Positions 1 through 64,000 of a DNA stretch of 64,000 bases are shown here, in pieces (positions within the stretch are counted from its first letter, which is position 1; every line of letters begins with the position of its first letter). The translations under genes and the position numbers were made by a program. Origin of the DNA: an uncultured Candidatus Saccharibacteria bacterium (GTDB lineage Bacteria; Patescibacteriota; Doudnabacteria; UBA920); assembly GCA_964532425.1 (NCBI GenBank), contig CAZHIA010000001.1, positions 270,846 to 334,845 on the forward strand. The letters run 5' to 3'. The notes beneath the pieces were generated by a model. The model made no database searches, was not told where the DNA came from, and worked only from the letters and a program-made list of their open reading frames with translations.

Positions 1-96
1 AAGGATTTCTTGCATCTACTCCCCGAATTACCCCTTTACCTCATAGGCTTATATAAAAAAACGGCGGCGAACGGTACTGTTCGCCGCCGGCTGGTC

Positions 97-1023
97 TTAG
101 TAAACCAGTTGGAGATTGCTGGACCACACAGCCAGCATTTGGTTGGCCTTTGCTGTCACGCCTTCTTGGGCCGATGCTTCGTTCAAGAGCTCTTGCATCA
201 TGGCCCTGAGCTGGTAGAACGTCACGGCCTCGGCTTTGGTCTTGGCCGGCTGATCCCGAAGCGCTTCCAGGGTTACTTCCTGGTTTCGTACGGTCGCGCC
301 CTGCTGCTTGAGTCCCTCGATGATCTTGGGATCAAGTCCTTCCTTGAGATGGAAGGTGGGCGGGGCTTTGCGGATGGACCTGGTGCGTTCTGATCTGGCC
401 AGAGAAGCTGCCGGCGCTTCTGCCGCGGCTGGGTACCCGTCGGGGAAGACCAGGTTTTCTGGTACTTTGTACGAGCGAAGCCCGAGCAGAAAGGAGAAAT
501 CGCTTCCTCCTTCGCGTGCCGCTCCAATAATGTCGTACAGCAAAGGGACGATGCCGCCTGACCGTTCGTACTTGGGTACCAGAATCGTACCTGCCGGCTT
601 GGTGAATTTTGCCAGATAGGCGTTGATGGCTTTATCATCGCCGTCGCCGACCGGGTCTTCCGCGTCATCGAGTGGGAGCAGAAATCGTGCTTGGACGAGG
701 CCGGAAAGCAGTGGCTCTGGGCTTACGCCGGGCTGTTGCACCAGGGTGAGCTCCAGTGAGCCGGAGTTCCAGCCGTTCTGGCTGACCAGCACGTTCGCCG
801 CAAACATCCAGCCGTCAGGAACGGACTGGGCTTGTAGAAAGTTGACTGGCGAGGGAAGTGCGAGTCCCTGGATGGTCTGGCCGGCCTGCCCTTCGGGAAA
901 AGCGAGCCGCACGGTGCAGCTGCCATCGGCATTGCAAGCCGAAGTAATGCTCGGCATCATGTCAGCACCTCGTGAGAGCGCGCAAAGCGCAATTGTAATC
1001 AGAATGAGTCTCGGAGTTTTCAT
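97..1023 (-). CDS. secreted hypothetical protein with N-terminal signal peptide
   Basis: 308 aa ORF. N-terminus MKTPRLILITIALCALSRG is signal-peptide-like. GGAGACGA RBS lies 5 nt upstream of the ATG at 1023. No recognisable catalytic motif. Confidence 0.5.
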   Translation of the reverse strand: MKTPRLILITIALCALSRGADMMPSITSACNADGSCTVRLAFPEGQAGQTIQGLALPSPVNFLQAQSVPDGWMFAANVLVSQNGWNSGSLELTLVQQPGVSPEPLLSGLVQARFLLPLDDAEDPVGDGDDKAINAYLAKFTKPAGTILVPKYERSGGIVPLLYDIIGAAREGGSDFSFLLGLRSYKVPENLVFPDGYPAAAEAPAASLARSERTRSIRKAPPTFHLKEGLDPKIIEGLKQQGATVRNQEVTLEALRDQPAKTKAEAVTFYQLRAMMQELLNEASAQEGVTAKANQMLAVWSSNLQLVY

Positions 1024-1038
1024 TTTTCGTCTCCTCGG

Positions 1039-1815
1039 TCAGAACCCCATAAATCCCAAGAACCCCATTTCGGATCCTTTACCCGCAAGGTGGAAAATGC
1101 CGTTGCCCCGCGAACTCGCGACAAAACCTTGGGCGAGCGCGAGGTAGCGGAAGAACTTATCGATCCCGGGTGGCACGGAAACATCCGCCTCCTTGCCGGT
1201 AAAGTGCTTTTCCGGTCCGGGCGGGCTTGTCCAGGCTAACGTAGTACAATACGTTCCCGCGCTGGGCAGGGCGATCCTGCCAATGATGAGCGGGCCGATA
1301 TTGCCCATTTGCATGGCTTGGCCGAGATTGACGAGGCCGTAAACCGTCCCTTGTGTCCCAAAGGAATTCATTGGGTGAATGGGATCGCCCTTGGGCGTGA
1401 CGTAGTCAGCTGCATTGTGGTAAGGGAGAAAGAAAAGACCTCCGTATCCGACAGCCATGTAGCTGTCCTTGATAAACACGTCCTCTGTGCTTTCGCCGTA
1501 TACCCGGTAGAGGCCGGAGAACTCGGGGAGTCGCCACGTGAAATGGATTTTTCCGTCCATGTCCGAAATCAATTCCAATTGCGTAATGACTCCGTTGGGC
1601 GGTATGCCGATATGGTTCATATGTCCACCGGTGTCATCGAGGCGCTGGACATGGACTGTTGCAGGTACTCCGGCCAGTGGCCTTCGTGACGGCAGCTCGA
1701 AAATTTCCAACACGCCGGCGACGAGTGCTCCTGGTGGTTTATAGGCAACTCCGTCGGACCGCGCAGGCACTTGCGTGACAACAAAAACGAAGCAAGCCAT
1801 CATGGCTTTCTTCAT
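1039..1815 (-). CDS. secreted hypothetical protein (start trimmed to the MKKAMMACFVFVV signal peptide)
   Basis: The ORF track gives 1039..1863. The internal ATG at 1815 is preceded by AGGAGG and begins a hydrophobic signal peptide. No known domain recognised. Confidence 0.5.
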   Translation of the reverse strand: MKKAMMACFVFVVTQVPARSDGVAYKPPGALVAGVLEIFELPSRRPLAGVPATVHVQRLDDTGGHMNHIGIPPNGVITQLELISDMDGKIHFTWRLPEFSGLYRVYGESTEDVFIKDSYMAVGYGGLFFLPYHNAADYVTPKGDPIHPMNSFGTQGTVYGLVNLGQAMQMGNIGPLIIGRIALPSAGTYCTTLAWTSPPGPEKHFTGKEADVSVPPGIDKFFRYLALAQGFVASSRGNGIFHLAGKGSEMGFLGFMGF

Positions 1816-1895
1816 GTGTGGTGTCCTCCTTCTGTTGCTCGAATGAGCCTTAGAATATAGCAAATATCGGCTTAGCTGTCAACAGTTTTAGCCTG

Positions 1896-1930
1896 CAAAA
1901 TAAAAACAAGAGCTGCGTACAGCTCTTGTC
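1896..1930 (-). terminator. rho-independent terminator for the 1952..2437 gene (minus strand)
   Basis: Hairpin AACAAGAGCTG-cgta-CAGCTCTTGT. On the minus strand it is followed by TTTTTATTTT. Confidence 0.55.
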
Positions 1931-1951
1931 TGAGTGTGGTGCCTGAGCCTA

Positions 1952-2437
1952 CTATCCCAAGCTTAACCAGCGGATTTGGCGGGGTACCTTCTGGGTTTTA
2001 TTAAGCGCTTCTATGAGCGCTCCGGCTGTGGTGACATCTTTTGGGATGCGGAAGATTTCGTACATCGCATTCCAGCCGAGACTCACCCCGAGCTCTTCCC
2101 GCACTTTCTGGTCTGAGGGGATCGGGGTCTCGTCAGTGATCAGTGAAGGGCGAATCTTCAGTAGGCAAGAGAGTTGGTATAGCGCAGCATAGCGAATGCG
2201 TTCAGAGCGGTCGTGGGTTTCGCGGGAGTTGGTTAAGCATTCCAAAGCTTCCTCTCTGCGGAGTTCTTCCTGCTCCGCCGCCGCCCAGTCGTCCTCGGGC
2301 GAGCCGGGTGTGCCGTTCTGTTCCCGCTCAAGAGATAAAAAGTAAGCGCGCACGCTGATGCGGTGCTGTCGCTTTTGGTCTTCCTTCATGTTGCGCCAGG
2401 TTTCTTCCGGCAGCATCCATTCATCGGTCATGGTCAA
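1952..2437 (-). CDS. hypothetical protein (161 aa, acidic)
   Basis: Clean ORF with GGAGGG RBS upstream of the ATG at 2437 and a terminator downstream. No recognisable domain. Confidence 0.45.
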   Translation of the reverse strand: MTMTDEWMLPEETWRNMKEDQKRQHRISVRAYFLSLEREQNGTPGSPEDDWAAAEQEELRREEALECLTNSRETHDRSERIRYAALYQLSCLLKIRPSLITDETPIPSDQKVREELGVSLGWNAMYEIFRIPKDVTTAGALIEALNKTQKVPRQIRWLSLG

Positions 2438-2516
2438 CCCTCCTTGGTGATAATAACGTTGTATTTAATCACATATAGGCTCCCGAGTCAACTGTAGTAT
2501 TGAGGTATAGAACCTC

Positions 2517-2547
2517 TTGACATATTGGATAAAATTTGTCATAATGT
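2517..2547 (+). promoter_or_regulatory. sigma70-like promoter (TTGACA ... TCATAAT) upstream of the 2593 gene
   Basis: ttgacatattggataaaatttgtcataat has a consensus -35 and a near-consensus -10 at appropriate spacing. Confidence 0.4.
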
Positions 2548-2592
2548 CGAGTTGTAGTTTTCCAAAGTAAAGGAGGTATAACCGATATAAGC

Positions 2593-4194
2593 ATGTCAGA
2601 GTACACGCTGGAAGAGCTTCAAGAGCTTGCCCTGCCGGCTCTGCGGCATGCGGAGCTGGTTACATTGGCAGGCAATCAGAGTCCCACCAGGACATACGAA
2701 CTTGCAATTGCGAAATGGCCTCGCCGACAGGCGAAGGCCGCGCGGTATCTGGCGATGCTGCGTACGCGTTTTGGACAGAAGGCATATAAAGCCTTCATAG
2801 CTTCTGTAGAGCACGTTCGGCCGCAAGGCACAGAGCACGCTCAAGGAGAGGAAAAGATGAGTAAGACAGTACAGAGCCGTCCGCCGGAGTTTTTGTATCC
2901 GACAATGCGGCAGTTTCCGTTCGATGAAGTTTGCGAGCAGATCGTTCGCGAACTTGAAAAACGTAACTGGAAAGTTCCTGGTGTTGAAACCGAGTTCAGT
3001 GAATACGGTTCCGGCGACCAGAAGTACCGCCATGTTCAGCAGATTAGCGGAGACGAGTTCAAACTGCATTTTTGTCGCAAGCAGCGAACCATGCCAGGCG
3101 GGCAGTGGAACGATGTTGCCGCCGTGACGCAGGTCAACATTCCCCGAGCAGAATTGCACGTCTACGAAGACGAGTCCGGGCCGACATTGTATTTGTATGC
3201 CGGCGACGACTGGGAACGCGACCGCGAAGGATTTGTCAGCGGTTCGAAGGTCAACAGCAAGCTGAACGGCAAGCCGCGCACCTATCTGAAGTACAAAGGC
3301 GCGTGGAGCAATCCGGCCAAATATATTTATCCAGGCCAGCGCCCTCCCTTGCTGGTCTCTGACAACGACCTCGGCCGCGAATATGATCCAGTTGTTAAGA
3401 TGGATGCGGTGGAATTGGCGCCGGGCTGTGTGGTCATCGATATCGAGTCCGAGCCGGTGCAGTTCAAAACGGCGGACGTCATGGACGGCTTCACCCGGTG
3501 GCTCCAAGACCACGTTCTAGCGCTCATCCTGTCCCATCCAATTGCCGAGACTGAACCGGAAACTATTCCGGCAGTTGTACCGTTTCCACAACTCACCATT
3601 CTGGGCGAGCTGTTCTGCTTCGGCGAATATCGCGATGCACAGCGGATCAAACAGGGCAAGGCCGACCCTTCCCAGCTGGAAGCGCACGAGCGCTACGGCA
3701 TGCAAGGGAACGGGTACCGGCTCGTACCCTTTGACGTTTCGGACGACGGAACTCTGCCCAAGATAGCCTACGAAGGCTTCTTGTGGTGCGGGATCGCCCC
3801 GGCGCACATTGTGGTTAGCCTGTCGGAACTGGAAGTGCCGGGTCACATGCGCTGGTCAGATCGTGACGGCTGCGTCATCCGTGTTCGGCCCAGGAGCGGC
3901 GATGGCATTTACATTGCCGACCATGGCGAGTACGAGCAGCGCCGCGCGGAGATCGAGGCATTTGCCTTTCAAACTGAACCGGAACGGACTCGGCTGACTG
4001 GTACCGAGGTCGCGGAATTTATCCGCGCCCGCGGCCGGACCATTGTTCCCATCACGGAGTATAAAGGCGGCTTCAGCAAGCCGGTCGTACTCATTTGCCG
4101 GGAGCTGGGGTTCGACGAAGTCGAGATTGTGGAAGGGCCATGGTTTGACGGGTTGCTAGTGAAAGGAGCGTCTTCACATGATGCTCAGGGATAA
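2593..4194 (+). CDS. large hypothetical protein (533 aa). A possible internal start at 2857 (MSKTVQ..., GGAGAGG RBS) suggests two fused or coupled ORFs.
   Basis: Long GC-rich ORF with no stop from 2593. No motif I can assign. The antisense ORF 2596..3513 is a shadow. Confidence 0.5.
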   Translation: MSEYTLEELQELALPALRHAELVTLAGNQSPTRTYELAIAKWPRRQAKAARYLAMLRTRFGQKAYKAFIASVEHVRPQGTEHAQGEEKMSKTVQSRPPEFLYPTMRQFPFDEVCEQIVRELEKRNWKVPGVETEFSEYGSGDQKYRHVQQISGDEFKLHFCRKQRTMPGGQWNDVAAVTQVNIPRAELHVYEDESGPTLYLYAGDDWERDREGFVSGSKVNSKLNGKPRTYLKYKGAWSNPAKYIYPGQRPPLLVSDNDLGREYDPVVKMDAVELAPGCVVIDIESEPVQFKTADVMDGFTRWLQDHVLALILSHPIAETEPETIPAVVPFPQLTILGELFCFGEYRDAQRIKQGKADPSQLEAHERYGMQGNGYRLVPFDVSDDGTLPKIAYEGFLWCGIAPAHIVVSLSELEVPGHMRWSDRDGCVIRVRPRSGDGIYIADHGEYEQRRAEIEAFAFQTEPERTRLTGTEVAEFIRARGRTIVPITEYKGGFSKPVVLICRELGFDEVEIVEGPWFDGLLVKGASSHDAQG

Positions 4195-4417
4195 GCTTGG
4201 CCGGTTCAAGACCGCAAAACCATACCGGGTAACCCTGCGGAACCTGAGCCTTCCTGAGAGCCAATCTTGGCTGAAGGAATGGAAGTATGCGAGTTATTCG
4301 GGAGCTCGCAAGAAATTCAACAAAGTCAAACGAGAGCTTGAGTACTTGCATGCGGTCAGCATGAGCCGAAAGATCGGCGTTGGCTGCTACGAGCTCATGG
4401 CTGGAGCGAGAGGATAG
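4178..4417 (+). CDS. small hypothetical protein (79 aa)
   Basis: AAGGAG RBS 8 nt upstream of the ATG. It overlaps the stop of the preceding gene, which suggests translational coupling. Confidence 0.35.
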   Translation: MMLRDKLGRFKTAKPYRVTLRNLSLPESQSWLKEWKYASYSGARKKFNKVKRELEYLHAVSMSRKIGVGCYELMAGARG

Positions 4418-4431
4418 GATAGGAGGAGAAC

Positions 4432-4665
4432 ATGACAAGCCCATACAAGAAATACCTGCAGGTGCTTCTGGATTCGACCGTTGAGGTCCGGATTGACCGT
4501 GATGGCGCTCCCAGCGTGGACGGCACGGTCAAGGAAGTCGAAGACGATGCCTGTGTCATCCAGAGCAGGGATGACAATCCTGAACTGGTGCGCGTGCACT
4601 ACATCGCGTACGACGACATTCGCGGCGTCAGCCGGCTTGACCATAACTACGACATAATCGGTTAA
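4432..4665 (+). CDS. small hypothetical protein (77 aa, acidic, possibly Sm/KOW-like beta fold)
   Basis: AGGAGGAG RBS. Followed by a strong terminator. Confidence 0.45.
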   Translation: MTSPYKKYLQVLLDSTVEVRIDRDGAPSVDGTVKEVEDDACVIQSRDDNPELVRVHYIAYDDIRGVSRLDHNYDIIG

Positions 4666-4687
4666 TGTACAAACAACAACGCACTGG

Positions 4688-4718
4688 GGAAACCCGGTGC
4701 GTTTTTTTATGTGGCATT
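4688..4718 (+). terminator. rho-independent terminator
   Basis: GCACTGGGG-aaa-CCCGGTGC followed by TTTTTTT. Confidence 0.65.
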
Positions 4719-4798
4719 GACGAGCCTGGTCAAAAAGAGTATATTGTGAAGTCGTACTATTTTGAGGCTGTCGAAAAGAAAAAGACAAGGAGGCGGGC

Positions 4799-5101
4799 AT
4801 GAAGAGATGGGTAATCGTTGAGCTGAGTGTGTTGATCCTCGTGATCTATTCGGCAGCGATGTACCAGGTCGGCTACCGCATGGCAGGAAACAATTATCGG
4901 GCCGAATTGCAGATTGCATCTGCGGAAGTGAAAAAGTCATCGGACCAGGCCGAAGAGATCTTGAAAAGTTTGCAGAAAGCCAAGCAGGACCAGGATGCTG
5001 AAACTGCCGCTATCAACAAGCAGCTGGACCGGGCTTTCCAAGACGTGAAGGAGTTGAAAGCGGAAACAGCCAGGCTGATGAAGCAGTGCGGCGTGAAGTA
5101 A
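4799..5101 (+). CDS. membrane-anchored coiled-coil hypothetical protein (100 aa)
   Basis: AAGGAGG RBS. N-terminal TM segment WVIVELSVLILVIYSAAMY followed by a charged helical region. Confidence 0.5.
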   Translation: MKRWVIVELSVLILVIYSAAMYQVGYRMAGNNYRAELQIASAEVKKSSDQAEEILKSLQKAKQDQDAETAAINKQLDRAFQDVKELKAETARLMKQCGVK

Positions 5102-5115
5102 CAAGGAGGAATACG

Positions 5116-5289
5116 ATGAAGTGGTTTACATACCAGCTTCGCTGTATGTTGGGTGAGAGCTACCTTATGTGGGCGCTCAAAATGTTTCCTCCGGATTCGG
5201 AGGAACGGCAAGAGCTGGTAGAATTCGTCGCCGGCTTTATGAGGCGGCGCACGGAATTGCGGCCTCACCTCGAGCAGGATCGCGGGTAA
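5116..5289 (+). CDS. small hypothetical protein (57 aa; ORF track 5086..5289, start moved to the ATG after the AAGGAGG RBS)
   Basis: AAGGAGGAATACG ATG context. Followed by the hairpin at 5298..5326. Confidence 0.35.
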   Translation: MKWFTYQLRCMLGESYLMWALKMFPPDSEERQELVEFVAGFMRRRTELRPHLEQDRG

Positions 5290-5297
5290 TATTGCAA

Positions 5298-5326
5298 AAG
5301 CCGTTCCGGTTTACGGAACGGCTTTC
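5298..5326. terminator. bidirectional terminator hairpin between convergent genes
   Basis: AAAGCCGTTCCG-gttta-CGGAACGGCTTT, a perfect 12 bp stem flanked by A and T runs. Confidence 0.6.
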
Positions 5327-5334
5327 TTATTGGT

Positions 5335-6180
5335 TTAGTCTTCGTTGCTTTCTCGCTGCTTCTCTTTCCGTTTTTCGCTTTGGTTGTGTTGGTCTTCCCT
5401 GTCCTTGGAACCACGAAAACCGCCCTTGAGCGAAGGCAGTGTCGAAGTGGTGCTGGTGCCCTGGACCTGGGCAGGGGGCAAGACCGGTGTGGTGGCTGGT
5501 GCGATGGATTGATCCTGTGCGTCAGTTTTTTCCTGGTCATGCGCTGCGCGCGCCCGGTCCCCGGGACCGTCCTCGCTGTTGTTCTTGTCCTGGTGCGGGA
5601 TGTTTACTTTGGCCTTTTTTGCGTGGGTCTTCAATTCTTGAATTGTGGTGTCGATGTCCTGGGCTTCATGGGATTGTCCGTGTTCTTCTTTATCCTTCTG
5701 AACATTCGAAAGGTCATCGATGGCCTGCTGGACCTGGGTCGCTGCCTCATTTTGGACCTGGGAAGGCACGGGCATATTGGCCTTTGGCGCGCTGGTCTGA
5801 ATTTTCTCGATCTCCTTCAGGCGCTGCTCGGCATGCTTGGCCTGGACCACGGCTTTCTTTTCCGGCGTGGGAGCCAGTGTAAGTTCAACTTTTTCCTTGG
5901 CCAATTTAACCGGATACAGCGGGTCTCCCGGTACGGTGCCTGATGCCGCGCCTACCGTGCCTGCCGTAATAGCTATGCCGGCAATGACCGCAGTACCAAA
6001 CTGGACCATGCGAATATGCGCGCGCCAAAAGGGAACTGTGCGCTGAGCCTCCGGCTGTTGCTGGGGAATGAGCGCGGCTTGCTGCAAGATGGCCGTGCGG
6101 ATGCGGGCTTTGGCGTGCGGTGCTAAGGAGAGTTTGCGGCGGAGGCTTTCGAATATGGAGTTGTCAGGCGTGCGGTTCAT
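5335..6180 (-). CDS. putative anti-sigma factor / sigma-associated single-pass membrane protein
   Basis: Overlaps the upstream ECF sigma gene by 17 nt. It has a cytoplasmic N-domain, one TM (VQFGTAVIAGIAITAGTVGAA) and an extracytoplasmic low-complexity region. The function is inferred from this architecture. Confidence 0.5.
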   Translation of the reverse strand: MNRTPDNSIFESLRRKLSLAPHAKARIRTAILQQAALIPQQQPEAQRTVPFWRAHIRMVQFGTAVIAGIAITAGTVGAASGTVPGDPLYPVKLAKEKVELTLAPTPEKKAVVQAKHAEQRLKEIEKIQTSAPKANMPVPSQVQNEAATQVQQAIDDLSNVQKDKEEHGQSHEAQDIDTTIQELKTHAKKAKVNIPHQDKNNSEDGPGDRARAAHDQEKTDAQDQSIAPATTPVLPPAQVQGTSTTSTLPSLKGGFRGSKDREDQHNQSEKRKEKQRESNED

Positions 6181-6727
6181 GGTCGTGGTTAATGAGTGCT
6201 TGTAATTTTTTTACGGCGCGGTGTTGGATGAGGCGAACTGCCAGGCTGCTCTTGCCGGTGATCTTGGCAGTTTCCTGGATTGAGTACTCGGAGAGATATC
6301 TCAGTTCCAAAATTGTGCGGTAGTGGGCGGGCAGTTTGGCAAGCAGTGCGGCTAATGCCCGGGCATCAATCTGCGCATCAATCGCAGCGCTATCGCGGGA
6401 TTCGACGGGAGTATCGAGATCGTCCAAAAGTTCCACTTCCTGCGGCTGGCGGACATTGCGGCGGTAATGATCGTGGCAGGTGTTGGAGGCAATGCGGTAC
6501 ATCCAGGCTGAAAAATTACCTCCCTGTTCCAGGCGGAACGTAGGCAGACCGCGCCAGGCTTTGAGGAACGTTTCCTGCAGCAGATCTTCGGCCGCTTGCC
6601 GTCCATTGACTTTAAGCCGAATGTAGCGGAATAGGGAATCAGCGAGCAGGTCGTAAATCTTTCCAAAAGCCTCGGTGTCGCCGTGCTGTGCCTTTTCTAT
6701 AAATGGGGTAAGTTCGTTTGTGTTCAC
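6164..6727 (-). CDS. RNA polymerase sigma-70 factor, ECF subfamily
   Basis: Sigma region 2 (DLLQETFLKAWRGL, FSAWMYRIASN) and region 4 (YRTILELRYLSEYSIQETAKITGKSSLAVRLIQHRAVKKL) are clearly present. Confidence 0.85.
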   Translation of the reverse strand: MNTNELTPFIEKAQHGDTEAFGKIYDLLADSLFRYIRLKVNGRQAAEDLLQETFLKAWRGLPTFRLEQGGNFSAWMYRIASNTCHDHYRRNVRQPQEVELLDDLDTPVESRDSAAIDAQIDARALAALLAKLPAHYRTILELRYLSEYSIQETAKITGKSSLAVRLIQHRAVKKLQALINHDHEPHA

Positions 6728-6800
6728 TCAGTATAACGAAAAATTTTCAGGACTGTTTCCCTGGTATTATAGGTCAGAAAGCCGCAAATTGCCACGTTGG

Positions 6801-7151
6801 CTATTCTTCTTCCAGGTCCCGGAGTTCCCGGGAATCGGGAGTTGCCCTATCATCATCGTCATCTGTGTCGCGTATTCGGACAGTATTAATGGCCGGCGCA
6901 ATTGCGGTGCTGCTTGATACTGTCTGGGCGGTTATCGGCTGAACAGCCCGCGCAGCTGCATTCAGGCGGGCTGGCTGCTCGGGCGCGGGTTTGGCGGATC
7001 GATCCGACTGCTGGGCTGTGGGCTGGGTTTTAGCCGCTGAATCAAAACTTCCCGCGCGTTTAATATTCCCGTGGGCTGCCGAAGCAATAATGACAGCACA
7101 GCCGCTCACCACGGCAGCTGTGGCTATGATCGAAAACAGATCATTTTTCAT
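6801..7151 (-). CDS. possible small lipoprotein (116 aa)
   Basis: N-terminus MKNDLFSIIATAAVVSGC resembles a signal peptide with a lipobox cysteine. No clear RBS. Low-complexity C-terminus. Confidence 0.3.
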   Translation of the reverse strand: MKNDLFSIIATAAVVSGCAVIIASAAHGNIKRAGSFDSAAKTQPTAQQSDRSAKPAPEQPARLNAAARAVQPITAQTVSSSTAIAPAINTVRIRDTDDDDDRATPDSRELRDLEEE

Positions 7152-7212
7152 AGGGGCTTATTATATGCTTATGCAAAGTATAACGGCAATTTTTCCGCTT
7201 TGTTTCGGATAC

Positions 7213-7238
7213 TAAAACCCCCGGGCCAGCCCGGGGGT
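7213..7238 (-). terminator. terminator of the histidine-phosphatase gene (minus strand)
   Basis: CCCCCGGGC-cag-CCCGGGGG hairpin with a U tract on the minus strand. Confidence 0.6.
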
Positions 7239-7250
7239 AAGGAAGTGATG

Positions 7251-7877
7251 CTATTTGAGCAATGATTTTAAATTGGCGATCTTGCCGTCCGTAACCACCC
7301 ATTCGTAAATGTCAGTATTGGCAATGTCCTTGCCTGTTTCGCCGGGATGGAAGATGCGGGAAATTTCCGGGAAGTGGAATAAAATGAGCCGAATGATGCC
7401 GCCGTGGGTAATAATACCAATGCTGTTATTGGAATAGTTTTGGACCATATCGAGCAGGGAACTGACCATGCGCTGACGCACGTCTTCGACTGACTCTCCG
7501 CCGAACGGATGGTAATCGTACATTTGCATCTGTTCGGAACGCTTCCAGTCCGGCACTAGGTGCTGGATCTCTTCCTCGGGTTTGCCGGAGAGTGAACCGA
7601 AGTCACGCTCGCGCAGCCGGTAATCGTGCAGAATGGGTACCGGCTCTTTCATGTGCTTATTCAGAATGGCGGCGCTTTCCTCGGCGCGGTAAAGGTAGGA
7701 GGTGAACAGGATGTCGAGGTCCAAAAAACTGACGAGCTTGGCCAGGTGTTCCATCTGCAGAATGCCGGTTGTATCCAGGTACTCATTAATATGGACCCCT
7801 TGCTTGATGTGGTCGGCATTACTGGCGGTCTGTCCGTGCCGGATAAAATAGAGGGTCGTTTGCGGTTTCAAATTCAT
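7251..7877 (-). CDS. histidine phosphatase superfamily protein (phosphoglycerate mutase-like)
   Basis: N-terminal catalytic motif LYFIRHGQT and the downstream conserved histidine region (ITHGGIIR). Confidence 0.8.
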   Translation of the reverse strand: MNLKPQTTLYFIRHGQTASNADHIKQGVHINEYLDTTGILQMEHLAKLVSFLDLDILFTSYLYRAEESAAILNKHMKEPVPILHDYRLRERDFGSLSGKPEEEIQHLVPDWKRSEQMQMYDYHPFGGESVEDVRQRMVSSLLDMVQNYSNNSIGIITHGGIIRLILFHFPEISRIFHPGETGKDIANTDIYEWVVTDGKIANLKSLLK

Positions 7878-8092
7878 GATACAATAACAAAATTATCTAA
7901 AATAAGCCCTTCAGTAGTATATCAGACAATAGTAGAAAGTGAATAGTGACGAGTGGATAGCGCTTGCGTACCTTGACTGCCGGAGTAATTCGCCGGTCGA
8001 TATATGCAAAAAGGACAGCCATTGAGGTATTCCAACAATGACTGCCCTATAAGCTATAACCTAAAAGCTATCAGCTAACGTTTCCGCTCGCC

Positions 8093-8509
8093 TTATTTTG
8101 CCGCAGGCTTGGCTGCTTTCTTGGCAGCCGGCTTGCGCTTGGGCGCGGTCTGGGCTTTTAAGTGCCCGGAAATGTTCTTCCAGTGCTTGCGCATATCCGC
8201 AGCCAGCTCGGTAATTTCCTGGGGATCGATGTTCTTGATCTTCTTGTACTTGTCCATGACCTGGTCAACCACCATATTGTAGTTGCCTTCGGACATATCC
8301 TTCATTTTTTCCAGACGCTCGACAACCTCGCCGCGGGCCTTGATCATCCAGCCGCGCATTTTTTTGCGGTTCTTGGCTGCGTCTTTTGAGCCGTAAAAAT
8401 AGAAGGCGCCAGCTGCGGCTGCGGCTAGGGCGGCCAGGGAAGCGGCACCAATGCCGACCTTGGCTCCGGTGGACATTTTTCCGTTATTGGATTCTTGCTT
8501 ACTTGGCAT
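8093..8509 (-). CDS. hypothetical protein with N-terminal TM and Lys/Ala-rich C-terminus (138 aa)
   Basis: Clean ORF. AAGGAA RBS. Confidence 0.5.
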   Translation of the reverse strand: MPSKQESNNGKMSTGAKVGIGAASLAALAAAAAGAFYFYGSKDAAKNRKKMRGWMIKARGEVVERLEKMKDMSEGNYNMVVDQVMDKYKKIKNIDPQEITELAADMRKHWKNISGHLKAQTAPKRKPAAKKAAKPAAK

Positions 8510-8524
8510 GATATTCCTTTCGTA

Positions 8525-8722
8525 AAGGACTTATGCGCTTGCCCGAGTACGACACCTTTTGGCCGGGCAAAGCCCGAGCCAAAGGCGTTTAGGTATTTTG
8601 TGAGGATTGACCGAGCCGTACTTGGAGGTACGGTGAGACCAACCGGAGCAAAATAACGAAGTAATCGGGCTAGCCCTCGTGGTTTCGCCCTGTGTTTAAT
8701 GTTGGGCGAAACGCATAAGTCC
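8525..8722. ncRNA. candidate structured RNA (closing stem GGACTTATGCG / CGCATAAGTCC plus several internal hairpins); class unknown
   Basis: Roughly 200 nt intergenic. Its two ends are complementary over 10-11 nt. Internal hairpins: TTTGGCCGGGC-aaa-GCCCGAGCCAAA, CCGTAC-ttggag-GTACGG and GTTTCGCCC...GGGCGAAAC. Confidence 0.2.
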
Positions 8723-8726
8723 GTTG

Positions 8727-8990
8727 TTATTTTTTGTGACGTTTATATATACTCGCAATGAACTTGCCGAGGTGCTTGAACTTCAAGCCTTCCTGGCGGG
8801 CGTTGGCTCGTAGGTCTTCCAAATCCTGGGCCAGGTTTTCTGTTTCGGTCTTGGCGGTTTGGGATATTTTTTTGACATCCCTCAGGATCTTGATAATGTA
8901 GTAACCTACCACCGCGATTACAATGATGAACATTATGACCGCGATCGTGGTTATCACAAAAAATACATCCATTTTTATAAAGTCATTCAT
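8727..8990 (-). CDS. small membrane protein (87 aa)
   Basis: One strong TM (FFVITTIAVIMFIIVIAVVGYYIIKIL) followed by a charged coiled tail. Confidence 0.5.
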   Translation of the reverse strand: MNDFIKMDVFFVITTIAVIMFIIVIAVVGYYIIKILRDVKKISQTAKTETENLAQDLEDLRANARQEGLKFKHLGKFIASIYKRHKK

Positions 8991-9120
8991 ATGGGTATTA
9001 TACCATACTAGACGTGCCGTCCTCTCATTTTTTACCGACAGTCATGCCAATAAACTAATAGAAAGATTAAAGATAGAAAAATAGAAAGATTTGAACTGGC
9101 AACTAACATATCCTCAAATG

Positions 9121-9150
9121 CAGGAGCGGGTTGAGACCCTGCCCCAATGT
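9121..9150. repeat. REP-like GC-rich hairpin (GGAGCGGGTTGAGACCCTGCCCC), part of a roughly 100 bp tandem duplication
   Basis: Same core as the REP family at 9219, 23056, 23374, 23626, 57006 and 57901. Confidence 0.5.
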
Positions 9151-9218
9151 AGTGCAAGCCCATGGCCTGCCTGTTGAAAGAAAGTTTAGAAAATAGAAAA
9201 ATAGCAAGATGCGTGACC

Positions 9219-9250
9219 TGTAGGGGCGGGTCGAGACCCGCCCGTCAAGA
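9219..9250. repeat. REP-like hairpin GTAGGGGCGGGTCGAGACCCGCCCGTCAAGAG
   Basis: GTAGGG head with a GGGCGGG/CCCGCCC stem. It is preceded by an AGAAAATAGAAAAATAG motif that duplicates the upstream unit. Confidence 0.55.
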
Positions 9251-9367
9251 GATCATTTCCGTGCTTCAAACAATCCTTCCTGGCCAGCCTTGACTTACTC
9301 GGTCATTTTTGATATGATGCCGAGTTACTGTTTTTGATGTCATTTCCAACTTGCAGGAGGATAAGTC

Positions 9368-10606
9368 GTGGGTAAAATCGCAACGTTGTTACTCATCTCA
9401 ATTGCCGCGCTGGCTCAACCGCCGCAGCAGACGAAGTTCAAACCCGAAACAGCTAAAGTGTTGGCCCCGTACAAGGTCCGCGTCGAGGGATTCTCCCAAG
9501 CGGCGCAGCAGGGGACTATCACGAAGGGTCAAGCCGATCAGCTGGTCGCTGTTGAATTACAGGCAGCCACCAAAGCCGCCGGCCAAACCGTAACCGCCGC
9601 CGACCTGGCTGCGCTTCCGGTGACAGACGGTTTGTTGAACGACGGGCAGTATTCCAGTGCCCAGCGCAAAGTGGCCAAAGCCGCAGCTGCACTCACTGGC
9701 TGGCTTTCTTTGGCCAATATCGCCAAGTTCATCGGTGTAGTGCTGGTTGTTATTGCGGTGTGCATTCTGTTTTGGCGTTTTGTCGTATTACTGCTCGAGT
9801 TATTCGTGCTCATCCCTGTCGTGGTCTACGAGTTCATCGCGCATGTCGCGGCGATCACATTCATCATATTCGACAAAGGGTGGGGCGGCGACGGCGTGAA
9901 TCAATATTACGGCCTCTGCGGCTGTCTGGTGGAGAGCGTGGCACTCGGTTATAGCCTCGGCACGCGCACCAAGTCAAAGAACTTGACCGGATTCTTCGCG
10001 ATAATTACGCTGCTCTTCGGCGTTTCGGCTGTGTACTACATGAGCAGCATGCTCGGTTATTTCGCTGTTATCGCGCTGATGTTCACTATGGGATTTTCCG
10101 CCGGCGTCGGTCCGCTCTGCGCTTTTATCGGCTTTAAGGATCATGACGCCCTGTCTCAAGGAACATTGACCGGTTTTACGGTCCTGATCGCCTATGTAAT
10201 TCTTCACGCGATGGGCATCCAGAACCAGTACCTGCAGCTTTACGAACCGGGCGCGCTCTTCATGGGCAGCTTCGTGGGCTACCTCGGGCTCATTATTTTG
10301 GGTTCGAGGTGGTATGACGAGTCGGATTGGCCATACGGGCTTCGGCAGGCACTTGTCATAGTGGCCGGATGTTTCGCCTTGTTTGGCGGCGCGTATCTCC
10401 AGATCCCGGAACTGCAGCGCATCGGCGGCACATTCTTCTGTTTTTGGCTTGCCGAAAAGATAGCTGAGATTGTCTCGATCTTGGACTTGGAAAGCGTTAC
10501 GGGTTACGCGTTCGTCGCGCTGATCATCGGCGGCTCGTTGTGGCGAGCTGGTATTTTTATCACGACACATCAGGAGTTCTTCCGACAGTATACGCTACTG
10601 CCGTAA
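9368..10606 (+). CDS. polytopic integral membrane protein (412 aa, GTG start after AGGAGG)
   Basis: N-terminal signal/TM segment followed by at least 8 hydrophobic segments. No known family recognised. Confidence 0.6.
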   Translation: MGKIATLLLISIAALAQPPQQTKFKPETAKVLAPYKVRVEGFSQAAQQGTITKGQADQLVAVELQAATKAAGQTVTAADLAALPVTDGLLNDGQYSSAQRKVAKAAAALTGWLSLANIAKFIGVVLVVIAVCILFWRFVVLLLELFVLIPVVVYEFIAHVAAITFIIFDKGWGGDGVNQYYGLCGCLVESVALGYSLGTRTKSKNLTGFFAIITLLFGVSAVYYMSSMLGYFAVIALMFTMGFSAGVGPLCAFIGFKDHDALSQGTLTGFTVLIAYVILHAMGIQNQYLQLYEPGALFMGSFVGYLGLIILGSRWYDESDWPYGLRQALVIVAGCFALFGGAYLQIPELQRIGGTFFCFWLAEKIAEIVSILDLESVTGYAFVALIIGGSLWRAGIFITTHQEFFRQYTLLP

Positions 10607-10619
10607 GGACTTTCGCAAA

Positions 10620-10650
10620 CCGGGGAAGGCTTCCTTCCCCGGTCTTTTTT
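10620..10650 (+). terminator. rho-independent terminator
   Basis: CCGGGGAAGG-ct-TCCTTCCCCGG followed by TCTTTTTT. Confidence 0.7.
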
Positions 10651-10738
10651 ATGCCTTGCAAAATTCCGGTTATCCTGTATACTAAGCGGAATGCGCAGAA
10701 TGCGCATTTCTCTGAAAAAACAGAAGACAGGAGGCTGT

Positions 10739-11506
10739 ATGGACTGGTTGGTTAATTGGTCCGTGCTTTTGGTGTTCGGAACCATCGGCTTTTGGGTGGC
10801 TACTGTCGTTGTTGTCACCATCATCGCGCCGTGCGTAATCTTCGACCGGAAGAAGTATACCGGCAGGATTGCGACTATCGCACTGCTCGCGTACCTTACT
10901 GCGCTGGCTTTGATGGGCGGCCCAAACGTTTTCAAGCTCGCACTTCACTACTGGTACCTGGTGCCGGTGGTCGTCGTAGTGCACTTTTTCGCAGGGCGAT
11001 ATTACGCGATCTATGTCCAGTGGAAGCTGCGCCTTTCAGAGCTGAGCGGCCGCTTGGAAGAAGAGATTCGCAAGTTCCTTCGCGAACGCAAGATCGAGGG
11101 TGATGCCATTCCGGCGGATCTGGCAGAAGAATGGCAGCGGCATCTGTCCCGGGTAGACCCTCCCATCGACATTGAACCGGATCCGGATAACTACAAGTAC
11201 GACATCTACTTCTGGATCGGATTTTGGCCGTTAAGCGCGGCGTGGACGCTTTTGAGGGATCCGCTGACACGCGCCGTAAAGCACCTGTACCGCATCTCGT
11301 ATCAACAGATGAAGAAAATGTCTGCCGACGAGTTTGCGAAGGCGAAGCAGAATCTTCCGCCTGCGCCACCGTCTCCGCCTGCGGGCTCATCGAAAAACGG
11401 TCCTGAACCTTCGGGGGGCAGGCCGTATGATCCGGACAATTTAGTCCAGAAGAAGCCGCGCCGCCCTGCGGATACAGGGTCGGGCGAGTTCGTAATCAGC
11501 CGGTAA
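10739..11506 (+). CDS. membrane hypothetical protein (start moved to MDWLVNW after the AGGAGG RBS; ORF track 10691..11506)
   Basis: CAGGAGGCTGT ATG context. Several TM helices. Pro-rich C-terminus. Confidence 0.55.
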   Translation: MDWLVNWSVLLVFGTIGFWVATVVVVTIIAPCVIFDRKKYTGRIATIALLAYLTALALMGGPNVFKLALHYWYLVPVVVVVHFFAGRYYAIYVQWKLRLSELSGRLEEEIRKFLRERKIEGDAIPADLAEEWQRHLSRVDPPIDIEPDPDNYKYDIYFWIGFWPLSAAWTLLRDPLTRAVKHLYRISYQQMKKMSADEFAKAKQNLPPAPPSPPAGSSKNGPEPSGGRPYDPDNLVQKKPRRPADTGSGEFVISR

Positions 11507-11510
11507 GTAA

Positions 11511-11555
11511 AAACCGCGTTCACCGTTTCGGTGGGCGCGGTTCCTTTTATTTTTA
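11511..11555 (+). terminator. rho-independent terminator
   Basis: AACCGCGTTCACCG-tttc-GGTGGGCGCGGTT followed by CCTTTTATTTTT. Confidence 0.6.
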
Positions 11556-11623
11556 ACGATAATATCACCTATACTATATTCTATAAATTCTATAATTCTA
11601 CATATAATACATAACATATTTTG

Positions 11624-11667
11624 CACACATTCCATTTTTGTCCGGTCGGACAAAAATGGAATGTGTG
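11624..11667. repeat. 44 bp hairpin palindrome CACACATTCCATTTTTGTCCG-GT-CGGACAAAAATGGAATGTGTG (P2 family)
   Basis: Perfect 21 bp stem. The same core (ATTCCATTTTTGTCCGGTCGGACAAAAATGGAAT) recurs at 29984..30037 and 30685..30718. Confidence 0.8.
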
Positions 11668-11712
11668 GGTGATACGGGTAAAAGATTAGAATGAGGAGTT
11701 AAAGAGGAGAGG

Positions 11713-12267
11713 TTATTTGTATCTGAACAACAGTTCTTCCAAAACAGCCTGATACTGTTTCCTTATGGATTCATCGTGGCCCACTTCGAGTACTTCATCG
11801 TTGAGGTTGGTAGCGGACGAAGTCCAGTTAAAGGAACCGGAGGCATAAGCCTTGTCCGTGACGATAGCCTTTAAGTGCATAATAGCCGCATGATCCTGGA
11901 GAACCACGGGAATACCGGCTTTGCGCAAACTGTCGATGATGTCCTTTTGTGAATCGAGTTGTTGGTACTGGGACCGGTCGGAGACGCCGCGGACATCCAG
12001 GCCGCGGTACTTGGCTGCCAGGAGAGCGTCGCGGATATCGGTGCGGGTAAAGGTATAGATGGCAAAGTAGACATACTTGTCCGCATCCTGCGTCAGCTGA
12101 ATGACCTCGCGGTTGAGCTGGTGCTGCTGGTTGTAATAAACTTTTATCTCGCGCTCATGCGCCGGCTTGTATTTGTAATCGTACAAAACCTGGCCGCATA
12201 AACCTAATAGCAGAATGATTACTACTATATAGAGTATGTCGCGCTTGAATTTCATAATAAAATCCAA
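11713..12267 (-). CDS. phospholipase D-like (HKD motif) family protein, Nuc-like endonuclease, membrane-anchored
   Basis: HLKAIVTDKAYASGSFNWTSSA matches HxK(x4)D(x6)GSxN. N-terminal TM. The true start may be the ATG at 12255 (MKFKRD), because codon 12267 is TTG. Confidence 0.75.
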   Translation of the reverse strand: MDFIMKFKRDILYIVVIILLLGLCGQVLYDYKYKPAHEREIKVYYNQQHQLNREVIQLTQDADKYVYFAIYTFTRTDIRDALLAAKYRGLDVRGVSDRSQYQQLDSQKDIIDSLRKAGIPVVLQDHAAIMHLKAIVTDKAYASGSFNWTSSATNLNDEVLEVGHDESIRKQYQAVLEELLFRYK

Positions 12268-12300
12268 ATTTCAAATTCCAAATTTCAAATCAATGACAAA
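12268..12300. repeat. left AT-rich inverted repeat flanking the four-helix-bundle gene
   Basis: aaatccaaatttcaaattccaaatttcaaatcaa is the reverse complement of the 12668..12712 segment (shared caaattccaaatttcaaatcaa). Confidence 0.6.
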
Positions 12301-12312
12301 ATGACCAATGCA

Positions 12313-12663
12313 TCAATTACGGCTTTTTGAAATAATCGTTGAAAATATTAGTACCAACTCGTGGGATTCTTTCCACAGTTGCCTGCATTCTGTTGCTCTG
12401 TCAGGGTTTGCGGTTGCTATCATCCGTGACCAGTGCATAGTCTCTTTGGCTTCCTTTTTGCAAATTCCGAGTTTATGGACAAAATCCTTTCTAGATTCGG
12501 CACCATCTGCTTCCATGTAATTAGCGCCGATGCTTGTGCTTGCTCTAATGAGCTGGCTGATAAGTGGTTTATTAATAGTAGAATCCAAAAGAGTGCGCGC
12601 GAAAATAATACTTTGCTCGCCCAACTTGGCTGTTCTTTCCTGCAAATCAAATGTCACTGTCAT
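12313..12663 (-). CDS. four-helix-bundle protein (23S rRNA intervening-sequence protein family, TIGR02436-like)
   Basis: Characteristic ...LIRASTSIGANYMEADGAESRKDFVHKLGICKKEAKETMHWSRM... motifs. 116 aa. Confidence 0.8.
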   Translation of the reverse strand: MTVTFDLQERTAKLGEQSIIFARTLLDSTINKPLISQLIRASTSIGANYMEADGAESRKDFVHKLGICKKEAKETMHWSRMIATANPDRATECRQLWKESHELVLIFSTIISKSRN

Positions 12664-12667
12664 ATTG

Positions 12668-12712
12668 GGATTTTGAATTTGATTTGAAATTTGGAATTTG
12701 ATATTTGAAATT
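12668..12712. repeat. right AT-rich inverted repeat flanking the four-helix-bundle gene
   Basis: tgggattttgaatttgatttgaaatttggaatttgatatttgaaatt; its reverse complement matches the left repeat. Confidence 0.6.
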
Positions 12713-12715
12713 AGT

Positions 12716-13147
12716 TTACGTAAACTTCCTAATTTCCTTCTCCGTCTCCCGTTTCTTTATATATTCCCGCTTGTCTGTCTTTTTGCGGGAGCGGCCCATG
12801 CCGATCCGCAATTTCAAAAGACCCCGTCCGGTTTGAAGGATCTCGAGCGGTACGAGGATCAGGCCTTTTTGTCTGCCGATGAGCTGGTCTATCTCTTTCT
12901 TATTGAGCAGTAAATTCCTGGTTTGGGTCGGGTTATAGCCTGGTTGGCGGGCATACGGATAGGGACCGATGTGGCAATTGATCAGTGTTGCGGAGTTGGG
13001 AGAGATGGTTACATAACTGCCGGCCAGCGAGACATTGCCACTTTTGGCAGCTTTAACCTCGGCGCCTGTCAGGACCATGCCTGCCACGAACGTCTCCTGA
13101 ATGTCATAGTCATACCGCGCTCGGCTGTTGTGTGCGAGAGTTTTCAT
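12716..13147 (-). CDS. smpB: SsrA-binding protein SmpB
   Basis: ARYDYDIQETFVAGMVLTGAEVKAAKSGNVSLAGSYV... is the canonical SmpB N-terminus. Basic C-terminal tail. Confidence 0.9.
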   Translation of the reverse strand: MKTLAHNSRARYDYDIQETFVAGMVLTGAEVKAAKSGNVSLAGSYVTISPNSATLINCHIGPYPYARQPGYNPTQTRNLLLNKKEIDQLIGRQKGLILVPLEILQTGRGLLKLRIGMGRSRKKTDKREYIKKRETEKEIRKFT

Positions 13148-13186
13148 AACCGTATTGTACCATGTGTTATACTATGTGTGGAATCC

Positions 13187-13222
13187 AACGTTAATCATCC
13201 GCGGCCGCGGATGATTAACGTT
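13187..13222. repeat. 36 bp palindrome AACGTTAATCATCCGCGGCCGCGGATGATTAACGTT (P1 family, NotI core)
   Basis: Perfect palindrome immediately upstream of the wHTH-Cas2-like gene. Relatives at 13786 and 22331. Confidence 0.8.
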
Positions 13223-13249
13223 GTAGACAATTTTATTAAGCTTTTTTAT

Positions 13250-13786
13250 ATGCCAGCTAAGAAAAGCGATTATATGTTGGAGGCTCTGGAGGTGCTATTT
13301 AACATCGGCAGCGAAATGATTCGATCCCTACCGCTACCGCTTGAAACGCCATACGAACATCTCCGTCGCGTGAGAAGTCTTCCGTATAAGACATACTATG
13401 ATTCCATGCACCAGCTCCACAAACGGGGTGTGGTTCGCATTTCGAAAAAGGATGACCGGTATTTTATAGAGTTAACACAGAAAGGCGCTTTGGAGATGCT
13501 GATGGAAAAGGCGGGGATGGATCATCAGGGAGCGTGGGACGGCAAATGGCGTTTGATTATTTTTGATATTCCGGAGAAGGCTCACTTGCAGCGCGATCGG
13601 CTGCGCTGGCTACTTAAAAAGAACGGCTTTATTAAACTACAAGCCAGCGTATTTATAAACCCATACCCGTTCAACCGTCAGGCGATAGCGTATTTGGAGG
13701 AAACCGGGCTGAATAAATATATTCGCATCCTTCGTGTGGACGATATGGGCGATGATAAAATCCTAAAAAAGAAGTTTAACCTGTAA
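13250..13786 (+). CDS. winged-HTH + Cas2-like (PaaX_C-type) protein, putative transcriptional regulator (paralog 1)
   Basis: N-terminal wHTH-like region. The C-terminal region WDGKWRLIIFDIPEKAHLQRDRLRWLLKKNGFIKLQASVFINPY matches the Cas2/VapD beta-alpha-beta pattern (vvvYDi..R.r..k.L..yG.rvQ.SVf.c). The ORF-track N-extension to 12923 overlaps smpB and is rejected. Confidence 0.6.
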   Translation: MPAKKSDYMLEALEVLFNIGSEMIRSLPLPLETPYEHLRRVRSLPYKTYYDSMHQLHKRGVVRISKKDDRYFIELTQKGALEMLMEKAGMDHQGAWDGKWRLIIFDIPEKAHLQRDRLRWLLKKNGFIKLQASVFINPYPFNRQAIAYLEETGLNKYIRILRVDDMGDDKILKKKFNL

Positions 13787-13821
13787 ACGTTGATCGTTCG
13801 CGGCCGCGAACGATTAACGTT
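13786..13821. repeat. 36 bp palindrome AACGTTGATCGTTCGCGGCCGCGAACGATTAACGTT (P1 family)
   Basis: Overlaps the stop codon of the wHTH-Cas2-like gene. Confidence 0.8.
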
Positions 13822-13887
13822 GTGGCATTTTGGATGGTTATTGTGTGTTCTGTCCGGGTTAATTTTTGCTGAGTTCTTGGTTTTAGG

Positions 13888-13920
13888 TTCACTGGTGAAA
13901 CAGGAAGATATTATGCTATA
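13888..13920 (+). promoter_or_regulatory. extended -10 promoter (TGCTATAAT) for argS, with a very short leader
   Basis: tgctataat lies 15 nt upstream of the argS ATG. Confidence 0.45.
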
Positions 13921-13934
13921 ATAACAGGGCATTT

Positions 13935-15740
13935 ATGAAAAGTGAAACACCCAAAAATCTCATCAGCCACTTGCTTTCGAGCGCGCTGGCTAATCTTGAA
14001 TTGACTCCGCACGCAGAGCGGGTCGAACTTACCGTACCCGATCCCAGATTCGGGGATTATTCAACGAACGTAGCCATGCTCCTGGCTAAGCATTTGAAGA
14101 TATCACCGCCGCAGGTCGCGAGTCAGATCATCGAAGAAATTATAAAGATCGACCAGGGCAAGATATTGTCTTCCTGCGAAGCGGCTGGAGGGTTTATTAA
14201 TTTCCGATTGTCGACTTCGCTTTTACTCCAACAACTTTCTGCTATTTTGGAGCAGGGTGATCTGTATGGCTGCAGTATGACGGGCGAAGGTAAAACAGTT
14301 CTTGTTGAATATTTTGCGAACAATGTGGCCAAGCCGCCGCATGTCGGACATTTGCGGAGTGCTGTCATTGGCGATTGCCTATACCGTATTTTAAAGAGCC
14401 AGGGCTATAAAACCATTTCCGATACGCATATCGGCGATTGGGGCGTACAGTTCGGTATACTTTTGTTTGCATATAAGGAGTACATCAAGAACGGCGGCAG
14501 CCGGGAAGTCATTGAGGCTGATCCGATCCAGGAACTGAACAAGCTGTATGTGGCCATGTCGGCGCGCATTGACCAGAATGCATCCTTGCGCGAACTTGGG
14601 AAGGAAGAATTCGTCAGACTGGAAAAAGGCGATGAGGAGAACCGCCAGCTCTGGGAGTGGTTCGTTAAGGTCTCTCTGGAGGATTTTGAACGTTACCGCC
14701 AGCTGCTCGATGTGTTGCCATTCGATCATAATCTGGGTGAGAGTTTTTATGAAGACAAAATGCCGGGTATTATTGAGGATCTGAAAGCCAAAGGTTTGCT
14801 GGTAGAATCCCAGGGTGCCCAGATCGTGAATTTGGAAGACAAAGGTCTCGGTGTGGCTATCGTCATCAAGTCCGACGGTGGTACTACGTATTTGCTGCGG
14901 GACCTTGCTACTGTTAAACACCGCTTGAATGAATTTAAGATCGCGAAGGCGCTCTATGTAGTAGACAACCGGCAGAGCCACCATTTTGACCAGGTGTTCG
15001 AGATCGCTCGCAGGGCCGGGTATTTAACTGAAGGGAATGATATTTGCACCCACGTGGACTTTGGCTTTATGAGCCTGCCGGAAGGCGCGATCTCGACCCG
15101 CAAGGGCACAACGGTGAGCCTGCAGAATTTGGTAGATGAAGCTCAAAAGCGGGCGCTGGAAATTATCCAACAAAAGAATCCGGAACTGGAAAATAAGGAA
15201 GCTGTGGCAAAACTGGTTGCACTTTCGGCCATCAAATACTTTGATTTGTCGCATAACCGCAAGACCGAGATCGTCTTCACCTGGGATAAGGCACTGTCAT
15301 TTGAAGGCAATACCGGGCCGTACTTGCAGTACACGCATGCAAGGATACATGGGATATTGAGGAAATCATATATTATTGGGCGTCATCTTGAGGGAGTGCA
15401 TCCGACCGAAGGATCTCAGGCAGAGATTCTTCATTCCTCGGTTGCACTCGGAATTCAGAATGACGCCGGGTTGAACGAACAGGAGCTTGCCGTTCTTCGC
15501 AAACTCGTCAAATTCCCCGAAACAGTCAAACAGGTCAGCGATGATTATTTGCCGAACCAACTTTGCAACTATCTGTTCGAACTTTCGCAGGTATTCAATC
15601 ATTTCTATGAAGAGTGTCCCGTACTTCAGGAACCGGATGCGACGAAAAAGCATTTCCGGCTGCAGCTTATCCAAGCTACGGCGCAGGTGATTGCGAACGG
15701 GCTGTATTTGCTCGGGATCGAGGCGCCGGAAGAAATGTAG
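13935..15740 (+). CDS. argS: arginine--tRNA ligase
   Basis: 601 aa. Class I HIGH-type motif PHVGHLRS. N-terminal Arg-tRNA-binding domain and C-terminal DALR anticodon-binding region (LCNYLFELSQVFNHFYEE). Confidence 0.95.
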   Translation: MKSETPKNLISHLLSSALANLELTPHAERVELTVPDPRFGDYSTNVAMLLAKHLKISPPQVASQIIEEIIKIDQGKILSSCEAAGGFINFRLSTSLLLQQLSAILEQGDLYGCSMTGEGKTVLVEYFANNVAKPPHVGHLRSAVIGDCLYRILKSQGYKTISDTHIGDWGVQFGILLFAYKEYIKNGGSREVIEADPIQELNKLYVAMSARIDQNASLRELGKEEFVRLEKGDEENRQLWEWFVKVSLEDFERYRQLLDVLPFDHNLGESFYEDKMPGIIEDLKAKGLLVESQGAQIVNLEDKGLGVAIVIKSDGGTTYLLRDLATVKHRLNEFKIAKALYVVDNRQSHHFDQVFEIARRAGYLTEGNDICTHVDFGFMSLPEGAISTRKGTTVSLQNLVDEAQKRALEIIQQKNPELENKEAVAKLVALSAIKYFDLSHNRKTEIVFTWDKALSFEGNTGPYLQYTHARIHGILRKSYIIGRHLEGVHPTEGSQAEILHSSVALGIQNDAGLNEQELAVLRKLVKFPETVKQVSDDYLPNQLCNYLFELSQVFNHFYEECPVLQEPDATKKHFRLQLIQATAQVIANGLYLLGIEAPEEM

Positions 15741-15800
15741 GACGCGGATTAGACGCGGATCCGCCAGCTGGCGGAGACTGCGGACGCTGAAATATCGCTG

Positions 15801-16175
15801 ATGAAGACTGCAACCGCTGATTTGGCGCTGATCATGCATCAATGTTATCTATCTAAGTTAGAGCGTATGACCGATGATTTTTATTGCGAATTTGTTTTGT
15901 CGAACAAAATCGCGGTGCAGAAACTTCACGAAACTGACGAGGTGCTGGCTTTTTACCACACCAAACCGCAGTACAAAGTACATGTTGTTGTTATTCCCAA
16001 AGATCATATTCGGCAGCTCATTGACGTAGAGAATTATTCGGTCATCAGCAAAATCTTTGAAGTGATCGCAGAAACGGTGAGAAAGCTGGGTTTGCAATCA
16101 TTCAGAATTATCACTAATTCCGGCAGTTATCAAGATAGCAAGCATTTACATTTCCATTTAATTTCAGATCAATAA
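15801..16175 (+). CDS. HIT family hydrolase (histidine triad protein); probable true start at 15867 (MTDDFYCEF)
   Basis: C-terminal histidine triad HLHFHLI. The N-terminal DFYCEF...DEVLAFYHTKPQYKVHVVVIPKDHI matches the HIT fold. Confidence 0.75.
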   Translation: MKTATADLALIMHQCYLSKLERMTDDFYCEFVLSNKIAVQKLHETDEVLAFYHTKPQYKVHVVVIPKDHIRQLIDVENYSVISKIFEVIAETVRKLGLQSFRIITNSGSYQDSKHLHFHLISDQ

Positions 16176-16179
16176 ACAT

Positions 16180-19100
16180 ATGTCCGAAGAGAAGCCACAA
16201 TCTACCGCACCAAATTTCGACCAGCTGGAACAAGAGGTTTTGAAGTTCTGGGACGAGAATCATATTTTCGAGAAGTCGCTGGAACAAACCAAGCACGGAA
16301 CACCGTACATTTTTTACGATGGCCCGCCGTTCGCTACGGGGTTGCCGCACTACGGCCATATTTTAGGCAGCGCGGTGAAAGATGCTTTCGGCCGCTACCA
16401 GACCATGAAGGGGCATTTTGTCCGGCGCCGCTGGGGCTGGGATTGCCATGGCTTGCCTATCGAGAACATCGTCGAACAGAATCTGAAAATCTCGGGCAAG
16501 AAGCAGATTGAAGAAGTCGGGGTGGAGCGTTTTAACCGCATCTGCCGCGAGAATGTGTTGCGATTTGCCGAAGAGTGGGGGAAGATGGTCAGGAGAATGG
16601 GCCGCTGGGTGGATTTTCAGAATTCCTATAAGACCATGGATACCACCTACATGGAAAGCGTGTGGTGGGGCCTCAAGCAGATTTGGGACAAGGGGCTCAT
16701 ATACGAAGACCGCAAAGTGCTGCTGTACTGTTCGCGCTGCGAAACGCCGATCAGTAATTTTGAAGTGGCCATGGACAACAGCTATCGCGATGTGACCGAA
16801 GAGTCCGTGTTCGCCAAATTCAAAATGCTGCCGCGCCAGCGCATCGTGAATGACCTGACCAATGACAAGACCTATGCCCTGGCCTGGACCACTACGCCGT
16901 GGACCCTGCCCGGCAACACCTCGCTTAACATCGGCCCGGACATAACGTATGTCATGGTAGAAATGGACAGTGGCGAGCGCTACATTCTCGCCAAGGACCG
17001 GCTGTCGGTCTTGTCCGAACCATATGAACTAGTGTCGGAATATCCGGCTCGCTCGCTGGAAGGATTGATGTACGAGCCGCTCTATCCTGGTGTAATCCGC
17101 GATCCGAACAACCGCGCCCACAAAATTTACCAAGCTAGCTTCGTGACCACCACTGACGGCACTGGCATCGTCCATAATGCGGCCATGTACGGTGAGGAGG
17201 ACTACCAACTGGCCAAGGAAAAGGGTTTGCCACGCGTGGATATGCTCGATCACAAAGGACAGTACTTGGAAATGGCACCGGAACATTTGCGCGGAGTCTT
17301 CTTTAAGGACGCGGACAAGATCATCCTGAAGGAGTTGAAAGAAAAAGGTTTGGTTTATAAGACCATGGCTTACCGCCACAGCTACCCGCACTGCTACCGC
17401 TGTGGCACGCCGCTGTTTTACAATGCCCTGCCTGCCTGGTTCATCAACATCCAACAGGTTAAGCCGCGATTGCGCCAGCTGAATAACCAGGAGATTAACT
17501 GGTATCCGGCGCATTTGAAGGAAGGCCGGTTCGACAAGAGCATGGAAAGCGCGCCGGACTGGAATATTTCCCGCAACCGCTATTGGGCTACGGCTTTGCC
17601 GTTTTGGAAATGCGATACTAAGGAATGTGGAAACGTCACATGTGTCGGGTCGGTTGCAGAGTTGAAAGAAAAAGCCACGAATTTTTCTCAAATTTATCCC
17701 AATTACGGATTACGGATTACGGATTCGGGGGCAACTGGCAGTGTTGCCGAACTGGATTTGCACAGGCCGTATATCGACCAGGTGGTGCTTAAGTGCGGGA
17801 AGTGCGGGGGAGAAATGCACCGCATTCCCGAAGTCGTGGACTGCTGGGTGGAAAGCGCGAGCATGCCGTTTGCGGAACTCCACTTTCCGTTTGAGAACAA
17901 CGCGGATCGAAACGCTGAACAATCGTTGATGTCGACTGCAGCCGCTGATGGCTCGCTGAATGACATGAATTTGTCAGGGATTATGGGTGGGTCTGATGTT
18001 GCCCCGACGACGCCTGCCGATGTTCAGCATCATTCCGCGTCAGATTCCGCGCCCTTCCGCGGTGTTGAAGACTTCCAGCATCGTTTCCCGGCGGATTTCG
18101 TGGCAGAGTATATCGCCCAAACACGTGCCTGGTTTTATGTCATGCACGTGGTCTCGACTGTCATCTTCGACCATGCCCCGTTCAGAAATGTGGTGACTAC
18201 GGGAACCGTACTGGCCGAAGACGGAAGCAAGATGAGCAAATCGAAGAATAATTTCCCGGATCCCTGGCTGCTTATAGAAAAATTCGGTATTGATGCCGTG
18301 CGGTTTTACCTGTTGTCCAGCCCGGTCATGAACGCCGATGATTTGAACTTCGCGGAAAAGAGCGTACAGGAAGTCAATCGCAAAGTGAGCCTGCTCCTCT
18401 ATAATTCCCTGACCTTCCTGCGCCTGTATACCTCGGGCAAGTTCGAAGACGTAAAACCTGAGTCATCAAATGTGCTTGACCGCTGGGTGCTGGCGCGCCT
18501 GGGTCAAACCAAGCGCGAAGTGACGCAGCAGATGGATGGCTACAATACGGTCAAAGCTTGCCGTGCCGTGGTTGATTTCGTAAACGACCTTTCCACCTGG
18601 TATTTGCGTCGCAGCCGCGACCGCATGAAGGCTGAGACCGAAGAAGGGAAAGTGGCTCTGTCTACGCTGGCATATGCCCTGGCTGAGACTGCCAAGCTGC
18701 TCGCTCCGGTTATGCCGTTCTTGGCGGATTACATCTATCGTGATGTGACCGGCAAGGAATCCGTGCACCTGGCTCAGTGGCCAGCCCAGACCGAGCATGT
18801 TGATGAGACTTTACTTAAGGCCATGGAAGCCGTGCGGGAAATTGTCTCGGTGGGTTTGAATGCCCGCAAGGAATTGAAGCTGCCGGTCCGCCAGCCATTG
18901 CAATCTTTGGCATACTCCGTCAAGGATGGTGCCGTTGAGGTTGCCGACAGTATGTATGTCCAGCTCATTCTCGATGAGCTCAACGTCAAGCAGTTGAATC
19001 CGCAGCTTCTGGACCAGCATACCCGTCCGGCGACAGCCAAGATCTTCACGGGTACCAACCTGGTCTCCCAGTTCTATTTGGACACAGCTTTAACGCCCGA

Positions 19101-19362
19101 ACTGAAAGCGGAAGGGTATGCCCGCGAACTGGAGCGGAGCGTTCAGGACCTGCGCAAGCGCAGCGGGCTGAAAGTGGGTGAATTAGTCGACGTCTATTAC
19201 AACACTCAGGAAGAATCTCTGGAGGAGCCACTGCTTAACCTGTTCGACCGCAAGAAGACTTACGTGAGCCAGATCTCCAAGAGTCTGGAAGTAGAAGCCG
19301 ACTTTGAAACTCAGGCCGACATTGACGGCAAGGGGATATGGCTGGGAATCGTGAAAATATAG
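16180..19362 (+). CDS. ileS: isoleucine--tRNA ligase
   Basis: 1060 aa. HIGH (PHYGHIL) and KMSKS present. It carries two low-complexity insertions, including an ATTACGG x3 microsatellite at 17697..17720. Confidence 0.95.
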   Translation: MSEEKPQSTAPNFDQLEQEVLKFWDENHIFEKSLEQTKHGTPYIFYDGPPFATGLPHYGHILGSAVKDAFGRYQTMKGHFVRRRWGWDCHGLPIENIVEQNLKISGKKQIEEVGVERFNRICRENVLRFAEEWGKMVRRMGRWVDFQNSYKTMDTTYMESVWWGLKQIWDKGLIYEDRKVLLYCSRCETPISNFEVAMDNSYRDVTEESVFAKFKMLPRQRIVNDLTNDKTYALAWTTTPWTLPGNTSLNIGPDITYVMVEMDSGERYILAKDRLSVLSEPYELVSEYPARSLEGLMYEPLYPGVIRDPNNRAHKIYQASFVTTTDGTGIVHNAAMYGEEDYQLAKEKGLPRVDMLDHKGQYLEMAPEHLRGVFFKDADKIILKELKEKGLVYKTMAYRHSYPHCYRCGTPLFYNALPAWFINIQQVKPRLRQLNNQEINWYPAHLKEGRFDKSMESAPDWNISRNRYWATALPFWKCDTKECGNVTCVGSVAELKEKATNFSQIYPNYGLRITDSGATGSVAELDLHRPYIDQVVLKCGKCGGEMHRIPEVVDCWVESASMPFAELHFPFENNADRNAEQSLMSTAAADGSLNDMNLSGIMGGSDVAPTTPADVQHHSASDSAPFRGVEDFQHRFPADFVAEYIAQTRAWFYVMHVVSTVIFDHAPFRNVVTTGTVLAEDGSKMSKSKNNFPDPWLLIEKFGIDAVRFYLLSSPVMNADDLNFAEKSVQEVNRKVSLLLYNSLTFLRLYTSGKFEDVKPESSNVLDRWVLARLGQTKREVTQQMDGYNTVKACRAVVDFVNDLSTWYLRRSRDRMKAETEEGKVALSTLAYALAETAKLLAPVMPFLADYIYRDVTGKESVHLAQWPAQTEHVDETLLKAMEAVREIVSVGLNARKELKLPVRQPLQSLAYSVKDGAVEVADSMYVQLILDELNVKQLNPQLLDQHTRPATAKIFTGTNLVSQFYLDTALTPELKAEGYARELERSVQDLRKRSGLKVGELVDVYYNTQEESLEEPLLNLFDRKKTYVSQISKSLEVEADFETQADIDGKGIWLGIVKI

Positions 19363-19480
19363 TAATCTCGAATATAACGAATACAGCGCAAATATACTTA
19401 TGCTGCTGGCCGTTCTTATCAACAAAGGATGGTGTGCGGTATTCGTATATTTGTGCTTGATTTGTATATTAGAGAATACT
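19363..19480. repeat. roughly 120 bp MITE-like intergenic element, copy A (terminal inverted repeats GTAATCTCGAATATAACG / CGTATATTAGAGAATAC)
   Basis: About 88% identical to 27667..27790. It begins at the ileS stop codon (TAGTAATCTCG...) and ends just before the recO start. Confidence 0.75.
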
Positions 19481-19484
19481 ACTT

Positions 19485-20219
19485 ATGTCCAGAGAGAATG
19501 CCTATAATGCCTTCATCCTCAAAAAGCAGCCCTACGGCGAAGGTGATGAACTGATTACGGTGTATACGGAGGAAGCGGGGAAGCTGCGGGTGCTAGCCAA
19601 GTCGGTTAAGTTCAGCAAAAGCAAGCTGCAGTACAATTTGCAGTCCTTGTTTTTGGTGCGTCTTTCCGTGGCAGGTACACATTTGCCGCGCATTATCGGT
19701 TCCGAAGCACAGCAAATGTATCCGCTCTTGCGGGAACGGATGGAAGCAGTCCAGGCAGCTCTCTACGGTACGGAACTGCTCCTGAAGTTCACCCCGGACG
19801 AACAAAAGAATGAGCACCTATTCCTCCTGTTTGGAAAATTTTTGTCGTTTTTGGACCGGCTTGGGGAGAATCCGGCCGCGCTGCCGTGGGGTCTCATTAA
19901 ATATAAGATAGAATTTATGGAAGCCATTGGACTTGGCGTCCAGCATAATGATACGCCCGCAGGTGTTCCGCTTGGATTCTCGATGTCGCGCGGCGGGTTC
20001 ACTGCCGATGATGACTCCTTGGACTTCCAGCCAGTTAGCCCGCTCGTGCTGGCCCAGTATAAAGCCATGCTTGCAGCCTCCTTTGACGATTTGCTGAAAC
20101 CGGCTGCCAATACCCACTTGCCGCAAGGTGAGCCGGCCGAGCTGCAGCAGCTGTTATCCGGCTTCGTTACCAGCCAACTGGAGCGGGACGTGAAGTCAGA
20201 GCGGTTTTTGAAATTGTGA
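19485..20219 (+). CDS. recO: DNA repair protein RecO
   Basis: N-terminal OB-fold region (AFILKKQPYGEGDELITVYTEEAGKLRVLAKSVKFSKSKLQ). Size 244 aa. Sits in a replication/repair gene context. Confidence 0.8.
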   Translation: MSRENAYNAFILKKQPYGEGDELITVYTEEAGKLRVLAKSVKFSKSKLQYNLQSLFLVRLSVAGTHLPRIIGSEAQQMYPLLRERMEAVQAALYGTELLLKFTPDEQKNEHLFLLFGKFLSFLDRLGENPAALPWGLIKYKIEFMEAIGLGVQHNDTPAGVPLGFSMSRGGFTADDDSLDFQPVSPLVLAQYKAMLAASFDDLLKPAANTHLPQGEPAELQQLLSGFVTSQLERDVKSERFLKL

Positions 20220-20227
20220 TATAATGG

Positions 20228-20328
20228 AATTGACAAATTAACAGATTAACAAATTAACAAATTGACTACAGAACTGCTCAATTGAGTCAATTTGTTAATT
20301 TGTGAATTATAAAATTTGTTAATTTCTT
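20228..20328. promoter_or_regulatory. AT-rich inverted-repeat array (GACAAATTAACA / TGTTAATTTGTC) containing TTGACA and TATAAAAT elements upstream of the 20329 gene
   Basis: gacaaattaacagattaacaaattaacaaattgac ... gtcaatttgttaatttgtgaattataaaatttgttaattt. Confidence 0.45.
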
Positions 20329-22215
20329 ATGTCTAATCAAGAAACAAATACCGAGGAATACGATCCCCAAGAATCCGAACCGGCGGATTTTCAACCCCGC
20401 CGGGTGGAGCAACCGATCGTCGACTCTGAACTTCGTTCGCGCGTGGAAGAATCCGACCAGGAGCCCGCGGCTGAGCCGAAGAGTTTTTATCAAGCCAATA
20501 AAGTGTTCATTTGGGCCATTGCCGGCGGATTGGTCATTATCGCTGCACTCTTTTTTGTATTGCTCAGAAAGCCCAAGCAGGTAGCGCCGACCCAAGCCAA
20601 AGTTGACGTGGCTATTACCCTGAACGGAGATCCTTCAGCCACTTCCGTGGCTAATAACGGTGAGGCGATCTATTACGTCAAAGTGGCCAATAAGGACGTG
20701 CAGAAGCTGACGAACGTCCAGTTGGAACTGGATTATCCGGAAGGCTTTGCCTACATTGACAGTACTCCGGCCGCCCAACCAAGCCTGGATAAGAGCCAGT
20801 CGATGTTTAGCATACCGGATTTGCAGCCGAACGGCCCTGAGGTCACCGTTATCGTCAAGACCAGAGCGTCCGGCAATGTGAATGACACCAAGACTCTGCA
20901 TGCCATTCTCCACTACCATTTCAGCAATTTCAATTCCGATTTTACGACGAAAAAGGATTTCGATATTCAGTTAGCTGCGGCACAAATTACGCTCGACCTG
21001 TCCGGTCCGCAATCGGTTACGCCGGGACAGATTGTGGTCTACACCGCTCATTATGTGAATAATTCAGACGGAGACCTAAAAAACGTCAAGATTCGCTTTA
21101 CGTATCCGCCTGGATTCTCCTTTGCTGCGGGTAATCCGCAGCCAAGCATTGGCAATAATGTCTGGAATCTCGGTACCGTATTAAAGGGCGGTGAGGGCAC
21201 GGTTGCGGTGCAGGGGTCGTTTACTTCGACCAATCCTGGCGAAAATAAGACCGTACAAACCGACCTCGTTACCACCGGTCCTGACGGCAGTGAACTGGTG
21301 CAAAATACTGCCCAGTTCTCTACGGGCATCGCCAGCACGCCGCTGCAGGTGACCCAGCAGCTCGATTCCAGCGAAGCGCCGATGACTGTGGATCCCGGCC
21401 AGACCATCACGTATGACATTAAATACCAGAATAATGCTTCGACCGCGGCTACCGGTGTGAACATTGTCATGACTCTGGATTCCAAGGCGCTTGATCTTTC
21501 CACGATTCGGGCTGAGGGCGCGCAGGTGACCGGCAGTACGCTGACCTGGAACGCTTCCATGGTACCGAAGCTTGAAACACTGGCGCCGAACGAATCAGGC
21601 GACGTAAAAGTGACGATACAGGTGAAAAATCCAGCCACGAAGGACTCTTCAAAGAATTTGAATGTGAATAGCTCTGTCAAAATCAAGTCCAATGAATACA
21701 TGTCGTATTTCAACGGCGGTGACTTGCAACTAAAAGTTACGAGCCCGGCGATCTTAAGCAAATCGCTCCTGTATTCCGACGGCCAGCTGCCGCCGCAGGT
21801 CGGCAAGACGACGACCTATAACGTCAGCTTGCAGCTATCGAACTCCACCAATGACTTCAGTAGCACGGTCGTAACTGCCTTCATCCCGCTCGGCCCTTCG
21901 GGTTTTGTCCAGGGAAGCGTGAACGCCGACCAGGTTTCCAATGTCAACTATGATCCTGCTACCGGCAAATTGACATGGAATGTCGGCAGCCTGCCGGCTC
22001 ATGCCGGACAGTTTAGTCCGGCCAAAGCGCTCCGTTTCCAGGTTAAGCTGAATCCATCATCCTCTATGGCCGGCAGCCAGCCGGTTCTGGTCAAGAATAT
22101 CCAGTTTACAGCCACTGACACCTATACCGGCCAGCAAGTTACGGGCAGCGCCGAAGATGTGACCACGGATGACATACCGGGCAATAGCTATGGCAATGGT
22201 TCGGTACAGCAGTGA
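20329..22215 (+). CDS. membrane-anchored surface protein with tandem DUF11/CARDB-like beta-sandwich repeats
   Basis: Acidic N-terminus, one TM (VFIWAIAGGLVIIAALFFVLL), then repeated roughly 110 aa modules rich in T/N/G/V (e.g. YYVKVANKDVQKLTNVQLELDYPEGF, VYTAHYVNNSDGDLKNVKIRFTYPPGF). Confidence 0.5.
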   Translation: MSNQETNTEEYDPQESEPADFQPRRVEQPIVDSELRSRVEESDQEPAAEPKSFYQANKVFIWAIAGGLVIIAALFFVLLRKPKQVAPTQAKVDVAITLNGDPSATSVANNGEAIYYVKVANKDVQKLTNVQLELDYPEGFAYIDSTPAAQPSLDKSQSMFSIPDLQPNGPEVTVIVKTRASGNVNDTKTLHAILHYHFSNFNSDFTTKKDFDIQLAAAQITLDLSGPQSVTPGQIVVYTAHYVNNSDGDLKNVKIRFTYPPGFSFAAGNPQPSIGNNVWNLGTVLKGGEGTVAVQGSFTSTNPGENKTVQTDLVTTGPDGSELVQNTAQFSTGIASTPLQVTQQLDSSEAPMTVDPGQTITYDIKYQNNASTAATGVNIVMTLDSKALDLSTIRAEGAQVTGSTLTWNASMVPKLETLAPNESGDVKVTIQVKNPATKDSSKNLNVNSSVKIKSNEYMSYFNGGDLQLKVTSPAILSKSLLYSDGQLPPQVGKTTTYNVSLQLSNSTNDFSSTVVTAFIPLGPSGFVQGSVNADQVSNVNYDPATGKLTWNVGSLPAHAGQFSPAKALRFQVKLNPSSSMAGSQPVLVKNIQFTATDTYTGQQVTGSAEDVTTDDIPGNSYGNGSVQQ

Positions 22216-22283
22216 CAGGGATAGTGCTGAGTGAATAGCGAATAGTGAATAGTCGAAAGTGAAAAGTTATCAAGTTGAAAGAA

Positions 22284-22312
22284 AATCCCGAAGCATGCGC
22301 TTCGGGGTTTTA
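22284..22312 (+). terminator. rho-independent terminator
   Basis: AAATCCCGAAGC-atgc-GCTTCGGGGTTTTAAT. Confidence 0.7.
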
Positions 22313-22330
22313 ATATCCTGCGGCTCCTAA

Positions 22331-22366
22331 AACGTTGATCGTTCGCGGCCGCGAACGATCAACGTT
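22331..22366. repeat. 36 bp perfect palindrome AACGTTGATCGTTCGCGGCCGCGAACGATCAACGTT (P1 family)
   Basis: Identical in architecture to the palindromes flanking the 13250 gene. Confidence 0.85.
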
Positions 22367-22425
22367 GGTGTATTTATGGATGTTCAGTGATTGCGAATCC
22401 TTTCGAGGTTTGATATGCTGCTGTC

Positions 22426-23043
22426 ATGAGAAAACTCTTTTTGACATCAGCTTTTGACCGGGTAGCGGCACCGGTCATGGAATATTTGTGGGAGCATCAG
22501 AAGACCAAGGTTGCTTATATTCCGACGGCTTTTGAAATATATAAAGAAGCACCGTGGGCTGAGGTAAACAGGAAGTTGTTTTCGAGGCAGGGTTTTACTA
22601 TGATTGATACACCAGTCTCGCGGATGACAAAAGATGATCTGATCAGCAAATTAGGCGAAATAAATGTTTTGTTTATCGAAGGAGGCAATACGACATACTT
22701 GCTGCAAAAGTGTTTGGAGAGCGGTCTTTGCGAGCTTATACTGAGCCTGGTTGAAACGGGGGTTGTGTATATCGGTTCCAGTGCCGGATCAATTGTGGCT
22801 GGGCCGACCATTGCGCCGTTTATTCCGGAAGACATGAAGGAGTTACCGAGAGGTTATCAAATTTTATCCGATCGCGGTTTTGGATTGGTGCCGGAAGTTG
22901 TTTTGCCGCATTATGATACCGGAGAATTTGCAGCTGAAAATGATATGATCAAGGCTGAGTATGGATCTGCTTTGAAGTTGGTGCCTTTAAATGATGACCA
23001 GTATTTGGAAGTGACAGGGGGGAAGGTGGAATTGAAAGGGTGA
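22426..23043 (+). CDS. peptidase S51 family (dipeptidase E-like)
   Basis: VLFIEGGNTTYLL and the YIGSSAGS serine nucleophile motif. About 205 aa, as in PepE. Confidence 0.7.
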   Translation: MRKLFLTSAFDRVAAPVMEYLWEHQKTKVAYIPTAFEIYKEAPWAEVNRKLFSRQGFTMIDTPVSRMTKDDLISKLGEINVLFIEGGNTTYLLQKCLESGLCELILSLVETGVVYIGSSAGSIVAGPTIAPFIPEDMKELPRGYQILSDRGFGLVPEVVLPHYDTGEFAAENDMIKAEYGSALKLVPLNDDQYLEVTGGKVELKG

Positions 23044-23055
23044 TGGTTATATGTT

Positions 23056-23657
23056 GTAGGGACAGGTCGCGACCTGTCCGTACAGGGAACAGCTATGTTT
23101 CAAAGAAAAGCCAATCGTTTGCAAGAATACGATTATTCCCAGCCGGGGTATTACTTTATTACCCAGTGCGTACAAGATCGGAGATGTTGTTTGGGAGCGG
23201 TGGTCGGTGGGGAGATGGTGTTGAATGAATACGGGAAGATCGTGCAGCGACAATGGCAATGGTTGGCCGAACATTTTCCAAATGTACAATTAGATGAATT
23301 TCAGATCATGCCCAACCACGTGCATGGGATTGTGATCATAACCCCGGCGGGAAACGGCCAGGGTGGTGTGTTTGTAGGGGACGGTCGCGACCGTCCCGTA
23401 CAGAAACCGCTTCCCGATTTAATCGGCGCATTTAAAACCACATCGTCAAAACTGATCCACCGTGCAGGTTTTACCGATTTCTCTTGGCACCGGTCCTTCT
23501 ACGACCACGTCATCCGCAAAGACGAATCGTTAGACAAAGTAAGGGAGTACATTCGTAACAATCCCAAGCAGTGGGAATTGGATGAGGAGAACCCAATCAA
23601 TATAAAGAAAAGTTAAATACCCCCTGTAGGGACAGGCATTGCCTGCCCTCCATACAG
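23056..23657 (+). mobile_element. IS200-like RAYT element: REP-associated tyrosine transposase gene flanked by, and interrupted by, cognate REP palindromes
   Basis: REP copies at 23056..23085 (GTAGGGACAGGTCGCGACCTGTCCGTACAG), 23374..23403 (inside the ORF) and 23626..23657 surround the HUH transposase ORF. Confidence 0.7.
23095..23616 (+). CDS. REP-associated tyrosine transposase (RAYT, IS200/IS605 TnpA-like Y1 HUH transposase)
   Basis: HUH motif MPNHVHGIVII and the C-terminal catalytic-Tyr region SFYDHVIRKDESLDKVREYIRNNPKQWE. A roughly 14 aa insertion (GQGGVFVGDGRDRPVQKP) is encoded by an in-frame REP copy. Confidence 0.75.
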   Translation: MFQRKANRLQEYDYSQPGYYFITQCVQDRRCCLGAVVGGEMVLNEYGKIVQRQWQWLAEHFPNVQLDEFQIMPNHVHGIVIITPAGNGQGGVFVGDGRDRPVQKPLPDLIGAFKTTSSKLIHRAGFTDFSWHRSFYDHVIRKDESLDKVREYIRNNPKQWELDEENPINIKKS

Positions 23658-23692
23658 GTCGGTCATTGTTGGGGAATCACCAATAGCTGCCC

Positions 23693-23727
23693 TTACAAAA
23701 ACCGCCATCCATTCGGATGGCGGTTTA
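23693..23727 (-). terminator. terminator of the LysM-CHAP gene (minus strand)
   Basis: CCGCCATCC-gaat-GGATGGCGG followed by TTTTT on the minus strand. Confidence 0.65.
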
Positions 23728-23762
23728 CTATTCGCTATTTACTCTCCGCACTTCGCTACTCA

Positions 23763-24926
23763 CTAGGGGTGTATAAATCCTTTCACGCTCGAGCTGCCGA
23801 TCGGAATCCAGCGGTAGTCGACTTTGCCGAATTTTTCGTAGTTCATTTCCGAAACCAGGAAGCGGTCGTCTTCTACCTGTTCAACCAGCGCAACGTGGCC
23901 GTAACGGCGGCTGTCATTGGTGACCACGATGGATCCGACTGCCGGCGTGTTGCTTACCACGGCGCCATATGCCTTGGCGTTGGCCAGCCAGGATTTGGCA
24001 TTGCCGCCCCACGGCACATGAACTTTAGTCGAAACATAGTAGGTGCAATAGCCCCATGGGAACAAGTGCCCCGTGCCTTCGTCGTATACGCGCGGCGTTG
24101 CCACGCCGGAACCGCCTACCTTGCTCGGGTCGGTTTTTGGTTTGGGTTTGGCTTGCGGTTTGGGCGCTGGCGGCAGCGGCATATGGCCGCCCGGAACGAT
24201 AATCAGTTGTCCCGCCGTGATATCTTCGGCATTCTCCAGGCCGTTATATGAAATGATGGTATCGAGATTACCGGAGTATTTTTTGGCGATGTCGGGCAGG
24301 GTGTCATTGCTGGTGGCTTTGACCAGGACGCCGTTAGTCGGCAGAATAATTAACTGCCAACCGGGCTTTAATACGGTCGAAGTCGAGATCTTGTTGGCAT
24401 CAGCCAGTGTTTGTACGGTGATGCCGTTGGCAGTAGCGACGGAAGACAAGGTGTCCTTGTCTTTAGTCTCGTAGATTTTGATCTGTTTGGCAATGAGGCT
24501 GTCTACGCTGTCTGGGTTTGGTTTGACTATCGCGTTCTCGTTGATGACCAGTCCGAAATCGTCGGAGTTGTCAAAATATGAGTCGTTGGCATTCAGGCCT
24601 TGGAAATCATCGGCGCTGGCCTGGCTGATAAAACCGCCCGGACTGACCATGACGGTGTTAATGCTCGTTTCCTTGGCATAGAGCTTGTTGTTCAGGGACA
24701 CGTGGTAGGAGAGAAGTTTGGCAGCGTGGCTGTCATCGGTATACATGCGCGTATGGAAGAATCCGAAGTAGTAAATGTTCAGCCCACCGACGACAAAAAC
24801 CAAGCCCAGGACGAGCATCTCACTGGAGAATTTCAAAGATATATCCATCCAATCCATCTTTTTGACATGGACCGCTGGGAATGCGTTTATGTGAACTCGT
24901 TTGAACTGAGGCAGCCGCCGGCTCAC
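23763..24926 (-). CDS. membrane-anchored peptidoglycan hydrolase with two LysM domains and a C-terminal CHAP domain
   Basis: LysM-like segments (DTLSSVATANGITVQTLADANKI, DTLPDIAKKYSGNLDTIISYNGL). C-terminal Cys/His CHAP signature (GYCTYYV ... RYGHVALVE). The true start may be internal (MDWMDISL...). Confidence 0.7.
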   Translation of the reverse strand: MSRRLPQFKRVHINAFPAVHVKKMDWMDISLKFSSEMLVLGLVFVVGGLNIYYFGFFHTRMYTDDSHAAKLLSYHVSLNNKLYAKETSINTVMVSPGGFISQASADDFQGLNANDSYFDNSDDFGLVINENAIVKPNPDSVDSLIAKQIKIYETKDKDTLSSVATANGITVQTLADANKISTSTVLKPGWQLIILPTNGVLVKATSNDTLPDIAKKYSGNLDTIISYNGLENAEDITAGQLIIVPGGHMPLPPAPKPQAKPKPKTDPSKVGGSGVATPRVYDEGTGHLFPWGYCTYYVSTKVHVPWGGNAKSWLANAKAYGAVVSNTPAVGSIVVTNDSRRYGHVALVEQVEDDRFLVSEMNYEKFGKVDYRWIPIGSSSVKGFIHP

Positions 24927-25485
24927 CTGGAACAGGAATTTCTTGGTGTAATACTGGCTGATGAATGCAAGCTTGGCGTAGAATTTTTTGTACGCCTGGA
25001 GCTGGATTTTGAGACGGTGTATAGTATCTCCCTTACCTTGCCTGTCCCTTTAAACTATCGAAGCATCGTCCTGAAACAGCGGACGGACAAGGTTTGATAT
25101 CCACGCGATTACGGGCAATTAAAAAAACATAGAAAAGGCCGGACTGTTCCAGTTAGGGTCTTGCTCTATGTATTGAATCTGCCATGGACATCTTTATGAT
25201 ATTCTGCAAATTTCTTAGTTTATGGTTATCTGTTAAAAGTCTACCAAAGCGGCACCGGCGGGGCAAGAAGATTCTCCACAGGATAGCTTAAATAAGCCTA
25301 GTATAAGCCAAAAAACATAAATTTCAGCTTAAGTAAGCAAAAATATCATGGTGCTGAAAAACCCTGCCGTACATACGCGGGGTTTGGGGTAGCTGACGGT
25401 GCAGCCTTTGTAGCTTTACATGCCGAGTTCATGAGTTCGAGAGTATGATATAATTCAGAAGAATTGAGAACGCGCATACCATATT

Positions 25486-27666
25486 ATGGATCTCAGTAGT
25501 TTGAACGACAAACAGTATGAAGCGGTGACGGCCCCTCTCGGGCCGGTTTTGATCTTGGCCGGGGCAGGCAGCGGCAAGACCCGCGCTCTGGCCTACCGCA
25601 TTGCGTTTTTGTGCCATGAGCATTTAGCCGAACCCGAGCATATTTTGGCTTTAACCTTTACCAACAAAGCGGCCAAAGAGATGGCCGACCGCGTCCAAAG
25701 GATCCTGCAGGACAATCCGTGCAGCGTGCCATATATGGGTACATTCCATTCCATCTGTGCGCGCATCCTGCGGCAGGAGATTATAAAGCTCGGCTACACT
25801 AAAGGATTCACTATTTACGATAGCGATGACCAGGCCAGGGTTGTCCGAGAGATTATCCAGGAGCTGCATATCGACAAACGGTATGGCCCCAGCTTTTTCC
25901 GGGCCATGATCTCGAGCGCAAAAAACATCCTGCAGGCACCCTCGGAACTCCAGATCGGTCTGGACCCGGATACGCACAACTTGGTCCGCGAAGTGTATGT
26001 GCGCTACCAGGATTACCTGTTCCACCAGAACGCGGTGGATTTTGACGACCTGCTCATGCTCACCGTGAAGGTCTTCCAAAATTTCCCGGAGGTTCTCGAA
26101 AAGTACCGCGACCTGTTCCGTTATATCTTGGTCGACGAATATCAGGACACCAACCATGCCCAGTATGTCTTTTTATATCTCCTTGCCGAAAAAACCCATA
26201 ACCTGTTCGTAGTCGGCGATGATGCACAGAGCATTTACGGTTTCCGCGGTAGCAACATCCGAAATATTTTGAATTTCGAGCAGGATTTCCCCGAATGCAA
26301 GGTCATTAAGCTGGAACAGAACTACCGCAGTTCCAAGAATATTTTAGCCGTGGCCCAGAAGGTTATTGAGTTGAACGCCGAACAAAAACCTAAAACGCTG
26401 TGGACGCAAAATGACGAAGGTCCCAAGGTGGAACTGGTCGAATGCGAGGATGAGACAGGCGAGGCCGAGCTGATCGCAAAGAAGATCATCAAAATATCCA
26501 CACTGAAAAACGCGGATGCGGAAACTGATAAACACGGATCAGGTGAACTCGAGTATGAGCCAGAGGAGAAACCTGCGGGCGGATTTTCCATTCTCGACCA
26601 TTTTTTGAAGAAAGCCCGTACCCAGAATAAAAAAGGCGGCCCGCAATTTCCCTCGTTTCTGCCCCAGCTGCCGCGCGATCATGAGCCGCTCAGGCAGTTT
26701 GCCGTGCTATTTCGCACTCACGCTCAATCTCGCGTGCTGGAAGAAATTTTCATCCAGTCAGCCATTCCATACCAGATCATCGGGGGAGTGCGGTTCTATG
26801 AACGCAAAGAGATTAAAGATGTTATAGCCTACTTGCGCCTGGCCATGAACTATCGCGACTTGGTCTCGTTAAAGCGCGTACTGAACGAACCTGCCCGGGG
26901 TATTGGCGAGCGCAGCTATCTGCTCATTAAAGATGCAGTCATGGCCGAAAGCGTGGCTGCGAAGACGGGGAGCCGCGAGCCGCTGCCCCTGGACCGGTTT
27001 GCTGCAAAACTGAAAGACATCAAGTTTGGGCCGAAGATCGCCGCAGCAGTGGATAATTTTTTCCTGTTGCTGGGCCGAATAGCCAGTTTGGACGCTGCGG
27101 AAAACTTGGGCGCGCTCATGCGGCTCGTTATTAAGCGAACCGGCTATGAGGAGTGGGTGCGCGACGGGACCGAGACGGGCGAGGCGCGTTGGGAGAACGT
27201 GGAAGAATTGCTGACCGTGGCGGAAAAGTTCGGTGGCCGGCCATGGAAGGAAGGTCTTGAAGCGTTTTTGGAAGAGGTGGCGCTCATTACGGAGATCGAA
27301 GAGTCGCAGGAAGAACGTGACTGCGTGACACTTATGACTCTGCATTCTGCTAAAGGCTTGGAATTCGATACAGTCTTTTTAATAGGTCTTGAAGAGGGTG
27401 TGCTGCCGCATTCGCGCAGCTTGATGGAGCCGGCTGAGCTCTCCGAGGAGATTCGCCTCGCATACGTGGGGCTGACGCGCGCCCGGAAGAATTTGGTTTT
27501 GACGTATGCCCGCCGCAGGCGCGCGTTTGGCAGCCTGCAATACAACCAGCCGTCGCGCATACTGCGGGTCCTACCGCGCGATAGAGTGAATTTTAAAGGC
27601 TCGTCATATGGCTCTCCGTTCGAGCAGGAAGAAGGGGAGAATACGTATGAAGAACTGGAGTTTTAA
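25486..27666 (+). CDS. pcrA: ATP-dependent DNA helicase, UvrD/PcrA/Rep superfamily 1
   Basis: Walker A AGAGSGKTRAL. Motifs II (ILVDEYQDTN), IV, V and VI (VGLTRARKNLVLTY). Confidence 0.9.
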   Translation: MDLSSLNDKQYEAVTAPLGPVLILAGAGSGKTRALAYRIAFLCHEHLAEPEHILALTFTNKAAKEMADRVQRILQDNPCSVPYMGTFHSICARILRQEIIKLGYTKGFTIYDSDDQARVVREIIQELHIDKRYGPSFFRAMISSAKNILQAPSELQIGLDPDTHNLVREVYVRYQDYLFHQNAVDFDDLLMLTVKVFQNFPEVLEKYRDLFRYILVDEYQDTNHAQYVFLYLLAEKTHNLFVVGDDAQSIYGFRGSNIRNILNFEQDFPECKVIKLEQNYRSSKNILAVAQKVIELNAEQKPKTLWTQNDEGPKVELVECEDETGEAELIAKKIIKISTLKNADAETDKHGSGELEYEPEEKPAGGFSILDHFLKKARTQNKKGGPQFPSFLPQLPRDHEPLRQFAVLFRTHAQSRVLEEIFIQSAIPYQIIGGVRFYERKEIKDVIAYLRLAMNYRDLVSLKRVLNEPARGIGERSYLLIKDAVMAESVAAKTGSREPLPLDRFAAKLKDIKFGPKIAAAVDNFFLLLGRIASLDAAENLGALMRLVIKRTGYEEWVRDGTETGEARWENVEELLTVAEKFGGRPWKEGLEAFLEEVALITEIEESQEERDCVTLMTLHSAKGLEFDTVFLIGLEEGVLPHSRSLMEPAELSEEIRLAYVGLTRARKNLVLTYARRRRAFGSLQYNQPSRILRVLPRDRVNFKGSSYGSPFEQEEGENTYEELEF

Positions 27667-27790
27667 TAGTAATCTCGAATATAACGAATATAGCGCAAAA
27701 TATGCGAATGGCTATTGGCCGTTCCAAGTAACAAAGGACGGTGTGCGGTATTCGGATATTTGTGCTTGATTCGTATATTAGAGATTACTC
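27667..27790. repeat. roughly 120 bp MITE-like intergenic element, copy B
   Basis: Begins TAGTAATCTCGAATATAACGAATATAGCGC right after the helicase stop and ends ...CGTATATTAGAGATTAC. About 88% identical to 19363..19480. Confidence 0.75.
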
Positions 27791-27802
27791 CTTGATACAT
27801 AT

Positions 27803-28720
27803 ATGAACGCTGACGGTTTAAAAGAATATTTACGAAGGTATCAGATAGCACCCAATTTTACGTACGGCCAGAATTTTCTCATTGACGATCTGGTACTGAT
27901 TGATATGGTCGAAGCTGCCGGTGTTACGAAAGGGGATGCGGTATTGGAAATCGGCCCGGGCATCGGCAATTTGACGCGCATGCTGTGCGAACATGCGGGG
28001 TTTGTGCTGAGCGTGGAGAAAGATCCGAAATTCTATCCGATTTTACGATCGATTAAGAAAGATTGTAAAAATTTTCGTTTTGAGGTGGCTGATGCGTTAA
28101 GGTATAATTTTCAGGATTTTTTCCGATCCGGATCTACAGATAGAAATCCGGATCAACGGATAACTACGGATTTGAGACATCAGCAGTTATCAGTAGATCA
28201 GGATGATATCAGTATATCCGGATCGGGTTATAAAGTAGTGGCAAATATCCCATACTACATCACCGGGAAGATCCTCCAGATGCTCTTGAATGCCAAGGAT
28301 AAGCCCACGAGCATCACGGTGCTCACGCAAAAGGAAGTGGCTCAGAACGTGACCGCTAAAACAGGCGACCTGTCTGTGCTGGCCATTTCCGTCCAGCTGT
28401 ATGGAGACCCGAAAATAGTCAAGATTGTCCCGGCAAGAAGCTTTTATCCGGCGCCGAAGGTAGACAGCGCGATTCTGCACATAGACCTGCACAGCAAACC
28501 GAAATATGAGATTGGGGATGAAAAGAAATTCTTTTCCCTGCTGAAAGCTTGTTTTGCAGGCAAGCGAAAGCAAATTCACAACACGCTGAAGAACAATTTG
28601 CGCATGACAGAGGAAGAGGTTAAGCGAGTCCTTGGCGCTACCGGTATCCGCCCTGAAGCCAGGCCGCAAGAACTTTCCATCGATGATTGGGTCAGGCTAA
28701 GCCAGAATTTAAAGATTTAA
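27803..28720 (+). CDS. rsmA: 16S rRNA (adenine1518-N6/adenine1519-N6)-dimethyltransferase RsmA/KsgA
   Basis: YGQNFLID, the SAM motif LEIGPGIGNLT, and NIPYYIT. It contains a roughly 35 aa repeat-derived insertion (CCGGATC repeats at 28120..28230). Confidence 0.9.
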   Translation: MNADGLKEYLRRYQIAPNFTYGQNFLIDDLVLIDMVEAAGVTKGDAVLEIGPGIGNLTRMLCEHAGFVLSVEKDPKFYPILRSIKKDCKNFRFEVADALRYNFQDFFRSGSTDRNPDQRITTDLRHQQLSVDQDDISISGSGYKVVANIPYYITGKILQMLLNAKDKPTSITVLTQKEVAQNVTAKTGDLSVLAISVQLYGDPKIVKIVPARSFYPAPKVDSAILHIDLHSKPKYEIGDEKKFFSLLKACFAGKRKQIHNTLKNNLRMTEEEVKRVLGATGIRPEARPQELSIDDWVRLSQNLKI

Positions 28721-28742
28721 GATTAAATGATTTAAAATTTAA

Positions 28743-28768
28743 ACCACTCCCGCACGGGAGTGGTTTTG
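28743..28768 (+). terminator. rho-independent terminator
   Basis: CCACTCCCG-cac-GGGAGTGG followed by TTTTG. Confidence 0.7.
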
Positions 28769-28859
28769 TATAGAGGTGGTCAAATGTCACCCTTCAACAG
28801 GTTCAGGATAACCCTGAGCGAAGCCCTGCTCAGCGGGGCGGAGTCAAATGGGCCAAAGG

Positions 28860-29348
28860 TCAATGGTTGCCCGCTGCCTGTTCGCCAATTGTCGTTCCAG
28901 CCTGGACCTCGTGCCGGTCGGACCAACCAGCATTGACTTCGAGCACTGCATCCACCGGCGCAGGCGGCGAGTATACCGGAAGCTGGCCGGTGCTGGTCTT
29001 GGGTGCAGGAATGTTTTTGGTGATACCAATAATGGTATTGTTTTTGATCCAGATCAGGTCCAGATCGAACAGCATGTCCTTCATCCAGAAGCTTGGCTCG
29101 GTGGAAGTGCCGGCACCGAAATCGAACAACATGCCCTGATCGTCGGTTAAAGGCGGCCTGCCGGAGAGTCCGTGTGCCATGTCCTGCGGAGTAGTGACGC
29201 GCTGCACATACAGAGGCGTTCTGCCTATCGTGACCCGTTCCGTGTACGGTTTTTCGGAGACCTGGTTAATGGGTTGCTGGGTTTGGCCGCATGCGGCTGC
29301 CAGGGTGAGCAGTCCGAGGATTGCACACGTTCGTTGGATGTATCGCAT
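28860..29348 (-). CDS. DUF192 (COG1430) family secreted/lipoprotein
   Basis: Signal peptide with AAACGQ. Conserved GMLFDF...FWMKDMLFDLDLIWI...VLEVNAGW pattern. Confidence 0.7.
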   Translation of the reverse strand: MRYIQRTCAILGLLTLAAACGQTQQPINQVSEKPYTERVTIGRTPLYVQRVTTPQDMAHGLSGRPPLTDDQGMLFDFGAGTSTEPSFWMKDMLFDLDLIWIKNNTIIGITKNIPAPKTSTGQLPVYSPPAPVDAVLEVNAGWSDRHEVQAGTTIGEQAAGNH

Positions 29349-29430
29349 GGTTTCAGTATAGGTAAAAATTTAAAATAATGCTATAATGGGGACGATGAAC
29401 GCCGGCCAGAGCCGTCGCTGATCCGATATC

Positions 29431-29925
29431 ATGGCAACCGCGAAACATAAACACAATAAGCATTTTCATTGGGGCAACCTCGTTGTTGTTTTAGTGGTGG
29501 CAGCATTTTTAGTTGTCGCTTCGTTGCTACGAACCGGAACACTCCATTTGGTTCCAGACCCCCAAGATGGTGGTATTGATTCGTATTTTACTTCGCTGGA
29601 AACCGTGCGTTCAGAGAATTATTTTTCTGATTTGGTCATTGAACCTGCAACTGGCAGCAAGCCGCAGCCTGCGGAGCAGGAACCCGTGGTTCCTGGTGCT
29701 CAGCCGATGAACGATCTGAATGTCCCCAAACAGCCGAAGCAGCCATCGGCTGCATCGACAAAGGACTCGATGCTGGTTTCGTTCACTCGAAATTTGAACA
29801 ATGCACTCCATCAGCAATTATCAGTCATGGCTCATGAGCAAGCGCAGGTTGCGGGGGCTGAGGCGAGCAAACCCATCGAACCCATCCGTGGCTGGACGCA
29901 GTATCCTATCAGGCTGGGAGAATAA
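29431..29925 (+). CDS. membrane-anchored hypothetical protein (164 aa)
   Basis: His-rich N-terminus, one TM, Pro/Gln-rich linker. Confidence 0.45.
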   Translation: MATAKHKHNKHFHWGNLVVVLVVAAFLVVASLLRTGTLHLVPDPQDGGIDSYFTSLETVRSENYFSDLVIEPATGSKPQPAEQEPVVPGAQPMNDLNVPKQPKQPSAASTKDSMLVSFTRNLNNALHQQLSVMAHEQAQVAGAEASKPIEPIRGWTQYPIRLGE

Positions 29926-29934
29926 CACGATTTT

Positions 29935-29965
29935 CAAAACCGGTACTAGCCGGTTTTATTTTATA
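29935..29965 (+). terminator. rho-independent terminator
   Basis: AAACCGGTACTAGCCGGTTT followed by TATTTTAT. Confidence 0.65.
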
Positions 29966-29983
29966 CTACTGACCTAAATAAAT

Positions 29984-30037
29984 CATGCGACATATTCCAT
30001 TTTTGTCCGGTCGGACAAAAATGGAATATGTCGCATG
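29984..30037. repeat. 54 bp perfect hairpin palindrome CATGCGACATATTCCATTTTTGTCCGGTCGGACAAAAATGGAATATGTCGCATG (P2 family)
   Basis: Immediately upstream of wHTH-Cas2-like paralog 2. Confidence 0.85.
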
Positions 30038-30091
30038 GACATGGGGGTGGAAAAAGTTTGAAAATAATTCCCTTAAACTGAGGGTAATCAT

Positions 30092-30649
30092 ATGGCAAGG
30101 AAACACAAGCGGAACAGTAAGGAGGTCAAATTGACAGTCGCTGGGCATATACTAATATATTTGCTAGTAGGAATAGATTTGTTGCCCCGGCCGTTTGAAC
30201 ATAAAACCGCCTACGTCAAAAGAATTTTTAAAGGACAAGTCGCTTACTCGGCCTATTGGTCAGCCGTACAGCGCCTTGAGCGGCTTGGTTTAGTGATTGA
30301 AAAAGAAGACGATAATGGAAATATTGTATTCGCATTGACTGAGAAGGGGAGACTCGAAGCTTTATTTGAGAAAGCGAAGATTCAGAAGCAGGAACCGTGG
30401 GATGGAAAATGGAGATTGATGATCTTTGATATTCCTGAAAAGGCCCGCCATCAGCGCAGATTATTGCGCTATTTATTGAGAAAGAATCAATTTGTTAAAT
30501 TGCAAGAAAGTGTCTTTATTAGCCCTTACGCTCTGAATGTTGAAGCGATTGCGTATTTAAAAGAAACTGGCTTGAATGTATATATTCGTCTGCTTCGCGT
30601 AGACCAAATGGATGATGATAAGGACCTTTGTAAGAAGTTTGGTTTATGA
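30092..30649 (+). CDS. winged-HTH + Cas2-like (PaaX_C-type) protein, putative transcriptional regulator (paralog 2)
   Basis: About 45-50% identity to the 13250 protein across the C-terminal half (WDGKWRLMIFDIPEKARHQRRLLRYLLRKNQFVKLQESVFISPY...AIAYLKETGLNVYIRLLRVDQMDDD). Confidence 0.6.
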   Translation: MARKHKRNSKEVKLTVAGHILIYLLVGIDLLPRPFEHKTAYVKRIFKGQVAYSAYWSAVQRLERLGLVIEKEDDNGNIVFALTEKGRLEALFEKAKIQKQEPWDGKWRLMIFDIPEKARHQRRLLRYLLRKNQFVKLQESVFISPYALNVEAIAYLKETGLNVYIRLLRVDQMDDDKDLCKKFGL

Positions 30650-30684
30650 GTTTAAAAATCATATTTGCTGCCCGAACCAGGAAC

Positions 30685-30718
30685 ATTCCATTTTTGTCCG
30701 GTCGGACAAAAATGGAAT
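30685..30718. repeat. P2-family hairpin palindrome ATTCCATTTTTGTCCGGTCGGACAAAAATGGAAT
   Basis: Directly downstream of paralog 2; same core as the repeats at 11624 and 29984. Confidence 0.8.
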
Positions 30719-30979
30719 ATAACAAATAGAAGAGGATGAGTATGGTTTTGAAGGTTGGGTTTGGATTAGAAATGAATCGGAAATGAATGGAAAATGGTTC
30801 CCGGTTTGTAGGATGTGGTTATTGGGAAAAAATTTTGTGGACAAACGGGGTTTGTGGTATAATATTTGCAAGAAATGTAGAGCGAGTTTCGGAAATAAAG
30901 GTTCACTCTGTAAACAGCACGGAAGTGAACCTGTATTAGCTCCTCGGCTCGCTCGTCCGCAAGCGGCCGGCCTCTCTCT

Positions 30980-33900
30980 ATGTCGCTAATTAAAACAGAT
31001 CTGGTGAGATTTCCTCTTTCTAAAATAAAATCAGCCATTTTTATAGTTTTGGCCGTGTTTTCCGTGGCAATCGGAGTTGCTGCGGCGTATCCGCGTCCGG
31101 TTTTAGCCCAGACAACCGCTTCGTCCGGGCCGATTTCCGATTGGGAGCCTGTGAATATCCGCGGCAGCGAACCGGCTACGACGACGGCCGAATCGCTCGG
31201 ACAAGTGGCTGGGACTTCAACTTCGGCGAGTAGCGAGAATGGCGCCTCAGGAGCCATTAAAGGGATGATTACACTGGTCAACTTGGTCATTCGCGCAATT
31301 TTGACTTTGATCAACAAGGTGATATTCGTTATTTTCACCACCCTGATCGCACCTTTTTTGGAGGCAATGCTGTCCATTCATACGTATAGCGACAAGTTCG
31401 TATCGATCATCTACCCCGGCTGGCAGATTGTGCGAAACCTCTCAAACATGGTTTTTATCATAGCCTTGATAGCCATTGCCATGGGTACGCTGTTCCAAAT
31501 GAGCAATTACCAGTTCAGGCAGCTCTTGATCAAGCTTGTTATAGCTGCGCTTTTGGTGAACTTCAGCCTGGTCATTGGCCAAGCGGTACTTGGTCTGGCG
31601 GATACGATACAAAACCAATTTTTGCCGAATAATTCAGAAGCCATCAGGACGCTTGCGAGAGATTTAATGGAGCGCGGCACTGTTGAGATTTTTAACAACG
31701 TTCCGGTTACTACCGACCCGTTTAGCGTAGCTGCCAACTTATTGTTTATGGAAATGGTGACGCTAGGAACTTTTGCAGTGTTTGTGGCTATGGTAGCATT
31801 TTTGGCGATACGGGTTATTGCCTTATGGATATTGCTGATGGTGTCGCCGCTTGCGTATGTGGCAGGAGTGTTGCCAACGACAGCGGGATTGCGCGGCAAG
31901 TGGTGGAGCGAGTTTTTGAAATACGCTTTCTTCACTCCAATCATGGCTTTCTTTATTAACCTGGTTGCCATGATGAATAAGGCGTATGGGGGAGGCCAGC
32001 TGCTCGGGCAATTGATCAGCAACCCGGTGACCAACAGTGCGATTGCAAACTTTTTCTTGCAAATTTCCAGCAACATTTTACTCGTAGTATTTCTGTTTTA
32101 TTCGCTCAAGTGGGCTGAAGGGGCTGGTGTATTCGGTTCGGCTGCCATTAGTAAAGTTGCACAAAAAGGATTCTGGGCGCCGATGAATGTATCCAGAGCC
32201 GGGTTGAATGCCGGGTATAACAAGACCAAAGAAGGTCTGAATACGGCTCGCATGAAGGCGGCAACGGCTTTGGGTAGTCCGGGTGCCGGCGGTAAAAAGC
32301 CGAACATGTTTGCCCGTGCCGCATCGTACACGCTCGGGTATCCGGAAAGCGCCAAGGCCAAGAAGGAAGCCAAGGAGAAAAAGCTGCACGATTTGCAGCA
32401 TGACTTACAGGCGGTGCGTTCTGATGCTTTAGTGGCTTCCCAGGGCGGACATCCGCACGAGCGCCTTCATAACATTGACCACCGCAAGGACGACAAAGTT
32501 AAGGCATCGCCATTCTTCAATGGTGCAACTTCAGCGCATGGGTTTGATGCCGCGCAAGACGATCCGAAGCTTTCTAAGGTGGACCGCATGGCTGCCCAGG
32601 CTGCGGAATTTGAGAAGACCGTGGACGGGGACGATGTGGAAGGCTTCTTGAAGAGCAAGGGCTACGCGCCAACCCGCGAAGGGTATGTGCAGTTTGCCAA
32701 TGACCTAACGACCAAATATGGCTGGGACCAGGATTATGCCAAGCATTATTTGGCTAAAATGGATTCCAAGTTCAAGAAGAATAACCAGTTGAATTACGTG
32801 GGCGTGGTGGATACGGAAAGTCATAATATGGATATGGTTAGTATGACGAACATTCCGGCTCAGATTGAGGGCACTAATATGCTGGAAGGCCAGGAAGAGT
32901 TCGAGCGCATCCAAAAATTACCATTTGACCAACGGAAGGGGGCAGCAGATGCCCTCTCCGGTGATGAGCAGCAGCGCTATGCCAAGTACAAGAACTTCTT
33001 TGATGCCCAACGCAATTATGACCGCATCGACAAAGGACAAATTCAGGAGAAAGATTTGTCAGATGCGGAGCGGGCGAATATGGCAGCGTACAAGCCATAT
33101 CTCAAGATGGTCAACGGCCAGTATAAGGCCCGGGCTAAAAAAGGCACGCGTGCGCTGGTGGCCGATGTTCCGGCTAATGTGTACTATGCCAAGGATAAGT
33201 CCGGTAAGCTCATAGTGACCGATCAGGCTGCCGAGTTGTTGACGACCGGCGGCGAAGACCTCTACCGCCAGTCTGGCGCTGTCAGCGAAGCCCATAAGCT
33301 GGCGTATGACAAGATCATCCATGAAAAGGGTGGCGCTAAAAAGATGGAAGATGCCTTTACGACAGCCATCTATCGCCAGCAGCAGATGGAGGGCAAGGAT
33401 GATATTAAGTTAGCCCGCACACAGGCTCGCCAGAAAGTTACCGAGGTTTCCAAGAATTTGTATAATACTGCGATCAGTTATAGCGAAGATACGGGGACTT
33501 GGTCAGAGCCGGTTAAACTGGTTTCCCAGACCAAATCTTTGCAGGATGTGGTCAAGGAAGATACCAATTTGAACCGCCATTTTTCAGGACTGGAGCAGAA
33601 GGATGCCAATCGTGTGGTCCAGTATTACTCTTCCGGCTGGAACGAACCGGAACGGTTTAAGAGCGGTTTATCTGAGAGTATGGTAAAGATGCGTGAGGGA
33701 CTTAAAACCGATGAGGAGCGTGCTTCATTCGATAATTTGGTAGATGGAATAAAAGACCAGCAAGCACAGGCTTTTGCTGGCCGGTTCCAACCCCAGCAAC
33801 TTTCCCAGCCTGGCCGCGAAGTGGTTATGGATGGAGGACAGCTACAGGAAACGTCCCAAGCCATCCAAACTTCATTCCGCACGGTTATGGATGCTAATCC

Positions 33901-34642
33901 AAATCTGGAAATGCGCGATTATCGGGATCAAGTGGCTGACCAGTTGCGATCCAATTTAACAAATGTATCATATACGGTCAAAGAGACTGGTGAGGTGAAG
34001 ACTCTGGGAGAAGACCCTGCAGAAATGGAAAAAGTCGTCAACGTTGTCATGGCCGGAGTGGAACAGCGCGAGCCGGTAGCGGGTGCGACGGCCGCTGCCA
34101 CAACGCGTACTCAGACCACGACGCAGACTACCGCTACTCAAACTCGGGAATCAACTATTACTACTCCGCCAGGAACATTTACGAATGCGGCCCGGGATAC
34201 GGAATTGCGCCAGGAAGCTTTGCGTACTGCCAATGCATCATTTGATTCGGTTAGCCGACCCGCACCTGCCACACCTTCAACTACCACCACTACGACGACC
34301 CGTGTTGTACAAGAACCCGCAGGTGCTCCGCCTGTAACCAGGGTGGAAGTTAATACGGCCGCGACGCCTTCAGCTTCAAATCCTGTTGAGGTGAATGTTT
34401 CCGCACCTCAAACCACGACCCGGACCGCGTCCGCGCCCAGCACACCCGCAACACCTTCCCAGCCGGGCCCGTCACCCATTGTGGCACCCCCTGGTACGTT
34501 TGGCAGGCAGCGCGATGAGACGCTTCGGCAGGATGCCATGAATGCTGCGAGGCGCGGATCTGGACCGCGTTCCAACAGACCGTCTCCCGGCATGCCTGGC
34601 CAGCCTCCTGCTCCGCCAGCCGGAGGGGGAGTATCGGCTTAG
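30980..34642 (+). CDS. VirB6/TrbL-like polytopic membrane protein of a type IV secretion-like system, with a roughly 800 aa hydrophilic C-terminal extension
   Basis: N-terminal signal peptide (cleavage about VLAQTTA), then at least 6 TM helices over the first roughly 400 aa, as in TrbL/VirB6. The long C-terminus ends in a Thr/Pro-rich low-complexity tail. Genomic context is VirB4 and a VirB1-like gene. Confidence 0.5.
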   Translation: MSLIKTDLVRFPLSKIKSAIFIVLAVFSVAIGVAAAYPRPVLAQTTASSGPISDWEPVNIRGSEPATTTAESLGQVAGTSTSASSENGASGAIKGMITLVNLVIRAILTLINKVIFVIFTTLIAPFLEAMLSIHTYSDKFVSIIYPGWQIVRNLSNMVFIIALIAIAMGTLFQMSNYQFRQLLIKLVIAALLVNFSLVIGQAVLGLADTIQNQFLPNNSEAIRTLARDLMERGTVEIFNNVPVTTDPFSVAANLLFMEMVTLGTFAVFVAMVAFLAIRVIALWILLMVSPLAYVAGVLPTTAGLRGKWWSEFLKYAFFTPIMAFFINLVAMMNKAYGGGQLLGQLISNPVTNSAIANFFLQISSNILLVVFLFYSLKWAEGAGVFGSAAISKVAQKGFWAPMNVSRAGLNAGYNKTKEGLNTARMKAATALGSPGAGGKKPNMFARAASYTLGYPESAKAKKEAKEKKLHDLQHDLQAVRSDALVASQGGHPHERLHNIDHRKDDKVKASPFFNGATSAHGFDAAQDDPKLSKVDRMAAQAAEFEKTVDGDDVEGFLKSKGYAPTREGYVQFANDLTTKYGWDQDYAKHYLAKMDSKFKKNNQLNYVGVVDTESHNMDMVSMTNIPAQIEGTNMLEGQEEFERIQKLPFDQRKGAADALSGDEQQRYAKYKNFFDAQRNYDRIDKGQIQEKDLSDAERANMAAYKPYLKMVNGQYKARAKKGTRALVADVPANVYYAKDKSGKLIVTDQAAELLTTGGEDLYRQSGAVSEAHKLAYDKIIHEKGGAKKMEDAFTTAIYRQQQMEGKDDIKLARTQARQKVTEVSKNLYNTAISYSEDTGTWSEPVKLVSQTKSLQDVVKEDTNLNRHFSGLEQKDANRVVQYYSSGWNEPERFKSGLSESMVKMREGLKTDEERASFDNLVDGIKDQQAQAFAGRFQPQQLSQPGREVVMDGGQLQETSQAIQTSFRTVMDANPNLEMRDYRDQVADQLRSNLTNVSYTVKETGEVKTLGEDPAEMEKVVNVVMAGVEQREPVAGATAAATTRTQTTTQTTATQTRESTITTPPGTFTNAARDTELRQEALRTANASFDSVSRPAPATPSTTTTTTTRVVQEPAGAPPVTRVEVNTAATPSASNPVEVNVSAPQTTTRTASAPSTPATPSQPGPSPIVAPPGTFGRQRDETLRQDAMNAARRGSGPRSNRPSPGMPGQPPAPPAGGGVSA

Positions 34643-34663
34643 TACTATAATTTTTAGGTCCAT

Positions 34664-35731
34664 ATGATCAGCATCCCCTTAGACCAACTGCAAAAGTCCA
34701 TTCAAAATCCGGCTCTCGACCCCGAGGAGCAGCGGTTATTGCTCAAGGCGGCTCCCGAGCTCGGTCCGAATGTCGGACTGTACCTGTTCCGCAAGGCAAC
34801 GGCGTACGATTTTGATATTTATGCCCACTCGGTCTTTCGTGCGGTGTTTGATAGTTTTATTGCCCTGCGGGCGCTGAAAGACGGGGATTTGGAATTTGTG
34901 GCCGGCTTCCTGCAGACTTCCCGAAAAAAAACCTACTATGAAAACGGCAAGCAGATCCTGCCGCTCGCACTCGACCTTTCCTACCTCATTTTTACGCGTA
35001 AGTTTTCGCCGAGCCATGAGTTTCTGGAGGTCCTCTATGATTTTGAATCCGCATTTTTCCAATTCCTCCCTTCGGAAGAAATAGAACGCATCGTACAATA
35101 CAATCTTCTCGCGTATGCCAGGCGGCTGGATTTGCTTTATGAATTCAAGAAGCTGGCCCTGGTCTCGAGCGGTGATCCGGAGTGGGGAGCCGCATATAAC
35201 ACCCACTTGCAGAATAACAGCGAAGTCCTTGGGCAAAAAGAGATCACCGTAAGCGGCAAGCGCGTTTCTCCGACCATAAAGAATTGGCTGCTGGATTATG
35301 TAGCAGAGGTCCCAAAAGCCCTGGACCAGCGCGGGGCATATGACCAGGTTCAGTATATGCGGGTTTCCCAAAATGTCGTCCTGCTGACTATTAATGAGCG
35401 GGCGATCTTACTCGAGATTCTGAAATTGTACCAATGGTTTATGCAACCGGTTGTGACTGAGCATGAAATCGAGACGTACGAAGAGGAGCGGGCGAAGCAA
35501 TTGCGGGCTGCAGCGGAGGTTGCAGCAACCGCGCCACCGCCCATCGTGCCCACGGTTAATAATCTCGAAGTTTTGGCGACCGGCAATCGGGGCCAGAATG
35601 TGGCAGCCGGGCTTGATCTTGGAGGATTGCGGAATGTAAACATTCCGCCAACCCGCCAAGTGGCCAGAGCGGAAGCGCCTCAAAGCGCTATCGATAGAAA
35701 ACTTGAGGAATTAAGAAAGAAGGTGCAATAA
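34664..35731 (+). CDS. hypothetical protein (355 aa), T4SS-locus associated
   Basis: Tightly linked (21 nt gap) downstream of the VirB6-like gene. No domain recognised. Confidence 0.5.
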   Translation: MISIPLDQLQKSIQNPALDPEEQRLLLKAAPELGPNVGLYLFRKATAYDFDIYAHSVFRAVFDSFIALRALKDGDLEFVAGFLQTSRKKTYYENGKQILPLALDLSYLIFTRKFSPSHEFLEVLYDFESAFFQFLPSEEIERIVQYNLLAYARRLDLLYEFKKLALVSSGDPEWGAAYNTHLQNNSEVLGQKEITVSGKRVSPTIKNWLLDYVAEVPKALDQRGAYDQVQYMRVSQNVVLLTINERAILLEILKLYQWFMQPVVTEHEIETYEEERAKQLRAAAEVAATAPPPIVPTVNNLEVLATGNRGQNVAAGLDLGGLRNVNIPPTRQVARAEAPQSAIDRKLEELRKKVQ

Positions 35732-35734
35732 CCC

Positions 35735-36940
35735 ATGCAACCGCAGATTGTAGATAAAATCAAAGCAATGGTCAGATCTTCCGCGCTGCTGGATGCAGCC
35801 GAGCGGACCGAGTGGCTGCAGCTTGTCGACTTAATGAACGACAAGCAGCTGCTTGAATTGCAGCGCATTCTGCAGGCGGCGGAAGACAGGCAGAAAGCCA
35901 TAGATATTCGTCCGACCACAGTTCAGCCGGCTGCCGCCAAGCCGACCCCGTCTGCCCAAGCCATGCATTTGTCGCACATTTTGAATTTGCCGAAGGATGT
36001 GAGAGGAATGCAAGGAAAGCCTGCAGGGGCCGCCCCGGCTCGCCCAACAGAAACTGCATCGGCTGCCCAGCCACAGCGACCGCCGATTGCAGCCGACAAG
36101 CCTGGCAAGTCGTTGTCGCTGAAAGATTTCTTGAATGAGAAAGAACTGCCCCCCGGCCATCCGGAAAACGAGCTCGAGATTCCGGCGCATTTTGACGGGC
36201 AAAATTCTTCCGGAACAGTCAAGCCGGGTCCGGCTGCGATGCCGGTGAAACCGACGCTTCCTTCATCAGTTACGCGCCAGCCGGGTATGTCGCTTTCGGA
36301 TAAGCCCGCTCCGGCTAAAACAGAGCAGACAGGCAAGCTAGCCGTTGCTCCGCTCATACCAGCTCCTCCCACACCGAAGCAGCCGGTAACCAAACCAGAG
36401 GTTGCTGATCATCCGATGGTAATAAAATCAGTGGAAGAGATTAATGCCTTAAAGAGTCCTGCGGCAAAAGCTGCGAGCCAGGAGCAGGCAGCTGTCCGGC
36501 CGGGTATTAAGGACACGAAAATTTATTTGGACGCAAAACTCAGCGCGCCCAAGCCGGTACACGTGGATCTGGCAGCCGATGTCGGGCTTCCGGCAGATCA
36601 GTCAGCAGCAGCGAGGGCTGCCCAAGCGGCCGCAACCGGCAACCAGTTAAAGACTTTGGATGACATTCAAAAGTTGACGCCGCCGGTCTGGCGCGCGTAT
36701 CCTCCTGGTGAATTTTTAGACAGGATCAAGGGGCTGGTTATCCGATACGGGTACCATGACGTGATCTTCAATTTCGAAAGAAGTCCGCTCCACCAGTCTT
36801 ACATTGACACCGGTTTGAAAATACTTCATGGACGCGTCAGCTTTGAAGCGCTGGGAGAAGAGGTTCCTGGTGCACAATATCTCTCCCGCCAGGAGTTCGA
36901 AAAACTGGTGGATGTGTTAAGACAGATACAGGCTGCATAA
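35735..36940 (+). CDS. hypothetical Pro/Ala-rich protein (401 aa), T4SS-locus associated
   Basis: 4 nt gap to the upstream gene. Extended P/A/K-rich middle region and a folded C-terminal roughly 100 aa. Confidence 0.5.
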   Translation: MQPQIVDKIKAMVRSSALLDAAERTEWLQLVDLMNDKQLLELQRILQAAEDRQKAIDIRPTTVQPAAAKPTPSAQAMHLSHILNLPKDVRGMQGKPAGAAPARPTETASAAQPQRPPIAADKPGKSLSLKDFLNEKELPPGHPENELEIPAHFDGQNSSGTVKPGPAAMPVKPTLPSSVTRQPGMSLSDKPAPAKTEQTGKLAVAPLIPAPPTPKQPVTKPEVADHPMVIKSVEEINALKSPAAKAASQEQAAVRPGIKDTKIYLDAKLSAPKPVHVDLAADVGLPADQSAAARAAQAAATGNQLKTLDDIQKLTPPVWRAYPPGEFLDRIKGLVIRYGYHDVIFNFERSPLHQSYIDTGLKILHGRVSFEALGEEVPGAQYLSRQEFEKLVDVLRQIQAA

Positions 36941-37085
36941 CGCATGGTATAATGACTTAGTGGACGTATCATGCAAAAACTGCAAAATGTTTGTGTAAAA
37001 CCTTTTTACTCGCCTGGTCAACATTTGACCGCAGACGTCCCATGTCAATTGTCAAAGGTTAATTGTCAAATGTAGCTCAACTCCT

Positions 37086-37535
37086 ATGCAATACCCAGTC
37101 CCACAATTCACTGATGTGGAAGACAAGTTGATCGGCTCCCTGACCGTTAAGCAGTTCGGGATTATTTTCGGCGCGGGCGTGGTGGTATTTTTAGGGTACT
37201 CGGCGACCAAAAGCATTCCTGTACTAGTAGTGATGATCCTGCTTGTAGGCCTGCCGGCTATTGGGCTTGCTTTTGCCCCGTTTAATGGCCGTCCGATGTA
37301 CCGAATGTTGCCGTATATTTTCAGGTTTATGACCTCTCCGAAAATGCTTATTTTTCATAAGGAAGCCAACGATTTAGGTGCAGCCACGACCGTCAGAGAT
37401 GCCGAGTTAAAGAGCGGAGAAGGGCAAGCAGCTCCAAAGCTGTCGAGCAGTGAATCCAAGAACCGCCTGATGGAAATAAATCGGACGTTGGAAGAACAAG
37501 CCGCGGAGGAAGAACAACTGCTCAAGAGATTGTAG
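37086..37535 (+). CDS. PrgI/VirB3-like small two-TM membrane protein
   Basis: 149 aa with two adjacent TM helices (FGIIFGAGVVVFLGY and PVLVVMILLVGLPAIGLAFAPF), positioned just upstream of the VirB4 gene as in Gram-positive-type T4SS. Confidence 0.4.
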   Translation: MQYPVPQFTDVEDKLIGSLTVKQFGIIFGAGVVVFLGYSATKSIPVLVVMILLVGLPAIGLAFAPFNGRPMYRMLPYIFRFMTSPKMLIFHKEANDLGAATTVRDAELKSGEGQAAPKLSSSESKNRLMEINRTLEEQAAEEEQLLKRL

Positions 37536-37547
37536 AATATATAATAT

Positions 37548-38243
37548 TTGAACGTTATGGCATTCGACATGGAGAAAAAAGATAAGATCTCGGGCAGCAC
37601 TAAGACGACGCAGAGCTTTTTGCGGCTGAGTGAGATTAAAAATGACTCGGTTGTCATGGATGACGGCACACTCAGGGCTGTGATTGCCGTTTCCAGTACG
37701 AATTTCGATCTTAAAAGCCAAGACGAACAGAATGCCATTATTTTCAACTTCCAGCGCTTTCTGAATTCTTTAGAATTCCCGGTCCAGATCCTGATGCAGA
37801 GCCGAAAGGTTGAGGTGGGGAGCTATATTGAAAAGCTTAAGCGCATTGCCGAGCGCCAGTCCAATGAACTTCTTCGCGTTCAGACTAATGAATATATAGA
37901 GTTCATCAACCGGCTTATAGAAAATGCCAGCATTATGAACAAGAATTTTTATATTATTGTCCCGCTTGGTCAAAGTATTTTTCCGCCGGCATCAGGTTTC
38001 TTTGGCAGGCTATTCGGCGGTGCACACAAAGAAGCGGCTGCCCGCATCGAAAACTTTGAGCGTGAAAAGATAGAATTGGATACGCGGATCAACCAGGTGG
38101 TTTCAAGCTTAGGAGGAATCGGCATCCGCGGCGTACGCCTGAAGACCGAAGAGATTATCCAGCTGTACTACAATTCATATAATTTTGAAGCCGGTCCGGT
38201 TATTGACCCCAGTCAATTGAAAGACGTAAAAATAGTCGAGTAA
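37548..38243 (+). CDS. T4SS-associated protein resembling the non-ATPase N-terminal domain of VirB4/TraC-family proteins
   Basis: Pattern ...VVMDDGTLRAVIAVSSTNFDLKSQDEQNAIIFNFQRFLNSLEFPVQILMQSRKVEV... resembles the VirB4 N-domain. 8 nt upstream of virB4. Confidence 0.35.
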   Translation: MNVMAFDMEKKDKISGSTKTTQSFLRLSEIKNDSVVMDDGTLRAVIAVSSTNFDLKSQDEQNAIIFNFQRFLNSLEFPVQILMQSRKVEVGSYIEKLKRIAERQSNELLRVQTNEYIEFINRLIENASIMNKNFYIIVPLGQSIFPPASGFFGRLFGGAHKEAAARIENFEREKIELDTRINQVVSSLGGIGIRGVRLKTEEIIQLYYNSYNFEAGPVIDPSQLKDVKIVE

Positions 38244-38250
38244 CCTCACT

Positions 38251-41200
38251 ATGTCCCTTTTTAAACCAAAATCACAAAATGACAGTGTCACCTCTTCCGA
38301 CTCGTTAACAGGGTCAAATTTCACAGTGCCCCAAGAACCGCCAATGCAGGCGGCGTCTCCGCGCACCTTTACCGGAAACGGAGGAGTACCGGTCCGCAAA
38401 CGCAAACTTATGGCACCTCAGGAGCCGCAGCCGGTAGAGCCGGAGTCATTCACACCCGCAGCGCGGCCTGCTGCCGTGACGCAACCAGAGCAGGCTCCGG
38501 CACAGCCGGAAGTTGCCTCAGTTCCAACACCTGTTCCTGCCACCTCGCCGTCAAAGTTTGAAGCGGCCGTTCCTGCGCCGGTTATAGAGCCGCCTGCGCC
38601 GATTATTGAGCCCGTGCCGGCAGCAAAGCCAGAGCCAGTAACCGCGTCTTTTGAACCGTCAGAAATACTCGAAGTTCCGGCGGCAATCCCCGAAAATGTT
38701 CCCGTGAATATACAAAGCGATGTGCGAGAGTCAGATGATTCACAGGCTGTCGTTCCGCAGCTTGAGCCGATTATTCCCGCCTATGCCGAATCGGTGCCTG
38801 CCCTGGAGCCCGAGGTATCAAAAGCCCAGCCTGCAGTAATACAACCCCAGCCCGCATTTGAGCGCTCGGTTTCGGCGCCTGAAGAACGTGGGGATTTCGC
38901 AGCGGCTAGTCAAGCCGTTGAGCCGCAAGACCTGCAGGAGCCAGAACCACAAGCCGATGTACAGCCGCAGACAAGAGAGGTTCGCATACAACCAGGGAAG
39001 CCGGGACTGGCCGGTTCGCTCCGCAATATATTGAAGAAAGCCAAGCCGATGCCAGCCCCCGTCATTGAGGAGCGTGTGGCTCAGCCCTCGGCTTTGAGGC
39101 CTATGAGCAAGCGAAAACCGGCTATACGGGAACCGGAACAGGTGGCAGATGCCGATATGAGCCAAGACTACCAGCCGGTTATTCAACAACCGGTGCGCAG
39201 GCAGCCTGCTCCGGCCAGAAATATGCCAATTCGTCCCCAACAGAACCGTACCATTCGCAGGCCGCAGGTTGCCGTGGAAAATTTTGATAATGGCGGGGAG
39301 CCTGCAGTTGATGCAGATGGACAGCTTTTCGAACAGCCGCAAGAGGTGCAGCCGGAATATCGGCCCGCGCGGCCAATGAAGCCCCAGCGTCCGGTTATGC
39401 GTCCGCATATTTCCATACCACAAGACATCGAAACCCAGGAGGAAGTTGCTCCTGAAGAATTCGTGCCGGCTGGAAGAACGAGAAGCAGGTACCCGGAAGC
39501 GGACATGGAAACTGACCAGGGGGACGCTGCTTCCGATGAAATGGAAACGCAGGAGACCGATTCAGGCTATGCGGAAGAGGAAGTAACCGAACGGCGCATG
39601 CCGCCGGCCCGTATGCGGCGCCCGGTGGAATCGTATCGCCAGCAGCGTCGACCTACCACCGCGGGTATGTCCCGGCGCCAGGCTGCCCCCAAGAGTTTTG
39701 GGGTCAAGGAAAAAGCCAGTGCGCCGGATGGTATTTTTGGCACGTTCTTCAAGCAAAAATCGCGGGAAGAAATTGAGGCCCAAAAACGAAAGCTGGAAAA
39801 ACTTGAAGAAGAAAAGAACGCTTCCAAGCGGCTCGGCGATATTGAGAAGACATATAAGGAAGGCCTGACTACATTGAAGGATCTTCTGGCGCCGGCCTCG
39901 CTCAAATTCGAGAGTTCATATTTCGAATTGAACGGAAGGTTCGGTAGAAGCTTTTTCGTGCTGACTTATCCGCGCTTTTTATCATCCAATTGGCTGTCAT
40001 TTATCATCCAGTCAGAAGGCGCTCTCGATGTTTCGATGTTCATATATCCGATCGATTCAGAAACGATCCTTAAGAAGCTTAAGTCAAAAGTCGGTGAGAT
40101 CGGTTCGCAAATAGCCATTAACCAGGAAAAAGGCATGGTCCGCGATCCGATGCTCGAGACGGCGTATAATGACGTAGAGAGTCTGCGCGACGACCTCATG
40201 CAGGGAACGGAAAAATATTTCCGTTTCGCCCTCTATTTTACCCTGTACGCCAGCGACCTGCAGGAACTGGATAAGAATTCGGCTACTTTGGAAAGCGCTC
40301 TGGGAGCCAAACTGATCGTGACCAAGCGGGCGCTGATGCAGACCCAGGACGGGTTCAATTCTACGCTGCCGCTGGGACTCGATGACTTGGATGTTGCCAA
40401 TAACATGAATACGAGCCCGCTCTCTACCGTTTTTCCGTTCGTGTCTTCCGACCTGACCGGCAATGACGGTATCTTGTACGGCATTAATCGTCATAACAAC
40501 AGCCTTATTTTGTTCGACCGGTTCGCCATGGAAAACGCGAATTCGGTTGTGTTCGCCAAGTCCGGTGCGGGGAAATCTTACGCGGTCAAACTCGAAGTGC
40601 TGCGTAGTCTCATGGTTGGTACGGATGTCATTATTATCGACCCGGAAAATGAATACAAGCATCTGGCCGATGCGGTCGGTGGCACGTATTTGAGTGTGTC
40701 CTTAAACGCCCAATCGCGCATTAATCCGTTCGATCTGCCCATAGGCCTTGAAGGGGAAGATGGTGCCGATATTTTGCGGTCAGCCGTGGTCAACTTACTC
40801 GGTCTGTTTAACTTGATGCTCGGCAAGCTCAATCCTACGGAAGAAGCCTTGATGGATAAGGCTATTTGGCAGACATACGCTAAAAAGGATATTACCGAAA
40901 ATTCGGATTTCCGCATGGTCGAGTACCCGACCATGAACGATCTGGTAGAGATTCTGGAGGGTATGGTCGGGGCAGAAAGCCTGGCTCAGCGCTTGTCCAA
41001 ATATACCGAAGGCACGTTTGCCGGGTTGTTCAACCAGCCGACGAACGTGGTACTCAACAACCAATTGGTGGTATTTTCCATTCGCGATCTTGAAGACGAG
41101 CTGCGCCCCATTGCCATGTATATCGTACTCAACTATATTTGGAACGCCATCCGTTCGGAGCTGAAGAAGCGCATCTTGGCGGTGGATGAAGCCTGGATCC

Positions 41201-41577
41201 TTATGCAGCATGAGGACAGCGCGCGTTTTCTATTTTCCATTGCCAAGCGCGGCCGCAAATACTACATGGGTCTGACGACCATTACCCAGGACGTGGCGGA
41301 CTTTATGGCAAGCCCGTATGGCAAGCCGATTGTGACCAACTCTTCCATTCAGTTGCTGTTAAAGCAGAGCCCAGCCGCCATTAATGTGATTGCGGAAACG
41401 TTCTTCTTGACTGAAGGGGAAAAGTACCTGCTGCTGGAAAGCGAAGTGGGGGAGGGGATCTTCTTTGCGGGTCTCAAACACGCGGCAATCAAGATATATG
41501 CTTCATATGTTGAGGACCAGATTATTACGACCGACCCCAAGCAGTTGCTGGAACAGGAACAACAGCAGGAACAGTGA
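38251..41577 (+). CDS. virB4: type IV secretion system ATPase VirB4/TrbE/CagE family, fused to a roughly 530 aa Pro/Ala/Glu/Gln-rich disordered N-terminal region
   Basis: Walker A VVFAKSGAGKSYAVK and Walker B ILAVDEAWILM. VirB4 N-domain features (FFVLTYPRFLSSNWLSFI...DVSMFIYP) begin at about residue 540. Confidence 0.85.
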   Translation: MSLFKPKSQNDSVTSSDSLTGSNFTVPQEPPMQAASPRTFTGNGGVPVRKRKLMAPQEPQPVEPESFTPAARPAAVTQPEQAPAQPEVASVPTPVPATSPSKFEAAVPAPVIEPPAPIIEPVPAAKPEPVTASFEPSEILEVPAAIPENVPVNIQSDVRESDDSQAVVPQLEPIIPAYAESVPALEPEVSKAQPAVIQPQPAFERSVSAPEERGDFAAASQAVEPQDLQEPEPQADVQPQTREVRIQPGKPGLAGSLRNILKKAKPMPAPVIEERVAQPSALRPMSKRKPAIREPEQVADADMSQDYQPVIQQPVRRQPAPARNMPIRPQQNRTIRRPQVAVENFDNGGEPAVDADGQLFEQPQEVQPEYRPARPMKPQRPVMRPHISIPQDIETQEEVAPEEFVPAGRTRSRYPEADMETDQGDAASDEMETQETDSGYAEEEVTERRMPPARMRRPVESYRQQRRPTTAGMSRRQAAPKSFGVKEKASAPDGIFGTFFKQKSREEIEAQKRKLEKLEEEKNASKRLGDIEKTYKEGLTTLKDLLAPASLKFESSYFELNGRFGRSFFVLTYPRFLSSNWLSFIIQSEGALDVSMFIYPIDSETILKKLKSKVGEIGSQIAINQEKGMVRDPMLETAYNDVESLRDDLMQGTEKYFRFALYFTLYASDLQELDKNSATLESALGAKLIVTKRALMQTQDGFNSTLPLGLDDLDVANNMNTSPLSTVFPFVSSDLTGNDGILYGINRHNNSLILFDRFAMENANSVVFAKSGAGKSYAVKLEVLRSLMVGTDVIIIDPENEYKHLADAVGGTYLSVSLNAQSRINPFDLPIGLEGEDGADILRSAVVNLLGLFNLMLGKLNPTEEALMDKAIWQTYAKKDITENSDFRMVEYPTMNDLVEILEGMVGAESLAQRLSKYTEGTFAGLFNQPTNVVLNNQLVVFSIRDLEDELRPIAMYIVLNYIWNAIRSELKKRILAVDEAWILMQHEDSARFLFSIAKRGRKYYMGLTTITQDVADFMASPYGKPIVTNSSIQLLLKQSPAAINVIAETFFLTEGEKYLLLESEVGEGIFFAGLKHAAIKIYASYVEDQIITTDPKQLLEQEQQQEQ

Positions 41578-41591
41578 AGCGAGAGATGTCG

Positions 41592-41665
41592 AAGATAACG
41601 ATAACAATAACTATAAGTATACAATTGTGAAGAGTTATGGTTATACTTATCGTTATTGTTATTTT
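41592..41665. repeat. AT-rich inverted repeat/hairpin between virB4 and the transglycosylase gene
   Basis: GATAACGATAACAATAACTATAAGTATAC ... TATACTTATCGTTATTGTTATT. Confidence 0.4.
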
Positions 41666-41678
41666 AATTGGGTAGCGC

Positions 41679-43589
41679 ATGCCGAACGACGATCAGACTA
41701 GTACTGTAATGGATCAAGATACCGACTCTGATGCCGGCGATTTTGGCAATGGAACACCAGGTAGTCAAACGGTATTTCAGCAAGACAATATCCGCACTTC
41801 CCACGCATATGTTAGAAGCGGTGAGAACGAAGAAGAAAAACGGGACAAAGAAAAAGACGAGCGGCCGATCGATAAGGCTCTGCGCCGAGAGGATAACCTG
41901 AATAAGCTTTTTGGAAAAAATCGGAAATCCGAACCGGTAAGGGGAAACGCTTTGCCGGTTTCTAAACCTGGGCAAACAGGTGGTTTGACTCCAAGCGGGG
42001 GGAAAGTTTCCGGTCCTGTGGCTAAGGGAGGGAGTGGTCAGGGATCAGGGGCGGCAACTGCAATAGCTATGGCGCCTTATGCCGCAGGGGTGGCAAAGGA
42101 ACTGGCTAAACATCCTGTAAATTCGACTAAAATTTTGTCCCCAAAGAGTCCTGGAAACCAGCCGGGTATTACTGACCCAAAGAAAGCGGATCCTCTACTT
42201 GAATTACAGGAAGGAAACCGGCAGTTGGAGGCTGAAAAGGAAAGAAGGGACCAGCAGCCGGCAGGTCTACAGCCGGATACTGGCAATGTAAATCGACAAA
42301 CTCCACCCCAAGAAGGTCAAATTGGATTGCCTAAATCTTTGAGAACGGGGCAAATGGATGGCTTGAATTCCTTAAAACGGAATGACCAGGCGCTTTCGGC
42401 GCGTCTTGGCAGTTTGCAGGCCGGGCGCGAACCGAAGGCTGGACAACAAGAGCAAGACAATATGAGACAGTATGCGCCTCCTCCGATTCCAGGCGAGCCG
42501 CGTCCGGCAACCCAGGTGACCGGAAAAGACGGACAACCGGCCCAACCGATTTCTAAAACTGCTCAGAGTGGTGCTTTGGCTGACAGGCAGGTCCCGGAAG
42601 ACGGGGCGGCCACGGCAGCAGAGAAAAAACAAGAGGAAGGGAAGGGTGCGAGCGGTCTTGTGGAGGACCCTGCATTTCAGGCGGCTCAGAATAAAGCACT
42701 CAGCGCAATGGGACCGGAAGGCGCCCTGGCGGCGAAAGTGCTCCAGACCAAAGCCGGGCAGGAATTGGAAGAAAAAGTAGTGGGACAAGCCGTCAAAAGA
42801 GGTTGGTGGTACGGTTTTGGCATTGCATCCGGTGTATTTTTTTCCGGGTTCGATTTCATGGTTGGTGCAATCATCATGGATGCGTACTGGTTTGCTCATC
42901 GCAAGGACAAACAACTCTTTCCGATGAAAGGCTGGCAAAAAGCTGTGACGCTGTTCGCCAATATTGCTCCGCTTTTATACGCGTTGGCGTTGCTGTTTAT
43001 TATTATGTTTACGCTTTGTAATACCTGGTCAACGAAATATGCGATAAAGGGTATTTCTTATTTTAGCGGCAGTACGGACTATTGCCAGTATTTTGATATT
43101 GATACATCGGCTGTTGGTAATTCCGGCGATGCATTGACCTCATTGCCGAATAACGGCGGCACAGGCTTGTGTAAATCCCAGGCATTCGGACCGGCAAGCG
43201 AGAGTACACTGTCGACTTCTTGTTTTGGCGCGAACGCATCCGCGGCTTCTGCCATTGCTGGCGCCGAGAGCGGTGGTGATCCTACTGCCAAGAGTTCAAC
43301 GGATAAGTGTGCGGACGGTAATTCAGTTTCCATCGGCTTGTTCCAGATTAATTTGACCAATCATCAGATTGGCGGTTTGAATTGCCCGGCCGCTTTTACC
43401 AGGCAGTATACGGCTGCTGATCATAGCTGCATCGTGAAAACCGATGCAGTCTCCCAAGCGTTGTATAATAACTGTGTGGCCGCGGCGCAGGATCCTGCCA
43501 ATAACATCCAGGCAGCATGTACCATCTCTTCAAATGGTGCCCATTGGGGGCAGTGGGGAGCAAACAATAAATGCGGTTTTACTCCGTGA
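41679..43589 (+). CDS. VirB1-like lytic transglycosylase (SLT/lysozyme-like domain) with a long disordered N-terminus and an internal TM
   Basis: C-terminal SLT signature AIAGAESGGDPTAKS...SIGLFQIN (ES...GLxQI). Hydrophobic segment WWYGFGIASGVFFSGFDFMVGAIIM. Confidence 0.65.
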   Translation: MPNDDQTSTVMDQDTDSDAGDFGNGTPGSQTVFQQDNIRTSHAYVRSGENEEEKRDKEKDERPIDKALRREDNLNKLFGKNRKSEPVRGNALPVSKPGQTGGLTPSGGKVSGPVAKGGSGQGSGAATAIAMAPYAAGVAKELAKHPVNSTKILSPKSPGNQPGITDPKKADPLLELQEGNRQLEAEKERRDQQPAGLQPDTGNVNRQTPPQEGQIGLPKSLRTGQMDGLNSLKRNDQALSARLGSLQAGREPKAGQQEQDNMRQYAPPPIPGEPRPATQVTGKDGQPAQPISKTAQSGALADRQVPEDGAATAAEKKQEEGKGASGLVEDPAFQAAQNKALSAMGPEGALAAKVLQTKAGQELEEKVVGQAVKRGWWYGFGIASGVFFSGFDFMVGAIIMDAYWFAHRKDKQLFPMKGWQKAVTLFANIAPLLYALALLFIIMFTLCNTWSTKYAIKGISYFSGSTDYCQYFDIDTSAVGNSGDALTSLPNNGGTGLCKSQAFGPASESTLSTSCFGANASAASAIAGAESGGDPTAKSSTDKCADGNSVSIGLFQINLTNHQIGGLNCPAAFTRQYTAADHSCIVKTDAVSQALYNNCVAAAQDPANNIQAACTISSNGAHWGQWGANNKCGFTP

Positions 43590-43598
43590 ACGTACGGT

Positions 43599-44039
43599 AT
43601 GAAGCATAAAGCGCTTAAAATTTTTGGAGGCGTGGTTGTAGCCGGTATATTCCTGTACTGCGTGTTCTTGGCAATGCAGCAGAGTCTGGACACAGTTTCG
43701 TCCCGTCTGGGGATTCCGACCGGGTCCGGTATGGTGCGCGTTAAGGATTTTACCGCGCATCCGGTGCAGCAAGTGCAGGATACCCAACTCATCGAACGTA
43801 CAGACCAGTTCAGCATCATGTACTATCCGAAAGAGCAAGCATTCAATATTACCGTAACCGGAAGCCAGATTCGGCAGGCGCGTGCTGCGGCAGAGTCTGA
43901 ATTTCTCCGAATGCTTGACATTGACAAAAACCAGGCCTGCCAGCTGCGCGTGTCGCTTATGGTCCCATATGCGGTAGCGCCAGACCTGGCTGGGCGCAAT
44001 TATGCCTTAAGTTTCTGCAAATCAGGCGTGTTGTTCTAG
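43599..44039 (+). CDS. membrane-anchored hypothetical protein (146 aa)
   Basis: 10 nt after the upstream stop. N-terminal TM. Confidence 0.45.
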   Translation: MKHKALKIFGGVVVAGIFLYCVFLAMQQSLDTVSSRLGIPTGSGMVRVKDFTAHPVQQVQDTQLIERTDQFSIMYYPKEQAFNITVTGSQIRQARAAAESEFLRMLDIDKNQACQLRVSLMVPYAVAPDLAGRNYALSFCKSGVLF

Positions 44040-44151
44040 ACTGGCGGGCTATGCCTTGAGTATGGTATAATACAATAAAGCGAAACTACATCCCCAACAT
44101 TTGATTATGTCAGAAGGCGGGGCAAACTTAAGCTAAGGATACAAAAATCAT

Positions 44152-45354
44152 ATGAATAAAAAGGCAATAGCGATTTTGGGGGCGATTTTTCTTTTGATTG
44201 TGGGAACGCTTGGTTTTTTGATTTTTTCCAAGTCATCCTCCAAAAACAATACTGGCAATAACCAGTTAGAGCCGCCCCAAACGCAGGCGAACAACCAGAA
44301 CCAGAATCCGATTCCGAACCCGCCGCCCTCCCAGGTGAATACCTCAACACCTCCGGTTGCAACGAGTACACCCCCCATCACGAATCCTAATCCGCAGACT
44401 CAGCGTACTCCGGTCAAGTTGACCGAGGAAACCGTAGTCTCTCCAGCTTTGTTCTATGATGGGAGTGCCGTAGCTTATTTCGGCACGCAAGGGAGTTTGT
44501 ACCAGGCCGTGTTGGACCAAACAGGAGACACTATTACGCTGAGCCGCAAACATACCATTGATATTCCGGCGAAGTCTAATATTTCGCGCATTCTATGGCC
44601 GAAGAAAGGCAGTGACCTGATTGCAGAGTTCGTCAATAGTGGCAAGAAAACTTGGAGTTATTTCAACAGCAAGACCGGGTCTTATACCGATCTGCCTTCA
44701 CAGATCTTTTCTTTGGACTGGATGCCGAGCGGGGATAAAATTCTGTACACATGGCTGGAAAATGGCAAGACTACTTTGAATATATCCGATCCCGATAGTA
44801 CTCATTGGCAGGGGGTCGCCGACATGTGGGAAAATGATGATGCCTTGAGCGTATCTCCCGACGGTTTGAACGTCTTATACTACCGTACGGCAAATCCGGC
44901 AGCTGACAATCCAATTTATATGGTATCCATAGACGGAAAGGTCTGGCGGACACTGGTGAAGACCGGATATAACTTTGGCGTCTCGTGGAGTCCTGATGGG
45001 CAAAAATTTATTTATTCCAAACGCGACCCATCCAACCAGAAGCCCGGGCTTTGGTACTATAATCTCGCTACGGGCGAAACCAAGAGCCTGAATGTGCCCG
45101 GCACGGCCGACAAGCTGGTTTGGGACAGCGCAAGCAAGTACGTCTATGCCGCTTCGCCAACCAGTGGGGACGTGCAAAACGGGCTCACTGTTGATACATT
45201 CAGCCGTATTGATACCGATACTTTGGAACAAAAGAATTATGACCTCGGCGGGGTGAACGTCGACTTCCGCGATATGTTCCTGAATCTTGCCGGCTCGGTC
45301 CTTTATTTCCGCAACGCACAGGATGGAGCGTTGTATTACCTCAATCTGAATTGA
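44152..45354 (+). CDS. secreted TolB-like beta-propeller (PD40 repeat) protein with an N/Q/P-rich linker
   Basis: Signal/TM anchor, then repeated motifs SPDG(x)K(x)Y... (VSPDGLNVLYYRT, WSPDGQKFIYSKRD). Confidence 0.45.
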   Translation: MNKKAIAILGAIFLLIVGTLGFLIFSKSSSKNNTGNNQLEPPQTQANNQNQNPIPNPPPSQVNTSTPPVATSTPPITNPNPQTQRTPVKLTEETVVSPALFYDGSAVAYFGTQGSLYQAVLDQTGDTITLSRKHTIDIPAKSNISRILWPKKGSDLIAEFVNSGKKTWSYFNSKTGSYTDLPSQIFSLDWMPSGDKILYTWLENGKTTLNISDPDSTHWQGVADMWENDDALSVSPDGLNVLYYRTANPAADNPIYMVSIDGKVWRTLVKTGYNFGVSWSPDGQKFIYSKRDPSNQKPGLWYYNLATGETKSLNVPGTADKLVWDSASKYVYAASPTSGDVQNGLTVDTFSRIDTDTLEQKNYDLGGVNVDFRDMFLNLAGSVLYFRNAQDGALYYLNLN

Positions 45355-45394
45355 CATCAGGGGTTCGGTATAGTAGGATTGAACAAAATTTAAA

Positions 45395-45484
45395 AAATTG
45401 ACAAAATTGACAAAATTAAACTGCAGATGCGGTTATACAATTTTGTCAATTTTGTACAATTATGTCATTTTTGTCAATTAATTT
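45395..45484. promoter_or_regulatory. AT-rich TTGACAAAA / TTTTGTCAA inverted-repeat array upstream of radA
   Basis: aaaaattgacaaaattgacaaaatt ... caattttgtcaattttgtacaattatgtcatttttgtcaatt. Confidence 0.45.
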
Positions 45485-46810
45485 ATGGCCAAAACGCAAA
45501 CAATTTTTGTCTGTTCGAGCTGCGGGTTCAGAACCCCTCGCTGGCAGGGGAAGTGCCCGAATTGCGGAGAATGGAACACATTGCAGGAACAGCGCACGAC
45601 TACAGGTCCGGTTCAAGGGGCCGGAAGACTGGCGGCATCGCCGGTCAGTCTTCAAGATGTCCAAGTGGGCGAACGCCAGCGGGTCTTAAGCGGTATGGGT
45701 GAGTATGATGAAGTAGTGGGTGGTGGTATGGTACCTGGCAGCCTTATTTTGCTTGGTGGCGATCCGGGGATTGGTAAATCTACGCTGGCCTTGCAATTGT
45801 CGCTTAAACTTCAGGGACGGGTGTTGTATGTTTCGGGGGAAGAATCGGTTCACCAGGTTAAATACCGGGCGGAACGCCTCAGTCCCGGCCAGCAGCTTTC
45901 GGTATTGGCGGAGACCGACTTGGAAGCCATTTTAGCGACCATTGAAGCATCGGCTCCGGAGGTGGTAATTGTTGATTCCATCCAGACTATGTACTCCGAA
46001 CAAGCGAGCGGTGTGGCAGGCGGTGTGGCCCAGGTTACGTATGGCGTTCAGCGCATTATGCGCCTAGCAAAACAGTTGCATATTACCTTCATAATTATTG
46101 GACATGTGACCAAGGAAGGATATCTGGCAGGCCCGAAGACTTTGGAGCATATGGTGGATACGGTTTTGTACCTTGAAGGGGAACGGTTCCAGAGTTTCCG
46201 CATTCTCCGCTGCGTGAAGAACCGTTTTGGGACTACGAACGAAGTGGGTGTGTTCGAAATGCAGCGGGAAGGCTTGATCGAGGTCGTCAATCCGTCCCAG
46301 CTGTTCTTGGGAGACAGTTCCATAAAGGCGAGTGGTAATGTTATTACTTCGGTTATGGAGGGGAGCCGCGCGTTGCTCCTCGAGATCCAGGCACTGACAA
46401 CGGTAACTAATTTCGGATACCCTAAGCGCACGACGGCTGGATTCGATAATAACCGGCTGCAGCTGCTCGCCGCTATTCTTTCTAAGCGGGCCGGCGTCAA
46501 TCTAAGTAATCAGGATATTTATATCAATGTAGTCGGAGGCATTAAAGTAGATGAGCCGAGTGCGGACCTGGCGGTAGCGATAGCCATTGTCTCGAGTATG
46601 AAGGATCTGGTACTGGATGGTACGGTGGTTATGGGTGAGCTGGGGCTTTCCGGTGAAGTTCGGTTCGTGCCGAATTTGGAGAAGCGCATCCGCGAGGCGG
46701 AAAAGCTTGGATTTACACGGATTATTTGCCCGCACGGTAAATTCTCAACTAAGGCAAAGGCGGAAATCGTGAAAGTCAGGACGTTGGCGGAAGCAGTCAG
46801 TCAATTATAA
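45485..46810 (+). CDS. radA: DNA repair protein RadA/Sms
   Basis: N-terminal C4 zinc finger CSSCGF...CPNCGEW. Walker A GDPGIGKST. KNRFG motif. Lon-protease-like C-domain. Confidence 0.92.
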   Translation: MAKTQTIFVCSSCGFRTPRWQGKCPNCGEWNTLQEQRTTTGPVQGAGRLAASPVSLQDVQVGERQRVLSGMGEYDEVVGGGMVPGSLILLGGDPGIGKSTLALQLSLKLQGRVLYVSGEESVHQVKYRAERLSPGQQLSVLAETDLEAILATIEASAPEVVIVDSIQTMYSEQASGVAGGVAQVTYGVQRIMRLAKQLHITFIIIGHVTKEGYLAGPKTLEHMVDTVLYLEGERFQSFRILRCVKNRFGTTNEVGVFEMQREGLIEVVNPSQLFLGDSSIKASGNVITSVMEGSRALLLEIQALTTVTNFGYPKRTTAGFDNNRLQLLAAILSKRAGVNLSNQDIYINVVGGIKVDEPSADLAVAIAIVSSMKDLVLDGTVVMGELGLSGEVRFVPNLEKRIREAEKLGFTRIICPHGKFSTKAKAEIVKVRTLAEAVSQL

Positions 46811-46825
46811 CTTTCGAATAAATGA

Positions 46826-46856
46826 AAACGGGACACCGATCGGTGTCCCGTTCTTT
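46826..46856 (+). terminator. rho-independent terminator
   Basis: AAACGGGACACCGATCGGTGTCCCGTTCTTT. Confidence 0.7.
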
Positions 46857-47381
46857 ACAAGCCTGAAAGCGCCTGGTGCGCAGGCTTCGGTCAAGTGCTG
46901 AGGATGCTGTGAATGAAATGGATATCCCGCGGGGTTGGGACGTCCCATGAGCGATATATATTCCGCTATTTCATTTCGGGTATCCTCGGCAATTGCTAAC
47001 TGATATGGGCGTAGCTGAGACTCTGCGGTCTGACCGGGGTGCGGTTCTTCTTTTCAGGTACAGCGACCTGAATCGTTTTTGTAAGCGCCGTTTGTCCCTT
47101 GGGAGGGGTGGGAAGGGTCTCTTCCGTCGGAAACGGCATTCCGCATCCGTGTACGCACCTGCCGGCACTGCGCGGCTGCCACATGAAACAGCAGAGTATG
47201 TACTTCACTCCTGTCTTTTCGGTTCTTGTCTGGTAGTGTTTTGCGATTTGTCGTAGTTTTTGTTGCGCCATATTCACCTGTAATAAAACTGGACACTGGA
47301 ACATTCCCAGAGATTATGCATCGCCCATGCCCCCTTTGGATTTGTAAGCATTATAATATGGATTGGTAAAGCCGGCAATAG

Positions 47382-49439
47382 CTATTCAAAATGCACGGTT
47401 TTTCCTTTGAGCTTCTTTGCAAGTTCGGAATGTTGAGCAAGCAGGAAGTCGCTTTCAAGCAATCCTCGAGCTTCCTGACGGGCAGGTTCAATCAGGTGTA
47501 CGTATGAAGGGTTAAAATATTTAAAATTCCATCCTGACTGCAGGGAACCGTACAATTCACCGAAGCCGCGCAATTTTAAATCGAGCTCTGCCAAGGCGAA
47601 TCCGTCGGTGGTGTTGCTAAATTGCTGCAAGCGGCTCAGTGCTTCCGTATCCGAACTTTCAGTGAACACAAAGCAGTAACTCTGGTGCTGTCCCCGGCCG
47701 ACGCGGCCGCGGAATTGGTGGAGCTGGGCCAGACCGAACCTCTCCGCACCCTCGATGATCATCACACTGGCATTGGGGACATCAACACCCACTTCCACTA
47801 CCGAGGTGGACACCAGGATTTGGGTAGTATTGGCCAAAAAATCCGCCATGGACTGTTCCTTGTGCTTAGCTGTCATACGGCCATGGAGCAGGCCAACGGT
47901 AAACTGCGGAAACATTTTTTGGAGGCGTTCCTGCTCGGTGGTGGCTGCCTTCACGTCGAGCTGTTCACTTTCCTCGATGAGCGGGGTGACCACAAACACC
48001 TGGCGGCCGGCCGCGACCTGTTTGGCAATAAAATCATAGGCTTTCTGGCGGTCTTCCGCGGTTACGAGTTTGGTAATGATCGGTTTCCGGTCCTTGGGTT
48101 TGGTCTTTATCTGGGAGATTTGGAGCTCGCCATAAAATGCCAGCTGTAGTGTGCGGGGGATTGGGGTTGCGGTCAGGGAGATCAGGTGCGGGACCTTACC
48201 TTTGCCTTCCAAGAGCTCCATGCGTTGGTCAACTCCGAACCGGTGTTGTTCGTCAATCACAGCCATTGCCAAGTTCTTAAACGAAGTTTTTTTGGATATT
48301 AGTGCATGCGTGCCGATCACTAGGGCTGGCATGCCTTCCTTAAGGAGGGCCTGCAGTTTTGGTTTGGGTAATTTTTCTCCGTCCAATTCCGACTGGGTAC
48401 CGGTTAAAAGACAGCAGCGGACGTGAAGCGGCGCGAGGTATCTTTTAGCGGTTTCGTAATGCTGGCGGGCCAGAATCTCCGTCGGAGCCATTAATGCTGC
48501 TTGCTGCTGCTGCAACACTGCCTCGGCAACCGCGATCAGTGCGACGAGGGTTTTACCGCTGCCAACATCTCCTTCGATCAACCGAGCCATGGGAATTGGT
48601 TTTTCCATATCCTGCAAAATCTCCCAGGCCGCTCTTTTTTGGCCCGGGGTTAACTCGAACGGCAGCTGGGCGAGTAATCCTTTGACTACCTCCTGGCGGA
48701 ATGGGATTGTGACCGCTTTTCTGCGTTCGAGTTCCATTTTACGTTTTTGAGCTAGAAGCTGGTTCAAAAATATTTCCTCGAATGCCAGTCGCTTGCGGGC
48801 GGCAGCGAGTTGTTCGAACGATTCGGGAAAATGTGCGGCCTGCACGGTTTGCCCAATACTCAATAGTCCCTGCCTGAGTAAAATTTCCTGTGGGAGCGGA
48901 TCATTCAAATTGGCTGCGAGTGGCAAGACCGAAGCGACGAGGTTACGGAAGGTCTTAGGGTACACCTGCTGGCTTAAATGGTAGAGCGGTACGAGTCGGG
49001 CGGTGTGTCTCGGGAAATCCGATACTTTTTCATACAACGGATTCGTCAGCTGCAAGGAATGATTATAGTAATCGGGCTTACCGGCCAGGTAAACCTCGTC
49101 TCCTTTTTGGAGAGCTTTGGCTATATACGGTTGGTTGAACCATACTACTTTCATGGAACCGGTCTCGTCTGAAACGATCGCTTCGGCCATGGACAGGTGG
49201 CTCTTGAATGAAAAGCGGATTTGGATAGTTTTGACGGTCGCATGGATGGTGGTTGGCTGGTCTGCCACAAGTTCGCGGATGCTGCTCGTTTTGCTGAAAT
49301 CAAGGTACCGGTATGGGAAATATAAAAGCAGGTCGGCAACAGTTTCGATGCCGAGCTTTTTTAAAGCCGCCACCATGGGCTTGGCAATCCGCGGCAGTGT
49401 GTTGATAGGAGAATCTACATTTGCCATATTCGGCAGCAT
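47382..49439 (-). CDS. recG: ATP-dependent DNA helicase RecG
   Basis: 685 aa. Wedge/OB N-domain. Helicase motif I GDVGSGKT, motif II DEQHRFG, motif VI QLHQFRGRVGRG. Confidence 0.92.
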   Translation of the reverse strand: MLPNMANVDSPINTLPRIAKPMVAALKKLGIETVADLLLYFPYRYLDFSKTSSIRELVADQPTTIHATVKTIQIRFSFKSHLSMAEAIVSDETGSMKVVWFNQPYIAKALQKGDEVYLAGKPDYYNHSLQLTNPLYEKVSDFPRHTARLVPLYHLSQQVYPKTFRNLVASVLPLAANLNDPLPQEILLRQGLLSIGQTVQAAHFPESFEQLAAARKRLAFEEIFLNQLLAQKRKMELERRKAVTIPFRQEVVKGLLAQLPFELTPGQKRAAWEILQDMEKPIPMARLIEGDVGSGKTLVALIAVAEAVLQQQQAALMAPTEILARQHYETAKRYLAPLHVRCCLLTGTQSELDGEKLPKPKLQALLKEGMPALVIGTHALISKKTSFKNLAMAVIDEQHRFGVDQRMELLEGKGKVPHLISLTATPIPRTLQLAFYGELQISQIKTKPKDRKPIITKLVTAEDRQKAYDFIAKQVAAGRQVFVVTPLIEESEQLDVKAATTEQERLQKMFPQFTVGLLHGRMTAKHKEQSMADFLANTTQILVSTSVVEVGVDVPNASVMIIEGAERFGLAQLHQFRGRVGRGQHQSYCFVFTESSDTEALSRLQQFSNTTDGFALAELDLKLRGFGELYGSLQSGWNFKYFNPSYVHLIEPARQEARGLLESDFLLAQHSELAKKLKGKTVHFE

Positions 49440-49572
49440 AAAAATAAAATAACCCTTCGACTCCTGTTGGTCGCTCAGGGTATTCGACTCATGTATATAC
49501 TAGATGTGTTGTACGGGCATGGCAGAGGCGGTCATAGACCATGAGCGAATCCGCTTTTGCGGACAAGTCGAA

Positions 49573-49649
49573 TGGTGACCTCGGCTGGAATCGAACCAGC
49601 GGCCTTTCCCTTCGGAGGGGAACGCTCTAATCCACTGAGCTACGAGGCC
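49573..49649 (-). tRNA. tRNA-Arg (anticodon CCG), CCA encoded
   Basis: Manual fold of the minus-strand sequence GGCCTCGTAGCTCAGTGGATTAGAGCGTTCCCCTCCGAAGGGAAAGGCCGCTGGTTCGATTCCAGCCGAGGTCACCA: 7 bp acceptor, D arm GCTC/GAGC, anticodon loop CTCCGAA, T arm GCTGG-TTCGATT-CCAGC. Confidence 0.85.
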
Positions 49650-49677
49650 ATGCAAAGAATCCGTAAAATCTATTATA

Positions 49678-50148
49678 TCAAAACTTGAACCGGTGGGCAA
49701 TGCTCTGGGTAAGCGCTTCGTGTTCTTCATCGTGCTCCTTGAGGTGGGGGAGCAGGAATTGTCTGACTTCGTCGGGGTCCTGGTCCTCAAGCTCGAAAAC
49801 CAGAAAGTGGTTCAGGTAGGCAGTCGTGTGAATATTTAAAGTTTTGTGGTGAGCGTTATGCACCACCCAGAAGTGTTTGATCTGTTTATAGGGAACGAAA
49901 AGGGTCCCAAACTTAATGCCCCGGTGGTTCAGTTCGATGGTCAGCATCTGGGGTTGTTGGCGGGAAAAATAGACAATAATCGCAGCCACAACCACCATAG
50001 TTACCGCACTGAAGAATTCCCGTTGGATAATGAAGTAACCGATGACAAGGATGGCAATGGCTATAAACGTGGTGTACCAGCCCGCAGTCTTTTCGTAATG
50101 TTTGAACTCCGGCGCTTGCCAGGATAGAGTTTGGTTTTGGGATGACAT
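49678..50148 (-). CDS. membrane hypothetical protein (156 aa, two TM)
   Basis: Hydrophobic helices AGWYTTFIAIAILVIGYFII and AVTMVVVAAIIVYF. Confidence 0.5.
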   Translation of the reverse strand: MSSQNQTLSWQAPEFKHYEKTAGWYTTFIAIAILVIGYFIIQREFFSAVTMVVVAAIIVYFSRQQPQMLTIELNHRGIKFGTLFVPYKQIKHFWVVHNAHHKTLNIHTTAYLNHFLVFELEDQDPDEVRQFLLPHLKEHDEEHEALTQSIAHRFKF

Positions 50149-50163
50149 AATGTCAAATAAATT

Positions 50164-50436
50164 TTATTGGTGGCTAAAATATTCTGTAATTGCTGCGCGT
50201 ACTGCCGGGAATCGGTACTTCGTTGCAAGAAAGTCGTCCAGTGTACCGGCCTTGTACATGTGCTCCATCTCGGCAATGTCCTGGGGGAGGATCGTGTAAT
50301 CAGACCTTCCGATCACATTGTTCACCGGCTTTGTCCAGGTGGGAGGAGTAAACTTTCCGATAAAATCTTGCAGTAAAATAGCCCTGTATTCTGGATTGCC
50401 CGTTTCCCTTGCGGGTGATTGTTCTAGTTTGAGCAT
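50164..50436 (-). CDS. hypothetical protein (90 aa)
   Basis: Clean ORF co-directional with the neighbour. No domain recognised. Confidence 0.4.
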   Translation of the reverse strand: MLKLEQSPARETGNPEYRAILLQDFIGKFTPPTWTKPVNNVIGRSDYTILPQDIAEMEHMYKAGTLDDFLATKYRFPAVRAAITEYFSHQ

Positions 50437-50580
50437 GCTATAAAGACTCCAATTTTCTGCAACCCTTCGCTTAAGCTACGGGTTACACCTTTCGCTAAAG
50501 TTGCAAGTGTTGTGGCCGCAGGCGCACCCGTCGCTGTTAGCTATGGATGGCCGCAGGCCACCTGAAGCTTTAGCGAAAGG

Positions 50581-50669
50581 TGGCGGAAGGGGAGGGATTC
50601 GAACCCTCGAGGCCTTTTGGGCCTGTCGGTTTTCAAGACCGATGCACTAGACCACTATGCGACCCTTCC
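50581..50669 (-). tRNA. tRNA-Ser (anticodon UGA), class II with long variable arm, CCA encoded
   Basis: Minus-strand sequence GGAAGGGTCGCATAGTGGTCTAGTGCATCGGTCTTGAAAACCGACAGGCCCAAAAGGCCTCGAGGGTTCGAATCCCTCCCCTTCCGCCA: anticodon loop CTTGAAA, 17 nt variable arm, T arm GAGGG-TTCGAAT-CCCTC. Confidence 0.85.
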
Positions 50670-50969
50670 GTATATAATCATGAGCTGTTTTCAGTTGATG
50701 CTATCGGACCGGGTCGAATGACCCGGCAAGACCGGCACACTCGACCACTCGGCAACCTTTCCCTAAATCCTATTTATTATAGCATTTTTTGCAGAAAATC
50801 GGCAATTTTTGGCAAACTAAAACGGCCTAAACTCTAGAATATAGGCCGTTTCGTACATTGATAGGCCATGGGAATGGCCGTGGACTGCTTAAGGCAGTTT
50901 TTGCTGCCCTAATGTGTCCGCCAGATTTGAAAATCGAACGAAGGCGGACTGATCAGGGTATCAAATGTG

Positions 50970-52196
50970 TTAAGGAGCGTATTGCGGAGCGGGATCTTCA
51001 ATAATATAACCTCCCATAGTCTGTTTGCCGTCCGCTGGTTGTATGTCCGTGTCTTGTGTATTTGTTGCGGTATTCTTTGCTGGCTGTTTTAAATTCAGGG
51101 GGATCGTGCTTGTCGAAGCTGAAGGGGAAGCGGGGTTGGCGGGGGTAGTAGTCGGCAAGTTGCTGTCCGAAGTGGAGGTTCCCTTAACCGTGCCTGCCGG
51201 TTGGTTGGCGGGGTCGAGTACGGTGATCTCCCGAGCAACGATGGTGTTATTGGTCTTCTTACCCACAATATGGATTAGGGTACCGGAAGTAAGTGAGGTT
51301 GTGGCATTCCCTTCTTCATCCTGGGTGGTGGTTTCGGCGGAAAGGTAGAAAATGGTTTTTTCGATAGTTACAGAGCCTTTATCCGCCCTGGTAACAGTAC
51401 CGGACATAGTAACAATGTTCGGATCATTATTGAGTTTGGTCAGACTTTCGTCTTGGGCAACGGTTGCAATTTGGATGAGCTTGTTTACTTCCGTAACTGT
51501 CTGCGCATTCGCTTGTTGGGCTGCGGTGGCTGCATCTTGAGCTTGTACATCGGGTTTAATGGTATTCAAGAGGTTCTGTTGCTCTTTGGTAATATTCTGG
51601 AGCGAGGCAACGATCGGGTGGTCCTTAGCGGTATTCAAGTTGCTGAGCGCGGCGGTTTTAACCTCTGCGGTGGTTTGTTGGGTCTGGTTCGAGAGTTCTG
51701 CCAAGGCCGCAATCTCCAAGGCAGGGTTTTCATTGTGATTTTCAAATACCTGCCGGGCTTCGTTCATACGCCGCTGGGTAAGAGCTAATTGCAAATTTGC
51801 GCGCTCAACGGGATCATTCGTCATTTTCAATTCCAGCTGTTCAGCTGTGCGTTTGACCGCAAACAGCCGTTGTCCTGGCAGGCTGTTTATTGCGCCGTAC
51901 GCAGTGGCTCCAAAAGCCGCAAGAAGCAGCAGCATACTGGTGCTAACCGCTGCAAAACGTGAGAAGTGCATCCAGGTTGTCCAGATGCTAGCTTTGGCTG
52001 GGGCGGTCAGGTATAGTCGGCGCATGGCAGGTTCGGGGGCAGGGATGGTTGGTATCCGCATAAACGGCTCCGCGGTTTGCAACAAGCCGAGTAGGAGCTC
52101 TTTATGTTCCGGGTACTTTGAAACTATCTGGTCAGCCGGCATGCCGGACTTCAGATCTTTCAAAGCCTTATCCAAAATGTAGTCAATCTCTGCCAT
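50970..52196 (-). CDS. putative anti-sigma factor / sigma-associated single-pass membrane protein (408 aa)
   Basis: Overlaps the upstream ECF sigma gene by 14 nt. Cytoplasmic N-domain, TM (FAAVSTSMLLLLAAFGATAYGAI), long extracytoplasmic region with a T/N/Q-rich tail. Confidence 0.5.
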   Translation of the reverse strand: MAEIDYILDKALKDLKSGMPADQIVSKYPEHKELLLGLLQTAEPFMRIPTIPAPEPAMRRLYLTAPAKASIWTTWMHFSRFAAVSTSMLLLLAAFGATAYGAINSLPGQRLFAVKRTAEQLELKMTNDPVERANLQLALTQRRMNEARQVFENHNENPALEIAALAELSNQTQQTTAEVKTAALSNLNTAKDHPIVASLQNITKEQQNLLNTIKPDVQAQDAATAAQQANAQTVTEVNKLIQIATVAQDESLTKLNNDPNIVTMSGTVTRADKGSVTIEKTIFYLSAETTTQDEEGNATTSLTSGTLIHIVGKKTNNTIVAREITVLDPANQPAGTVKGTSTSDSNLPTTTPANPASPSASTSTIPLNLKQPAKNTATNTQDTDIQPADGKQTMGGYIIEDPAPQYAP

Positions 52197-52776
52197 GGTA
52201 TTTGTAGTGTAGTTCCTTCAATTTGGCGATGGCACGGTGTTGGATAACCCGGATAGCGCCTTCATTCTTTTCGAGTAAGCTGGCAATTTCATCGTTTTCC
52301 AGCTCTTCGACAAATTTCATTTTAATGACCGCTTGTTGTTCGGGGGTTAGCTCGCTTACCAGTTTTAGGAAGTATTTTTGCTCTTCCTGGAGGCTGACCA
52401 CGTCGATAAGATTCATCTCGTATTCTAACGTGTTCTCTAATTCGTCCAGTGACACGGTCATCTGTTTCTCCCGGTAGTAGTCTATTACCCGGTTTCGTGC
52501 GATCTGGTAGAGCCAGCCTTCAAAAGCGCCTTTCTCCTTGAGGCCTTTGATTTTACCGTACGCTTTTATGAACACGTCTTCAGCCAGGTCTTCCGCAATC
52601 TCCTTGTGGCCGACTCGGTAGAAAACAAAGCGGTATATTCGTTTGAAAAAGAGGTTGTACAGTTCGCCAAAGGCCGATTCTTCGCCGTGCTGGGCCCTGC
52701 CAATACAGTCATGCAAAGCCTCGATATTCTCCCCAATATTTGGCGGACTACCCCTAAAGACGTCAAATTGATCCAT
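52183..52776 (-). CDS. RNA polymerase sigma-70 factor, ECF subfamily
   Basis: Region 2 (FFKRIYRFVFYRVGHKEIAEDLAEDVFIKAY, FEGWLYQIARN) and region 4 (LTPEQQAVIKMKFVEELENDEIASLLEKNEGAIRVIQHRAIAKL). Confidence 0.85.
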   Translation of the reverse strand: MDQFDVFRGSPPNIGENIEALHDCIGRAQHGEESAFGELYNLFFKRIYRFVFYRVGHKEIAEDLAEDVFIKAYGKIKGLKEKGAFEGWLYQIARNRVIDYYREKQMTVSLDELENTLEYEMNLIDVVSLQEEQKYFLKLVSELTPEQQAVIKMKFVEELENDEIASLLEKNEGAIRVIQHRAIAKLKELHYKYHGRD

Positions 52777-53236
52777 TTTGTTACAATGCGGTTAGGTATA
52801 CTGAAAATTCAGGAAAAAAGCAAAATCCGGGAACCTTCCAGTATTTTACCATATTTCTAGGGACTACGGCTCTCTTTCCCTATACGAAATTGGGAGAGCA
52901 ATGGTCACGTACAGTACGGGTACTCAAGCTCTTAAAGAGCACAAAAGGTGTTCCATTGCAAGTTGTTTGGATGTCAGTAGACTGATTCGCCTCATTGAGA
53001 CTTTAAAAAAAATTTAATTGCTGGCAATTGAAAGCTTAAATGGCAGACTGTGTATAAAATCCTCGACTTTTCCTCTCTGCCCTTGTTACAATTATTGCTA
53101 CCAGATCATTAATCTGCATGCAGATTGGAAACAAAAATAAACGTTTCCAAAATTCCTCTTAAATCCGCACCGGGAATGCCGGAACGGTTTTTACGAGGGT
53201 ATGCACTGGCAAAATATTTAAATCAAGGAAGGAACA

Positions 53237-55159
53237 ATGGGTAACCCTTTGCTTCCCAAACAAAAACACGAATCGATTCTAAAAACAATAAAAAAAATTT
53301 CCAGCCCGGAATTCTGGTCCGCGCTGGAAATAAAAACGAGCCGTTTATTTTCTAATTTGTATCATGTAGTGACGCTCCGTGCGCCATCTACTTACAAGCC
53401 ATCCCAGCAAGTTCGGCGCGGTGCCCGTCTGGCAGTCAAACTTTCCGTTGTGGCTTTGGTTGGCACGCTGGCAGCCTTTTTGCCGCCAACGCTTGCCGGC
53501 AGACAGGCTGGACATGGTCCGGTCTCCCAGTCCATCGCTATTGCCAGTACCTGGGGGGACTCTAATATCGACATTTGGTGGCCGACTGATAGCGCCAAGG
53601 TCACCGGAGTCCAGCCCTTTAAAGCGGTGGTTAATAACCGGGCTATCGACCAGTACCGCATGGTCTGGCAGGTGGACGGCGGACAGCAAAATCAGATGGC
53701 GACCAGCATGCAGGATTGGCCGCACAAAGAAACCAATGTCGATTTGACCGGGTGGAATTGGAAAGGGAGTGGTCCGTATACGCTTTCGTTCACTGCTTTT
53801 GACAATTCCGGGTCGCAGATTGGACAGAAGTTCGAAGTTATTTATATTACGAGCGGGCAGTCCGCACCGGTAGTATCAACGCCTGCTCCCGTGAAAGCCA
53901 TCGCTCCTGCACCAATCCAAGCAGCAACTCTATCGCAACAAAAGCTGGATGTGTGGTGGCCGACCAACAATGTTTCGGTTTCCGGTACGCTGCCGGTCAA
54001 GGCTATGCTCGAGAATACGGCGGTTACGGATTACACCATGACCTTCAGGGTCGGTAGCGGTCCCGAGCAGGACATGGGCACAAACTATTCCGATTATCCT
54101 CACAAAGAAACGTCTGCCAACACGAGTCAGTGGGGCTCAGGCAGCGTTACTTTGAACTTTACGGCTAAGAACGTGGCTGGACAGGTAATAGGCACCAGCT
54201 CGGTTACGGTGAATGTCCAAACACCTGCTGGACAGCCGGCGGCAACTGCCGCTACCCAACCGGCTGCGGTGCCAGTTTCTGGAAATCCATTCAGCGGGGC
54301 CAAGCTGTTCGTGGATCCCAATAGTGATGCGAAAAAACAAGCTGATGCGTGGCGCTCCAGTCAGCCGCAAAACGCTTCCTTCATGGATAAGATTGCGAAC
54401 CAGCCTACGACTTTCTGGATGGGTAATTGGAATAGCGATATTACCGGTGACACGCGCCGGAATGTCCAGGCGGCCCAGTCCCAGGGTGCCATGCCCGTGT
54501 TCGTGGCTTATAATATCCCGCAGCGCGATTGTGGCGGGTATTCAGCCGGTGGCAGCGGTAGCCCGGATGCATATAAGCAGTGGATCCGCAGCATGGCCGC
54601 AGGCATCGGTTCTGCCAAATCGGCTGTGATCATCGAGCCGGATGCCATCGCTCTGATTGATTGTCTGTCTGGGAGCGACCAACAAACCCGGTACAGCCTT
54701 ATTCGCGACGCAGTGTCAGTGTTTAAGTCGCTTGGCAATACCGCGGTCTACATCGACGCGGCCCATCCGGGGTGGCTCTCTGTCGGTGACATGGTTTCGC
54801 GTTTGAAGAATGCCGGTATCGACCAAGCTGACGGTTTTTCCCTGGATATCTCGAACTTCTATACGACGCAAGACAATGTGAATTACGGAACCTCCATCTC
54901 AAACCAAGTTGGCGGCAAACATTTTGTCGTCGATACGGGGCGCAACGGAAACGGTCCGACGCCGGATTATCAGTGGTGCAACCCTTCAGGTCGTGCCCTC
55001 GGCCAGCGGCCGACTACCGCCACCGGAAACGCCCTGGTTGATGCTTATTTGTGGGTCAAAGGACCGGGCGGCAGCGACGGCAACTGCAACGGCGGACCGA
55101 ATGCCGGAGTCTTCTGGCCGGATTACGCATTAGGGCTTGCACAAAGAGCCTCTTGGTAG
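53237..55159 (+). CDS. secreted glycoside hydrolase family 6 (cellulase/endoglucanase) with two N-terminal roughly 100 aa beta-sandwich repeat domains
   Basis: The C-terminal roughly 300 aa align motif by motif with Cel6A-type GH6 as I recall it: VFVAYNIPQRDCGG, VIIEPDAIALI, VYIDAAHPGW, VVDTGRNGNGP, WCNPSGRALG, DAYLWVKGPGGSDG. Two tandem WWPT...V(S/T)G..P(F/V)KA... modules precede it. Confidence 0.8.
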   Translation: MGNPLLPKQKHESILKTIKKISSPEFWSALEIKTSRLFSNLYHVVTLRAPSTYKPSQQVRRGARLAVKLSVVALVGTLAAFLPPTLAGRQAGHGPVSQSIAIASTWGDSNIDIWWPTDSAKVTGVQPFKAVVNNRAIDQYRMVWQVDGGQQNQMATSMQDWPHKETNVDLTGWNWKGSGPYTLSFTAFDNSGSQIGQKFEVIYITSGQSAPVVSTPAPVKAIAPAPIQAATLSQQKLDVWWPTNNVSVSGTLPVKAMLENTAVTDYTMTFRVGSGPEQDMGTNYSDYPHKETSANTSQWGSGSVTLNFTAKNVAGQVIGTSSVTVNVQTPAGQPAATAATQPAAVPVSGNPFSGAKLFVDPNSDAKKQADAWRSSQPQNASFMDKIANQPTTFWMGNWNSDITGDTRRNVQAAQSQGAMPVFVAYNIPQRDCGGYSAGGSGSPDAYKQWIRSMAAGIGSAKSAVIIEPDAIALIDCLSGSDQQTRYSLIRDAVSVFKSLGNTAVYIDAAHPGWLSVGDMVSRLKNAGIDQADGFSLDISNFYTTQDNVNYGTSISNQVGGKHFVVDTGRNGNGPTPDYQWCNPSGRALGQRPTTATGNALVDAYLWVKGPGGSDGNCNGGPNAGVFWPDYALGLAQRASW

Positions 55160-55200
55160 GACACAGATGAACACTGATTCAAAACAGATAAACACGGATA

Positions 55201-55232
55201 AAGGCCGGCGCTATTGCGCCGGCCTTTTTTGT
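55201..55232 (+). terminator. rho-independent terminator
   Basis: AAGGCCGGCGC-tatt-GCGCCGGCCTTTTTTG. Confidence 0.75.
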
Positions 55233-55313
55233 TTACTGTATCGAAAATCGCTTGACAGAAAGGGAAAACGGTATATGATAAGGTGAAATCATAGTTAGGC
55301 GAAGGAGGGAAAG

Positions 55314-55694
55314 ATGGAAAGGGTGCGGGTATTTTTGGTAGAAGACGACCCCTCTGTGCGGGAAGTCATAAAGGCATTTCTTTCTGAAGATGAACATGCA
55401 GTAGTATTGGAGGCGGCCACACTGGAAGATGCTTTACGGAAAATCCGTGAAGGAAATCTGGAGACCGCAAATATCACGGTGGCAATCGTCGACGGATATT
55501 TGCCGAAAAGCTCGGAAGACAGGAAAGAGGTGTGGGGTGGACCGGATGTCGCTCAGGCCATTCGAGCCAGCCATATGGGTGTGAAAATCATCTCCTTTAG
55601 CTCAAGACCCGAAGAATATTGCCGCTATGGCGATATTCACCTCAGCAAGGACTGCGGTGCGGGTAAACTGCTAGAAACGATGGCCTCGATTTGA
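55314..55694 (+). CDS. single-domain response regulator (CheY-like receiver)
   Basis: VRVFLVEDDPSVREVIK (acidic pocket), the phospho-acceptor Asp context AIVDGYLP, and a conserved Ser/Lys later. No output domain. Confidence 0.55.
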   Translation: MERVRVFLVEDDPSVREVIKAFLSEDEHAVVLEAATLEDALRKIREGNLETANITVAIVDGYLPKSSEDRKEVWGGPDVAQAIRASHMGVKIISFSSRPEEYCRYGDIHLSKDCGAGKLLETMASI

Positions 55695-55716
55695 AGATTG
55701 GCTTATATGCCTTAGC

Positions 55717-55746
55717 GCGGAACATTCGTGTTCCGCGTTTTCATTT
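55717..55746 (+). terminator. rho-independent terminator
   Basis: GCGGAACA-ttcg-TGTTCCGC followed by GTTTTCATTT. Confidence 0.6.
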
Positions 55747-55814
55747 GTTTGAAAGGGATTTAAAAATTTGTCACCAAAGAAAAAATGGCACCGCGAGGCG
55801 GTGCCATTTGGAGG

Positions 55815-56333
55815 TTACTTGAGCGATTCGGGCAGAATGCTCTTGATCCGTTCCTTCAGGAACGAACTGATAAAACTTTCAAGCTTGATGAGCGCATCGG
55901 CGAAATCATCGAATACGATCTCGGCTATCACCGCAGGATTGCCGCGGATAAGCCGACTGATGAGCCTTTGTTCCAGACGGTTCCGCTGATGAAGAAGAAC
56001 AACAGGCTTGGCGGCGTGGTTCGCTATCTCGATCTCTTCACCGACACCGAACGAAGGATTATCGGTTACGGCAATGACAAGCTCCGCTGAGGTCACCGCG
56101 GTTCGGTCGATAAGATCGACCTGCGCCGGGGTGACGTGCTTATGCCGTACGGGATCAGTGTTGAGATGGGGTACGTACGCTATAAGTTCCAGGCTTTCGA
56201 CCAAACGGCCGATCGCTTCGTAGAACTCAAGGTACCGAGGGCGAATATCCGCCGGGACGTCGCTGAGCGCGCCGGAAATGTAAACAAGTTTGTTCATGAC
56301 GATCTCCTTTAGAGGAAAAGGAGGATTCGCCAC
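55815..56333 (-). CDS. nucleoside 2-deoxyribosyltransferase-like (Rossmann) family protein; probable start at 56297 (MNKLVYISG)
   Basis: Architecture VYISGA ... SAELVIAVTDNPSFGVGEEIEIANHAAKPVVLL matches the NDT-like D..G..fE.G.A.a.gKPv pattern. Confidence 0.4.
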   Translation of the reverse strand: MANPPFPLKEIVMNKLVYISGALSDVPADIRPRYLEFYEAIGRLVESLELIAYVPHLNTDPVRHKHVTPAQVDLIDRTAVTSAELVIAVTDNPSFGVGEEIEIANHAAKPVVLLHQRNRLEQRLISRLIRGNPAVIAEIVFDDFADALIKLESFISSFLKERIKSILPESLK

Positions 56334-56417
56334 ATTAGGGAAGGCCCAAAAAGGGCCGCATTAAGGACAGCTACTCCTCGGGTTAGTGGTTTGCAAACAT
56401 CGGTGAGAATGTCCGCA

Positions 56418-56870
56418 TTATGCTGTACAAGACAAGAAAATATACTGGCCCGGCGATCCCGTGCTTTCCAGAAGGCTGATGATATGGCCTTCGTCATCCG
56501 GGTCTGGTGGTGAGCTCGTGACGCGCAGCCTCCAGCATGGAGCTGTTTGGGACTGGTCAGAGGTGCACTGTAATTTCCAATACCTCACACCTCGCTTGTC
56601 ACACTCTTCACTGAGTTCCGCGGCAAATCCATCGTACGCAGTGCGCGAACTGAAACCCATGCGCACCCAGGGAATGAGTGTCCCGATTCCGTTGCCAAAC
56701 AGAAGGTATTCCTTGGACCGCAAGATGCTGCCGTCTTTGGGTTGTGCTCCACAGGCTTTGAGTGCGAGCGCATTACTGTCAAGCGGCTGCATGTTGTAGG
56801 GATAGAGCTGGTCAAAAAAACTATAAGGTACAAATGCCCGAATACGTCTCATAGTCCTCCTTTGTTGCAT
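56418..56870 (-). CDS. hypothetical protein (150 aa)
   Basis: ORF with no recognised motifs. An alternative start exists at MRRIRAF. Confidence 0.35.
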   Translation of the reverse strand: MQQRRTMRRIRAFVPYSFFDQLYPYNMQPLDSNALALKACGAQPKDGSILRSKEYLLFGNGIGTLIPWVRMGFSSRTAYDGFAAELSEECDKRGVRYWKLQCTSDQSQTAPCWRLRVTSSPPDPDDEGHIISLLESTGSPGQYIFLSCTA

Positions 56871-56940
56871 CTTTACCCGTCCAGTAATATGGACAGTAAG
56901 GACTTCTTAGTATACCAAAAGTATAGAAAATGTCCAGAAT

Positions 56941-56976
56941 CGAAAAACTTCGACACTATTCAGTGTCGAAGTTTTT
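56941..56976. terminator. bidirectional terminator hairpin (perfect 15 bp stem) at the 3' end of the minus-strand glycosyltransferase operon
   Basis: AAAAACTTCGACACT-attc-AGTGTCGAAGTTTTTT. Confidence 0.7.
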
Positions 56977-57005
56977 TCTCTTTTTAGGTACGCGTCCATT
57001 TAAAC

Positions 57006-57036
57006 CTGTAGGGGCAGATCCCGACCCGTCTCTGCA
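57006..57036. repeat. REP-like element CTGTAGGGGCAGATCCCGACCCGTCTCTGCA
   Basis: Shares the CTGTAGGGG head with REP copies at 9219 and 23626. Confidence 0.45.
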
Positions 57037-57093
57037 ACTATTCGCTCTTCGTTCGGCTCTCTTCACTATTTACTTCGCACTCTTCGCTTGTGA

Positions 57094-57849
57094 TTATTTA
57101 TACCCGAACTTCTGCCATTCATTGTAGTAATAGAACAGTTCGCGGAAGGCACGGAAAATGACGTCCAGTTTGGCTCCGGTCGGTTTGCCGGCCGTGCGGG
57201 GGTAGTGGTTTACCCCTACTTCCGCGATCTTAAATCCGTTCTTTTGGGCTTTGACCAACAGCTCTGTGGAAATCATGGCCCCAGTGGTTTGGAGTCGGAA
57301 TTTTTGAAAAACTTGCCGCCGGACAATCTTGAAGCCGCAATCGATGTCGCGCACGCCATGAAGGCGGAACAAGTTGATGACCAAGGTTTTCCAAGCCCAT
57401 GAATTGAACTTGCGCAGTGTATTATCCGCGCGTTTGATGCGATACCCGATGACAAGGTCATAAGCAGGCATGAATGGCAGGAATTTTTCGATTTCCGCCA
57501 CGTCAAATTGGCCGTCACTATCGGTAAAGAATATCCACTCCATTTTTGCTGCGGCAAAGCCCGAGGCGAGCGCTGCGCCATAGCCGCGATTCGTTTCGTG
57601 CCTCACGAGACGGATTTTTGGATTATATTCTGACATTCGAGCGACAATTTCGGGTGTCCGATCCGTACTGCCGTCATCAACGATGATAATCTCATAGTCC
57701 TGGGATATTTGCCAAAGTACCGCACTCGTGCGGTCGATAACCCGGGCGATATTATCCTGCTCATTATATGCCGGGAAAAAAGCTGTGATAGTGGGGCGGT
57801 TGGTCTCAATTTCCTCTGGTCTTACTGATTCGGTGGTCTGATGTGGCAT
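57094..57849 (-). CDS. GT2 family glycosyltransferase, polyprenol-phosphate mannose/glucose synthase (Ppm/DPM1-like)
   Basis: ITAFFPAYNEQDNIARVI, IIIVDDGSTDRT, the DxD context FFTDSDGQFD. About 250 aa, typical for the Dpm1-type enzyme. Confidence 0.8.
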   Translation of the reverse strand: MPHQTTESVRPEEIETNRPTITAFFPAYNEQDNIARVIDRTSAVLWQISQDYEIIIVDDGSTDRTPEIVARMSEYNPKIRLVRHETNRGYGAALASGFAAAKMEWIFFTDSDGQFDVAEIEKFLPFMPAYDLVIGYRIKRADNTLRKFNSWAWKTLVINLFRLHGVRDIDCGFKIVRRQVFQKFRLQTTGAMISTELLVKAQKNGFKIAEVGVNHYPRTAGKPTGAKLDVIFRAFRELFYYYNEWQKFGYK

Positions 57850-57900
57850 ACCGCTCCTTTCGTGATTAATTACTCATTGTTTTATGGGTGTTCCCGTTAG

Positions 57901-57929
57901 GTAGGGGCGGGTTTGAAACCCGTCCCTAC
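57901..57929. repeat. REP-like hairpin GTAGGGGCGGGTTTGAAACCCGTCCCTAC
   Basis: Same family as 9219 and the RAYT-associated REPs. Confidence 0.6.
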
Positions 57930-57968
57930 GGATATGTTTATTCTGTGGTGCATGGTTATGGTTGATTG

Positions 57969-59528
57969 TCATTGATACCGCAATTTGTATACGTACAAGT
58001 CCATTCCGGGCGAGAAATTTTTAGCTTCCAGCCGCTGGTAGTGAGTATCAAAGTAATTTTTAACTTCTTGTTGGTATCCCTGATCGTACGACAGTAGCAG
58101 ATAGATATTCTGGTGTCCGGCAGTTACTTGAGCAACTTCTGACGGGAACGTTTCCGGTACATATGGCGGTATGCCTCCGACGACAAAGCGATTCCATATG
58201 GGTAGCGTGTTCACCGCGGCCGAACCGGTGTAATAATATTCGAACGGGTAGACAGTAAATGGAGCAGAGAGCGCTACGACATCTTGCGGGGTAGCTTCCG
58301 ACGCGATGTATGCCGCCGCATCACGATAATCTTCCTTGACCGGTGTGCTGGCACTGGCAATCTGGGTGGCGAGGGTTGCTCCCATAACGCTGACCAATAC
58401 GATCCTCATTACATACGCCAGGGGTTTTGGGTAAATAGAAAAGAACCAAGCTATAAATATATAGAGTGCAGGGGTGGCGAGGATGAGATACCTCGAAAGG
58501 AAAATCGGCCTGAAGGAGACGCTGACTAAAAATGCTGCTGTCACGGGGAAAATGGCGGCAATGAACAGATATATCGCCGGCAGGTTCAAGGCTTTGACCT
58601 TTCTGAGGGATAGGAAACCGAACAGTACCGCGAGCGGCCAAAGCGATAGAATGATGGTATTTAAGTGGTCGTTTTGGAAGCCGAATAGGTACTCGGAATA
58701 GGCGCTGAATAAGTTGACTGTAGTAGGTTTGAACAGCAGAGGCTGTTCGGTACTGGCAAAACCCAAATGTTTAACATAGTACAGCCAGGGAGCTATGGCT
58801 GCGATGAGAATTAATCCTACGACCACGAACCGTTGCAAGGAATTGATGGGAAAGTGTTTCCTATACAGGAGGAAAAAGAGTCCCTGGCCTCCCAGGACAA
58901 ACCAGAAAAAATAGTGGGAGTAAATGCCAAGGAGCGACGAGATGCAGAATCCAACCCAGTACCACGAGAGTGTTTCGGACCGAGCCGGGCCCCGAAAGTT
59001 CAGGATTTTCAAAAAGAACAGTTGACTCAATATCGTGCATAGCACCATAAGACTGTACATTCGTATCTCATTGGCATACCAATTCATGAATGGGGAAATG
59101 GTGAGCAAGAGGGTGGCAAAAATTGCGGTGCCGCGAGAAAAGGAAGTTCGCGCCAGGAGGTACATGGCTGGGATAGAAAGCAAAAAGAATATAAGGGAAA
59201 AGGCTCGGATCGTATCTACAGAATTACCGAGCCAAAGGATCCAGAAATGCAGCGCAAAACCATACAGCGGAAGATGGACATCCTGGCCGATCGTATGCAG
59301 GAACCCTCTCGGGTTATGGCTGCTCTGCCAGATACTTTGAGCTTCGTCGAGCCTGAGACTCTGTCCGAAAAGAAAGAAATGGGAAATAGCGAACGCAGCC
59401 AGCATGCACAAGACGATAAATCCGACTGTTGCGGCCGTGCGGAGTGCCTGCGACCCGTTGCGTGCCGAAAGCTCCTCTTTTTGGATAGCGGGATACCGGG
59501 GATTGATTTCTACGGTAGTGGTAGTCAT
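57969..59528 (-). CDS. GT-C fold membrane glycosyltransferase (ArnT/PMT, GT39/GT83-like)
   Basis: At least 10 TM helices. An acidic DE motif (RLDEAQSIW) sits in the first extracytoplasmic loop, as in ArnT/Pmt enzymes. Large C-terminal soluble domain. Confidence 0.55.
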   Translation of the reverse strand: MTTTTVEINPRYPAIQKEELSARNGSQALRTAATVGFIVLCMLAAFAISHFFLFGQSLRLDEAQSIWQSSHNPRGFLHTIGQDVHLPLYGFALHFWILWLGNSVDTIRAFSLIFFLLSIPAMYLLARTSFSRGTAIFATLLLTISPFMNWYANEIRMYSLMVLCTILSQLFFLKILNFRGPARSETLSWYWVGFCISSLLGIYSHYFFWFVLGGQGLFFLLYRKHFPINSLQRFVVVGLILIAAIAPWLYYVKHLGFASTEQPLLFKPTTVNLFSAYSEYLFGFQNDHLNTIILSLWPLAVLFGFLSLRKVKALNLPAIYLFIAAIFPVTAAFLVSVSFRPIFLSRYLILATPALYIFIAWFFSIYPKPLAYVMRIVLVSVMGATLATQIASASTPVKEDYRDAAAYIASEATPQDVVALSAPFTVYPFEYYYTGSAAVNTLPIWNRFVVGGIPPYVPETFPSEVAQVTAGHQNIYLLLSYDQGYQQEVKNYFDTHYQRLEAKNFSPGMDLYVYKLRYQ

Positions 59529-59594
59529 GGTTCTGATCCAGTTAAGATCTTAGTTCGATAGGAGATTATTTCTTTTGCTGCGGTGCGTGCTGGT

Positions 59595-61244
59595 TCACTC
59601 AATTCGGCGGGTGATTGGACGGGATATGCGGAGGTTTCGGTTGTACAGTGCCGGTCGGCTTGTGGAAAAACCCGGAGCGCGGCCTATCGGGTTTCCTGCG
59701 GCGGATAGTGCGGGTTTGGACTGGTAGGTGATTTGTGCTTCGCTGAGCTCTGACTCGGAAGGGAGGGCTGCAAATATGAATGGGACAAACGCTGCCGCGT
59801 TGAACATGGCCCAGCTTAGATTTGTGATTACTGCGGCGCTCGCACCCTCGCGGACAATGGCAACGAAGACGCCGGACAGAATCAGTCCGAAATAGAGCAG
59901 GTGGGGAATGACGAGTTTGATGTAATTCCCGGACTGTCGCTTTTTAGCCGTCACGGAAAAACCGCTCTTCTGATTGGTCAAGACCGCCCAAAGTGCCTGC
60001 AGATGGATCGTAAATGATCCCATGGAGAATGCGAGCGCCCGGAAGGTGTACGCATCGTTGCTTGATAGCCGCAAAATGATCACGTTCAGAAAGATATATG
60101 GCATAAAAATCGCTGCCACCGCCATGGTCGAGTTCTGGACTGGCACCAGCCCGGTAAAAAAGAAAATGATCGGGAGCAGTGCGTTCATCAGGACGATTGC
60201 ACCGGAAAAGTAGTAACTTGCCGAAGCGAGATATTGTACTTTTTGTCTGAATGACAAACCTTTCCGAAAGAGAGGGTTGAAGCGGAACATGACCTCTAGG
60301 CTGCCCCTGGCCCAGCGGAATTGCTGCTTGTAGTAAGACTGAAAATCCTCTGGTGCTAAACCCTCAGCCAGCACATCCGGCACGTAGACGGATTTCCAGC
60401 CTTGCTCATGAATGAACAAGGAGGTGAGAAAATCTTCTGCAATATTAAATTCGCACATGCCGCCGACTCCAAGCATGGCGCTGCGGCGCATGACCATGTT
60501 CGTTCCGCACATGAATGTGCTATTGAGCCGGTTTTTCCCTTTGCAGATGGGGCCAAAGAATAACTCCTGTTGTTCCCAGGCGCCCTGGGTAATCTCATTT
60601 AACTCATAATTTTTGTAGTATTGCGGAGACTGGACAAATCCGACCGCTGAGTCTGCAAAGTACCCTACCGTCTTTTCCAGAAAGTCGGGATGAGGTACCT
60701 GGTCGGCATCAAAAATCGCGACGAGCGGGCTGCTCGTCTGACGTAATCCGTTGTTGAAATTTCCAGCTTTGGCGCCTCCCGCAACCGTGCGGGTTATGCA
60801 GGTAATGCCGAGTCTTTGTGCCAGTTCCTCTATGTCTTTCCAATTTGGTTTCTTGGCGACGTAGCCGTCATTGAGCAGGTAGACATGGAAATCCGGGTAT
60901 TGCATTGCAAGGGCGGCTCTGGCCGTCTGCTCAACGATCTCTACCGGTTCCCCGGCTGCAGTAATAAACACATCTACTGCGGGCCGGTGGGTCTGGTCGA
61001 AGCGGGCCGAATACTCCATATCCCAAACCGTATAGAGATAGGTGAATACAAGCCAGAGGTGAAATATCTCGCCGGCTACAAGGAGCCAGAATAGAACCGG
61101 GTTGCCCGGCGTGAATCGGAGTAGGAGCAGTCCAAAGTACAGGAACGCAAAAAGCCCGGTCAGTGCCAACAGGATGCGATTGCGTCGCGCATCTAAAAAT
61201 TCGGTTGAAGGGAGGAATAATATCCTTTTGGCTTGGGTATCCAT
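59595..61244 (-). CDS. processive GT2 beta-glycosyltransferase, cellulose-synthase-like (BcsA/CesA/NodC-type catalytic core, no PilZ domain)
   Basis: Motifs in order: LNDG (DDG-like), AIFDADQVP (DxD), NIAEDF (TED-like), QQFRWARG (QxxRW). 2 N-terminal and 4-5 C-terminal TM helices. Confidence 0.7.
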   Translation of the reverse strand: MDTQAKRILFLPSTEFLDARRNRILLALTGLFAFLYFGLLLLRFTPGNPVLFWLLVAGEIFHLWLVFTYLYTVWDMEYSARFDQTHRPAVDVFITAAGEPVEIVEQTARAALAMQYPDFHVYLLNDGYVAKKPNWKDIEELAQRLGITCITRTVAGGAKAGNFNNGLRQTSSPLVAIFDADQVPHPDFLEKTVGYFADSAVGFVQSPQYYKNYELNEITQGAWEQQELFFGPICKGKNRLNSTFMCGTNMVMRRSAMLGVGGMCEFNIAEDFLTSLFIHEQGWKSVYVPDVLAEGLAPEDFQSYYKQQFRWARGSLEVMFRFNPLFRKGLSFRQKVQYLASASYYFSGAIVLMNALLPIIFFFTGLVPVQNSTMAVAAIFMPYIFLNVIILRLSSNDAYTFRALAFSMGSFTIHLQALWAVLTNQKSGFSVTAKKRQSGNYIKLVIPHLLYFGLILSGVFVAIVREGASAAVITNLSWAMFNAAAFVPFIFAALPSESELSEAQITYQSKPALSAAGNPIGRAPGFSTSRPALYNRNLRISRPITRRIE

Positions 61245-61415
61245 GGGAGGTGAAATAATTAACTAGTGGGGTAGGGGGTAGAGTAGCACGCACCAGGATC
61301 AATTATATATAGCATATGAGCATGGGAGGCGAGGCGGCAGGCAAAATTTTTTGTTTTCCGCCTTGCCTTCGTAAGAATATTTTTAAGCGGACTTTTTAAG
61401 TATCAATCCTAATCC

Positions 61416-62645
61416 TTAGTGAGCAGAATCGGCTGTAGTGGTCGTGGCAGGATAGAGGTTGGCGAGTAGGTTATTATAGAGGGCCAATCCGAACCATGAC
61501 CAGTTATCGTCGTAGTAACTCATCTCGGTTCCCCATGATTGGCTGTCGGGATTGTAGAGCGTTAGGAGTTTTTGCTGGTAGATATTTTTAGCCTGCGCAG
61601 GGTTTTCCGTGACAAAATAACCGAGACTGCCTCCGTACATGGCCGGGGTTTCCAGCGTGGAGAGTTGTTGGCCGTCATGCGCATATGCGGTGTAGAGCAC
61701 ATGGTCATTCTGCCAACTCGAGCCCAGCGCGGAGAATTTTTCCAGTATGCTCTTGTCTCTCGGATCCTTATACCACTCATAATCCAAGGCAAGCCGCCAG
61801 GGGGTACGCAGGGCATCGTAACTGTAGTTGGTTGTCAGTGTGCTGGAAGCGGTTGGCACCGCTGTGAGTTCTCCCGTTGTTTTATTGATTGCTACCCAGT
61901 CTGGAGGCAGCCCGGCAGCTGACTGCTTGTCCAACTTTTGTACTGTCGACTGCTCAAGAACCGTATAGGAGGTATCCACTACCTTTTGCCAGTCATGTTG
62001 GGGATCTATCTGGGCAAAGATGCGGTAGGAATAGGGGGAATAGTAGGATGGATTCAAAACCGCTACCGACGAAGCCGGGCCACCTTCGACATTATCTGCA
62101 ACCAAATACGGCTCGCCTTGTATCGGTATTACCTCGCGGGCCCATATATCGCCGATAATTTGTTTCGCCTGGTCCAAATATCGCGGATCTTGCCATCGCT
62201 GTGAGGCGAAGACAAGCGCCAAGGCGATATCAGTATCGGCGTCGGCTGCCGAATTTTGGCCTCCTTGCTGGCTCAAGACACCCACCGAACCGTCCGGGCG
62301 CTTACCGTACAGCCAGGAAAACAGATGGTCGTTTTGATGCTTCAAGTTGGACTGTGTCCATTCCCATGTCTTGTCAAATGTGGTTTTATCGTCTATCCAA
62401 ACGGCACGGAGCATCGTATAACTTTGCCCTTCAGAAGTAGTGATGTCGTTGCGTTGCCGGTCGAGCGTGCGGCCGGTCGAGGAATCCCAATAGACTTGTT
62501 TATAGGTATTCCACAAGGCGCTGACCATGCCTTGGGGAGAATAGACCAGCGGTTGTTGCCGCCTCTGATTGTTGTGGTAAAGTACGGCGGTAAAAATTAC
62601 GGCCCCAAGAAGTATGAGGAATAAACCGATTAACTTATATTTCAT
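61416..62645 (-). CDS. glycoside hydrolase family 8 (endoglucanase, BcsZ-like)
   Basis: N-terminal membrane anchor. GH8 signature region SEGQSYTMLRAV ... ADADTDIALALVFASQRW. Confidence 0.8.
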   Translation of the reverse strand: MKYKLIGLFLILLGAVIFTAVLYHNNQRRQQPLVYSPQGMVSALWNTYKQVYWDSSTGRTLDRQRNDITTSEGQSYTMLRAVWIDDKTTFDKTWEWTQSNLKHQNDHLFSWLYGKRPDGSVGVLSQQGGQNSAADADTDIALALVFASQRWQDPRYLDQAKQIIGDIWAREVIPIQGEPYLVADNVEGGPASSVAVLNPSYYSPYSYRIFAQIDPQHDWQKVVDTSYTVLEQSTVQKLDKQSAAGLPPDWVAINKTTGELTAVPTASSTLTTNYSYDALRTPWRLALDYEWYKDPRDKSILEKFSALGSSWQNDHVLYTAYAHDGQQLSTLETPAMYGGSLGYFVTENPAQAKNIYQQKLLTLYNPDSQSWGTEMSYYDDNWSWFGLALYNNLLANLYPATTTTADSAH

Positions 62646-62690
62646 AAGCCCCCTCGTGAATTCTGGAATTGATTAGAATTGATACCGCGT

Positions 62691-63356
62691 CTATTTAAAC
62701 GAAAAATGCGCGGTGCGGATTACTTGGCGCGTTCGTCTGGCTTTAGTGGCGCCCGCAAAAAGGGCGATGCCGAACAGGACGCATGCAGCTGCTGCGCCAT
62801 TCAGTATGTTGGTGGCCTTAGTGCTGAGCGGGGTGAAAGTATAAGGAGAATAGGTTAAGAGAGGTTCCCAGACATTAAGCAAGGGCACGGAGAAATCGGA
62901 GATGGCAGCCAGGGTTTCTCCGGCAGATACTGAACTGGCTCTGGGCAGTTTAAAGTTAAAAGCAAGTTCACTTGCTGCCGGTGCAGTTTTCACTGCGGTC
63001 TTTGTTCCGACTTTACGCGGGGCTGGAGTGCGTGGTGCAGTTGGTGCGGACGGCTGGGTAGTGTTGTCTGTTGCAGAGGTTGCTGGCTGGTCTTGGGGTA
63101 CCGCGGGGTCAGCCGGTTCCGGCTCCTGGCCAGGGGGCATTTGCAGACCGGAAGGCATTTGCAGACTTGGTGGGTCTTGAAGGTTGCTGTCTGTGGCAGA
63201 TTGGCGTGCCGGGTCAGAGGTGGTCGTCCCGGCTTGCTCTGTGGTTGTCGTACTGGTGTCAGCGGCACGGACTAATATGGCCGCACCGAATAACCCGGTT
63301 GCCACCAGGAGAAAGAGAGCCGCACCATAGTAAGGCAATCGGGAGGAAGTTCGCAT
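62691..63356 (-). CDS. secreted Thr/Pro-rich hypothetical protein with C-terminal TM anchor (first gene of the glycan operon)
   Basis: Signal peptide, T/P/Q-rich low-complexity region, C-terminal hydrophobic helix AAAACVLFGIALFAGA followed by a basic tail. Confidence 0.45.
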   Translation of the reverse strand: MRTSSRLPYYGAALFLLVATGLFGAAILVRAADTSTTTTEQAGTTTSDPARQSATDSNLQDPPSLQMPSGLQMPPGQEPEPADPAVPQDQPATSATDNTTQPSAPTAPRTPAPRKVGTKTAVKTAPAASELAFNFKLPRASSVSAGETLAAISDFSVPLLNVWEPLLTYSPYTFTPLSTKATNILNGAAAACVLFGIALFAGATKARRTRQVIRTAHFSFK

Positions 63357-63563
63357 AGGGAAGAAGGATAAGTGATCGTTAATGTAATTGACGGTACATA
63401 TAATTTTTCCTTACGCCTTGAGCAGCTTTTTCACCCATAGGAATAAGCAAAAGCGAAAATATTTTATGAAACACAACTGATGTTTTGTACGTATTATGAT
63501 TAACACATTTTAACCAACAACACTCAAGATACTTGACTGTAGAAATGGTTGTTTATTACAAAT

Positions 63564-63600
63564 AAAATTCCCAATAGTCGTAAAGACTATTGGGAATTTT
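63564..63600. terminator. bidirectional terminator-like hairpin AAAATTCCCAATAGTC-GTAAA-GACTATTGGGAATTTT
   Basis: Perfect 16 bp stem flanked by an A4 and a T4 run. Confidence 0.6.
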
Positions 63601-63961
63601 ATAGCCTTGTACCAGTCATCCGCCTCAGGCGGATGCCGGTACAGGGCATGAACCACTGGCCGATAGAAGCGTTCGTATTAAAGACACAGCTTTATGGCTG
63701 TGCCATGATACCCGATCCGCCAGAGGCGGAGAGTGGTTCATGGCGGAGAGGGAGGGATTTTCGTCTCGGCTCTCTGCTGAAAGCCTCGTTGTCCGGGGCA
63801 GCTGAAGGGGGAGGGATTCGGTCGCCCACGGCGGACTTTCAACTCCCTCCGGTCGTTTCAAGTCTCGCCTAGCGCGACCCCGCCGCTATTATTTGCTCGC
63901 TTGCTCGCAAATAATTTTTCCCTTCGGGAAAACCGCTCTTTTCGAATCCCCCTTCCAATAT
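63601..63961 (-). ncRNA. candidate structured non-coding RNA (roughly 360 nt, GC-rich, unknown class); strand assignment tentative
   Basis: No credible ORF. UUCG-tetraloop hairpin TTTTCCC-TTCG-GGAAAA. Long-range complementarity ATGAACCACTGG / CCAGTGGTTCAT. Several local GC hairpins. Bounded by two covarying hairpins (63564 and 63962). On the minus strand it would end at the 63600 hairpin plus a U tract. Confidence 0.25.
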
Positions 63962-63998
63962 AAAATGACCAATTGCCGTAAAGACAATTGGTCATTTT
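63962..63998. terminator. bidirectional terminator-like hairpin AAAATGACCAATTGCC-GTAAA-GACAATTGGTCATTTT
   Basis: Same architecture and loop as 63564..63600, with compensatory changes in the stem. Confidence 0.55.
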
Positions 63999-64000
63999 AT

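Follow-up and report, generated by a model that had tools for sequence, protein, structure and literature searches.

Private palindromes on both sides of small PaaX-like genes of Patescibacteria most likely form a self-repressing switch

Genes of a large family of small proteins in Patescibacteria, here called mini-PaaX, are bracketed by long palindromes that are specific to each gene, an arrangement that is undescribed and that occurs in more than 100 loci. These gene-flanking palindromes are most likely a self-repressing switch. Literature searches returned no paper combining "Cas2" and "PaaX" and no coverage of palindromes in Patescibacteria. The 64,000-nucleotide stretch of DNA analyzed here (the window) carries two such genes, X1 and its paralog X2, with palindromes of family A around the former and of family B around the latter. 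A previous sequence-only reading of X1 and its palindromes missed the family-wide bracket, the private palindrome of each paralog, the symmetry kept at positions that differ between copies and the palindrome as a copied unit.

X1 (13250..13786, + strand) encodes a protein of 178 aa, with a winged helix at approximately residues 30-90 and a Cas2-like domain at residues 95-170. By sequence comparison, the start motif MP(A/R)KK is common to X1 and its homologues. A database protein of 191 aa (P0001) contains all 178 X1 residues without a difference; its 13 extra codons would move the start to 13211, inside palindrome A1, and we therefore take the P0001 start to be mis-called. PaaX_M (PF20803), the Cas2-like middle domain of PaaX in Pfam, matched residues 95-166 of X1 (E=6e-20, 71.6 bits against a cutoff of 24), and precomputed PF20803 matches were present for all listed X1 homologues. 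The sequence-only reading had favored a PaaX_C-type regulator. Its placement in the PaaX superfamily holds, but the matching domain is PaaX_M: PaaX_C gave no match to X1 at E<=1 in the Pfam profile search, and the X1 C-terminus (residue 178) follows directly after the Cas2-like domain. The Pfam model of the PaaX N-terminus had no match in X1 either.

Cas2 models were also compared with X1. Pfam CRISPR_Cas2 (PF09827) scored 19.4 bits against a cutoff of 23.8, NCBIfam cas2 (TIGR01573) scored 27.0 bits against a cutoff of 24.5, and the PADLOC Cas2 match (E=2e-7) aligned only ~38 residues. Some homologues are probably named "Cas2" because the TIGR01573 cutoff is passed. The PaaX equivalog TIGR02277, aligned over residues 52-165, reached 42.9 bits, far under its cutoff of 264.55. 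An AlphaFold model of X1 (pLDDT 78.5) has an H-H-H-E-E topology over residues 34-75, and its best structural match was E. coli PaaX (8a39), followed by Rv0674. The C-terminal half resembled Cas2 chains and the N-terminal half resembled winged-helix proteins (F-93); the winged-helix protein AspA was matched as well in a profile search of PDB sequences. The FDIPE motif of the X1 family aligns with the FDMP motif of Cas2 beta1, and the beta1 aspartate within it (D106) is invariant across the family and lost in E. coli PaaX, which hints at a role beyond dimerisation. As read previously, the window contains no CRISPR-like array, and no Cas1 was matched by Pfam among the 25 window ORFs scanned, those of Cas1-like size included. 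The genes neighboring X1 are smpB, argS and a PLD-like gene, with no paa genes nearby. These results support X1 as a winged-helix and Cas2-like fusion of the PaaX superfamily, not a CRISPR Cas2, in line with the winged-HTH and Cas2-like protein previously proposed at this position. Two further candidates were set aside: an FDIP-like DNA match at 44558, the third of its kind, is unrelated and lies inside a PD40 beta-propeller protein, and TTHA0973 is an irrelevant TetR-family protein.

The family A pattern has exactly three matches in the window (13187-13222, 13786-13821 and 22331-22366), as compared to none in 100 shuffles. The upstream copy of X1, A1 (13187..13222), is a perfect palindrome of 36 bp, or of 38 bp when extended (13186-13223); it separates smpB from the divergent X1, ends 27 nt ahead of the X1 ATG, and folds as single-stranded DNA with -19.4 kcal/mol (z = -7.8). 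The downstream copy, A2 (13786..13821), overlaps the X1 stop codon (TAA = 13784-13786) by one base. Relative to A1, both arms have changed in step at arm positions 6 and 8, and at position 12 the left arm alone has changed and a G:T results, the one imperfection of A2. The orphan A3 (22331..22366) is perfect and 35/36 identical to A2 with unrelated flanks, and is placed between a terminator hairpin (22282-22311) and the predicted leaderless promoter of a peptidase S51 gene (TTGCGA 22391-96, TATGCT 22414-19, ATG 22426). The sequence-only reading had thus correctly located one copy over the stop codon, one about 30 nt before the start and a third at 22331, while its description of the 36-bp palindromes as perfect applies to A1 and A3 and not to A2. 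The exact family A pattern had no match in metagenome contigs beyond the window, and look-ups with edge genes returned only short Logan contigs that cover the same region.

X2 (30092..30649, + strand; 185 aa) is 55% identical to X1 and is bracketed in the same way, but by a different palindrome family with the core ATTCCATTTTTGTCCG-GT-CGGACAAAAATGGAAT. Its upstream copy B2 (29984..30037), with 26-bp arms and a GT centre, follows a terminator-like hairpin (~29937-29958), and the X2 ATG lies 54 nt further on. The downstream copy B3 (30685..30718) is found 35 nt past the X2 stop codon. The family B orphan, B1 (11624..11667), lies between convergent genes, after an intrinsic terminator (11512-11542) and 46 nt past the stop codon of the PLD-like gene. 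A 34-nt core is identical in B1, B2 and B3, its asymmetric CGGTCG centre included.

The family to which X1 and X2 belong comprises 3286 clusters (50% identity) at E<=1e-10, and its members currently carry the names "hypothetical", "Cas2" or "PaaX". There are 2-6 paralogs per genome, with up to 6 in one genome among the fetched loci. Across two independent collections, and counting only genes with full flanks, a palindrome was present on both sides of 75 of 132 homologous genes and on at least one side of 114 of 132. Genome loci (73 loci and the window) had a CGGCCG-type palindrome on both sides in 39 of 70 cases, on one side in 21 and on neither in 10, and an independent metagenome set (80 loci) had it on both sides in 36 of 62 and on one side in 18. 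Control ORFs of the same loci were bracketed in 1 of 123 cases. Of 132 long palindromes from the genome loci and the window, 93 have CGGCCG at their centre; in a distant subfamily the genes are bracketed as well, but the palindrome centre is CGATCG or CTATAG.

Across the family, the palindromes share a format of ~2x18 bp, with a near-invariant CGGCCG centre, an A/T-rich linker and an outer box that is private to each paralog. Over arm positions 4-17, self-complementarity reaches 82-99%, involving all four pair types, as compared to 26-49% for shuffled partners, and falls at arm positions 19-20. Upstream and downstream copies of the same gene are 83% identical in the outer box, 95% in the inner part and 61% in the linker; outer boxes of paralogs in one genome are 33% identical, against a background of 29%. 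The linker varies between the two copies of one gene with its self-complementarity kept, giving 86 compensated double differences. On the protein side, pairwise distance is 69% in the winged-helix region and 40% in the Cas2-like domain. Variation in the inner box follows that of the Cas2-like domain (partial r = 0.16) but not that of the winged helix (0.01), and winged helix and outer box are weakly correlated (partial r = 0.09, permutation p ~0.006). Restriction-site avoidance was rejected as an account of the centre, with 34 CGGCCG sites observed in the window against 24 expected. Phasing of a DNA loop was rejected as well: the two copies are spaced at a median of 590 bp, and the spacing shows no helical periodicity.

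In related loci, the upstream copy overlaps the promoter of its own gene, all promoters here being predictions. Promoter predictions were good for 31 loci. In 10 of them the centre of the palindrome falls at -28/-27, with the -35 element TTGACG contributed by the core, and in 13 it falls at -20 to -18; six of these have a predicted leader length of ~0. A -10 element fitting the palindrome was seen in 11 cases next to the upstream copy, on the side that faces the gene, as compared to 0-3 on each of the other three sides. Degenerate upstream copies are found in many loci; they have only 9-11 bp of symmetry and are reshaped into -35 and -10 elements, yet they are conserved. The previous suggestion that the palindromes are operators is thus supported for the upstream copy only, through its fixed positions inside its own promoter in related loci. 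The downstream copy as the promoter of the next gene was rejected on these -10 counts; this copy is also present before a convergent next gene.

Within the window, the predicted leaderless smpB promoter (13154..13182, - strand; TCCACA-17-TACAAT, 6 nt to the ATG) has a -35 element whose end is 5 nt away from A1. For X1, two candidates on the + strand were read by comparison with how promoters are arranged in related loci. The first is an extended -10 element at 13165-13173 (TGTTATACT), which would place A1 at ~+6 to +42; the second, TTAACG (13215-20)-N16-TAAGCT (13237-42), stands 7 nt before the ATG, overlaps the right arm of A1 and would yield a leaderless mRNA. B2 appears to sit in a 5' leader.

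The reading we prefer, at a probability of roughly 55%, is an autorepressing PaaX-type dimer on private operators, for which we infer binding, an assignment of domains to boxes, repression and roles of the downstream and orphan copies as follows. X1 and X2 belong to a large Patescibacteria family of ~175-aa mini-PaaX proteins, composed of a winged helix and a Cas2-like dimerisation domain, without the C-terminal effector domain. Each protein would bind its own 36-40-bp palindrome as a dimer: the conserved Cas2-like dimer would lie over the near-invariant centre (TTCACGG|CCGTGAA type, CGGCCG core), and the variable winged helices would read the outer boxes specific to the paralog (arm positions 12-18). 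Since the upstream copy and the core promoter of its own gene overlap, binding of the dimer would repress that gene. Additional binding sites may be provided by the few orphans and by the downstream copy at the stop codon; such sites could serve as an auxiliary operator (with a ~590-bp loop) or, where genes are tightly packed, stand between them as a roadblock or insulator. Symmetry of the linker, presumably unread by the protein, may stem from replication template-switch correction of quasi-palindromes and not from a need for hairpins. E. coli PaaX likewise autoregulates, at Px, with operator half-sites similarly far apart (TGATTC-N27-GAATCA, 39 bp), repressing its own promoter by hindering RNA polymerase (PMC9493321).

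Several observations nevertheless speak against the autorepressor model. Two to six copies per genome are odd for a sensor-less regulator with almost no other targets, and the position of the window promoters relative to A1 and B2 is ambiguous. The downstream copy forms no promoter and is present even where the next gene is convergent, orphan sites between convergent genes and after terminators are unexpected for operators, and the 86 compensated linker differences go beyond what half-site recognition alone would require. The copying of units implied by the orphans has no provision in a plain regulator scheme. The weak correlation between winged helix and outer box, and a Cas2 aspartate that is invariant here and lost in E. 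coli PaaX, also count against it.

Long orphans number ~11 in ~830 kb, and the 64-kb window holds one per family. Five of 10 lie between convergent genes, and orphans are also found behind terminators. Orphans are nearly identical to the downstream copy, linker included, amid unrelated flanks, which implies that palindromes are copied as discrete units; the copied unit looks like the ~38-bp palindrome and not a gene cassette. Segmental duplication was rejected as the source of the orphans because their flanks are unrelated.

Such copying is central to a possible, if unlikely, alternative, a REPtron-like but non-HUH system in which the palindromes would act as extruded hairpins or cruciforms and X would be a nuclease or nickase, specific for both structure and sequence, by which its private palindrome family is copied or maintained. 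The Cas2-like domain, with its retained aspartate, would be active, and the promoter overlap would be a transposase-style autoregulation at the end of the element. A ~500-bp gene between its own palindromes, a palindrome family specific to each paralog and divergent single-copy paralogs are all as in RAYT/REPIN (PMC3337134). The near-identity of orphans to the downstream copy, their "safe" places and the compensated changes where two copies of one gene differ would fit as well, as would the asymmetric centre common to all three B copies and one locus (L027) with three identical 40-bp palindromes and a fourth that differs by one base, all within 1.3 kb. The invariant D106, aligned with Cas2 beta1 and lost in PaaX, points in the same direction. 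Against this stand the very few copies, X proteins that have no HUH or tyrosine motif and the absence of strand bias between G:T and A:C mismatches, while upstream copies that are degenerate yet conserved fit recognition of the duplex. We know of no joining chemistry for Cas2-like folds, and a GC-rich centre disfavors spontaneous cruciform extrusion.

That mini-PaaX constitutes a new class of non-HUH palindrome-handling enzymes, related to Cas2 and analogous to REPtrons, seems to us quite improbable. If true, the winged helices would dock on the private outer boxes, and the CGGCCG centre of an extruded hairpin would be nicked or processed by the Cas2-like dimer, in which the catalytic aspartate missing from PaaX is retained; arm symmetry would be maintained in this way, and the ~38-bp unit would occasionally be copied to new intergenic sites. 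Such an enzyme would be a free-living relative of the CRISPR pairing of Cas2 with a palindromic repeat.

It is very unlikely that the palindromes act at the RNA level, as 5' and 3' stem-loops of the X mRNA with a role in stability, termination or binding of the protein to its own mRNA. The location of the downstream copy at the stop codon, where it would be transcribed, the possible placement of A1 and B2 just 3' of -10-like boxes in the window, the very stable stems by folding energy and the covariation in palindrome symmetry would all be compatible with such elements. However, mismatches show no G:U bias on the sense strand (12 vs 8 in downstream copies, 6 vs 7 in upstream copies), in 23 of 31 loci the upstream copy overlaps the region from -35 to -10 and so falls outside the transcript, and several mRNAs appear to have no leader. 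A3, moreover, lies between a terminator and a promoter, and an outer box common to both copies and private to the paralog would be needless for plain hairpins. The hairpins matched no Rfam family, only sub-threshold miRNA look-alikes, and an Rfam identity was rejected. Intrinsic termination was also rejected: over 11400-14000, a range that includes A1, A2 and B1, the only hairpin listed by a terminator scan was that at 11512-11542, T-tracts are not enriched after downstream copies, and A1 lies between divergent starts.

The least probable reading is the small mobile cassette raised previously, in which the gene and both palindromes would move as one transposing unit with the palindromes as its ends: its compact ~635-bp size, similar structured ends reminiscent of IS200, up to 6 paralogs in one genome and the position of X genes in tight gaps between co-directional genes (medians of 105 and 85 nt) are outweighed by a PLD-smpB/X/argS order kept in two Doudnabacteria genomes with just 61-64% identity between neighbor proteins, by a relative of the ~1200-aa protein that follows X2 (p1220) coming after X in seven further loci, by paralogs that are ~55% identical with different palindromes where near-identity would be expected of IS copies, by the absence of target-site duplications and flank homology, and by the near absence of the family from viral contigs (one distant match). 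With only that viral match, and with PADLOC giving only Cas2-motif matches, a phage or defence origin was rejected too. Site-specific integration of the attL/attR type fails on logic, because each copy is internally symmetric though the copies differ from each other.

Patescibacteria have tiny genomes with few recognisable regulators, and the mini-PaaX family among them is large. Since members have a long, recognisable site to either side of their gene, the specificity of protein-DNA pairs may be read directly from genomes, and the members would form a natural set of orthogonal repressor/operator pairs. Symmetry held at drifting positions and the flank-free copying of a 38-bp unit remain a puzzle, whose solution would inform on template-switch repair or on a new activity of the Cas2-like fold. 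The recurrent mis-annotation of these genes as "orphan Cas2" is also corrected, in lineages that are largely without CRISPR.

Compared with known systems, the window proteins share with PaaX the N-terminal winged helix, the PF20803 middle domain and an AWDGKW motif. PaaX is also the best structural match of X1, has inverted operator boxes ~30 bp apart and represses its own promoter (PMC9493321). In contrast to PaaX, the window proteins lack PaaX_C, have no paa neighbors, and stay far below the TIGR02277 cutoff (42.9 vs 264.55 bits). The Cas2-type motifs FDIPE and LQASVF, lost from PaaX, are retained in them. Their site is one uninterrupted 36-bp palindrome, nearly perfect and with CGGCCG conserved at its centre; it occurs on both sides of the gene, and each of the several paralogs in a genome has a site of its own.

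A short gene between its own palindromic repeats, with one repeat family per paralog, is likewise found in REPtrons, as are divergent paralogs in one genome, stable single-copy residence and extra copies in intergenic 3' regions (PMC3337134, PMC3116915). The window also holds a separate, conventional REPtron-type candidate, a Y1_Tnp ORF at 23095..23616 with GTAGGG palindromes. Mini-PaaX differs from REPtrons in its PaaX/Cas2-like protein, which is not HUH-Y1 (X1 has no Y1_Tnp match), in palindromes that are perfect and zero-loop without a GTAG or CGTC tag, in having ~2-4 copies per family as compared to tens to hundreds, and in an upstream copy that is built into the promoter.

The C-terminal half of X1 has the ferredoxin-like fold of Cas2, with FD(I/M)P in beta1, the Q-SVF motif and the metal-binding aspartate, but is fused to a winged helix, and its surroundings contain neither cas1 nor a CRISPR array; the 36-bp repeats enclose a gene and not a spacer. 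Finally, IS200/IS605 elements resemble mini-PaaX loci in their size of ~0.6-0.7 kb, their single small gene and the hairpin-forming sequences close to either end, whereas mini-PaaX loci have no Y1 transposase, their copies are not near-identical, their synteny is kept, and their ends are perfect palindromes identical to each other.

The 178-aa protein X1, encoded at 13250..13786 (+) in the window (50.7% GC), had been taken in a sequence-only reading for a winged-HTH and Cas2-like protein, and profile and structure comparisons bore this out. Its Pfam match is PaaX_M (E=6e-20), which in PaaX forms the Cas2-like middle domain, and in the AlphaFold model (pLDDT 78.5) a winged helix leads into a ferredoxin-like domain. 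The closest PDB structure was E. coli PaaX (8a39), followed by Rv0674, and Cas2 chains matched the C-terminal half; matches to Cas2 profile models were confined to the beta1-alpha1-beta2 motif. Of the earlier proposal of a PaaX_C-type regulator, the PaaX superfamily assignment therefore stands, resting on PaaX_M and the best fold match, while the PaaX_C domain was absent from the Pfam scan. As had also been claimed, no CRISPR-like array was detected in the 64-kb window, and none of 25 window ORFs scanned against Pfam matched Cas1. A 191-aa database protein (P0001) is identical to X1 along all 178 residues, and its 13 extra codons (13211-13249) would move the start to 13211, inside the upstream palindrome; the aligned homologues favour the ATG at 13250 instead.

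The 36-bp palindrome reported around this gene occurs exactly three times in the window and in none of 100 shuffles: upstream (A1, 13187), downstream (A2, 13786) and as an orphan copy away from the gene (A3, 22331). A2 does overlap the stop codon, by one base, but carries one G:T imperfection, so that 'perfect' is slightly too strong a word for it. Not noticed in that first reading was the bracket of a paralog, X2 (30092..30649 (+), 55% identical to X1), which is flanked likewise by a different palindrome at 29984-30037 and 30685-30718, with a third copy (B1) at 11624-11667. The window thus contains two such genes, each paired with a palindrome family of its own that consists of two flanking copies and an orphan.

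This bracketed mini-PaaX arrangement is real and conserved. The family is Patescibacterial (Doudnabacteria and relatives), with database names varying between 'Cas2', 'PaaX' and hypothetical, and it is large, a search at E<=1e-10 giving 3286 clusters at 50% identity. In 73 species-representative genome loci, palindromes of 30-58 bp flank most of the homologous genes: one copy precedes the ATG by a few tens of nt, and the other is at or just past the stop codon. Among 70 genes with full flanks in these loci and the window, 39 carried palindromes on both sides, 21 on one and 10 on neither. An independent set of 80 metagenome loci gave 36, 18 and 8 (62 genes), and control ORFs from the same metagenome loci gave 1, 43 and 79 (123 ORFs), the one-sided controls being mostly neighbours that share a mini-PaaX gene's palindrome. 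The centre is CGGCCG in 93/132 long zero-loop palindromes (genome loci and window); distant members (26-34% identity to X1) keep the bracket with CGATCG (L157, L160, L161) or CTATAG (L159). Up to six paralogs per genome occur among the fetched loci. Two convergent paralogs (31% identical) in L047 (4001-5117) have a single palindrome between their stop codons, and in L027 (3783-5034) one 40-bp palindrome is present in three identical copies, plus a fourth with one base different, within 1.3 kb around the gene. We found no description of this arrangement in the searchable literature. In L002 (3688-4012), a GC-rich segment of ~280 bp comes between the ortholog's upstream palindrome (3688-3727) and the conserved start; the segment looks like an insertion, and the annotated protein (P0011, 259 aa) includes it as an N-terminal extension.

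Several other features of the window were recorded. A lone 26-bp palindrome, AACGGGACACCGATCGGTGTCCCGTT (46827-46852), directly follows radA; its centre, CGATCG, is that of a distant mini-PaaX subfamily, and no mini-PaaX gene lies nearby. Beyond it, 46853-47381 (~530 nt) has overlapping ORFs of at most 102 aa, none reaching 110 aa, and gave no Rfam or tRNA/tmRNA match. The radA-like gene (45485..46810) is closely preceded by a 9-mer, ATTGACAAA and CAATTTTGT, in two opposed arrays with about four copies in each (45378-45480), which look like iterons or clustered binding sites. A ~125-nt segment (19359-19484 and 27666-27793, 87-97% identity, no Rfam match) fills the gaps from the ileS end to the recO start and from the end of a UvrD-like helicase gene to the start of a ksgA-type rRNA dimethylase gene, and could be a duplicated promoter or leader. 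Finally, a 173-aa ORF at 23095-23616 (+) matches Pfam Y1_Tnp (IS200/RAYT-like, E=1.2e-6). Palindromes of the GTAGGG...CCCTAC type lie just upstream of it (23055-23084), inside it (23373-23402) and at 57901-57929, and one of them may disrupt the ORF; a repeat family occurs at 9116, 9216, 23052 and 57004. Together these probably make up a conventional REP/RAYT system that this genome has in addition to the mini-PaaX brackets.

Within the conserved bracket, arm self-complementarity at positions 4-17 is 82-99%, with all four base-pair types at every position (26-49% with shuffled partners), and collapses at positions 19-20, which defines a unit of about 2x18 bp. Positions 1-7 of each arm (consensus TTCACGG) are the core and an inner box, positions 8-11 an A/T-rich linker and positions 12-18 an outer box. 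The inner part, linker and outer box are 95%, 61% and 83% identical between upstream and downstream copies of the same gene, 70%, 46% and 33% between paralogs within one genome, and 68%, 40% and 29% between genes of different genomes, the background. The winged-helix region is the more divergent part of the protein (pairwise distance 69% vs 40% for the Cas2-like domain), variation in the inner box goes with that of the Cas2-like domain rather than that of the winged helix, and the palindrome centre differs by subfamily; we infer that winged helices would read the outer boxes and a Cas2-like dimer the centre. Across 41 upstream/downstream pairs, both arms changed jointly with pairing kept at 86 positions, clustered in the linker, and one arm only at 76 more, largely where the upstream copy is reshaped. 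The linker's symmetric drift can be explained without function, since template switching during replication, for which quasi-palindromes are hotspots, turns them into perfect ones (PMC7202029).

The earlier suggestion that the palindromes are operators gains support from the upstream copy, which in related loci is part of the gene's predicted promoter. Relative to the best sigma70-like prediction per locus, its centre occupies discrete positions. At -28/-27 (10 loci), the -35 element (TTGACG) comes from the core, and the end of the arm runs into a TATAAT box that precedes the ATG by 5-7 nt, predicting a leaderless mRNA; at -20 to -18 (13 loci), it lies within the spacer of a predicted TTGACA-N17/18-TATACT; and in seven loci it falls at +8 to +25. 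For a -10 element at the proper distance, the gene-facing side of the upstream copy gave 11 cases and the other three sides 0-3. In the spacer class, the upstream palindrome retains one outer box and only 9-11 bp of symmetry beside a long, perfect downstream copy, a form that fits duplex recognition by a repressor. The relation is less clear in the window, where we read two candidate X1 promoters, an extended -10 (13165-13173) followed by A1 and a weak TTAACG-N16-TAAGCT overlapped by A1 and ending 7 nt before the ATG. A1 is also separated by just 5 nt from the -35 element predicted for a leaderless smpB promoter (13154-13182 (-)). Predicted -10 boxes 5-7 nt before the ATG, seen for smpB, peptidase S51 (22391-22428 (+)) and several mini-PaaX genes, suggest that leaderless mRNAs are frequent in these organisms. 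Between smpB and a PLD-like gene lies a free-standing gene of the 23S rRNA intervening-sequence protein family (PF05635; 12313-12663 (-)).

The downstream copy forms no promoter in related loci. It is present whichever way the next gene is oriented, and no helical phasing with the upstream copy was seen (median spacing 590 bp). Long orphans are rare (about 11 in roughly 830 kb); 9/10 examined in detail are intergenic, five between convergent genes. B1 comes after an intrinsic terminator (11512-11542), and A3, with its centre near -77, lies between a terminator hairpin and a predicted leaderless S51-peptidase promoter. Orphans are near-identical to the cognate downstream copy, linker included (A3 and A2 at 35/36 positions; fully in L019 and L027), and their flanks are unrelated to those of that copy, which implies that some mechanism copies the ~38-bp palindrome as a unit of its own.

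The main rival reading is a system like a REPtron, in which a RAYT gene accompanies its own REP/REPIN repeats. The parallels with RAYT/REPIN are striking (PMC3337134), and the family retains the Cas2 beta1 aspartate (FDIPE), where E. coli PaaX has SEGLD; however, palindrome copy number is very low, degenerate copies are embedded in promoters, and no joining chemistry is known. RNA stem-loops are an unlikely explanation: sense-strand mismatches show no excess of G:T over A:C, and the downstream copy has no T-tract signature. A whole-cassette transposon is also unlikely, and the earlier idea that the palindromes end a small mobile cassette is not supported as far as recent movement goes, because two Doudnabacteria MAGs keep the order PLD-smpB / X1-type gene / argS with neighbouring proteins only 61-64% identical to those of the window, and in seven other loci the X2-type gene is followed by a relative of the same ~1200-aa protein. 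The family is essentially absent from viral contigs. Orthologous cassettes carry entirely different outer boxes, so protein and sites diverge together in place.

The best-supported reading, to which we assign a probability of a little over one half, is a PaaX-type dimeric autorepressor with private operators: the dimer would bind its own palindromes and repress its own gene through the upstream copy in the promoter. In E. coli, PaaX recognises TGATTC-N27-GAATCA and acts as a repressor at its own promoter (PMC9493321), and the wide spacing of those boxes matches that of the outer boxes here. Relative to this known system, the arrangement is that of a PaaX-family autoregulator with three unusual features, namely the bracket, the private perfect palindromes and a site copied as a unit, and these keep a reading beyond a plain autoregulator open.

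Follow-up and report, generated by a model that had tools for sequence, protein, structure and literature searches.

Rickettsia palindromic elements (RPE), reportedly described by Ogata et al. in 2000, are palindromic repeats (about 100-150 bp) which can interrupt protein genes without shifting the reading frame, at permissive surface sites. The attC sites, or Vibrio cholerae repeats, are imperfect palindromes of about 60-140 nucleotides found immediately downstream of the stop codon in co-directional genes, and the copies of one chromosome can be about 90% identical. Other described systems are the REPINs and REP sequences of Pseudomonas and E. coli with their RAYT (PMC3116915, PMC3733652), the Correia elements (CREE) of Neisseria and the ERIC/IRU elements of enterobacteria, among which CREE hairpins can serve as binding and cleavage targets of RNase III and change how neighbour genes are expressed (PMC2649163, PMC10969869), and the intervening sequences (IVS) of 23S rRNA, found for example in Coxiella burnetii and Leptospira (PMC4990558). 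TIGR-Tas arrays combine tandem repeat/stem-loop units, box C/D-like motifs and dual spacers with an adjoining gene for a Nop-domain Tas protein (PMC12045711). In the CPR, some phyla have a very high density of inverted repeats (PMC13155455). A literature search on the arm sequences of the elements studied here, and on CPR hairpin or MITE families, found no such family described; these elements belong to a large family of hairpin repeats of Candidatus Doudnabacteria that had apparently not been reported before.

The window, that is, the whole stretch of DNA analysed, is 64 kb long. A preliminary description made from its letters reported an element, about 88% identical between its two copies, at the 3' ends of ileS and of a UvrD/PcrA helicase gene. 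The repeat is real: the two copies, A and B (Table 1), are identical in 110 of 127 columns of their pairwise alignment, which is 86.6% when gaps are counted and 88% of the ungapped positions. The similarity stops abruptly on the left between an A and the triplet TAG, where the ileS codons of one copy face unrelated uvrD codons in the other, and on the right after CTT, where A meets the ATG of recO, and B meets nine unrelated bases followed by the ATG of rsmA. Since the identity collapses at both edges of the element, no coding flank was duplicated, and a segmental duplication that took coding sequence along is excluded. A 24-mer and a 32-mer common to A and B match nowhere else in the window with up to three mismatches, on either strand, and in none of 100 shuffles; copies of exactly this type number two in 64 kb.

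Each copy starts at or after a stop codon, as the same description had it: the stop codon TAG of ileS is the first triplet of the repeat in A, and in B the uvrD stop codon TAA is immediately followed by the same TAG, now vestigial. The neighbours had also been called co-directional and essential. All four genes are indeed on the + strand, but recO, uvrD and rsmA are housekeeping genes that are not known to be essential. Neither recO nor rsmA has a Shine-Dalgarno match upstream of its start.

Table 1. Positions of the two copies, their flanking genes and related features, counted from the first letter of the window
Feature	Positions	Strand	Description
Copy A	19360-19484	+	Palindromic hairpin element filling the ileS/recO spacer
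Copy B	27667-27793	+	Same element filling the uvrD/rsmA spacer
ileS	16180-19362	+	Upstream of A; tRNA-synt_1 and Anticodon_1 domains
recO	19485-20219	+	Downstream of A
uvrD/pcrA-type helicase gene	25486-27666	+	Upstream of B
rsmA/ksgA	27803-28720	+	Downstream of B; carries an in-frame palindrome
Sister palindrome in rsmA ORF	28123-28230		108 nt; periodic CCGGAT/ACGGAT motifs
Sister hairpin	20226-20326	+	Motif AATTGACAAA; fills the recO/DUF11 gene spacer; 40 pairs, z = -9.7
Sister hairpin	45378-45478	+	Motif AAATTGACAAA; related to 20226-20326; between a PD40-repeat gene and radA
Sister hairpin	41594-41657	+	Motif ATAAC(G/A)ATAAC; between VirB4/TraG-like and SLT-domain genes
Stem-flanked cassette	12260-12712	-	43-nt inverted arms, 86% complementary, motif AAATTTCAAAT; encloses a four-helix-bundle (S23p / 23S_rRNA_IVP) gene at 12313-12663
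RAYT candidate	23095-23616		HUH (HVH) and YDHVIR motifs; NF047646 match at E = 4.6e-12

An independent assembly bears on the reality of the repeat. In Logan contigs of run SRR11567520, copy A is present from its 9th base onwards and copy B by its specific 3' end, and both contigs end inside the arms common to A and B, which is the behaviour expected of a true repeat. A protein look-up found only short Logan contigs encoding RecO and RsmA, and no contig encoding the helicase next to B. An exact 22-mer of A and B, GTAATCTCGAATATAACGAATA, has 0 matches in public genome, metagenome and viral contig collections, which contain neither the source genome nor this subfamily.

The element had been credited with terminal inverted repeats and, separately, an internal hairpin. 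Its ends, GTAATCTC and GAGA(A/T)TAC, do pair with each other, but the two parts form one continuous imperfect hairpin across the element, with 49 pairs in A (-55.4 kcal/mol, z = -10.2) and 45 pairs in B (-51.7 kcal/mol, z = -6.5). The stem of A occupies positions 19360-19482, the ileS stop codon included, and the ATG of recO comes 2 nucleotides past it; the stem of B occupies positions 27668-27789, with the ATG of rsmA 13 nucleotides past it. The hairpins span from the upstream stop codon nearly to the downstream start codon. In B, the motif CGAAT occurs in the 5' arm at positions 27676, 27686 and 27705, mirrored in the 3' arm by ATTCG at 27751 and 27768 and by a degenerate copy, ATTAG, near 27777; A has CGAAT at 19368 and 19378, one motif pair having been lost. 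A sliding-window scan of raw minimum free energies had told nothing, as coding sequence, being richer in GC, folded no worse than the AT-rich hairpins; hairpins were therefore called spacer by spacer.

We now turn to the relatives of the host. The gene order ileS-recO-DUF11...uvrD-rsmA is kept in the loci of about 45 Doudnabacteria species. At the ileS/recO and uvrD/rsmA junctions, wherever the spacer measures about 85-150 nucleotides, most species carry one hairpin of 28-65 bp, separated from the genes by about 0-6 nucleotides on the 5' side and about 0-21 on the 3' side; in the species without a hairpin there, the genes are 1-16 nucleotides apart. The arms of the relatives follow the template TTTACNNA-N-TACNNA-N3-4-TACNNA-N1-2-TACNNA, in the variants GA, TA, GG and CA, many relatives having four copies of TACNNA; in the window, the motif is CGAAT. 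The copies recur every 7-11 nucleotides, about one helical turn, direct in one arm and inverted in the other. The two arms covary: the outer NN are complementary in 47 of 56 elements, against a maximum of 40 in 1000 shuffles. Within one hairpin, and sometimes at both junctions, all copies share the same variant, be it TACGAA, TACGGA or TACTAA: three loci (L025, L036 and L015) use TACGGA throughout, and L025 uses it at both junctions. With a hairpin of at least 25 bp in a spacer or permissive site, a motif of 5-6 nucleotides every 7-11 nucleotides and mirrored arms, A and B belong to this class.

Judging from the sequences at hand, A looks like the positional counterpart of the ileS/recO hairpins of other species. 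The ileS/recO spacer of locus L035 begins with TAG-TAAT-ATA-TCGAATCAACGAAC, that of the window with TAG-TAAT-C-TCGAATATAACGAAT. A model constructed from A and B (R1) has three of its four best foreign matches exactly at ileS/recO spacers, and its scores are E = 7e-4 for L035, E = 0.028 for L029 and E = 0.16 for L025. A covariance model of the relatives only (R2) reaches B at E = 0.0034 and A, not significantly, at E = 0.12; it also scores unrelated AT-rich hairpins, and is thus counted as weak evidence. Global identities between A or B and the hairpins of the relatives are 0.54-0.61, a scoring that comes with no random baseline. Weak as they are, these scores suggest that A and B are homologous to the hairpins of the relatives, species whose RecO is only about 40-50% identical to that of the window. 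Within the group of L035, L029 and L024, the identity of the spacer is 0.78, versus 0.79 and 0.73 for the flanking coding DNA: a spacer that diverges at about the rate of its coding flanks is consistent with vertical inheritance.

The class is not confined to these junctions. Inside rsmA, downstream of B, a sister palindrome folds at -48 and -52 kcal/mol and matches model R2 at E = 1.5e-4; in an alignment, it is an in-frame insertion of about 30 amino acids in RsmA, and several relatives do not have it. Three further sister hairpins fill or occupy spacers of the window (Table 1), which also holds two more repeat families, D1 and D2. At least 120 metagenome stretches carry the exact arm TACGAAGTACGAAC-N2-6-TACGAA, some single contigs in several copies, and its 20 bases are conserved across many metagenomes; hairpins with the TACGAA arm occur at rpsB/tsf and at other junctions. 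Members of the class are also found in convergent and divergent spacers, inside an ORF, and as tandem arrays at locus L084, and at the same junctions they are present in some species and absent in others.

Arms of this style can also enclose genes. They surround S23p genes in the window and at loci L005, L002 and L009, and GxxExxY genes at loci L062, L108 and L164; across metagenome loci totalling 816 kb, matching arms enclose nothing larger than a small ORF of the S23p or GxxExxY kind. A and B share with such IVS-like stem-flanked elements the long terminal stem formed by inverted repeats. No transposase-like gene other than the RAYT candidate of Table 1 was found in the window; the candidate has TGTAGGGACAGG... 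palindromes on its flanks instead of A/B-like sequence, and the GTAG-tagged REPs of the window are a separate family, D5. A and B begin with TAGTAATCTCG, carry no GTAG or CGTC tag, and have AT-rich arms that are not REP palindromes.

The preliminary description proposed a terminator-promoter cartridge or a small RNA as possible roles, and both fare badly; we regard such a cartridge as very improbable, and likewise a gene for a small RNA or small protein with its own transcription. What speaks for them is a stable stem directly after a stop codon, a TATATT hexamer in the 3' arm, and an ORF that starts near the apex (MVCGIRIFVLD...), whose version in B ends in an ATGA overlap with rsmA. However, the stems end in ...CUACUUAUG and ...CUCCUUGAUAC, no U tract follows them, and a terminator scan found no terminator-like site in 19360-19484 or 27667-27802, while canonical GC-rich, U-tailed terminators are present elsewhere in the window. 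A promoter search limited to the sigma-70 consensus (-35 and -10 hexamers, 16-18 nucleotides apart), in a lineage where promoters are poorly known, found no match on the + strand within A or B, and a single weak one on the - strand, at 27714-27687. A search of the whole window against Rfam 15 gave only tRNAs above the gathering threshold; a second search, with E allowed up to 10, added nothing beyond miRNA and snoRNA matches at chance level; the loci of 8 relatives gave a single tRNA. A small RNA gene of its own would, moreover, have to reside in an element that fills the intercistronic gap. The small ORF of the 3' half is rejected: it has 40 codons in A, where it overlaps recO out of frame, and 21 in B, only one of its four substitutions is synonymous, and it is absent from the hairpins of the relatives.

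Three other readings were tried and discarded. An integron attC site is rejected since the RYYYAAC and GTTRRRY core sites are absent from A and B and the adjoining genes are no cassettes but housekeeping genes whose synteny extends over about 45 species; the Pfam scans of window proteins found no integrase domain. A TIGR-Tas array is rejected since A and B are single hairpins rather than tandem units, with no box C/D motifs and no Tas gene nearby, and no Nop-domain protein appeared in the Pfam scans of the window. The CGAAC motifs could recall the LexA Cheo box (CGAAC-N4-GTTCG), a reading rejected as well: within an arm the motifs repeat in direct orientation, and half-sites with N4 spacing do not occur.

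The explanation that we favour, with a probability of roughly 0.55, is that A and B are members of a lineage-wide class of palindromes, A being an old resident of the ileS/recO junction and B a younger copy, both selfish or neutral repeats transcribed together with their neighbours. A would descend from a hairpin that stood at ileS/recO since before the split from several other species. B would be a younger copy, about 87% identical, of the whole ileS/recO spacer, and would retain an ileS TAG that is now functionless: the homology opens with the ileS stop codon and closes immediately ahead of the recO ATG, and B begins with TAA, then TAG TAATC. It is from this start, and from the exact match of the homology with the span from stop codon to ATG, that we infer the direction of copying. 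B fills the uvrD/rsmA junction, which holds other hairpins of the class in most relatives.

With no promoter-like or terminator-like site in between, A and B are probably co-transcribed with the genes that flank them. The mRNA would then form a stem of 45-49 bp, a length expected of an RNase III substrate, with the stop and start codons at the two feet of one helix, an arrangement that may preserve translational coupling. The elements would behave as selfish or neutral palindromic repeats, like MITEs, REPINs, RPEs and rRNA intervening sequences, and may be retained in permissive places, namely at tight gene junctions, in a surface loop of RsmA and beside S23p and GxxExxY genes.

Ectopic gene conversion or recombination between resident hairpins of the two junctions, 8.3 kb apart, could have produced B, in which case the similarity would reflect concerted evolution and no transposition would be involved. 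We consider this possible, though on balance doubtful. In most relatives, superfamily hairpins stand at both junctions, so the ancestor probably had both filled; the copied tract is the whole spacer, ileS stop codon included; L025 has TACGGA at both its junctions; and there are other families within the window, namely D1, D2 and the related pair 20226/45378. Conversion requires an initial homology, however, the surroundings of B show no trace of an older hairpin, and the spread of the class to many junctions and ORFs is left unexplained. Transposition as a classical MITE, a non-autonomous IS derivative whose terminal inverted repeats are recognised by a DDE or other transposase, with a target-site duplication such as the TA of Correia or IS630-type elements, is quite unlikely. 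The label "MITE-like" of the preliminary description stands insofar as the element is short (below about 300 bp), non-coding, AT-rich, palindromic with inverted ends, and present in two copies at unrelated sites, and as its class is dispersed, with presence and absence between species. A can even be read as TA-GTAATC...GAATAC-TA, but B then gives TA...TC, and the flanks (AAAATA and ATGTCC for A, TTTTAA and GATACA for B) contain no target-site duplication. The palindrome spans the entire element of 125 nucleotides, not only its ends; no transposase with matching ends was found in Pfam scans of nearly all called genes of the window, nor was a transposase-sized gene between matching arms in the 816 kb of metagenome loci; and A appears to be old and vertically inherited, contrary to a recent insertion.

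A different kind of alternative gives the hairpins a function. They could be cis-acting RNA elements kept by selection, the stem being processed by RNase III or acting as a stability barrier, so that unrelated neighbours are expressed independently, or holding stop and start codons adjacent for termination-reinitiation. Hairpins do recur at the same two junctions in most relatives despite a complete turnover of sequence, they fill the space from stop to start within the small gaps given above, and the species that lack them have short spacers, the downstream genes having no Shine-Dalgarno match. In A, the + (sense) RNA folds at -55.4 kcal/mol versus -29.8 for the antisense, with 7 G.U pairs and 0 A.C mismatches, and the differences between A and B lie nearly all outside shared pairs, 2 of 17 changed columns touching paired ones, both from G-C to G.U; this last count is circular, the fold being derived from the same two sequences. 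The asymmetry, for its part, tracks the + strand whichever way the genes are transcribed: the better fold is that of the + strand in 13 of 14 '++' spacers of the window and likewise in 11 of 16 '--' spacers, and GC skew is positive throughout the window. Over 122 long hairpins between co-directional genes, taken from many contigs, there is no sense bias, with 57 versus 65 elements and 558 versus 588 G.U pairs. We therefore reject the G.U asymmetry as proof of selection at the RNA level, and the convergent and divergent spacers, the ORF and the tandem arrays of L084 are sites where a role in mRNA is unlikely; selection for such a role is, in all, unlikely. The hairpins could also be arrays of binding sites for a sequence-specific protein, on duplex or folded single-stranded DNA, with the motif co-evolving with the protein: a nucleoid protein, a regulator, a Y1 (RAYT-type) transposase and a PD-(D/E)XK GxxExxY protein are candidates. 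The helical-turn spacing, direct or inverted by arm, the uniform motif variant across a hairpin and sometimes both junctions, the exact 20-base arm shared across many metagenomes, when RecO of the species compared is only about 40-50% identical to that of the window, and the presence of a RAYT all go in this direction. Yet none of the candidate proteins has a link to A or B, the repeats beside the RAYT are of the GTAG type and unrelated to them, and family turnover or templated palindrome repair can homogenise motifs as well; we hold this alternative to be decidedly improbable.

Returning to selfish or neutral repeats, a broader version can be entertained tentatively, and we think it somewhat unlikely. 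There could be a single CPR-wide family of mobile palindromes that invades junctions, ORFs and rRNA: its full members would carry S23p or GxxExxY ORFs, the small genes familiar from 23S rRNA intervening sequences, A and B would be empty, non-autonomous derivatives, and the motif would be recognised in trans by a factor that co-evolves with it, be it the cargo protein or an enzyme of the Y1/RAYT type that works on single-stranded DNA in folded form. If so, intervening sequences, RPE-like in-frame insertions and MITE-like intergenic repeats would be united under one mechanism, and the very high inverted-repeat density of some CPR phyla would be explained. Whatever the mechanism by which they may have spread, the recurrent occupancy of two junctions and the concerted change of motif could alternatively reflect a selected function or a co-evolving binding factor.

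The genomes of CPR/Patescibacteria are tiny and gene-dense, yet this lineage tolerates palindromes of 100 nucleotides between housekeeping genes that are probably translationally coupled, and even inside a conserved enzyme. Its repeats have unusual traits: arms with a motif at each helical turn, a concerted change of motif between lineages, and a 20-base arm that is exact across metagenomes. If these traits reflect a dedicated mobilising or binding factor, the elements would be a new bacterial repeat system and a possible origin of rRNA intervening sequences; if the elements are inert passengers, they would be a clear case of hairpin geometry letting selfish DNA occupy operons without separating stop and start codons. 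In practice, short-read assemblies of CPR genomes are interrupted at such repeats, as seen in the Logan contigs of SRR11567520, and the annotation of CPR operons, small ORFs and RNA structures should mask or model them.

Compared with the systems described at the outset, A and B resemble attC sites in being imperfect palindromes after the stop codons of co-directional genes, but they have no R''/R' core sites, their neighbours are syntenic housekeeping genes, and no integrase is found among the window proteins scanned. With Correia and ERIC elements they share the size of about 100-150 bp, the imperfect palindrome, the location in intergenic regions, probably transcribed ones in the case of A and B, and the long hairpin that the mRNA would form; there is no similarity of sequence, and the 26-bp terminal repeats, TA duplication, IHF site and promoter-generating ends of Correia elements were not found in A or B. 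Nor did the Pfam scans find a gene for RNase III within the window. REPINs are likewise non-autonomous intergenic repeats of about 100 nucleotides that form hairpins, are dispersed and evolve as families, and a RAYT-like Y1 transposase is present in the window; contrary to REPINs, A and B do not consist of a short GC-rich REP in two copies, their arms are AT-rich periodic arrays of pentamers or hexamers, and the RAYT is flanked by the GTAG-tagged family. RPEs differ in host lineage and bear no sequence relationship to A and B, which are intergenic, but the sister element in rsmA sits in frame within a protein gene as RPEs do. Intervening sequences, finally, lie in rRNA rather than in protein-coding operons, and A and B contain no ORF; the likeness lies in the long stem of terminal inverted repeats, sometimes with an S23p ORF, and in the sporadic occurrence at conserved permissive sites.

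The ileS/recO and uvrD/rsmA spacers contain two copies of one repeat, here copies A and B (see the table), and the four neighbouring genes are identified by Pfam as IleS, RecO, UvrD/PcrA helicase and RsmA/KsgA. In two alignments, made with and without the flanks, 110 of 127 columns are identical, with two one-base gaps; the duplication of about 120 bp reported 3' of ileS and of the helicase gene is thus genuine. The similarity ends sharply on both sides: on the left the flanks have in common a single A before the shared TAG, and on the right the limit is CTT. As the preliminary description held, the element starts at or after a stop codon: copy A opens with the stop of ileS and ends on the base preceding the recO ATG, and copy B lies directly 3' of the uvrD stop, followed by nine unrelated bases and the rsmA ATG. 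Two Logan contigs assembled independently from run SRR11567520 contain parts of the repeat, L001 including A from its 9th base onward and L179 the B-specific 3' end; both terminate within the arms common to A and B. The metagenome assembly thus did not create the repeat. The 24-mer and the 32-mer shared by the copies have no further site in the window at up to three mismatches, and none in shuffles; an exact 22-mer of the element has no match in genome, metagenome and viral contig collections.

Positions of the repeats and of the features discussed with them
Feature	Sequence	Position	Remark
Copy A	window	19360-19484	ileS stop TAG 19360-19362; recO ATG 19485
Copy B	window	27667-27793	uvrD stop TAA 27664-27666; rsmA ATG 27803
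In-frame palindrome	window	28123-28230	in rsmA ORF 27803-28720
Hairpin pair, motif AAATTGACAAA	window	20226-20326; 45378-45478	recO/DUF11 gene; PD40-repeat gene/radA
Hairpin, motif ATAAC(G/A)ATAAC	window	41594-41657	
GC-rich U-tailed terminators	window	55184-55239; 56936-56981; 61325-61370	
RAYT-type Y1 transposase gene	window	23095-23616	173 aa
D5 (GTAG-tagged) palindromes	window	23055-23085; near 23625; 9116; 9216; 57004	first TGTAGGGACAGGTCGCGACCTGTCCGTACAG, second CTGTAGGGACAGGCATTGCCTGCCCTCCATACAG
D1 palindromes	window	13186-13231; 13785-13830; 22330-22375	
D2 palindromes	window	11625-11666; 29990-30031; 30681-30722	
PaaX_M/Cas2-like-domain genes	window	13232-13786; 30092-30649	paralogous
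Secretion-like cluster	window	30980-44039	
PrgI-family protein	window	37086-37535	in cluster
VirB4/TraG-like ATPase	window	38251-41577	in cluster
SLT-domain protein	window	41679-43589	in cluster
ECF sigma factor and DUF5667 protein pairs	window	5335-6727; 50970-52776	both - strand
S23p / 23S_rRNA_IVP (TIGR02436) cassette	window	12260-12712	gene 12313-12663
S23p cassette	L005	2934-3409	
S23p cassette	L002	534-962	
S23p cassette	L009	8160-8650	
GxxExxY-protein gene (TIGR04256)	L062	2682-3170	
GxxExxY-protein gene	L108	4963-5451	
GxxExxY-protein gene	L164	193-650	
GxxExxY-protein gene	L078	~1096-1250	
ileS/recO insertion	L036	8142-10000	
ileS/recO insertion	L049	8014-10000	
ileS/recO insertion	L016	8700-10000	
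ileS/recO insertion	L048	8852-10000	
Tandem array	L084	5427-5700	metagenome contig Ga0172368_10011989
Nested palindrome CCCGCACCACGTAGGATGCGGGGCAAGC	L074	~5560-5640	also L060, L063, L077, L086
Locus lacking CCCGCACCACGTAGGATGCGGGGCAAGC	L075	6223-6322	

Instead of terminal inverted repeats around an internal hairpin, as had been proposed, each copy forms one unbroken imperfect hairpin over its whole length, with 49 pairs in A (-55.4 kcal/mol, z = -10.2) and 45 in B (-51.7 kcal/mol, z = -6.5). The foot of the copy A stem includes the ileS stop codon, paired with CUA on the 3' side, and the recO ATG lies 2 nt past the stem end. Both copies can form 43 of the pairs, 41 unchanged and two as G-C versus G.U, the 15 remaining differing columns falling within loops, within bulges or in pairs that only one copy forms; since the structure came from these two sequences themselves, the count is no independent evidence. 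Neither stem is followed by a U tract, and a scan found no + strand sigma-70-like site inside either copy, which leaves the suggested terminator-promoter cartridge unsupported; GC-rich U-tailed terminators were found elsewhere in the window. The suggestion of a small RNA fares no better: no Rfam match reaches its gathering threshold, and those admitted by a cutoff of E = 10 are at chance level. The broad label "MITE-like" is reasonable for a small palindromic repeat, but the specific MITE reading is not supported. A small ORF in the 3' half was rejected: its length and frame differ between the copies, the changes are mostly non-synonymous, and relatives have no such ORF. No Shine-Dalgarno match was found for recO or rsmA, against a strong match in 16 of 60 window genes.

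The next relatives of the window RecO are about 50-53% identical to it, and those that carry a name are assigned to Candidatus Doudnabacteria or Patescibacteria. Through RecO homologues we gathered about 45 species loci, nearly all of which keep the order argS-ileS-recO-DUF11 ... uvrD-rsmA. In many species these spacers measure 85-150 nt and are occupied by one hairpin of 28-65 bp, starting about 0-6 nt past the stop codon and ending about 0-21 nt ahead of the start codon; in others the distance between the genes is 1-16 nt, or they overlap. At the ileS/recO junction four species have a 1.1-2.0-kb insertion and no hairpin.

The sequences of these hairpins vary among species, and their design is common: in the 5' arm a motif of 5-6 nt is present three to five times with a period of 7-11 nt, and its complement stands in the 3' arm. 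The commonest arm template is TTTACNNA-N-TACNNA-N3-4-TACNNA-N1-2-TACNNA, where NN is GA, TA, GG or CA; a second has (T/A/C)CGAAT at intervals of about 10 nt. The motif copies of one hairpin are usually all of the same variant, and one variant may occupy both junctions, TACGGA in the relative L025 and CGAAT in the window. In 47 of 56 elements the variable dinucleotide of one arm is complementary to that of the other (shuffle maximum 40, n=1000). A survey places some CPR phyla highest of all phyla in inverted-repeat density (PMC13155455); in the literature searched we found no mention of the arm sequences and no description of hairpin or MITE families in CPR, and such a repeat family is apparently undescribed in this lineage.

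Copy A resembles the ileS/recO hairpins of five relatives (L035, L029, L024, L018 and L046). The hairpin of L035 starts TAG TAAT ATA TCGAATCAACGAAC, that of the window TAG TAAT C TCGAATATAACGAAT, and a TTGATTCGT block is present in both 3' arms. A covariance model trained on A and B places three of its four best foreign matches exactly at ileS/recO spacers (L035, 7e-4; L029, 0.028; L025, 0.16). The model built from L035, L029 and L024 recovers B at 0.0034, and we count it as weak support because A scores just 0.12 and other AT-rich hairpins score too. Within this group of three, spacer conservation (0.78) matches that of the coding flanks (0.79 and 0.73), which fits a long vertical residence. 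Since copy B opens with the ileS-stop TAG and its shared tract is the entire ileS/recO spacer, we infer from the sequences that B derived from an A-like spacer rather than the opposite; it may have arrived by transposition, or gene conversion may have overwritten an older hairpin.

The class reaches well beyond the two junctions. The exact arm TACGAAGTACGAAC-N2-6-TACGAA occurs in at least 120 metagenome stretches, with up to six copies per contig among the matches listed. Strictly defined hairpins of this type have co-directional neighbours in 13 of the 16 cases where both genes were assigned, and the gene pairs, such as rpsB/tsf, are unrelated. GxxExxY-protein genes, some frameshifted, lie within or adjoining such arms; where matching arms enclose them, these are spaced 450-480 nt. 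The window has a second pair of long intercistronic hairpins and a third hairpin of the class. On contig L084, a 25-nt unit, TACGAAGTACGAACAAATACGAACC, which is the motif block of hairpin arms elsewhere, forms a satellite, not a palindrome. In some contigs, L074 among them, a TACGAA hairpin has a GC-rich palindrome of some 28 nt nested in its 3' arm. The L075 locus is otherwise near-identical but lacks this palindrome, which looks like a REP-like element inserted into another repeat and polymorphic between contigs.

Does the class act as RNA or as DNA? The + strand RNA of copy A is much more stable than the opposite strand (-29.8 kcal/mol), with seven G.U pairs and no A.C mismatch, which at first sight suggests selection on the transcript. 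However, the + strand gives the better fold in 13 of 14 window spacers between + genes, yet also in 11 of 16 between - genes, and it is G-rich over the entire window; across all loci, moreover, 122 long hairpins between co-directional genes have no sense bias (57 versus 65 elements, 558 versus 588 G.U pairs). The asymmetry is therefore probably compositional skew, and not necessarily RNA selection. Convergent and divergent spacers hold members of the class too, and others lie within an ORF or form tandem arrays. Taken together, the evidence favours a selfish or neutral repeat at the DNA level.

The palindrome exactly bridges stop codon to start codon, and between the flanking genes we found neither a promoter-like nor a terminator-like site; the spacer would be co-transcribed with its neighbours. 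The stem would place the stop beside the start codon, so that termination-reinitiation or unwinding-dependent initiation could continue, and with 45-49 bp the helix is as long as an RNase III substrate is expected to be. Such properties would let the genome tolerate insertions at these junctions. By analogy with Correia and ERIC elements, for which it has been described (PMC2649163, PMC10969869), the elements may modulate the relative expression of their neighbours.

A RAYT-type transposase gene lies 3.6 kb from copy A (Pfam Y1_Tnp, E = 1.2e-6; NCBIfam REP-associated tyrosine transposase, E = 4.6e-12, under that model's cutoff), with HUH (HVH) and YDHVIR motifs. Its flanks are GTAG-tagged palindromes of a family differing from A/B, and the segment 23044-23670 looks like a CPR example of a REP/RAYT system; no RAYT gene is present at the corresponding position in L002 and L005. 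Two other families, D1 and D2, are near-perfect GC-centred palindromes of 42-46 nt. Two PaaX_M/Cas2-like genes (73% DNA identity over 90 nt) each have one palindrome before and one after them, both from the same family; operators, terminators and ends of a cassette are possible roles for these palindromes. Contig L179 terminates within a D2 copy. The window also holds two paralogous pairs of ECF sigma factor and DUF5667 genes, and a cluster reminiscent of type IV secretion or conjugation systems, several large ORFs of which have no Pfam match.

The A/B element is best filed among small palindromic repeats, as a new variant of known ones, and the class is more interesting than the two copies alone, for its concerted motif changes, the deep conservation of some arms, and its links to IVS-type ORFs and in-frame insertions. 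With the model from the three relatives we found, in the rsmA ORF of the window, a palindrome of 108 nt in which CCGGAT/ACGGAT recurs periodically and which is read through in frame, so that it inserts about 30 residues, RSGSTDRNPDQRITTDLRHQQLSVDQDDISISGS; the site has no insertion in L005, L013, L025 and L021, and different sequences in L010, L034 and L002. In this it resembles the Rickettsia palindromic elements. The uvrD/rsmA hairpin of L009 surrounds a four-helix-bundle (S23p) gene, and in all four cases examined S23p genes lie between inverted arms of 36-43 nt, 73-86% complementary, with short periodic motifs. These cassettes share their layout with the intervening sequences of 23S rRNA, whose terminal stem is cut by RNase III (PMC4990558), but here they stand within strings of protein-coding genes.

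Follow-up and report, generated by a model that had tools for sequence, protein, structure and literature searches.

A subclass 2.4-like RAYT gene flanked by REP palindromes and carrying a family-typical REP in frame in its beta3-alphaC loop

Subclass 2.4 of the TnpA_REP (RAYT) proteins, equivalent to Bertels group 4, has been described by Quentin, Siguier, Chandler and Fichant in 2018 (BMC Genomics 19:475, PMC6006769). The subclass was defined by the motifs NH[IFV]H, WQ and YIxNNP together with a variable insertion between beta3 and alphaC, and a REP inserted in tnpAREP was given as its defining peculiarity. The insert was considered to have little impact, and the residues contacting the GTAG guide sequence were reported to include Q95 of the E. 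coli TnpA_REP (PMC6006769). In-frame REPs have also been described in other genes, not in RAYTs (Di Nocera 2013, PMC3733652), and our literature search found no later functional work. The locus presented here is an ordinary REPtron of the described subclass, in which the in-frame REP has been known since 2018 (PMC6006769), and is compared below with these systems and with its own homologues.

The window, meaning the whole 64-kb stretch of DNA that was analysed, contains one copy of a RAYT gene (TnpA_REP, 173 aa, 23095..23616 on the plus strand), which was identified as subclass 2.4-like from its open reading frame, a Pfam match, sequence motifs and a structural model. RAYTs are said to be single copy per genome and vertically inherited, a view reportedly from Bertels in 2017. 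The start of the gene is the ATG at 23095, as shown by the conserved N-terminus, and the NCBI protein P0001 begins instead at the TTG codon of L33. A co-directional peptidase S51 gene is the 5' neighbour, and the upstream REP (GTAGGGACAGGTCGCGACCTGTCCGTACAG, 23056..23085, plus strand) is located 13 nt past the stop of this gene and 9 nt ahead of the RAYT ATG. This copy was identified both as a palindrome and by a match to the family pattern, its 14-nt arms are mismatched at one position, a G.G pair at the foot, and its DNA fold is -11.6 kcal/mol (z = -4.3). The internal REP (GTAGGGGACGGTCGCGACCGTCCCGTACAG, 23374..23403, plus strand; DNA fold -12.9 kcal/mol, z = -3.5) is in frame, falls in the beta3-alphaC loop and encodes V94-Q103 (VGDGRDRPVQ). 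The downstream REP (GTAGGGACAGGCATTGCCTGCCCTCCATACAG, 23626..23657, plus strand; fold z = -3.0) begins 10 nt past the stop codon and is imperfect. The locus has the anatomy of a REPtron and consists of a REP, a RAYT with an in-frame REP and a further REP. A preliminary description of this DNA had recognised the gene as a RAYT, the GTAG-type REPs on both sides of it and the copy of cognate type placed in frame after the HUH motif and before the Tyr motif, and each of these was confirmed, the copy at 23626 being the imperfect one.

A promoter scan of the interval from the peptidase stop codon to the RAYT start codon found no promoter-like site, and the RAYT is therefore likely to be transcribed by read-through across the upstream hairpin. 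A 12-bp perfect hairpin (AAACCGCCATCC-ATTC-GGATGGCGGTTT, 23699..23726, no strand assigned) is located between the RAYT and a convergent LysM/CHAP gene on the minus strand (23763-24926) and is probably a terminator common to the two genes.

Across the window, the family pattern gave six strand-matches at four sites relative to 0.01 expected from shuffles. The copies were folded as single-stranded DNA and scored against shuffled sequences, and five of them were significantly stable (23056, 23374, 23626, 9220 and 57901), with z from -3.0 to -4.9. The two outside the RAYT locus were an intergenic member of the GTAGGG family with another stem (GCGGGTCG, 9220..9249, plus strand; z = -3.3) and an intergenic 'double-foot' REP (GTAGGGGCGGGTTTGAAACCCGTCCCTAC, 57901..57929, no strand assigned; z = -4.9). 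Two further sites, which had been included in an earlier count of seven copies, are decayed relics that fold no better than shuffles; one is located at 57006..57035 on the minus strand (three mismatches to the family pattern, z = -0.2) and the other, a REP-like relic at 9120..9150 on the plus strand, is in a duplicated spacer approximately 100 nt upstream of the 9220 copy (z = -1.0). The window total was therefore five well-formed copies and two relics in 64 kb. Stem sequences vary from copy to copy, all copies except the one within the RAYT are intergenic, and the window copies are GTAG-tagged REPs in the sense of a palindrome of 20-40 bp ending in GTAG (Di Nocera 2013), a family for which a high copy number and a mainly extragenic position are also given. 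The internal and upstream copies have an unusual 3' end in common (CCGTACAG) and differ at 6 of 30 positions, which correspond to three compensated stem pairs; because of these pairs the internal REP is no recent duplicate of the flanking one. The codons of A85-Q89 (AGNGQ, 23347-23361) were also considered as a decayed half-REP like the 'VGNGR' half-copies in P0020, P0024 and P0034, and this candidate was dropped as unproven with a match of only 9 of 15 nt by eye.

The RAYT protein was matched by Pfam Y1_Tnp (PF01797) at 29.1 bits, above the cut-off of 23, and by the NCBIfam equivalog REP_Tyr_transpos (NF047646) at 46 bits, under the curated cut-off of 80; the equivalog score was accordingly given no part in the case for membership. 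A sequence search of the PDB gave only a weak match to 4er8 (E = 0.0038), and the fold comparison was therefore used for identity. Foldseek of the AlphaFold2 model (pLDDT 86.4, pTM 0.82) gave its best rmsd in the PDB to 4er8_A, the E. coli TnpA_REP bound to REP (TM 0.60/0.63, rmsd 2.9 A), and also matched the TnpA proteins of IS608 and ISDra2, with E of about 1e-6 to 4er8, 2xm3 and 2vjv. All 16 residues invariant in an alignment of 55 homologues are present in the window protein, including P73, N74, H75, H77, a W, Y152 and N156. The HUH motif P73-N74-H75-V76-H77 (NHVH; 23311..23325, plus strand) was located by this alignment and by the modelled strand 75-82, which is beta3. The W-motif block W131-H132-R-S-F-Y-D137-H138-V-I-R141 (23485..23517, plus strand) was located by a HMMER alignment to 4er8_A and by the homologue alignment, and the codon of the catalytic Tyr152 (23548..23550, plus strand) is part of the motif YIRNNP.

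In the AlphaFold2 model the HUH strand is followed by a coil (83-105), a helix (106-123) and a later helix bearing Tyr152 (143-162). The peptide encoded by the REP is in the coil, where pLDDT is below 50 at residues 89-98, and the model places the insert in a disordered surface loop. The insert lies between beta3 and alphaC, and Tyr152 is on a helix later than alphaC; its assignment to the stretch between HUH and Tyr had been correct, and the helix that follows it is alphaC and not the one carrying the catalytic Tyr. The in-frame insert is real, but the palindrome itself encodes ten residues rather than the 18 that had been quoted. The whole loop is approximately 9-13 residues longer than in the REP-less homologues L013, L034 and L046.

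A sister strain was available for comparison. An exact look-up of P0001 gave no contig, and the sister-strain contig (L081, Logan SRR11567528) was reached via the neighbouring peptidase gene. It contains the same pair of peptidase S51 and RAYT genes, with upstream and internal REPs identical to those of the window, so that an uninterrupted RAYT, which the preliminary description had suggested looking for in other strains, was not what this strain carries. Six synonymous changes and one conservative change (I71V) separated the two RAYT genes over 166 codons, a pattern which at the sequence level shows the gene to be under purifying selection. The C-terminus and the downstream REP of L081 differ from those of the window; its downstream REP is GTAGGGGCGGGTCGCGACCCGCCCGTACA, the TAG of which serves as the stop codon. 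The RAYT gene is intact. The insert is tolerated, because the sister strain has an identical insert together with mostly synonymous differences. Inactivation of the transposase, one of the two outcomes originally offered, is unlikely given the full set of invariant residues, the confident fold with the insert in a disordered loop and the substitutions relative to L081; tolerance, the other outcome, was the correct one.

Of the 1,618 relatives identified by a protein search, most came from Patescibacteria, Omnitrophota and further uncultured groups, and the 120 relatives listed had lengths of 141 to 216 aa. Almost every aligned member had a same-site peptide such as VGNGRDRSLQ, VGTGRDLSLQ or VGNGLKPFPT, and these back-translate to GTAGGG...CCCTAC palindromes. 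Homologues with 46-69% identity bear the orthologous palindrome at the same site (VGNGRDRSLQ, VGNGLDRSLQ and similar). Eighty genomic loci were examined at the DNA level, from Patescibacteria, Chloroflexota, Bacteroidota, Nitrospirota, Omnitrophota, Cyanobacteria, Nitrosomonas, Calditrichota and others, and 77 genes were scored for a loop hairpin. Of the 77 genes, 66 (86%) had a perfect stem of 8 bp or longer in the HUH-alphaC loop, while equal-length adjacent coding DNA of the same genes, taken upstream or downstream, gave such a stem in only 2/72 and 2/77 cases. With the limit raised to 14 bp, stems were found in 32/77 loops and in none of the adjacent DNA, and the mean longest stem was 11.1 in the loop, 5.1 in the flanks and 4.9 in codon-shuffled sequence. 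This adjacent-DNA control is free of dependence on sequence selection. The self-insertion had been thought unusual, which does not agree with a palindrome in the same loop of most homologues across many phyla and with its published standing as the hallmark of subclass 2.4 (PMC6006769).

Most of the loop hairpins were perfect 28-nt palindromes, GTAGGG-N8 followed by N8-CCCTAC, and the number of palindromes per loop ranged from 0 to 4 (L061, L052, L066, L038). A few members, such as L013 (Pontibacter) and L034 (Flavobacterium), had a REP-less loop and yet flanking REPs, while a hairpin was absent at both gene ends in 25/77 genes, most of which retain the internal palindrome. The internal palindrome was repeated just outside the gene in 32/66 loci, usually at a distance from the internal copy of some 320-390 nt on the upstream side and 260-350 nt on the downstream side, and since the same sequence flanks the gene in these loci the internal copy is of the gene's own REP type. 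For 29/66 internal palindromes no similar copy was found in the locus DNA, which extended up to 10 kb on each side. A scan of a single metagenome for the window's exact REP subtype located this subtype in extragenic DNA, inside other genes and at a second RAYT site, and gave no further copies in the beta3-alphaC loop. On metagenome contigs the window's REP type was also found in frame in genes resembling those for GAPDH, thioredoxin reductase, a P-type ATPase and ArgRS.

Judged by the sequences compared, the loop element is conserved as DNA and not as peptide. Roughly half of the genes use the frame GTA-GGG through the palindrome and the rest use xGT-AGG-G, and no case of the frame giving TAG was found among the loop palindromes. 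The sequence GGGGCACGGCATGCCGTGCCCC is translated to VGARHAVPLQ in L050 and to RGTACRAPT in L037, L071 and L079, while GGGACAGGTCGCGACCTGTCCC gives VGTGRDLSLQ in L009 and GRDRSRPVPT in L080, and asymmetric REPs were found in both orientations. The stems of different lineages differ by paired changes (GGCGGTTCG, GACAGGTCG, GGCACGGCA, GGCGAAAAA, GAACGGTTT); between L001 and the window, for example, the replacement of N by D occurs together with that of S by P and corresponds to a change from an A-T to a G-C pair. Identical cores of 20-22 nt were present in genes with a third-position identity of only 0.37-0.56 in the highly conserved HUH block, and such cores thus persist despite saturation of synonymous sites. 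A covariation count was obtained from alignment A2, with 92.8% of cells paired and 120 double-sided changes, but the sequences had been picked as hairpins and the count is therefore circular. It was not relied on, and the adjacent-DNA control and the two-frame evidence were used instead.

The explanation that we consider highly probable is that the locus consists of a single intact RAYT of subclass 2.4 with GTAG-footed REPs around it, and that its third REP is typical of the family and in frame. The RAYT would be an HUH/Y1 single-strand DNA endonuclease which, by analogy with the E. coli TnpA_REP (PMC3733652, PMC6006769), would bind hairpins in single-stranded DNA and cleave them at the GTAG foot. 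Activity on REPs is accordingly a prediction for the subclass 2.4 proteins, the window RAYT included. Ten extra residues rich in Gly, Arg, Asp and Pro would be tolerated in the beta3-alphaC loop because the loop is predicted to be disordered and away from the active site. Palindromes of the GTAGGG...CCCTAC type can persist inside genes because two of their three frames are without a stop codon, and this holds for either orientation since the sequences are palindromic. Recombination, or exchange mediated by the RAYT, may keep the internal REP in the same way as the other REPs of the genome; alternatively, there may be selection on the hairpin. The WH motif, the NCBIfam score of 46 relative to 80 and the difference between the internal copy and the flanking REP were counted against this explanation. 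Mere tolerance, moreover, does not by itself explain the occupancy of one loop in 86% of genes, nor the internal palindromes in genes without a flanking hairpin. Selection on the internal REP as a cis-element, whether as a heritable, protected master or seed copy physically linking the protein to its target or as an autoregulatory site, is a possibility that we rate as rather unlikely. In the autoregulatory case it could act as an mRNA hairpin or as a site of RAYT binding or cleavage in the gene's own single-stranded DNA. Such selection would account for the occupancy of a single loop across phyla, for perfect 14-bp arms and identical cores among synonymously saturated neighbouring codons and for the internal palindromes that lack hairpins at the gene ends or a similar copy in the surrounding DNA. 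It is less easily reconciled with the REP-less members that are still flanked by REPs, with the variable copy number in the loop, with the use of both frames and, for asymmetric REPs, of both orientations, and with the presence of in-frame copies of the same REPs in unrelated housekeeping genes. The conservation would be explained just as well if the internal copy were continuously homogenised with a conserved pool of extragenic REPs, and the published view is that of an insert with little impact (PMC6006769).

A recent and unusual event in which a REP inserted into the gene of its own transposase, perhaps inactivating it, is highly improbable on these data. The REP-like palindrome with a 3' end common to the upstream copy and the longer loop relative to REP-less homologues speak for such an event, but the palindrome is orthologous at the same site in homologues of 46-69% identity, is unchanged in L081 where the gene is under purifying selection, leaves every invariant residue in place and differs in three compensated pairs from the flanking REP. 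Even less credence can be given to coincidence, in which the peptide would be conserved for protein reasons and the palindrome would be a chance product of back-translation. Many close homologues do have a similar peptide in common (VGxGRDRSLQ), and the preliminary description had proposed that a loop of this kind in homologues would make the likeness to a REP coincidental. The loop is indeed present in homologues, but it is itself REP DNA that is read in two frames and matches the flanking REPs. One DNA palindrome gives unrelated peptides in the two frames, paired substitutions in the stem change two residues at once, the model has no confident structure for the peptide, the identical sequence is extragenic beside genes, and the peptide is missing altogether from some family members.

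For each subclass 2.4 RAYT the internal palindrome provides a built-in barcode of the cognate REP, and the gene by itself is therefore enough to pair a RAYT with its REP in fragmentary metagenomes. The features added here to the 2018 description are the two frames, the occupancy of 66/77 loops, the identical cores at synonymous saturation, the REP-less members and the use of a REP TAG as a stop codon. A question dating from the 2018 work, whether selection acts on the internal REP or the element is neutral, is sharpened by the finding that the conservation lies in the DNA and spans two reading frames. If the internal REP were a selected seed copy, the nuclease and its target hairpin would be certain to be inherited together; and if it were a selected cis-element in general, the loop occupancy of about 86%, the persistent perfect arms and cores and the internal copies without flanking REPs would be accounted for.

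In comparison with known systems, the window locus is closest to subclass 2.4, an assignment that rests on motifs and on homologues sharing the REP-insert hallmark. The HUH motif N74-H75-V76-H77 fits NH[IFV]H, Y152-I-R-N-N-P157 fits YIxNNP, REP DNA is in frame between beta3 (75-82) and alphaC (106-123), and long REPs with a 5' GT[AG]G foot are located within +/-1000 nt of the gene (23056-85 and 23626-57). The absence of a C-terminal extension domain, the three G-C pairs at the stem base, the 'double-foot' variants and the patchy spread over phyla are also as in this subclass. Unlike the subclass, which has WQ, the window protein has WH at the W-motif (W131-H132); the Q is nearly invariant in homologues and WH is also found in L081, L002 and L057. 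We take this single-residue departure as compatible with membership and not as excluding it. The window REPs further differ in having a G.G mismatch at the foot (GTAGGG...CCGTAC), which makes them single-foot, the GTAG being confined to the coding strand, and the nearest relatives of the window RAYT are from Patescibacteria and Omnitrophota, whereas Cyanobacteria, Bacteroidetes and 'various phyla' are named for the subclass (PMC6006769).

The E. coli TnpA_REP (YafM, PDB 4ER8, subclass 2.2) has the same HUH/Y1 fold and a gene flanked by GTAG-footed hairpins, and its residues W94, E100, H101 and R104, which take part in recognition of the GTAG, align to the conserved W131, D137 (with D in place of E), H138 and R141. 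The two proteins have approximately 18% identity, with DHLH in E. coli and NHVH here and with Q95 corresponding to H132, and the E. coli gene is without an internal REP, while the E. coli REPs have bulged long stems. The GTAG/CGTC-tagged repeats (Di Nocera 2013) and the Rickettsia palindromic elements (RPEs) are likewise short GC-rich palindromes lying in frame in surface loops of otherwise normal proteins. These intragenic elements are, however, sporadic and their site varies by gene, whereas in subclass 2.4 RAYTs one loop is filled in most members. The TnpA proteins of the IS200/IS605 group (IS608, ISDra2) are similar in their catalytic fold and in the recognition of subterminal hairpins on single-stranded DNA. 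Those hairpins are imperfect and are located at the ends of a mobile multicopy element, while in the window there is one RAYT copy and the hairpins are GTAG REPs scattered in intergenic DNA.

The REP subtype found in the window (GTAGGG...GGTCGCGACC...CCGTACAG) was also present on metagenome contigs as in-frame copies within genes unrelated to RAYT. Four such copies were located at L082 (~625-654), L083 (3024-3053), L094 (4044-4073) and L099 (11692-11721), in translated contexts that were judged by eye to be GAPDH-, thioredoxin reductase-, P-type ATPase- and ArgRS-like, and the peptide contributed by the REP in these genes was VG[TA]GRDL[SP]VQ. Two metagenome RAYT genes, on contigs L096 (5982-6011) and L103 (5078-5107), carried the REP at a second insertion site, which is not the beta3-alphaC loop but lies after the 'CCFG' beta-hairpin of the N-terminus (window residues ~31-40).

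REPs were also found at the ends of RAYT genes. The RAYT stop codon was the TAG of the GTAG foot of the downstream REP in the sister-strain contig L081 (1262-1291) and in seven of the 77 homologues compared (L021, L022, L047, L073, L074, L076 and L078). The third REP reading frame, which is forbidden within genes, serves as the gene terminus in these RAYTs.

A comparison of the window RAYT (23095-23616) with that of L081 (739-1266) revealed a mosaic of identity and divergence. The 669 nt upstream of the gene, comprising the peptidase gene and spacer, were identical and no codon differed before codon 71, while seven of the 96 codons compared in the stretch from codon 71 to 166 were different. 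Past the codons compared, the 3' end of the RAYT and the downstream REP were unrelated between the two strains. This mosaic pattern of differences suggests that recombination breakpoints lie within or beside the RAYT gene.

An identical core, GGGGCGGTTCGCGAACCGCCCC, was identified in RAYT loci from Chloroflexota, Omnitrophota, Nitrospirota, Calditrichota and Terriglobia (L010, L011, L014, L015, L027, L028, L033, L040 and L054), usually as part of the 28-mer GTAGGGGCGGTTCGCGAACCGCCCCTAC. The core was intragenic in all of these loci except L054, where it was downstream of the gene. REP stem sequence followed protein subclade, with the alphaC motif (FKTVSTK) serving to define the subclade. The sharing of the core across phyla, together with the tracking of protein subclade by the stem, is suggestive of a REP-RAYT specificity code or, alternatively, of the horizontal spread of whole REPtrons, RAYT genes bracketed by their own REPs.

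Both the RAYT of the window and that of the sister strain have His132 (window 23488-23490) in place of the near-invariant Gln of the family WQ motif. This Gln was aligned with Q95 of E. coli TnpA_REP, which is listed among the residues interacting with the GTAG guide sequence (Quentin 2018, PMC6006769). The local REPs of the window have an unusual G.G mismatch in their foot (GTAGGG...CCGTAC).

Two further palindrome families were observed in the window. The second family, of the AACGTTGATCGTTCGCGGCCGCGAACGATCAACGTT type, consists of long, near-perfect palindromes unrelated to the RAYT REPs, with copies on either side (13184-13225 and 13786-13821) of a PaaX_M/Cas2-like winged-helix gene (13253-13786) and a third copy (22331-22366) that precedes, by ~60 nt, the peptidase S51 gene adjoining the RAYT. 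These palindromes may be operators of the PaaX_M/Cas2-like regulator. The third family, of the ACATTCCATTTTTGTCCGGTCGGACAAAAATGGAATGT type, has arms of 17-26 bp and flanks a paralogous PaaX_M/Cas2-like gene (30092-30649) at 29984-30037 and 30683-30720, with another copy (11624-11667) located 46 nt downstream of a putative PLD-like gene (11713-12267, minus strand) recognized by eye from its H-x-K motif. Given this two-copy bracketing, the paralogous regulators are both surrounded by palindromes, each by a family of its own. The regulator loci therefore resemble the REPtron in that a gene is bracketed by its own palindromes, but differ from it in having no transposase.
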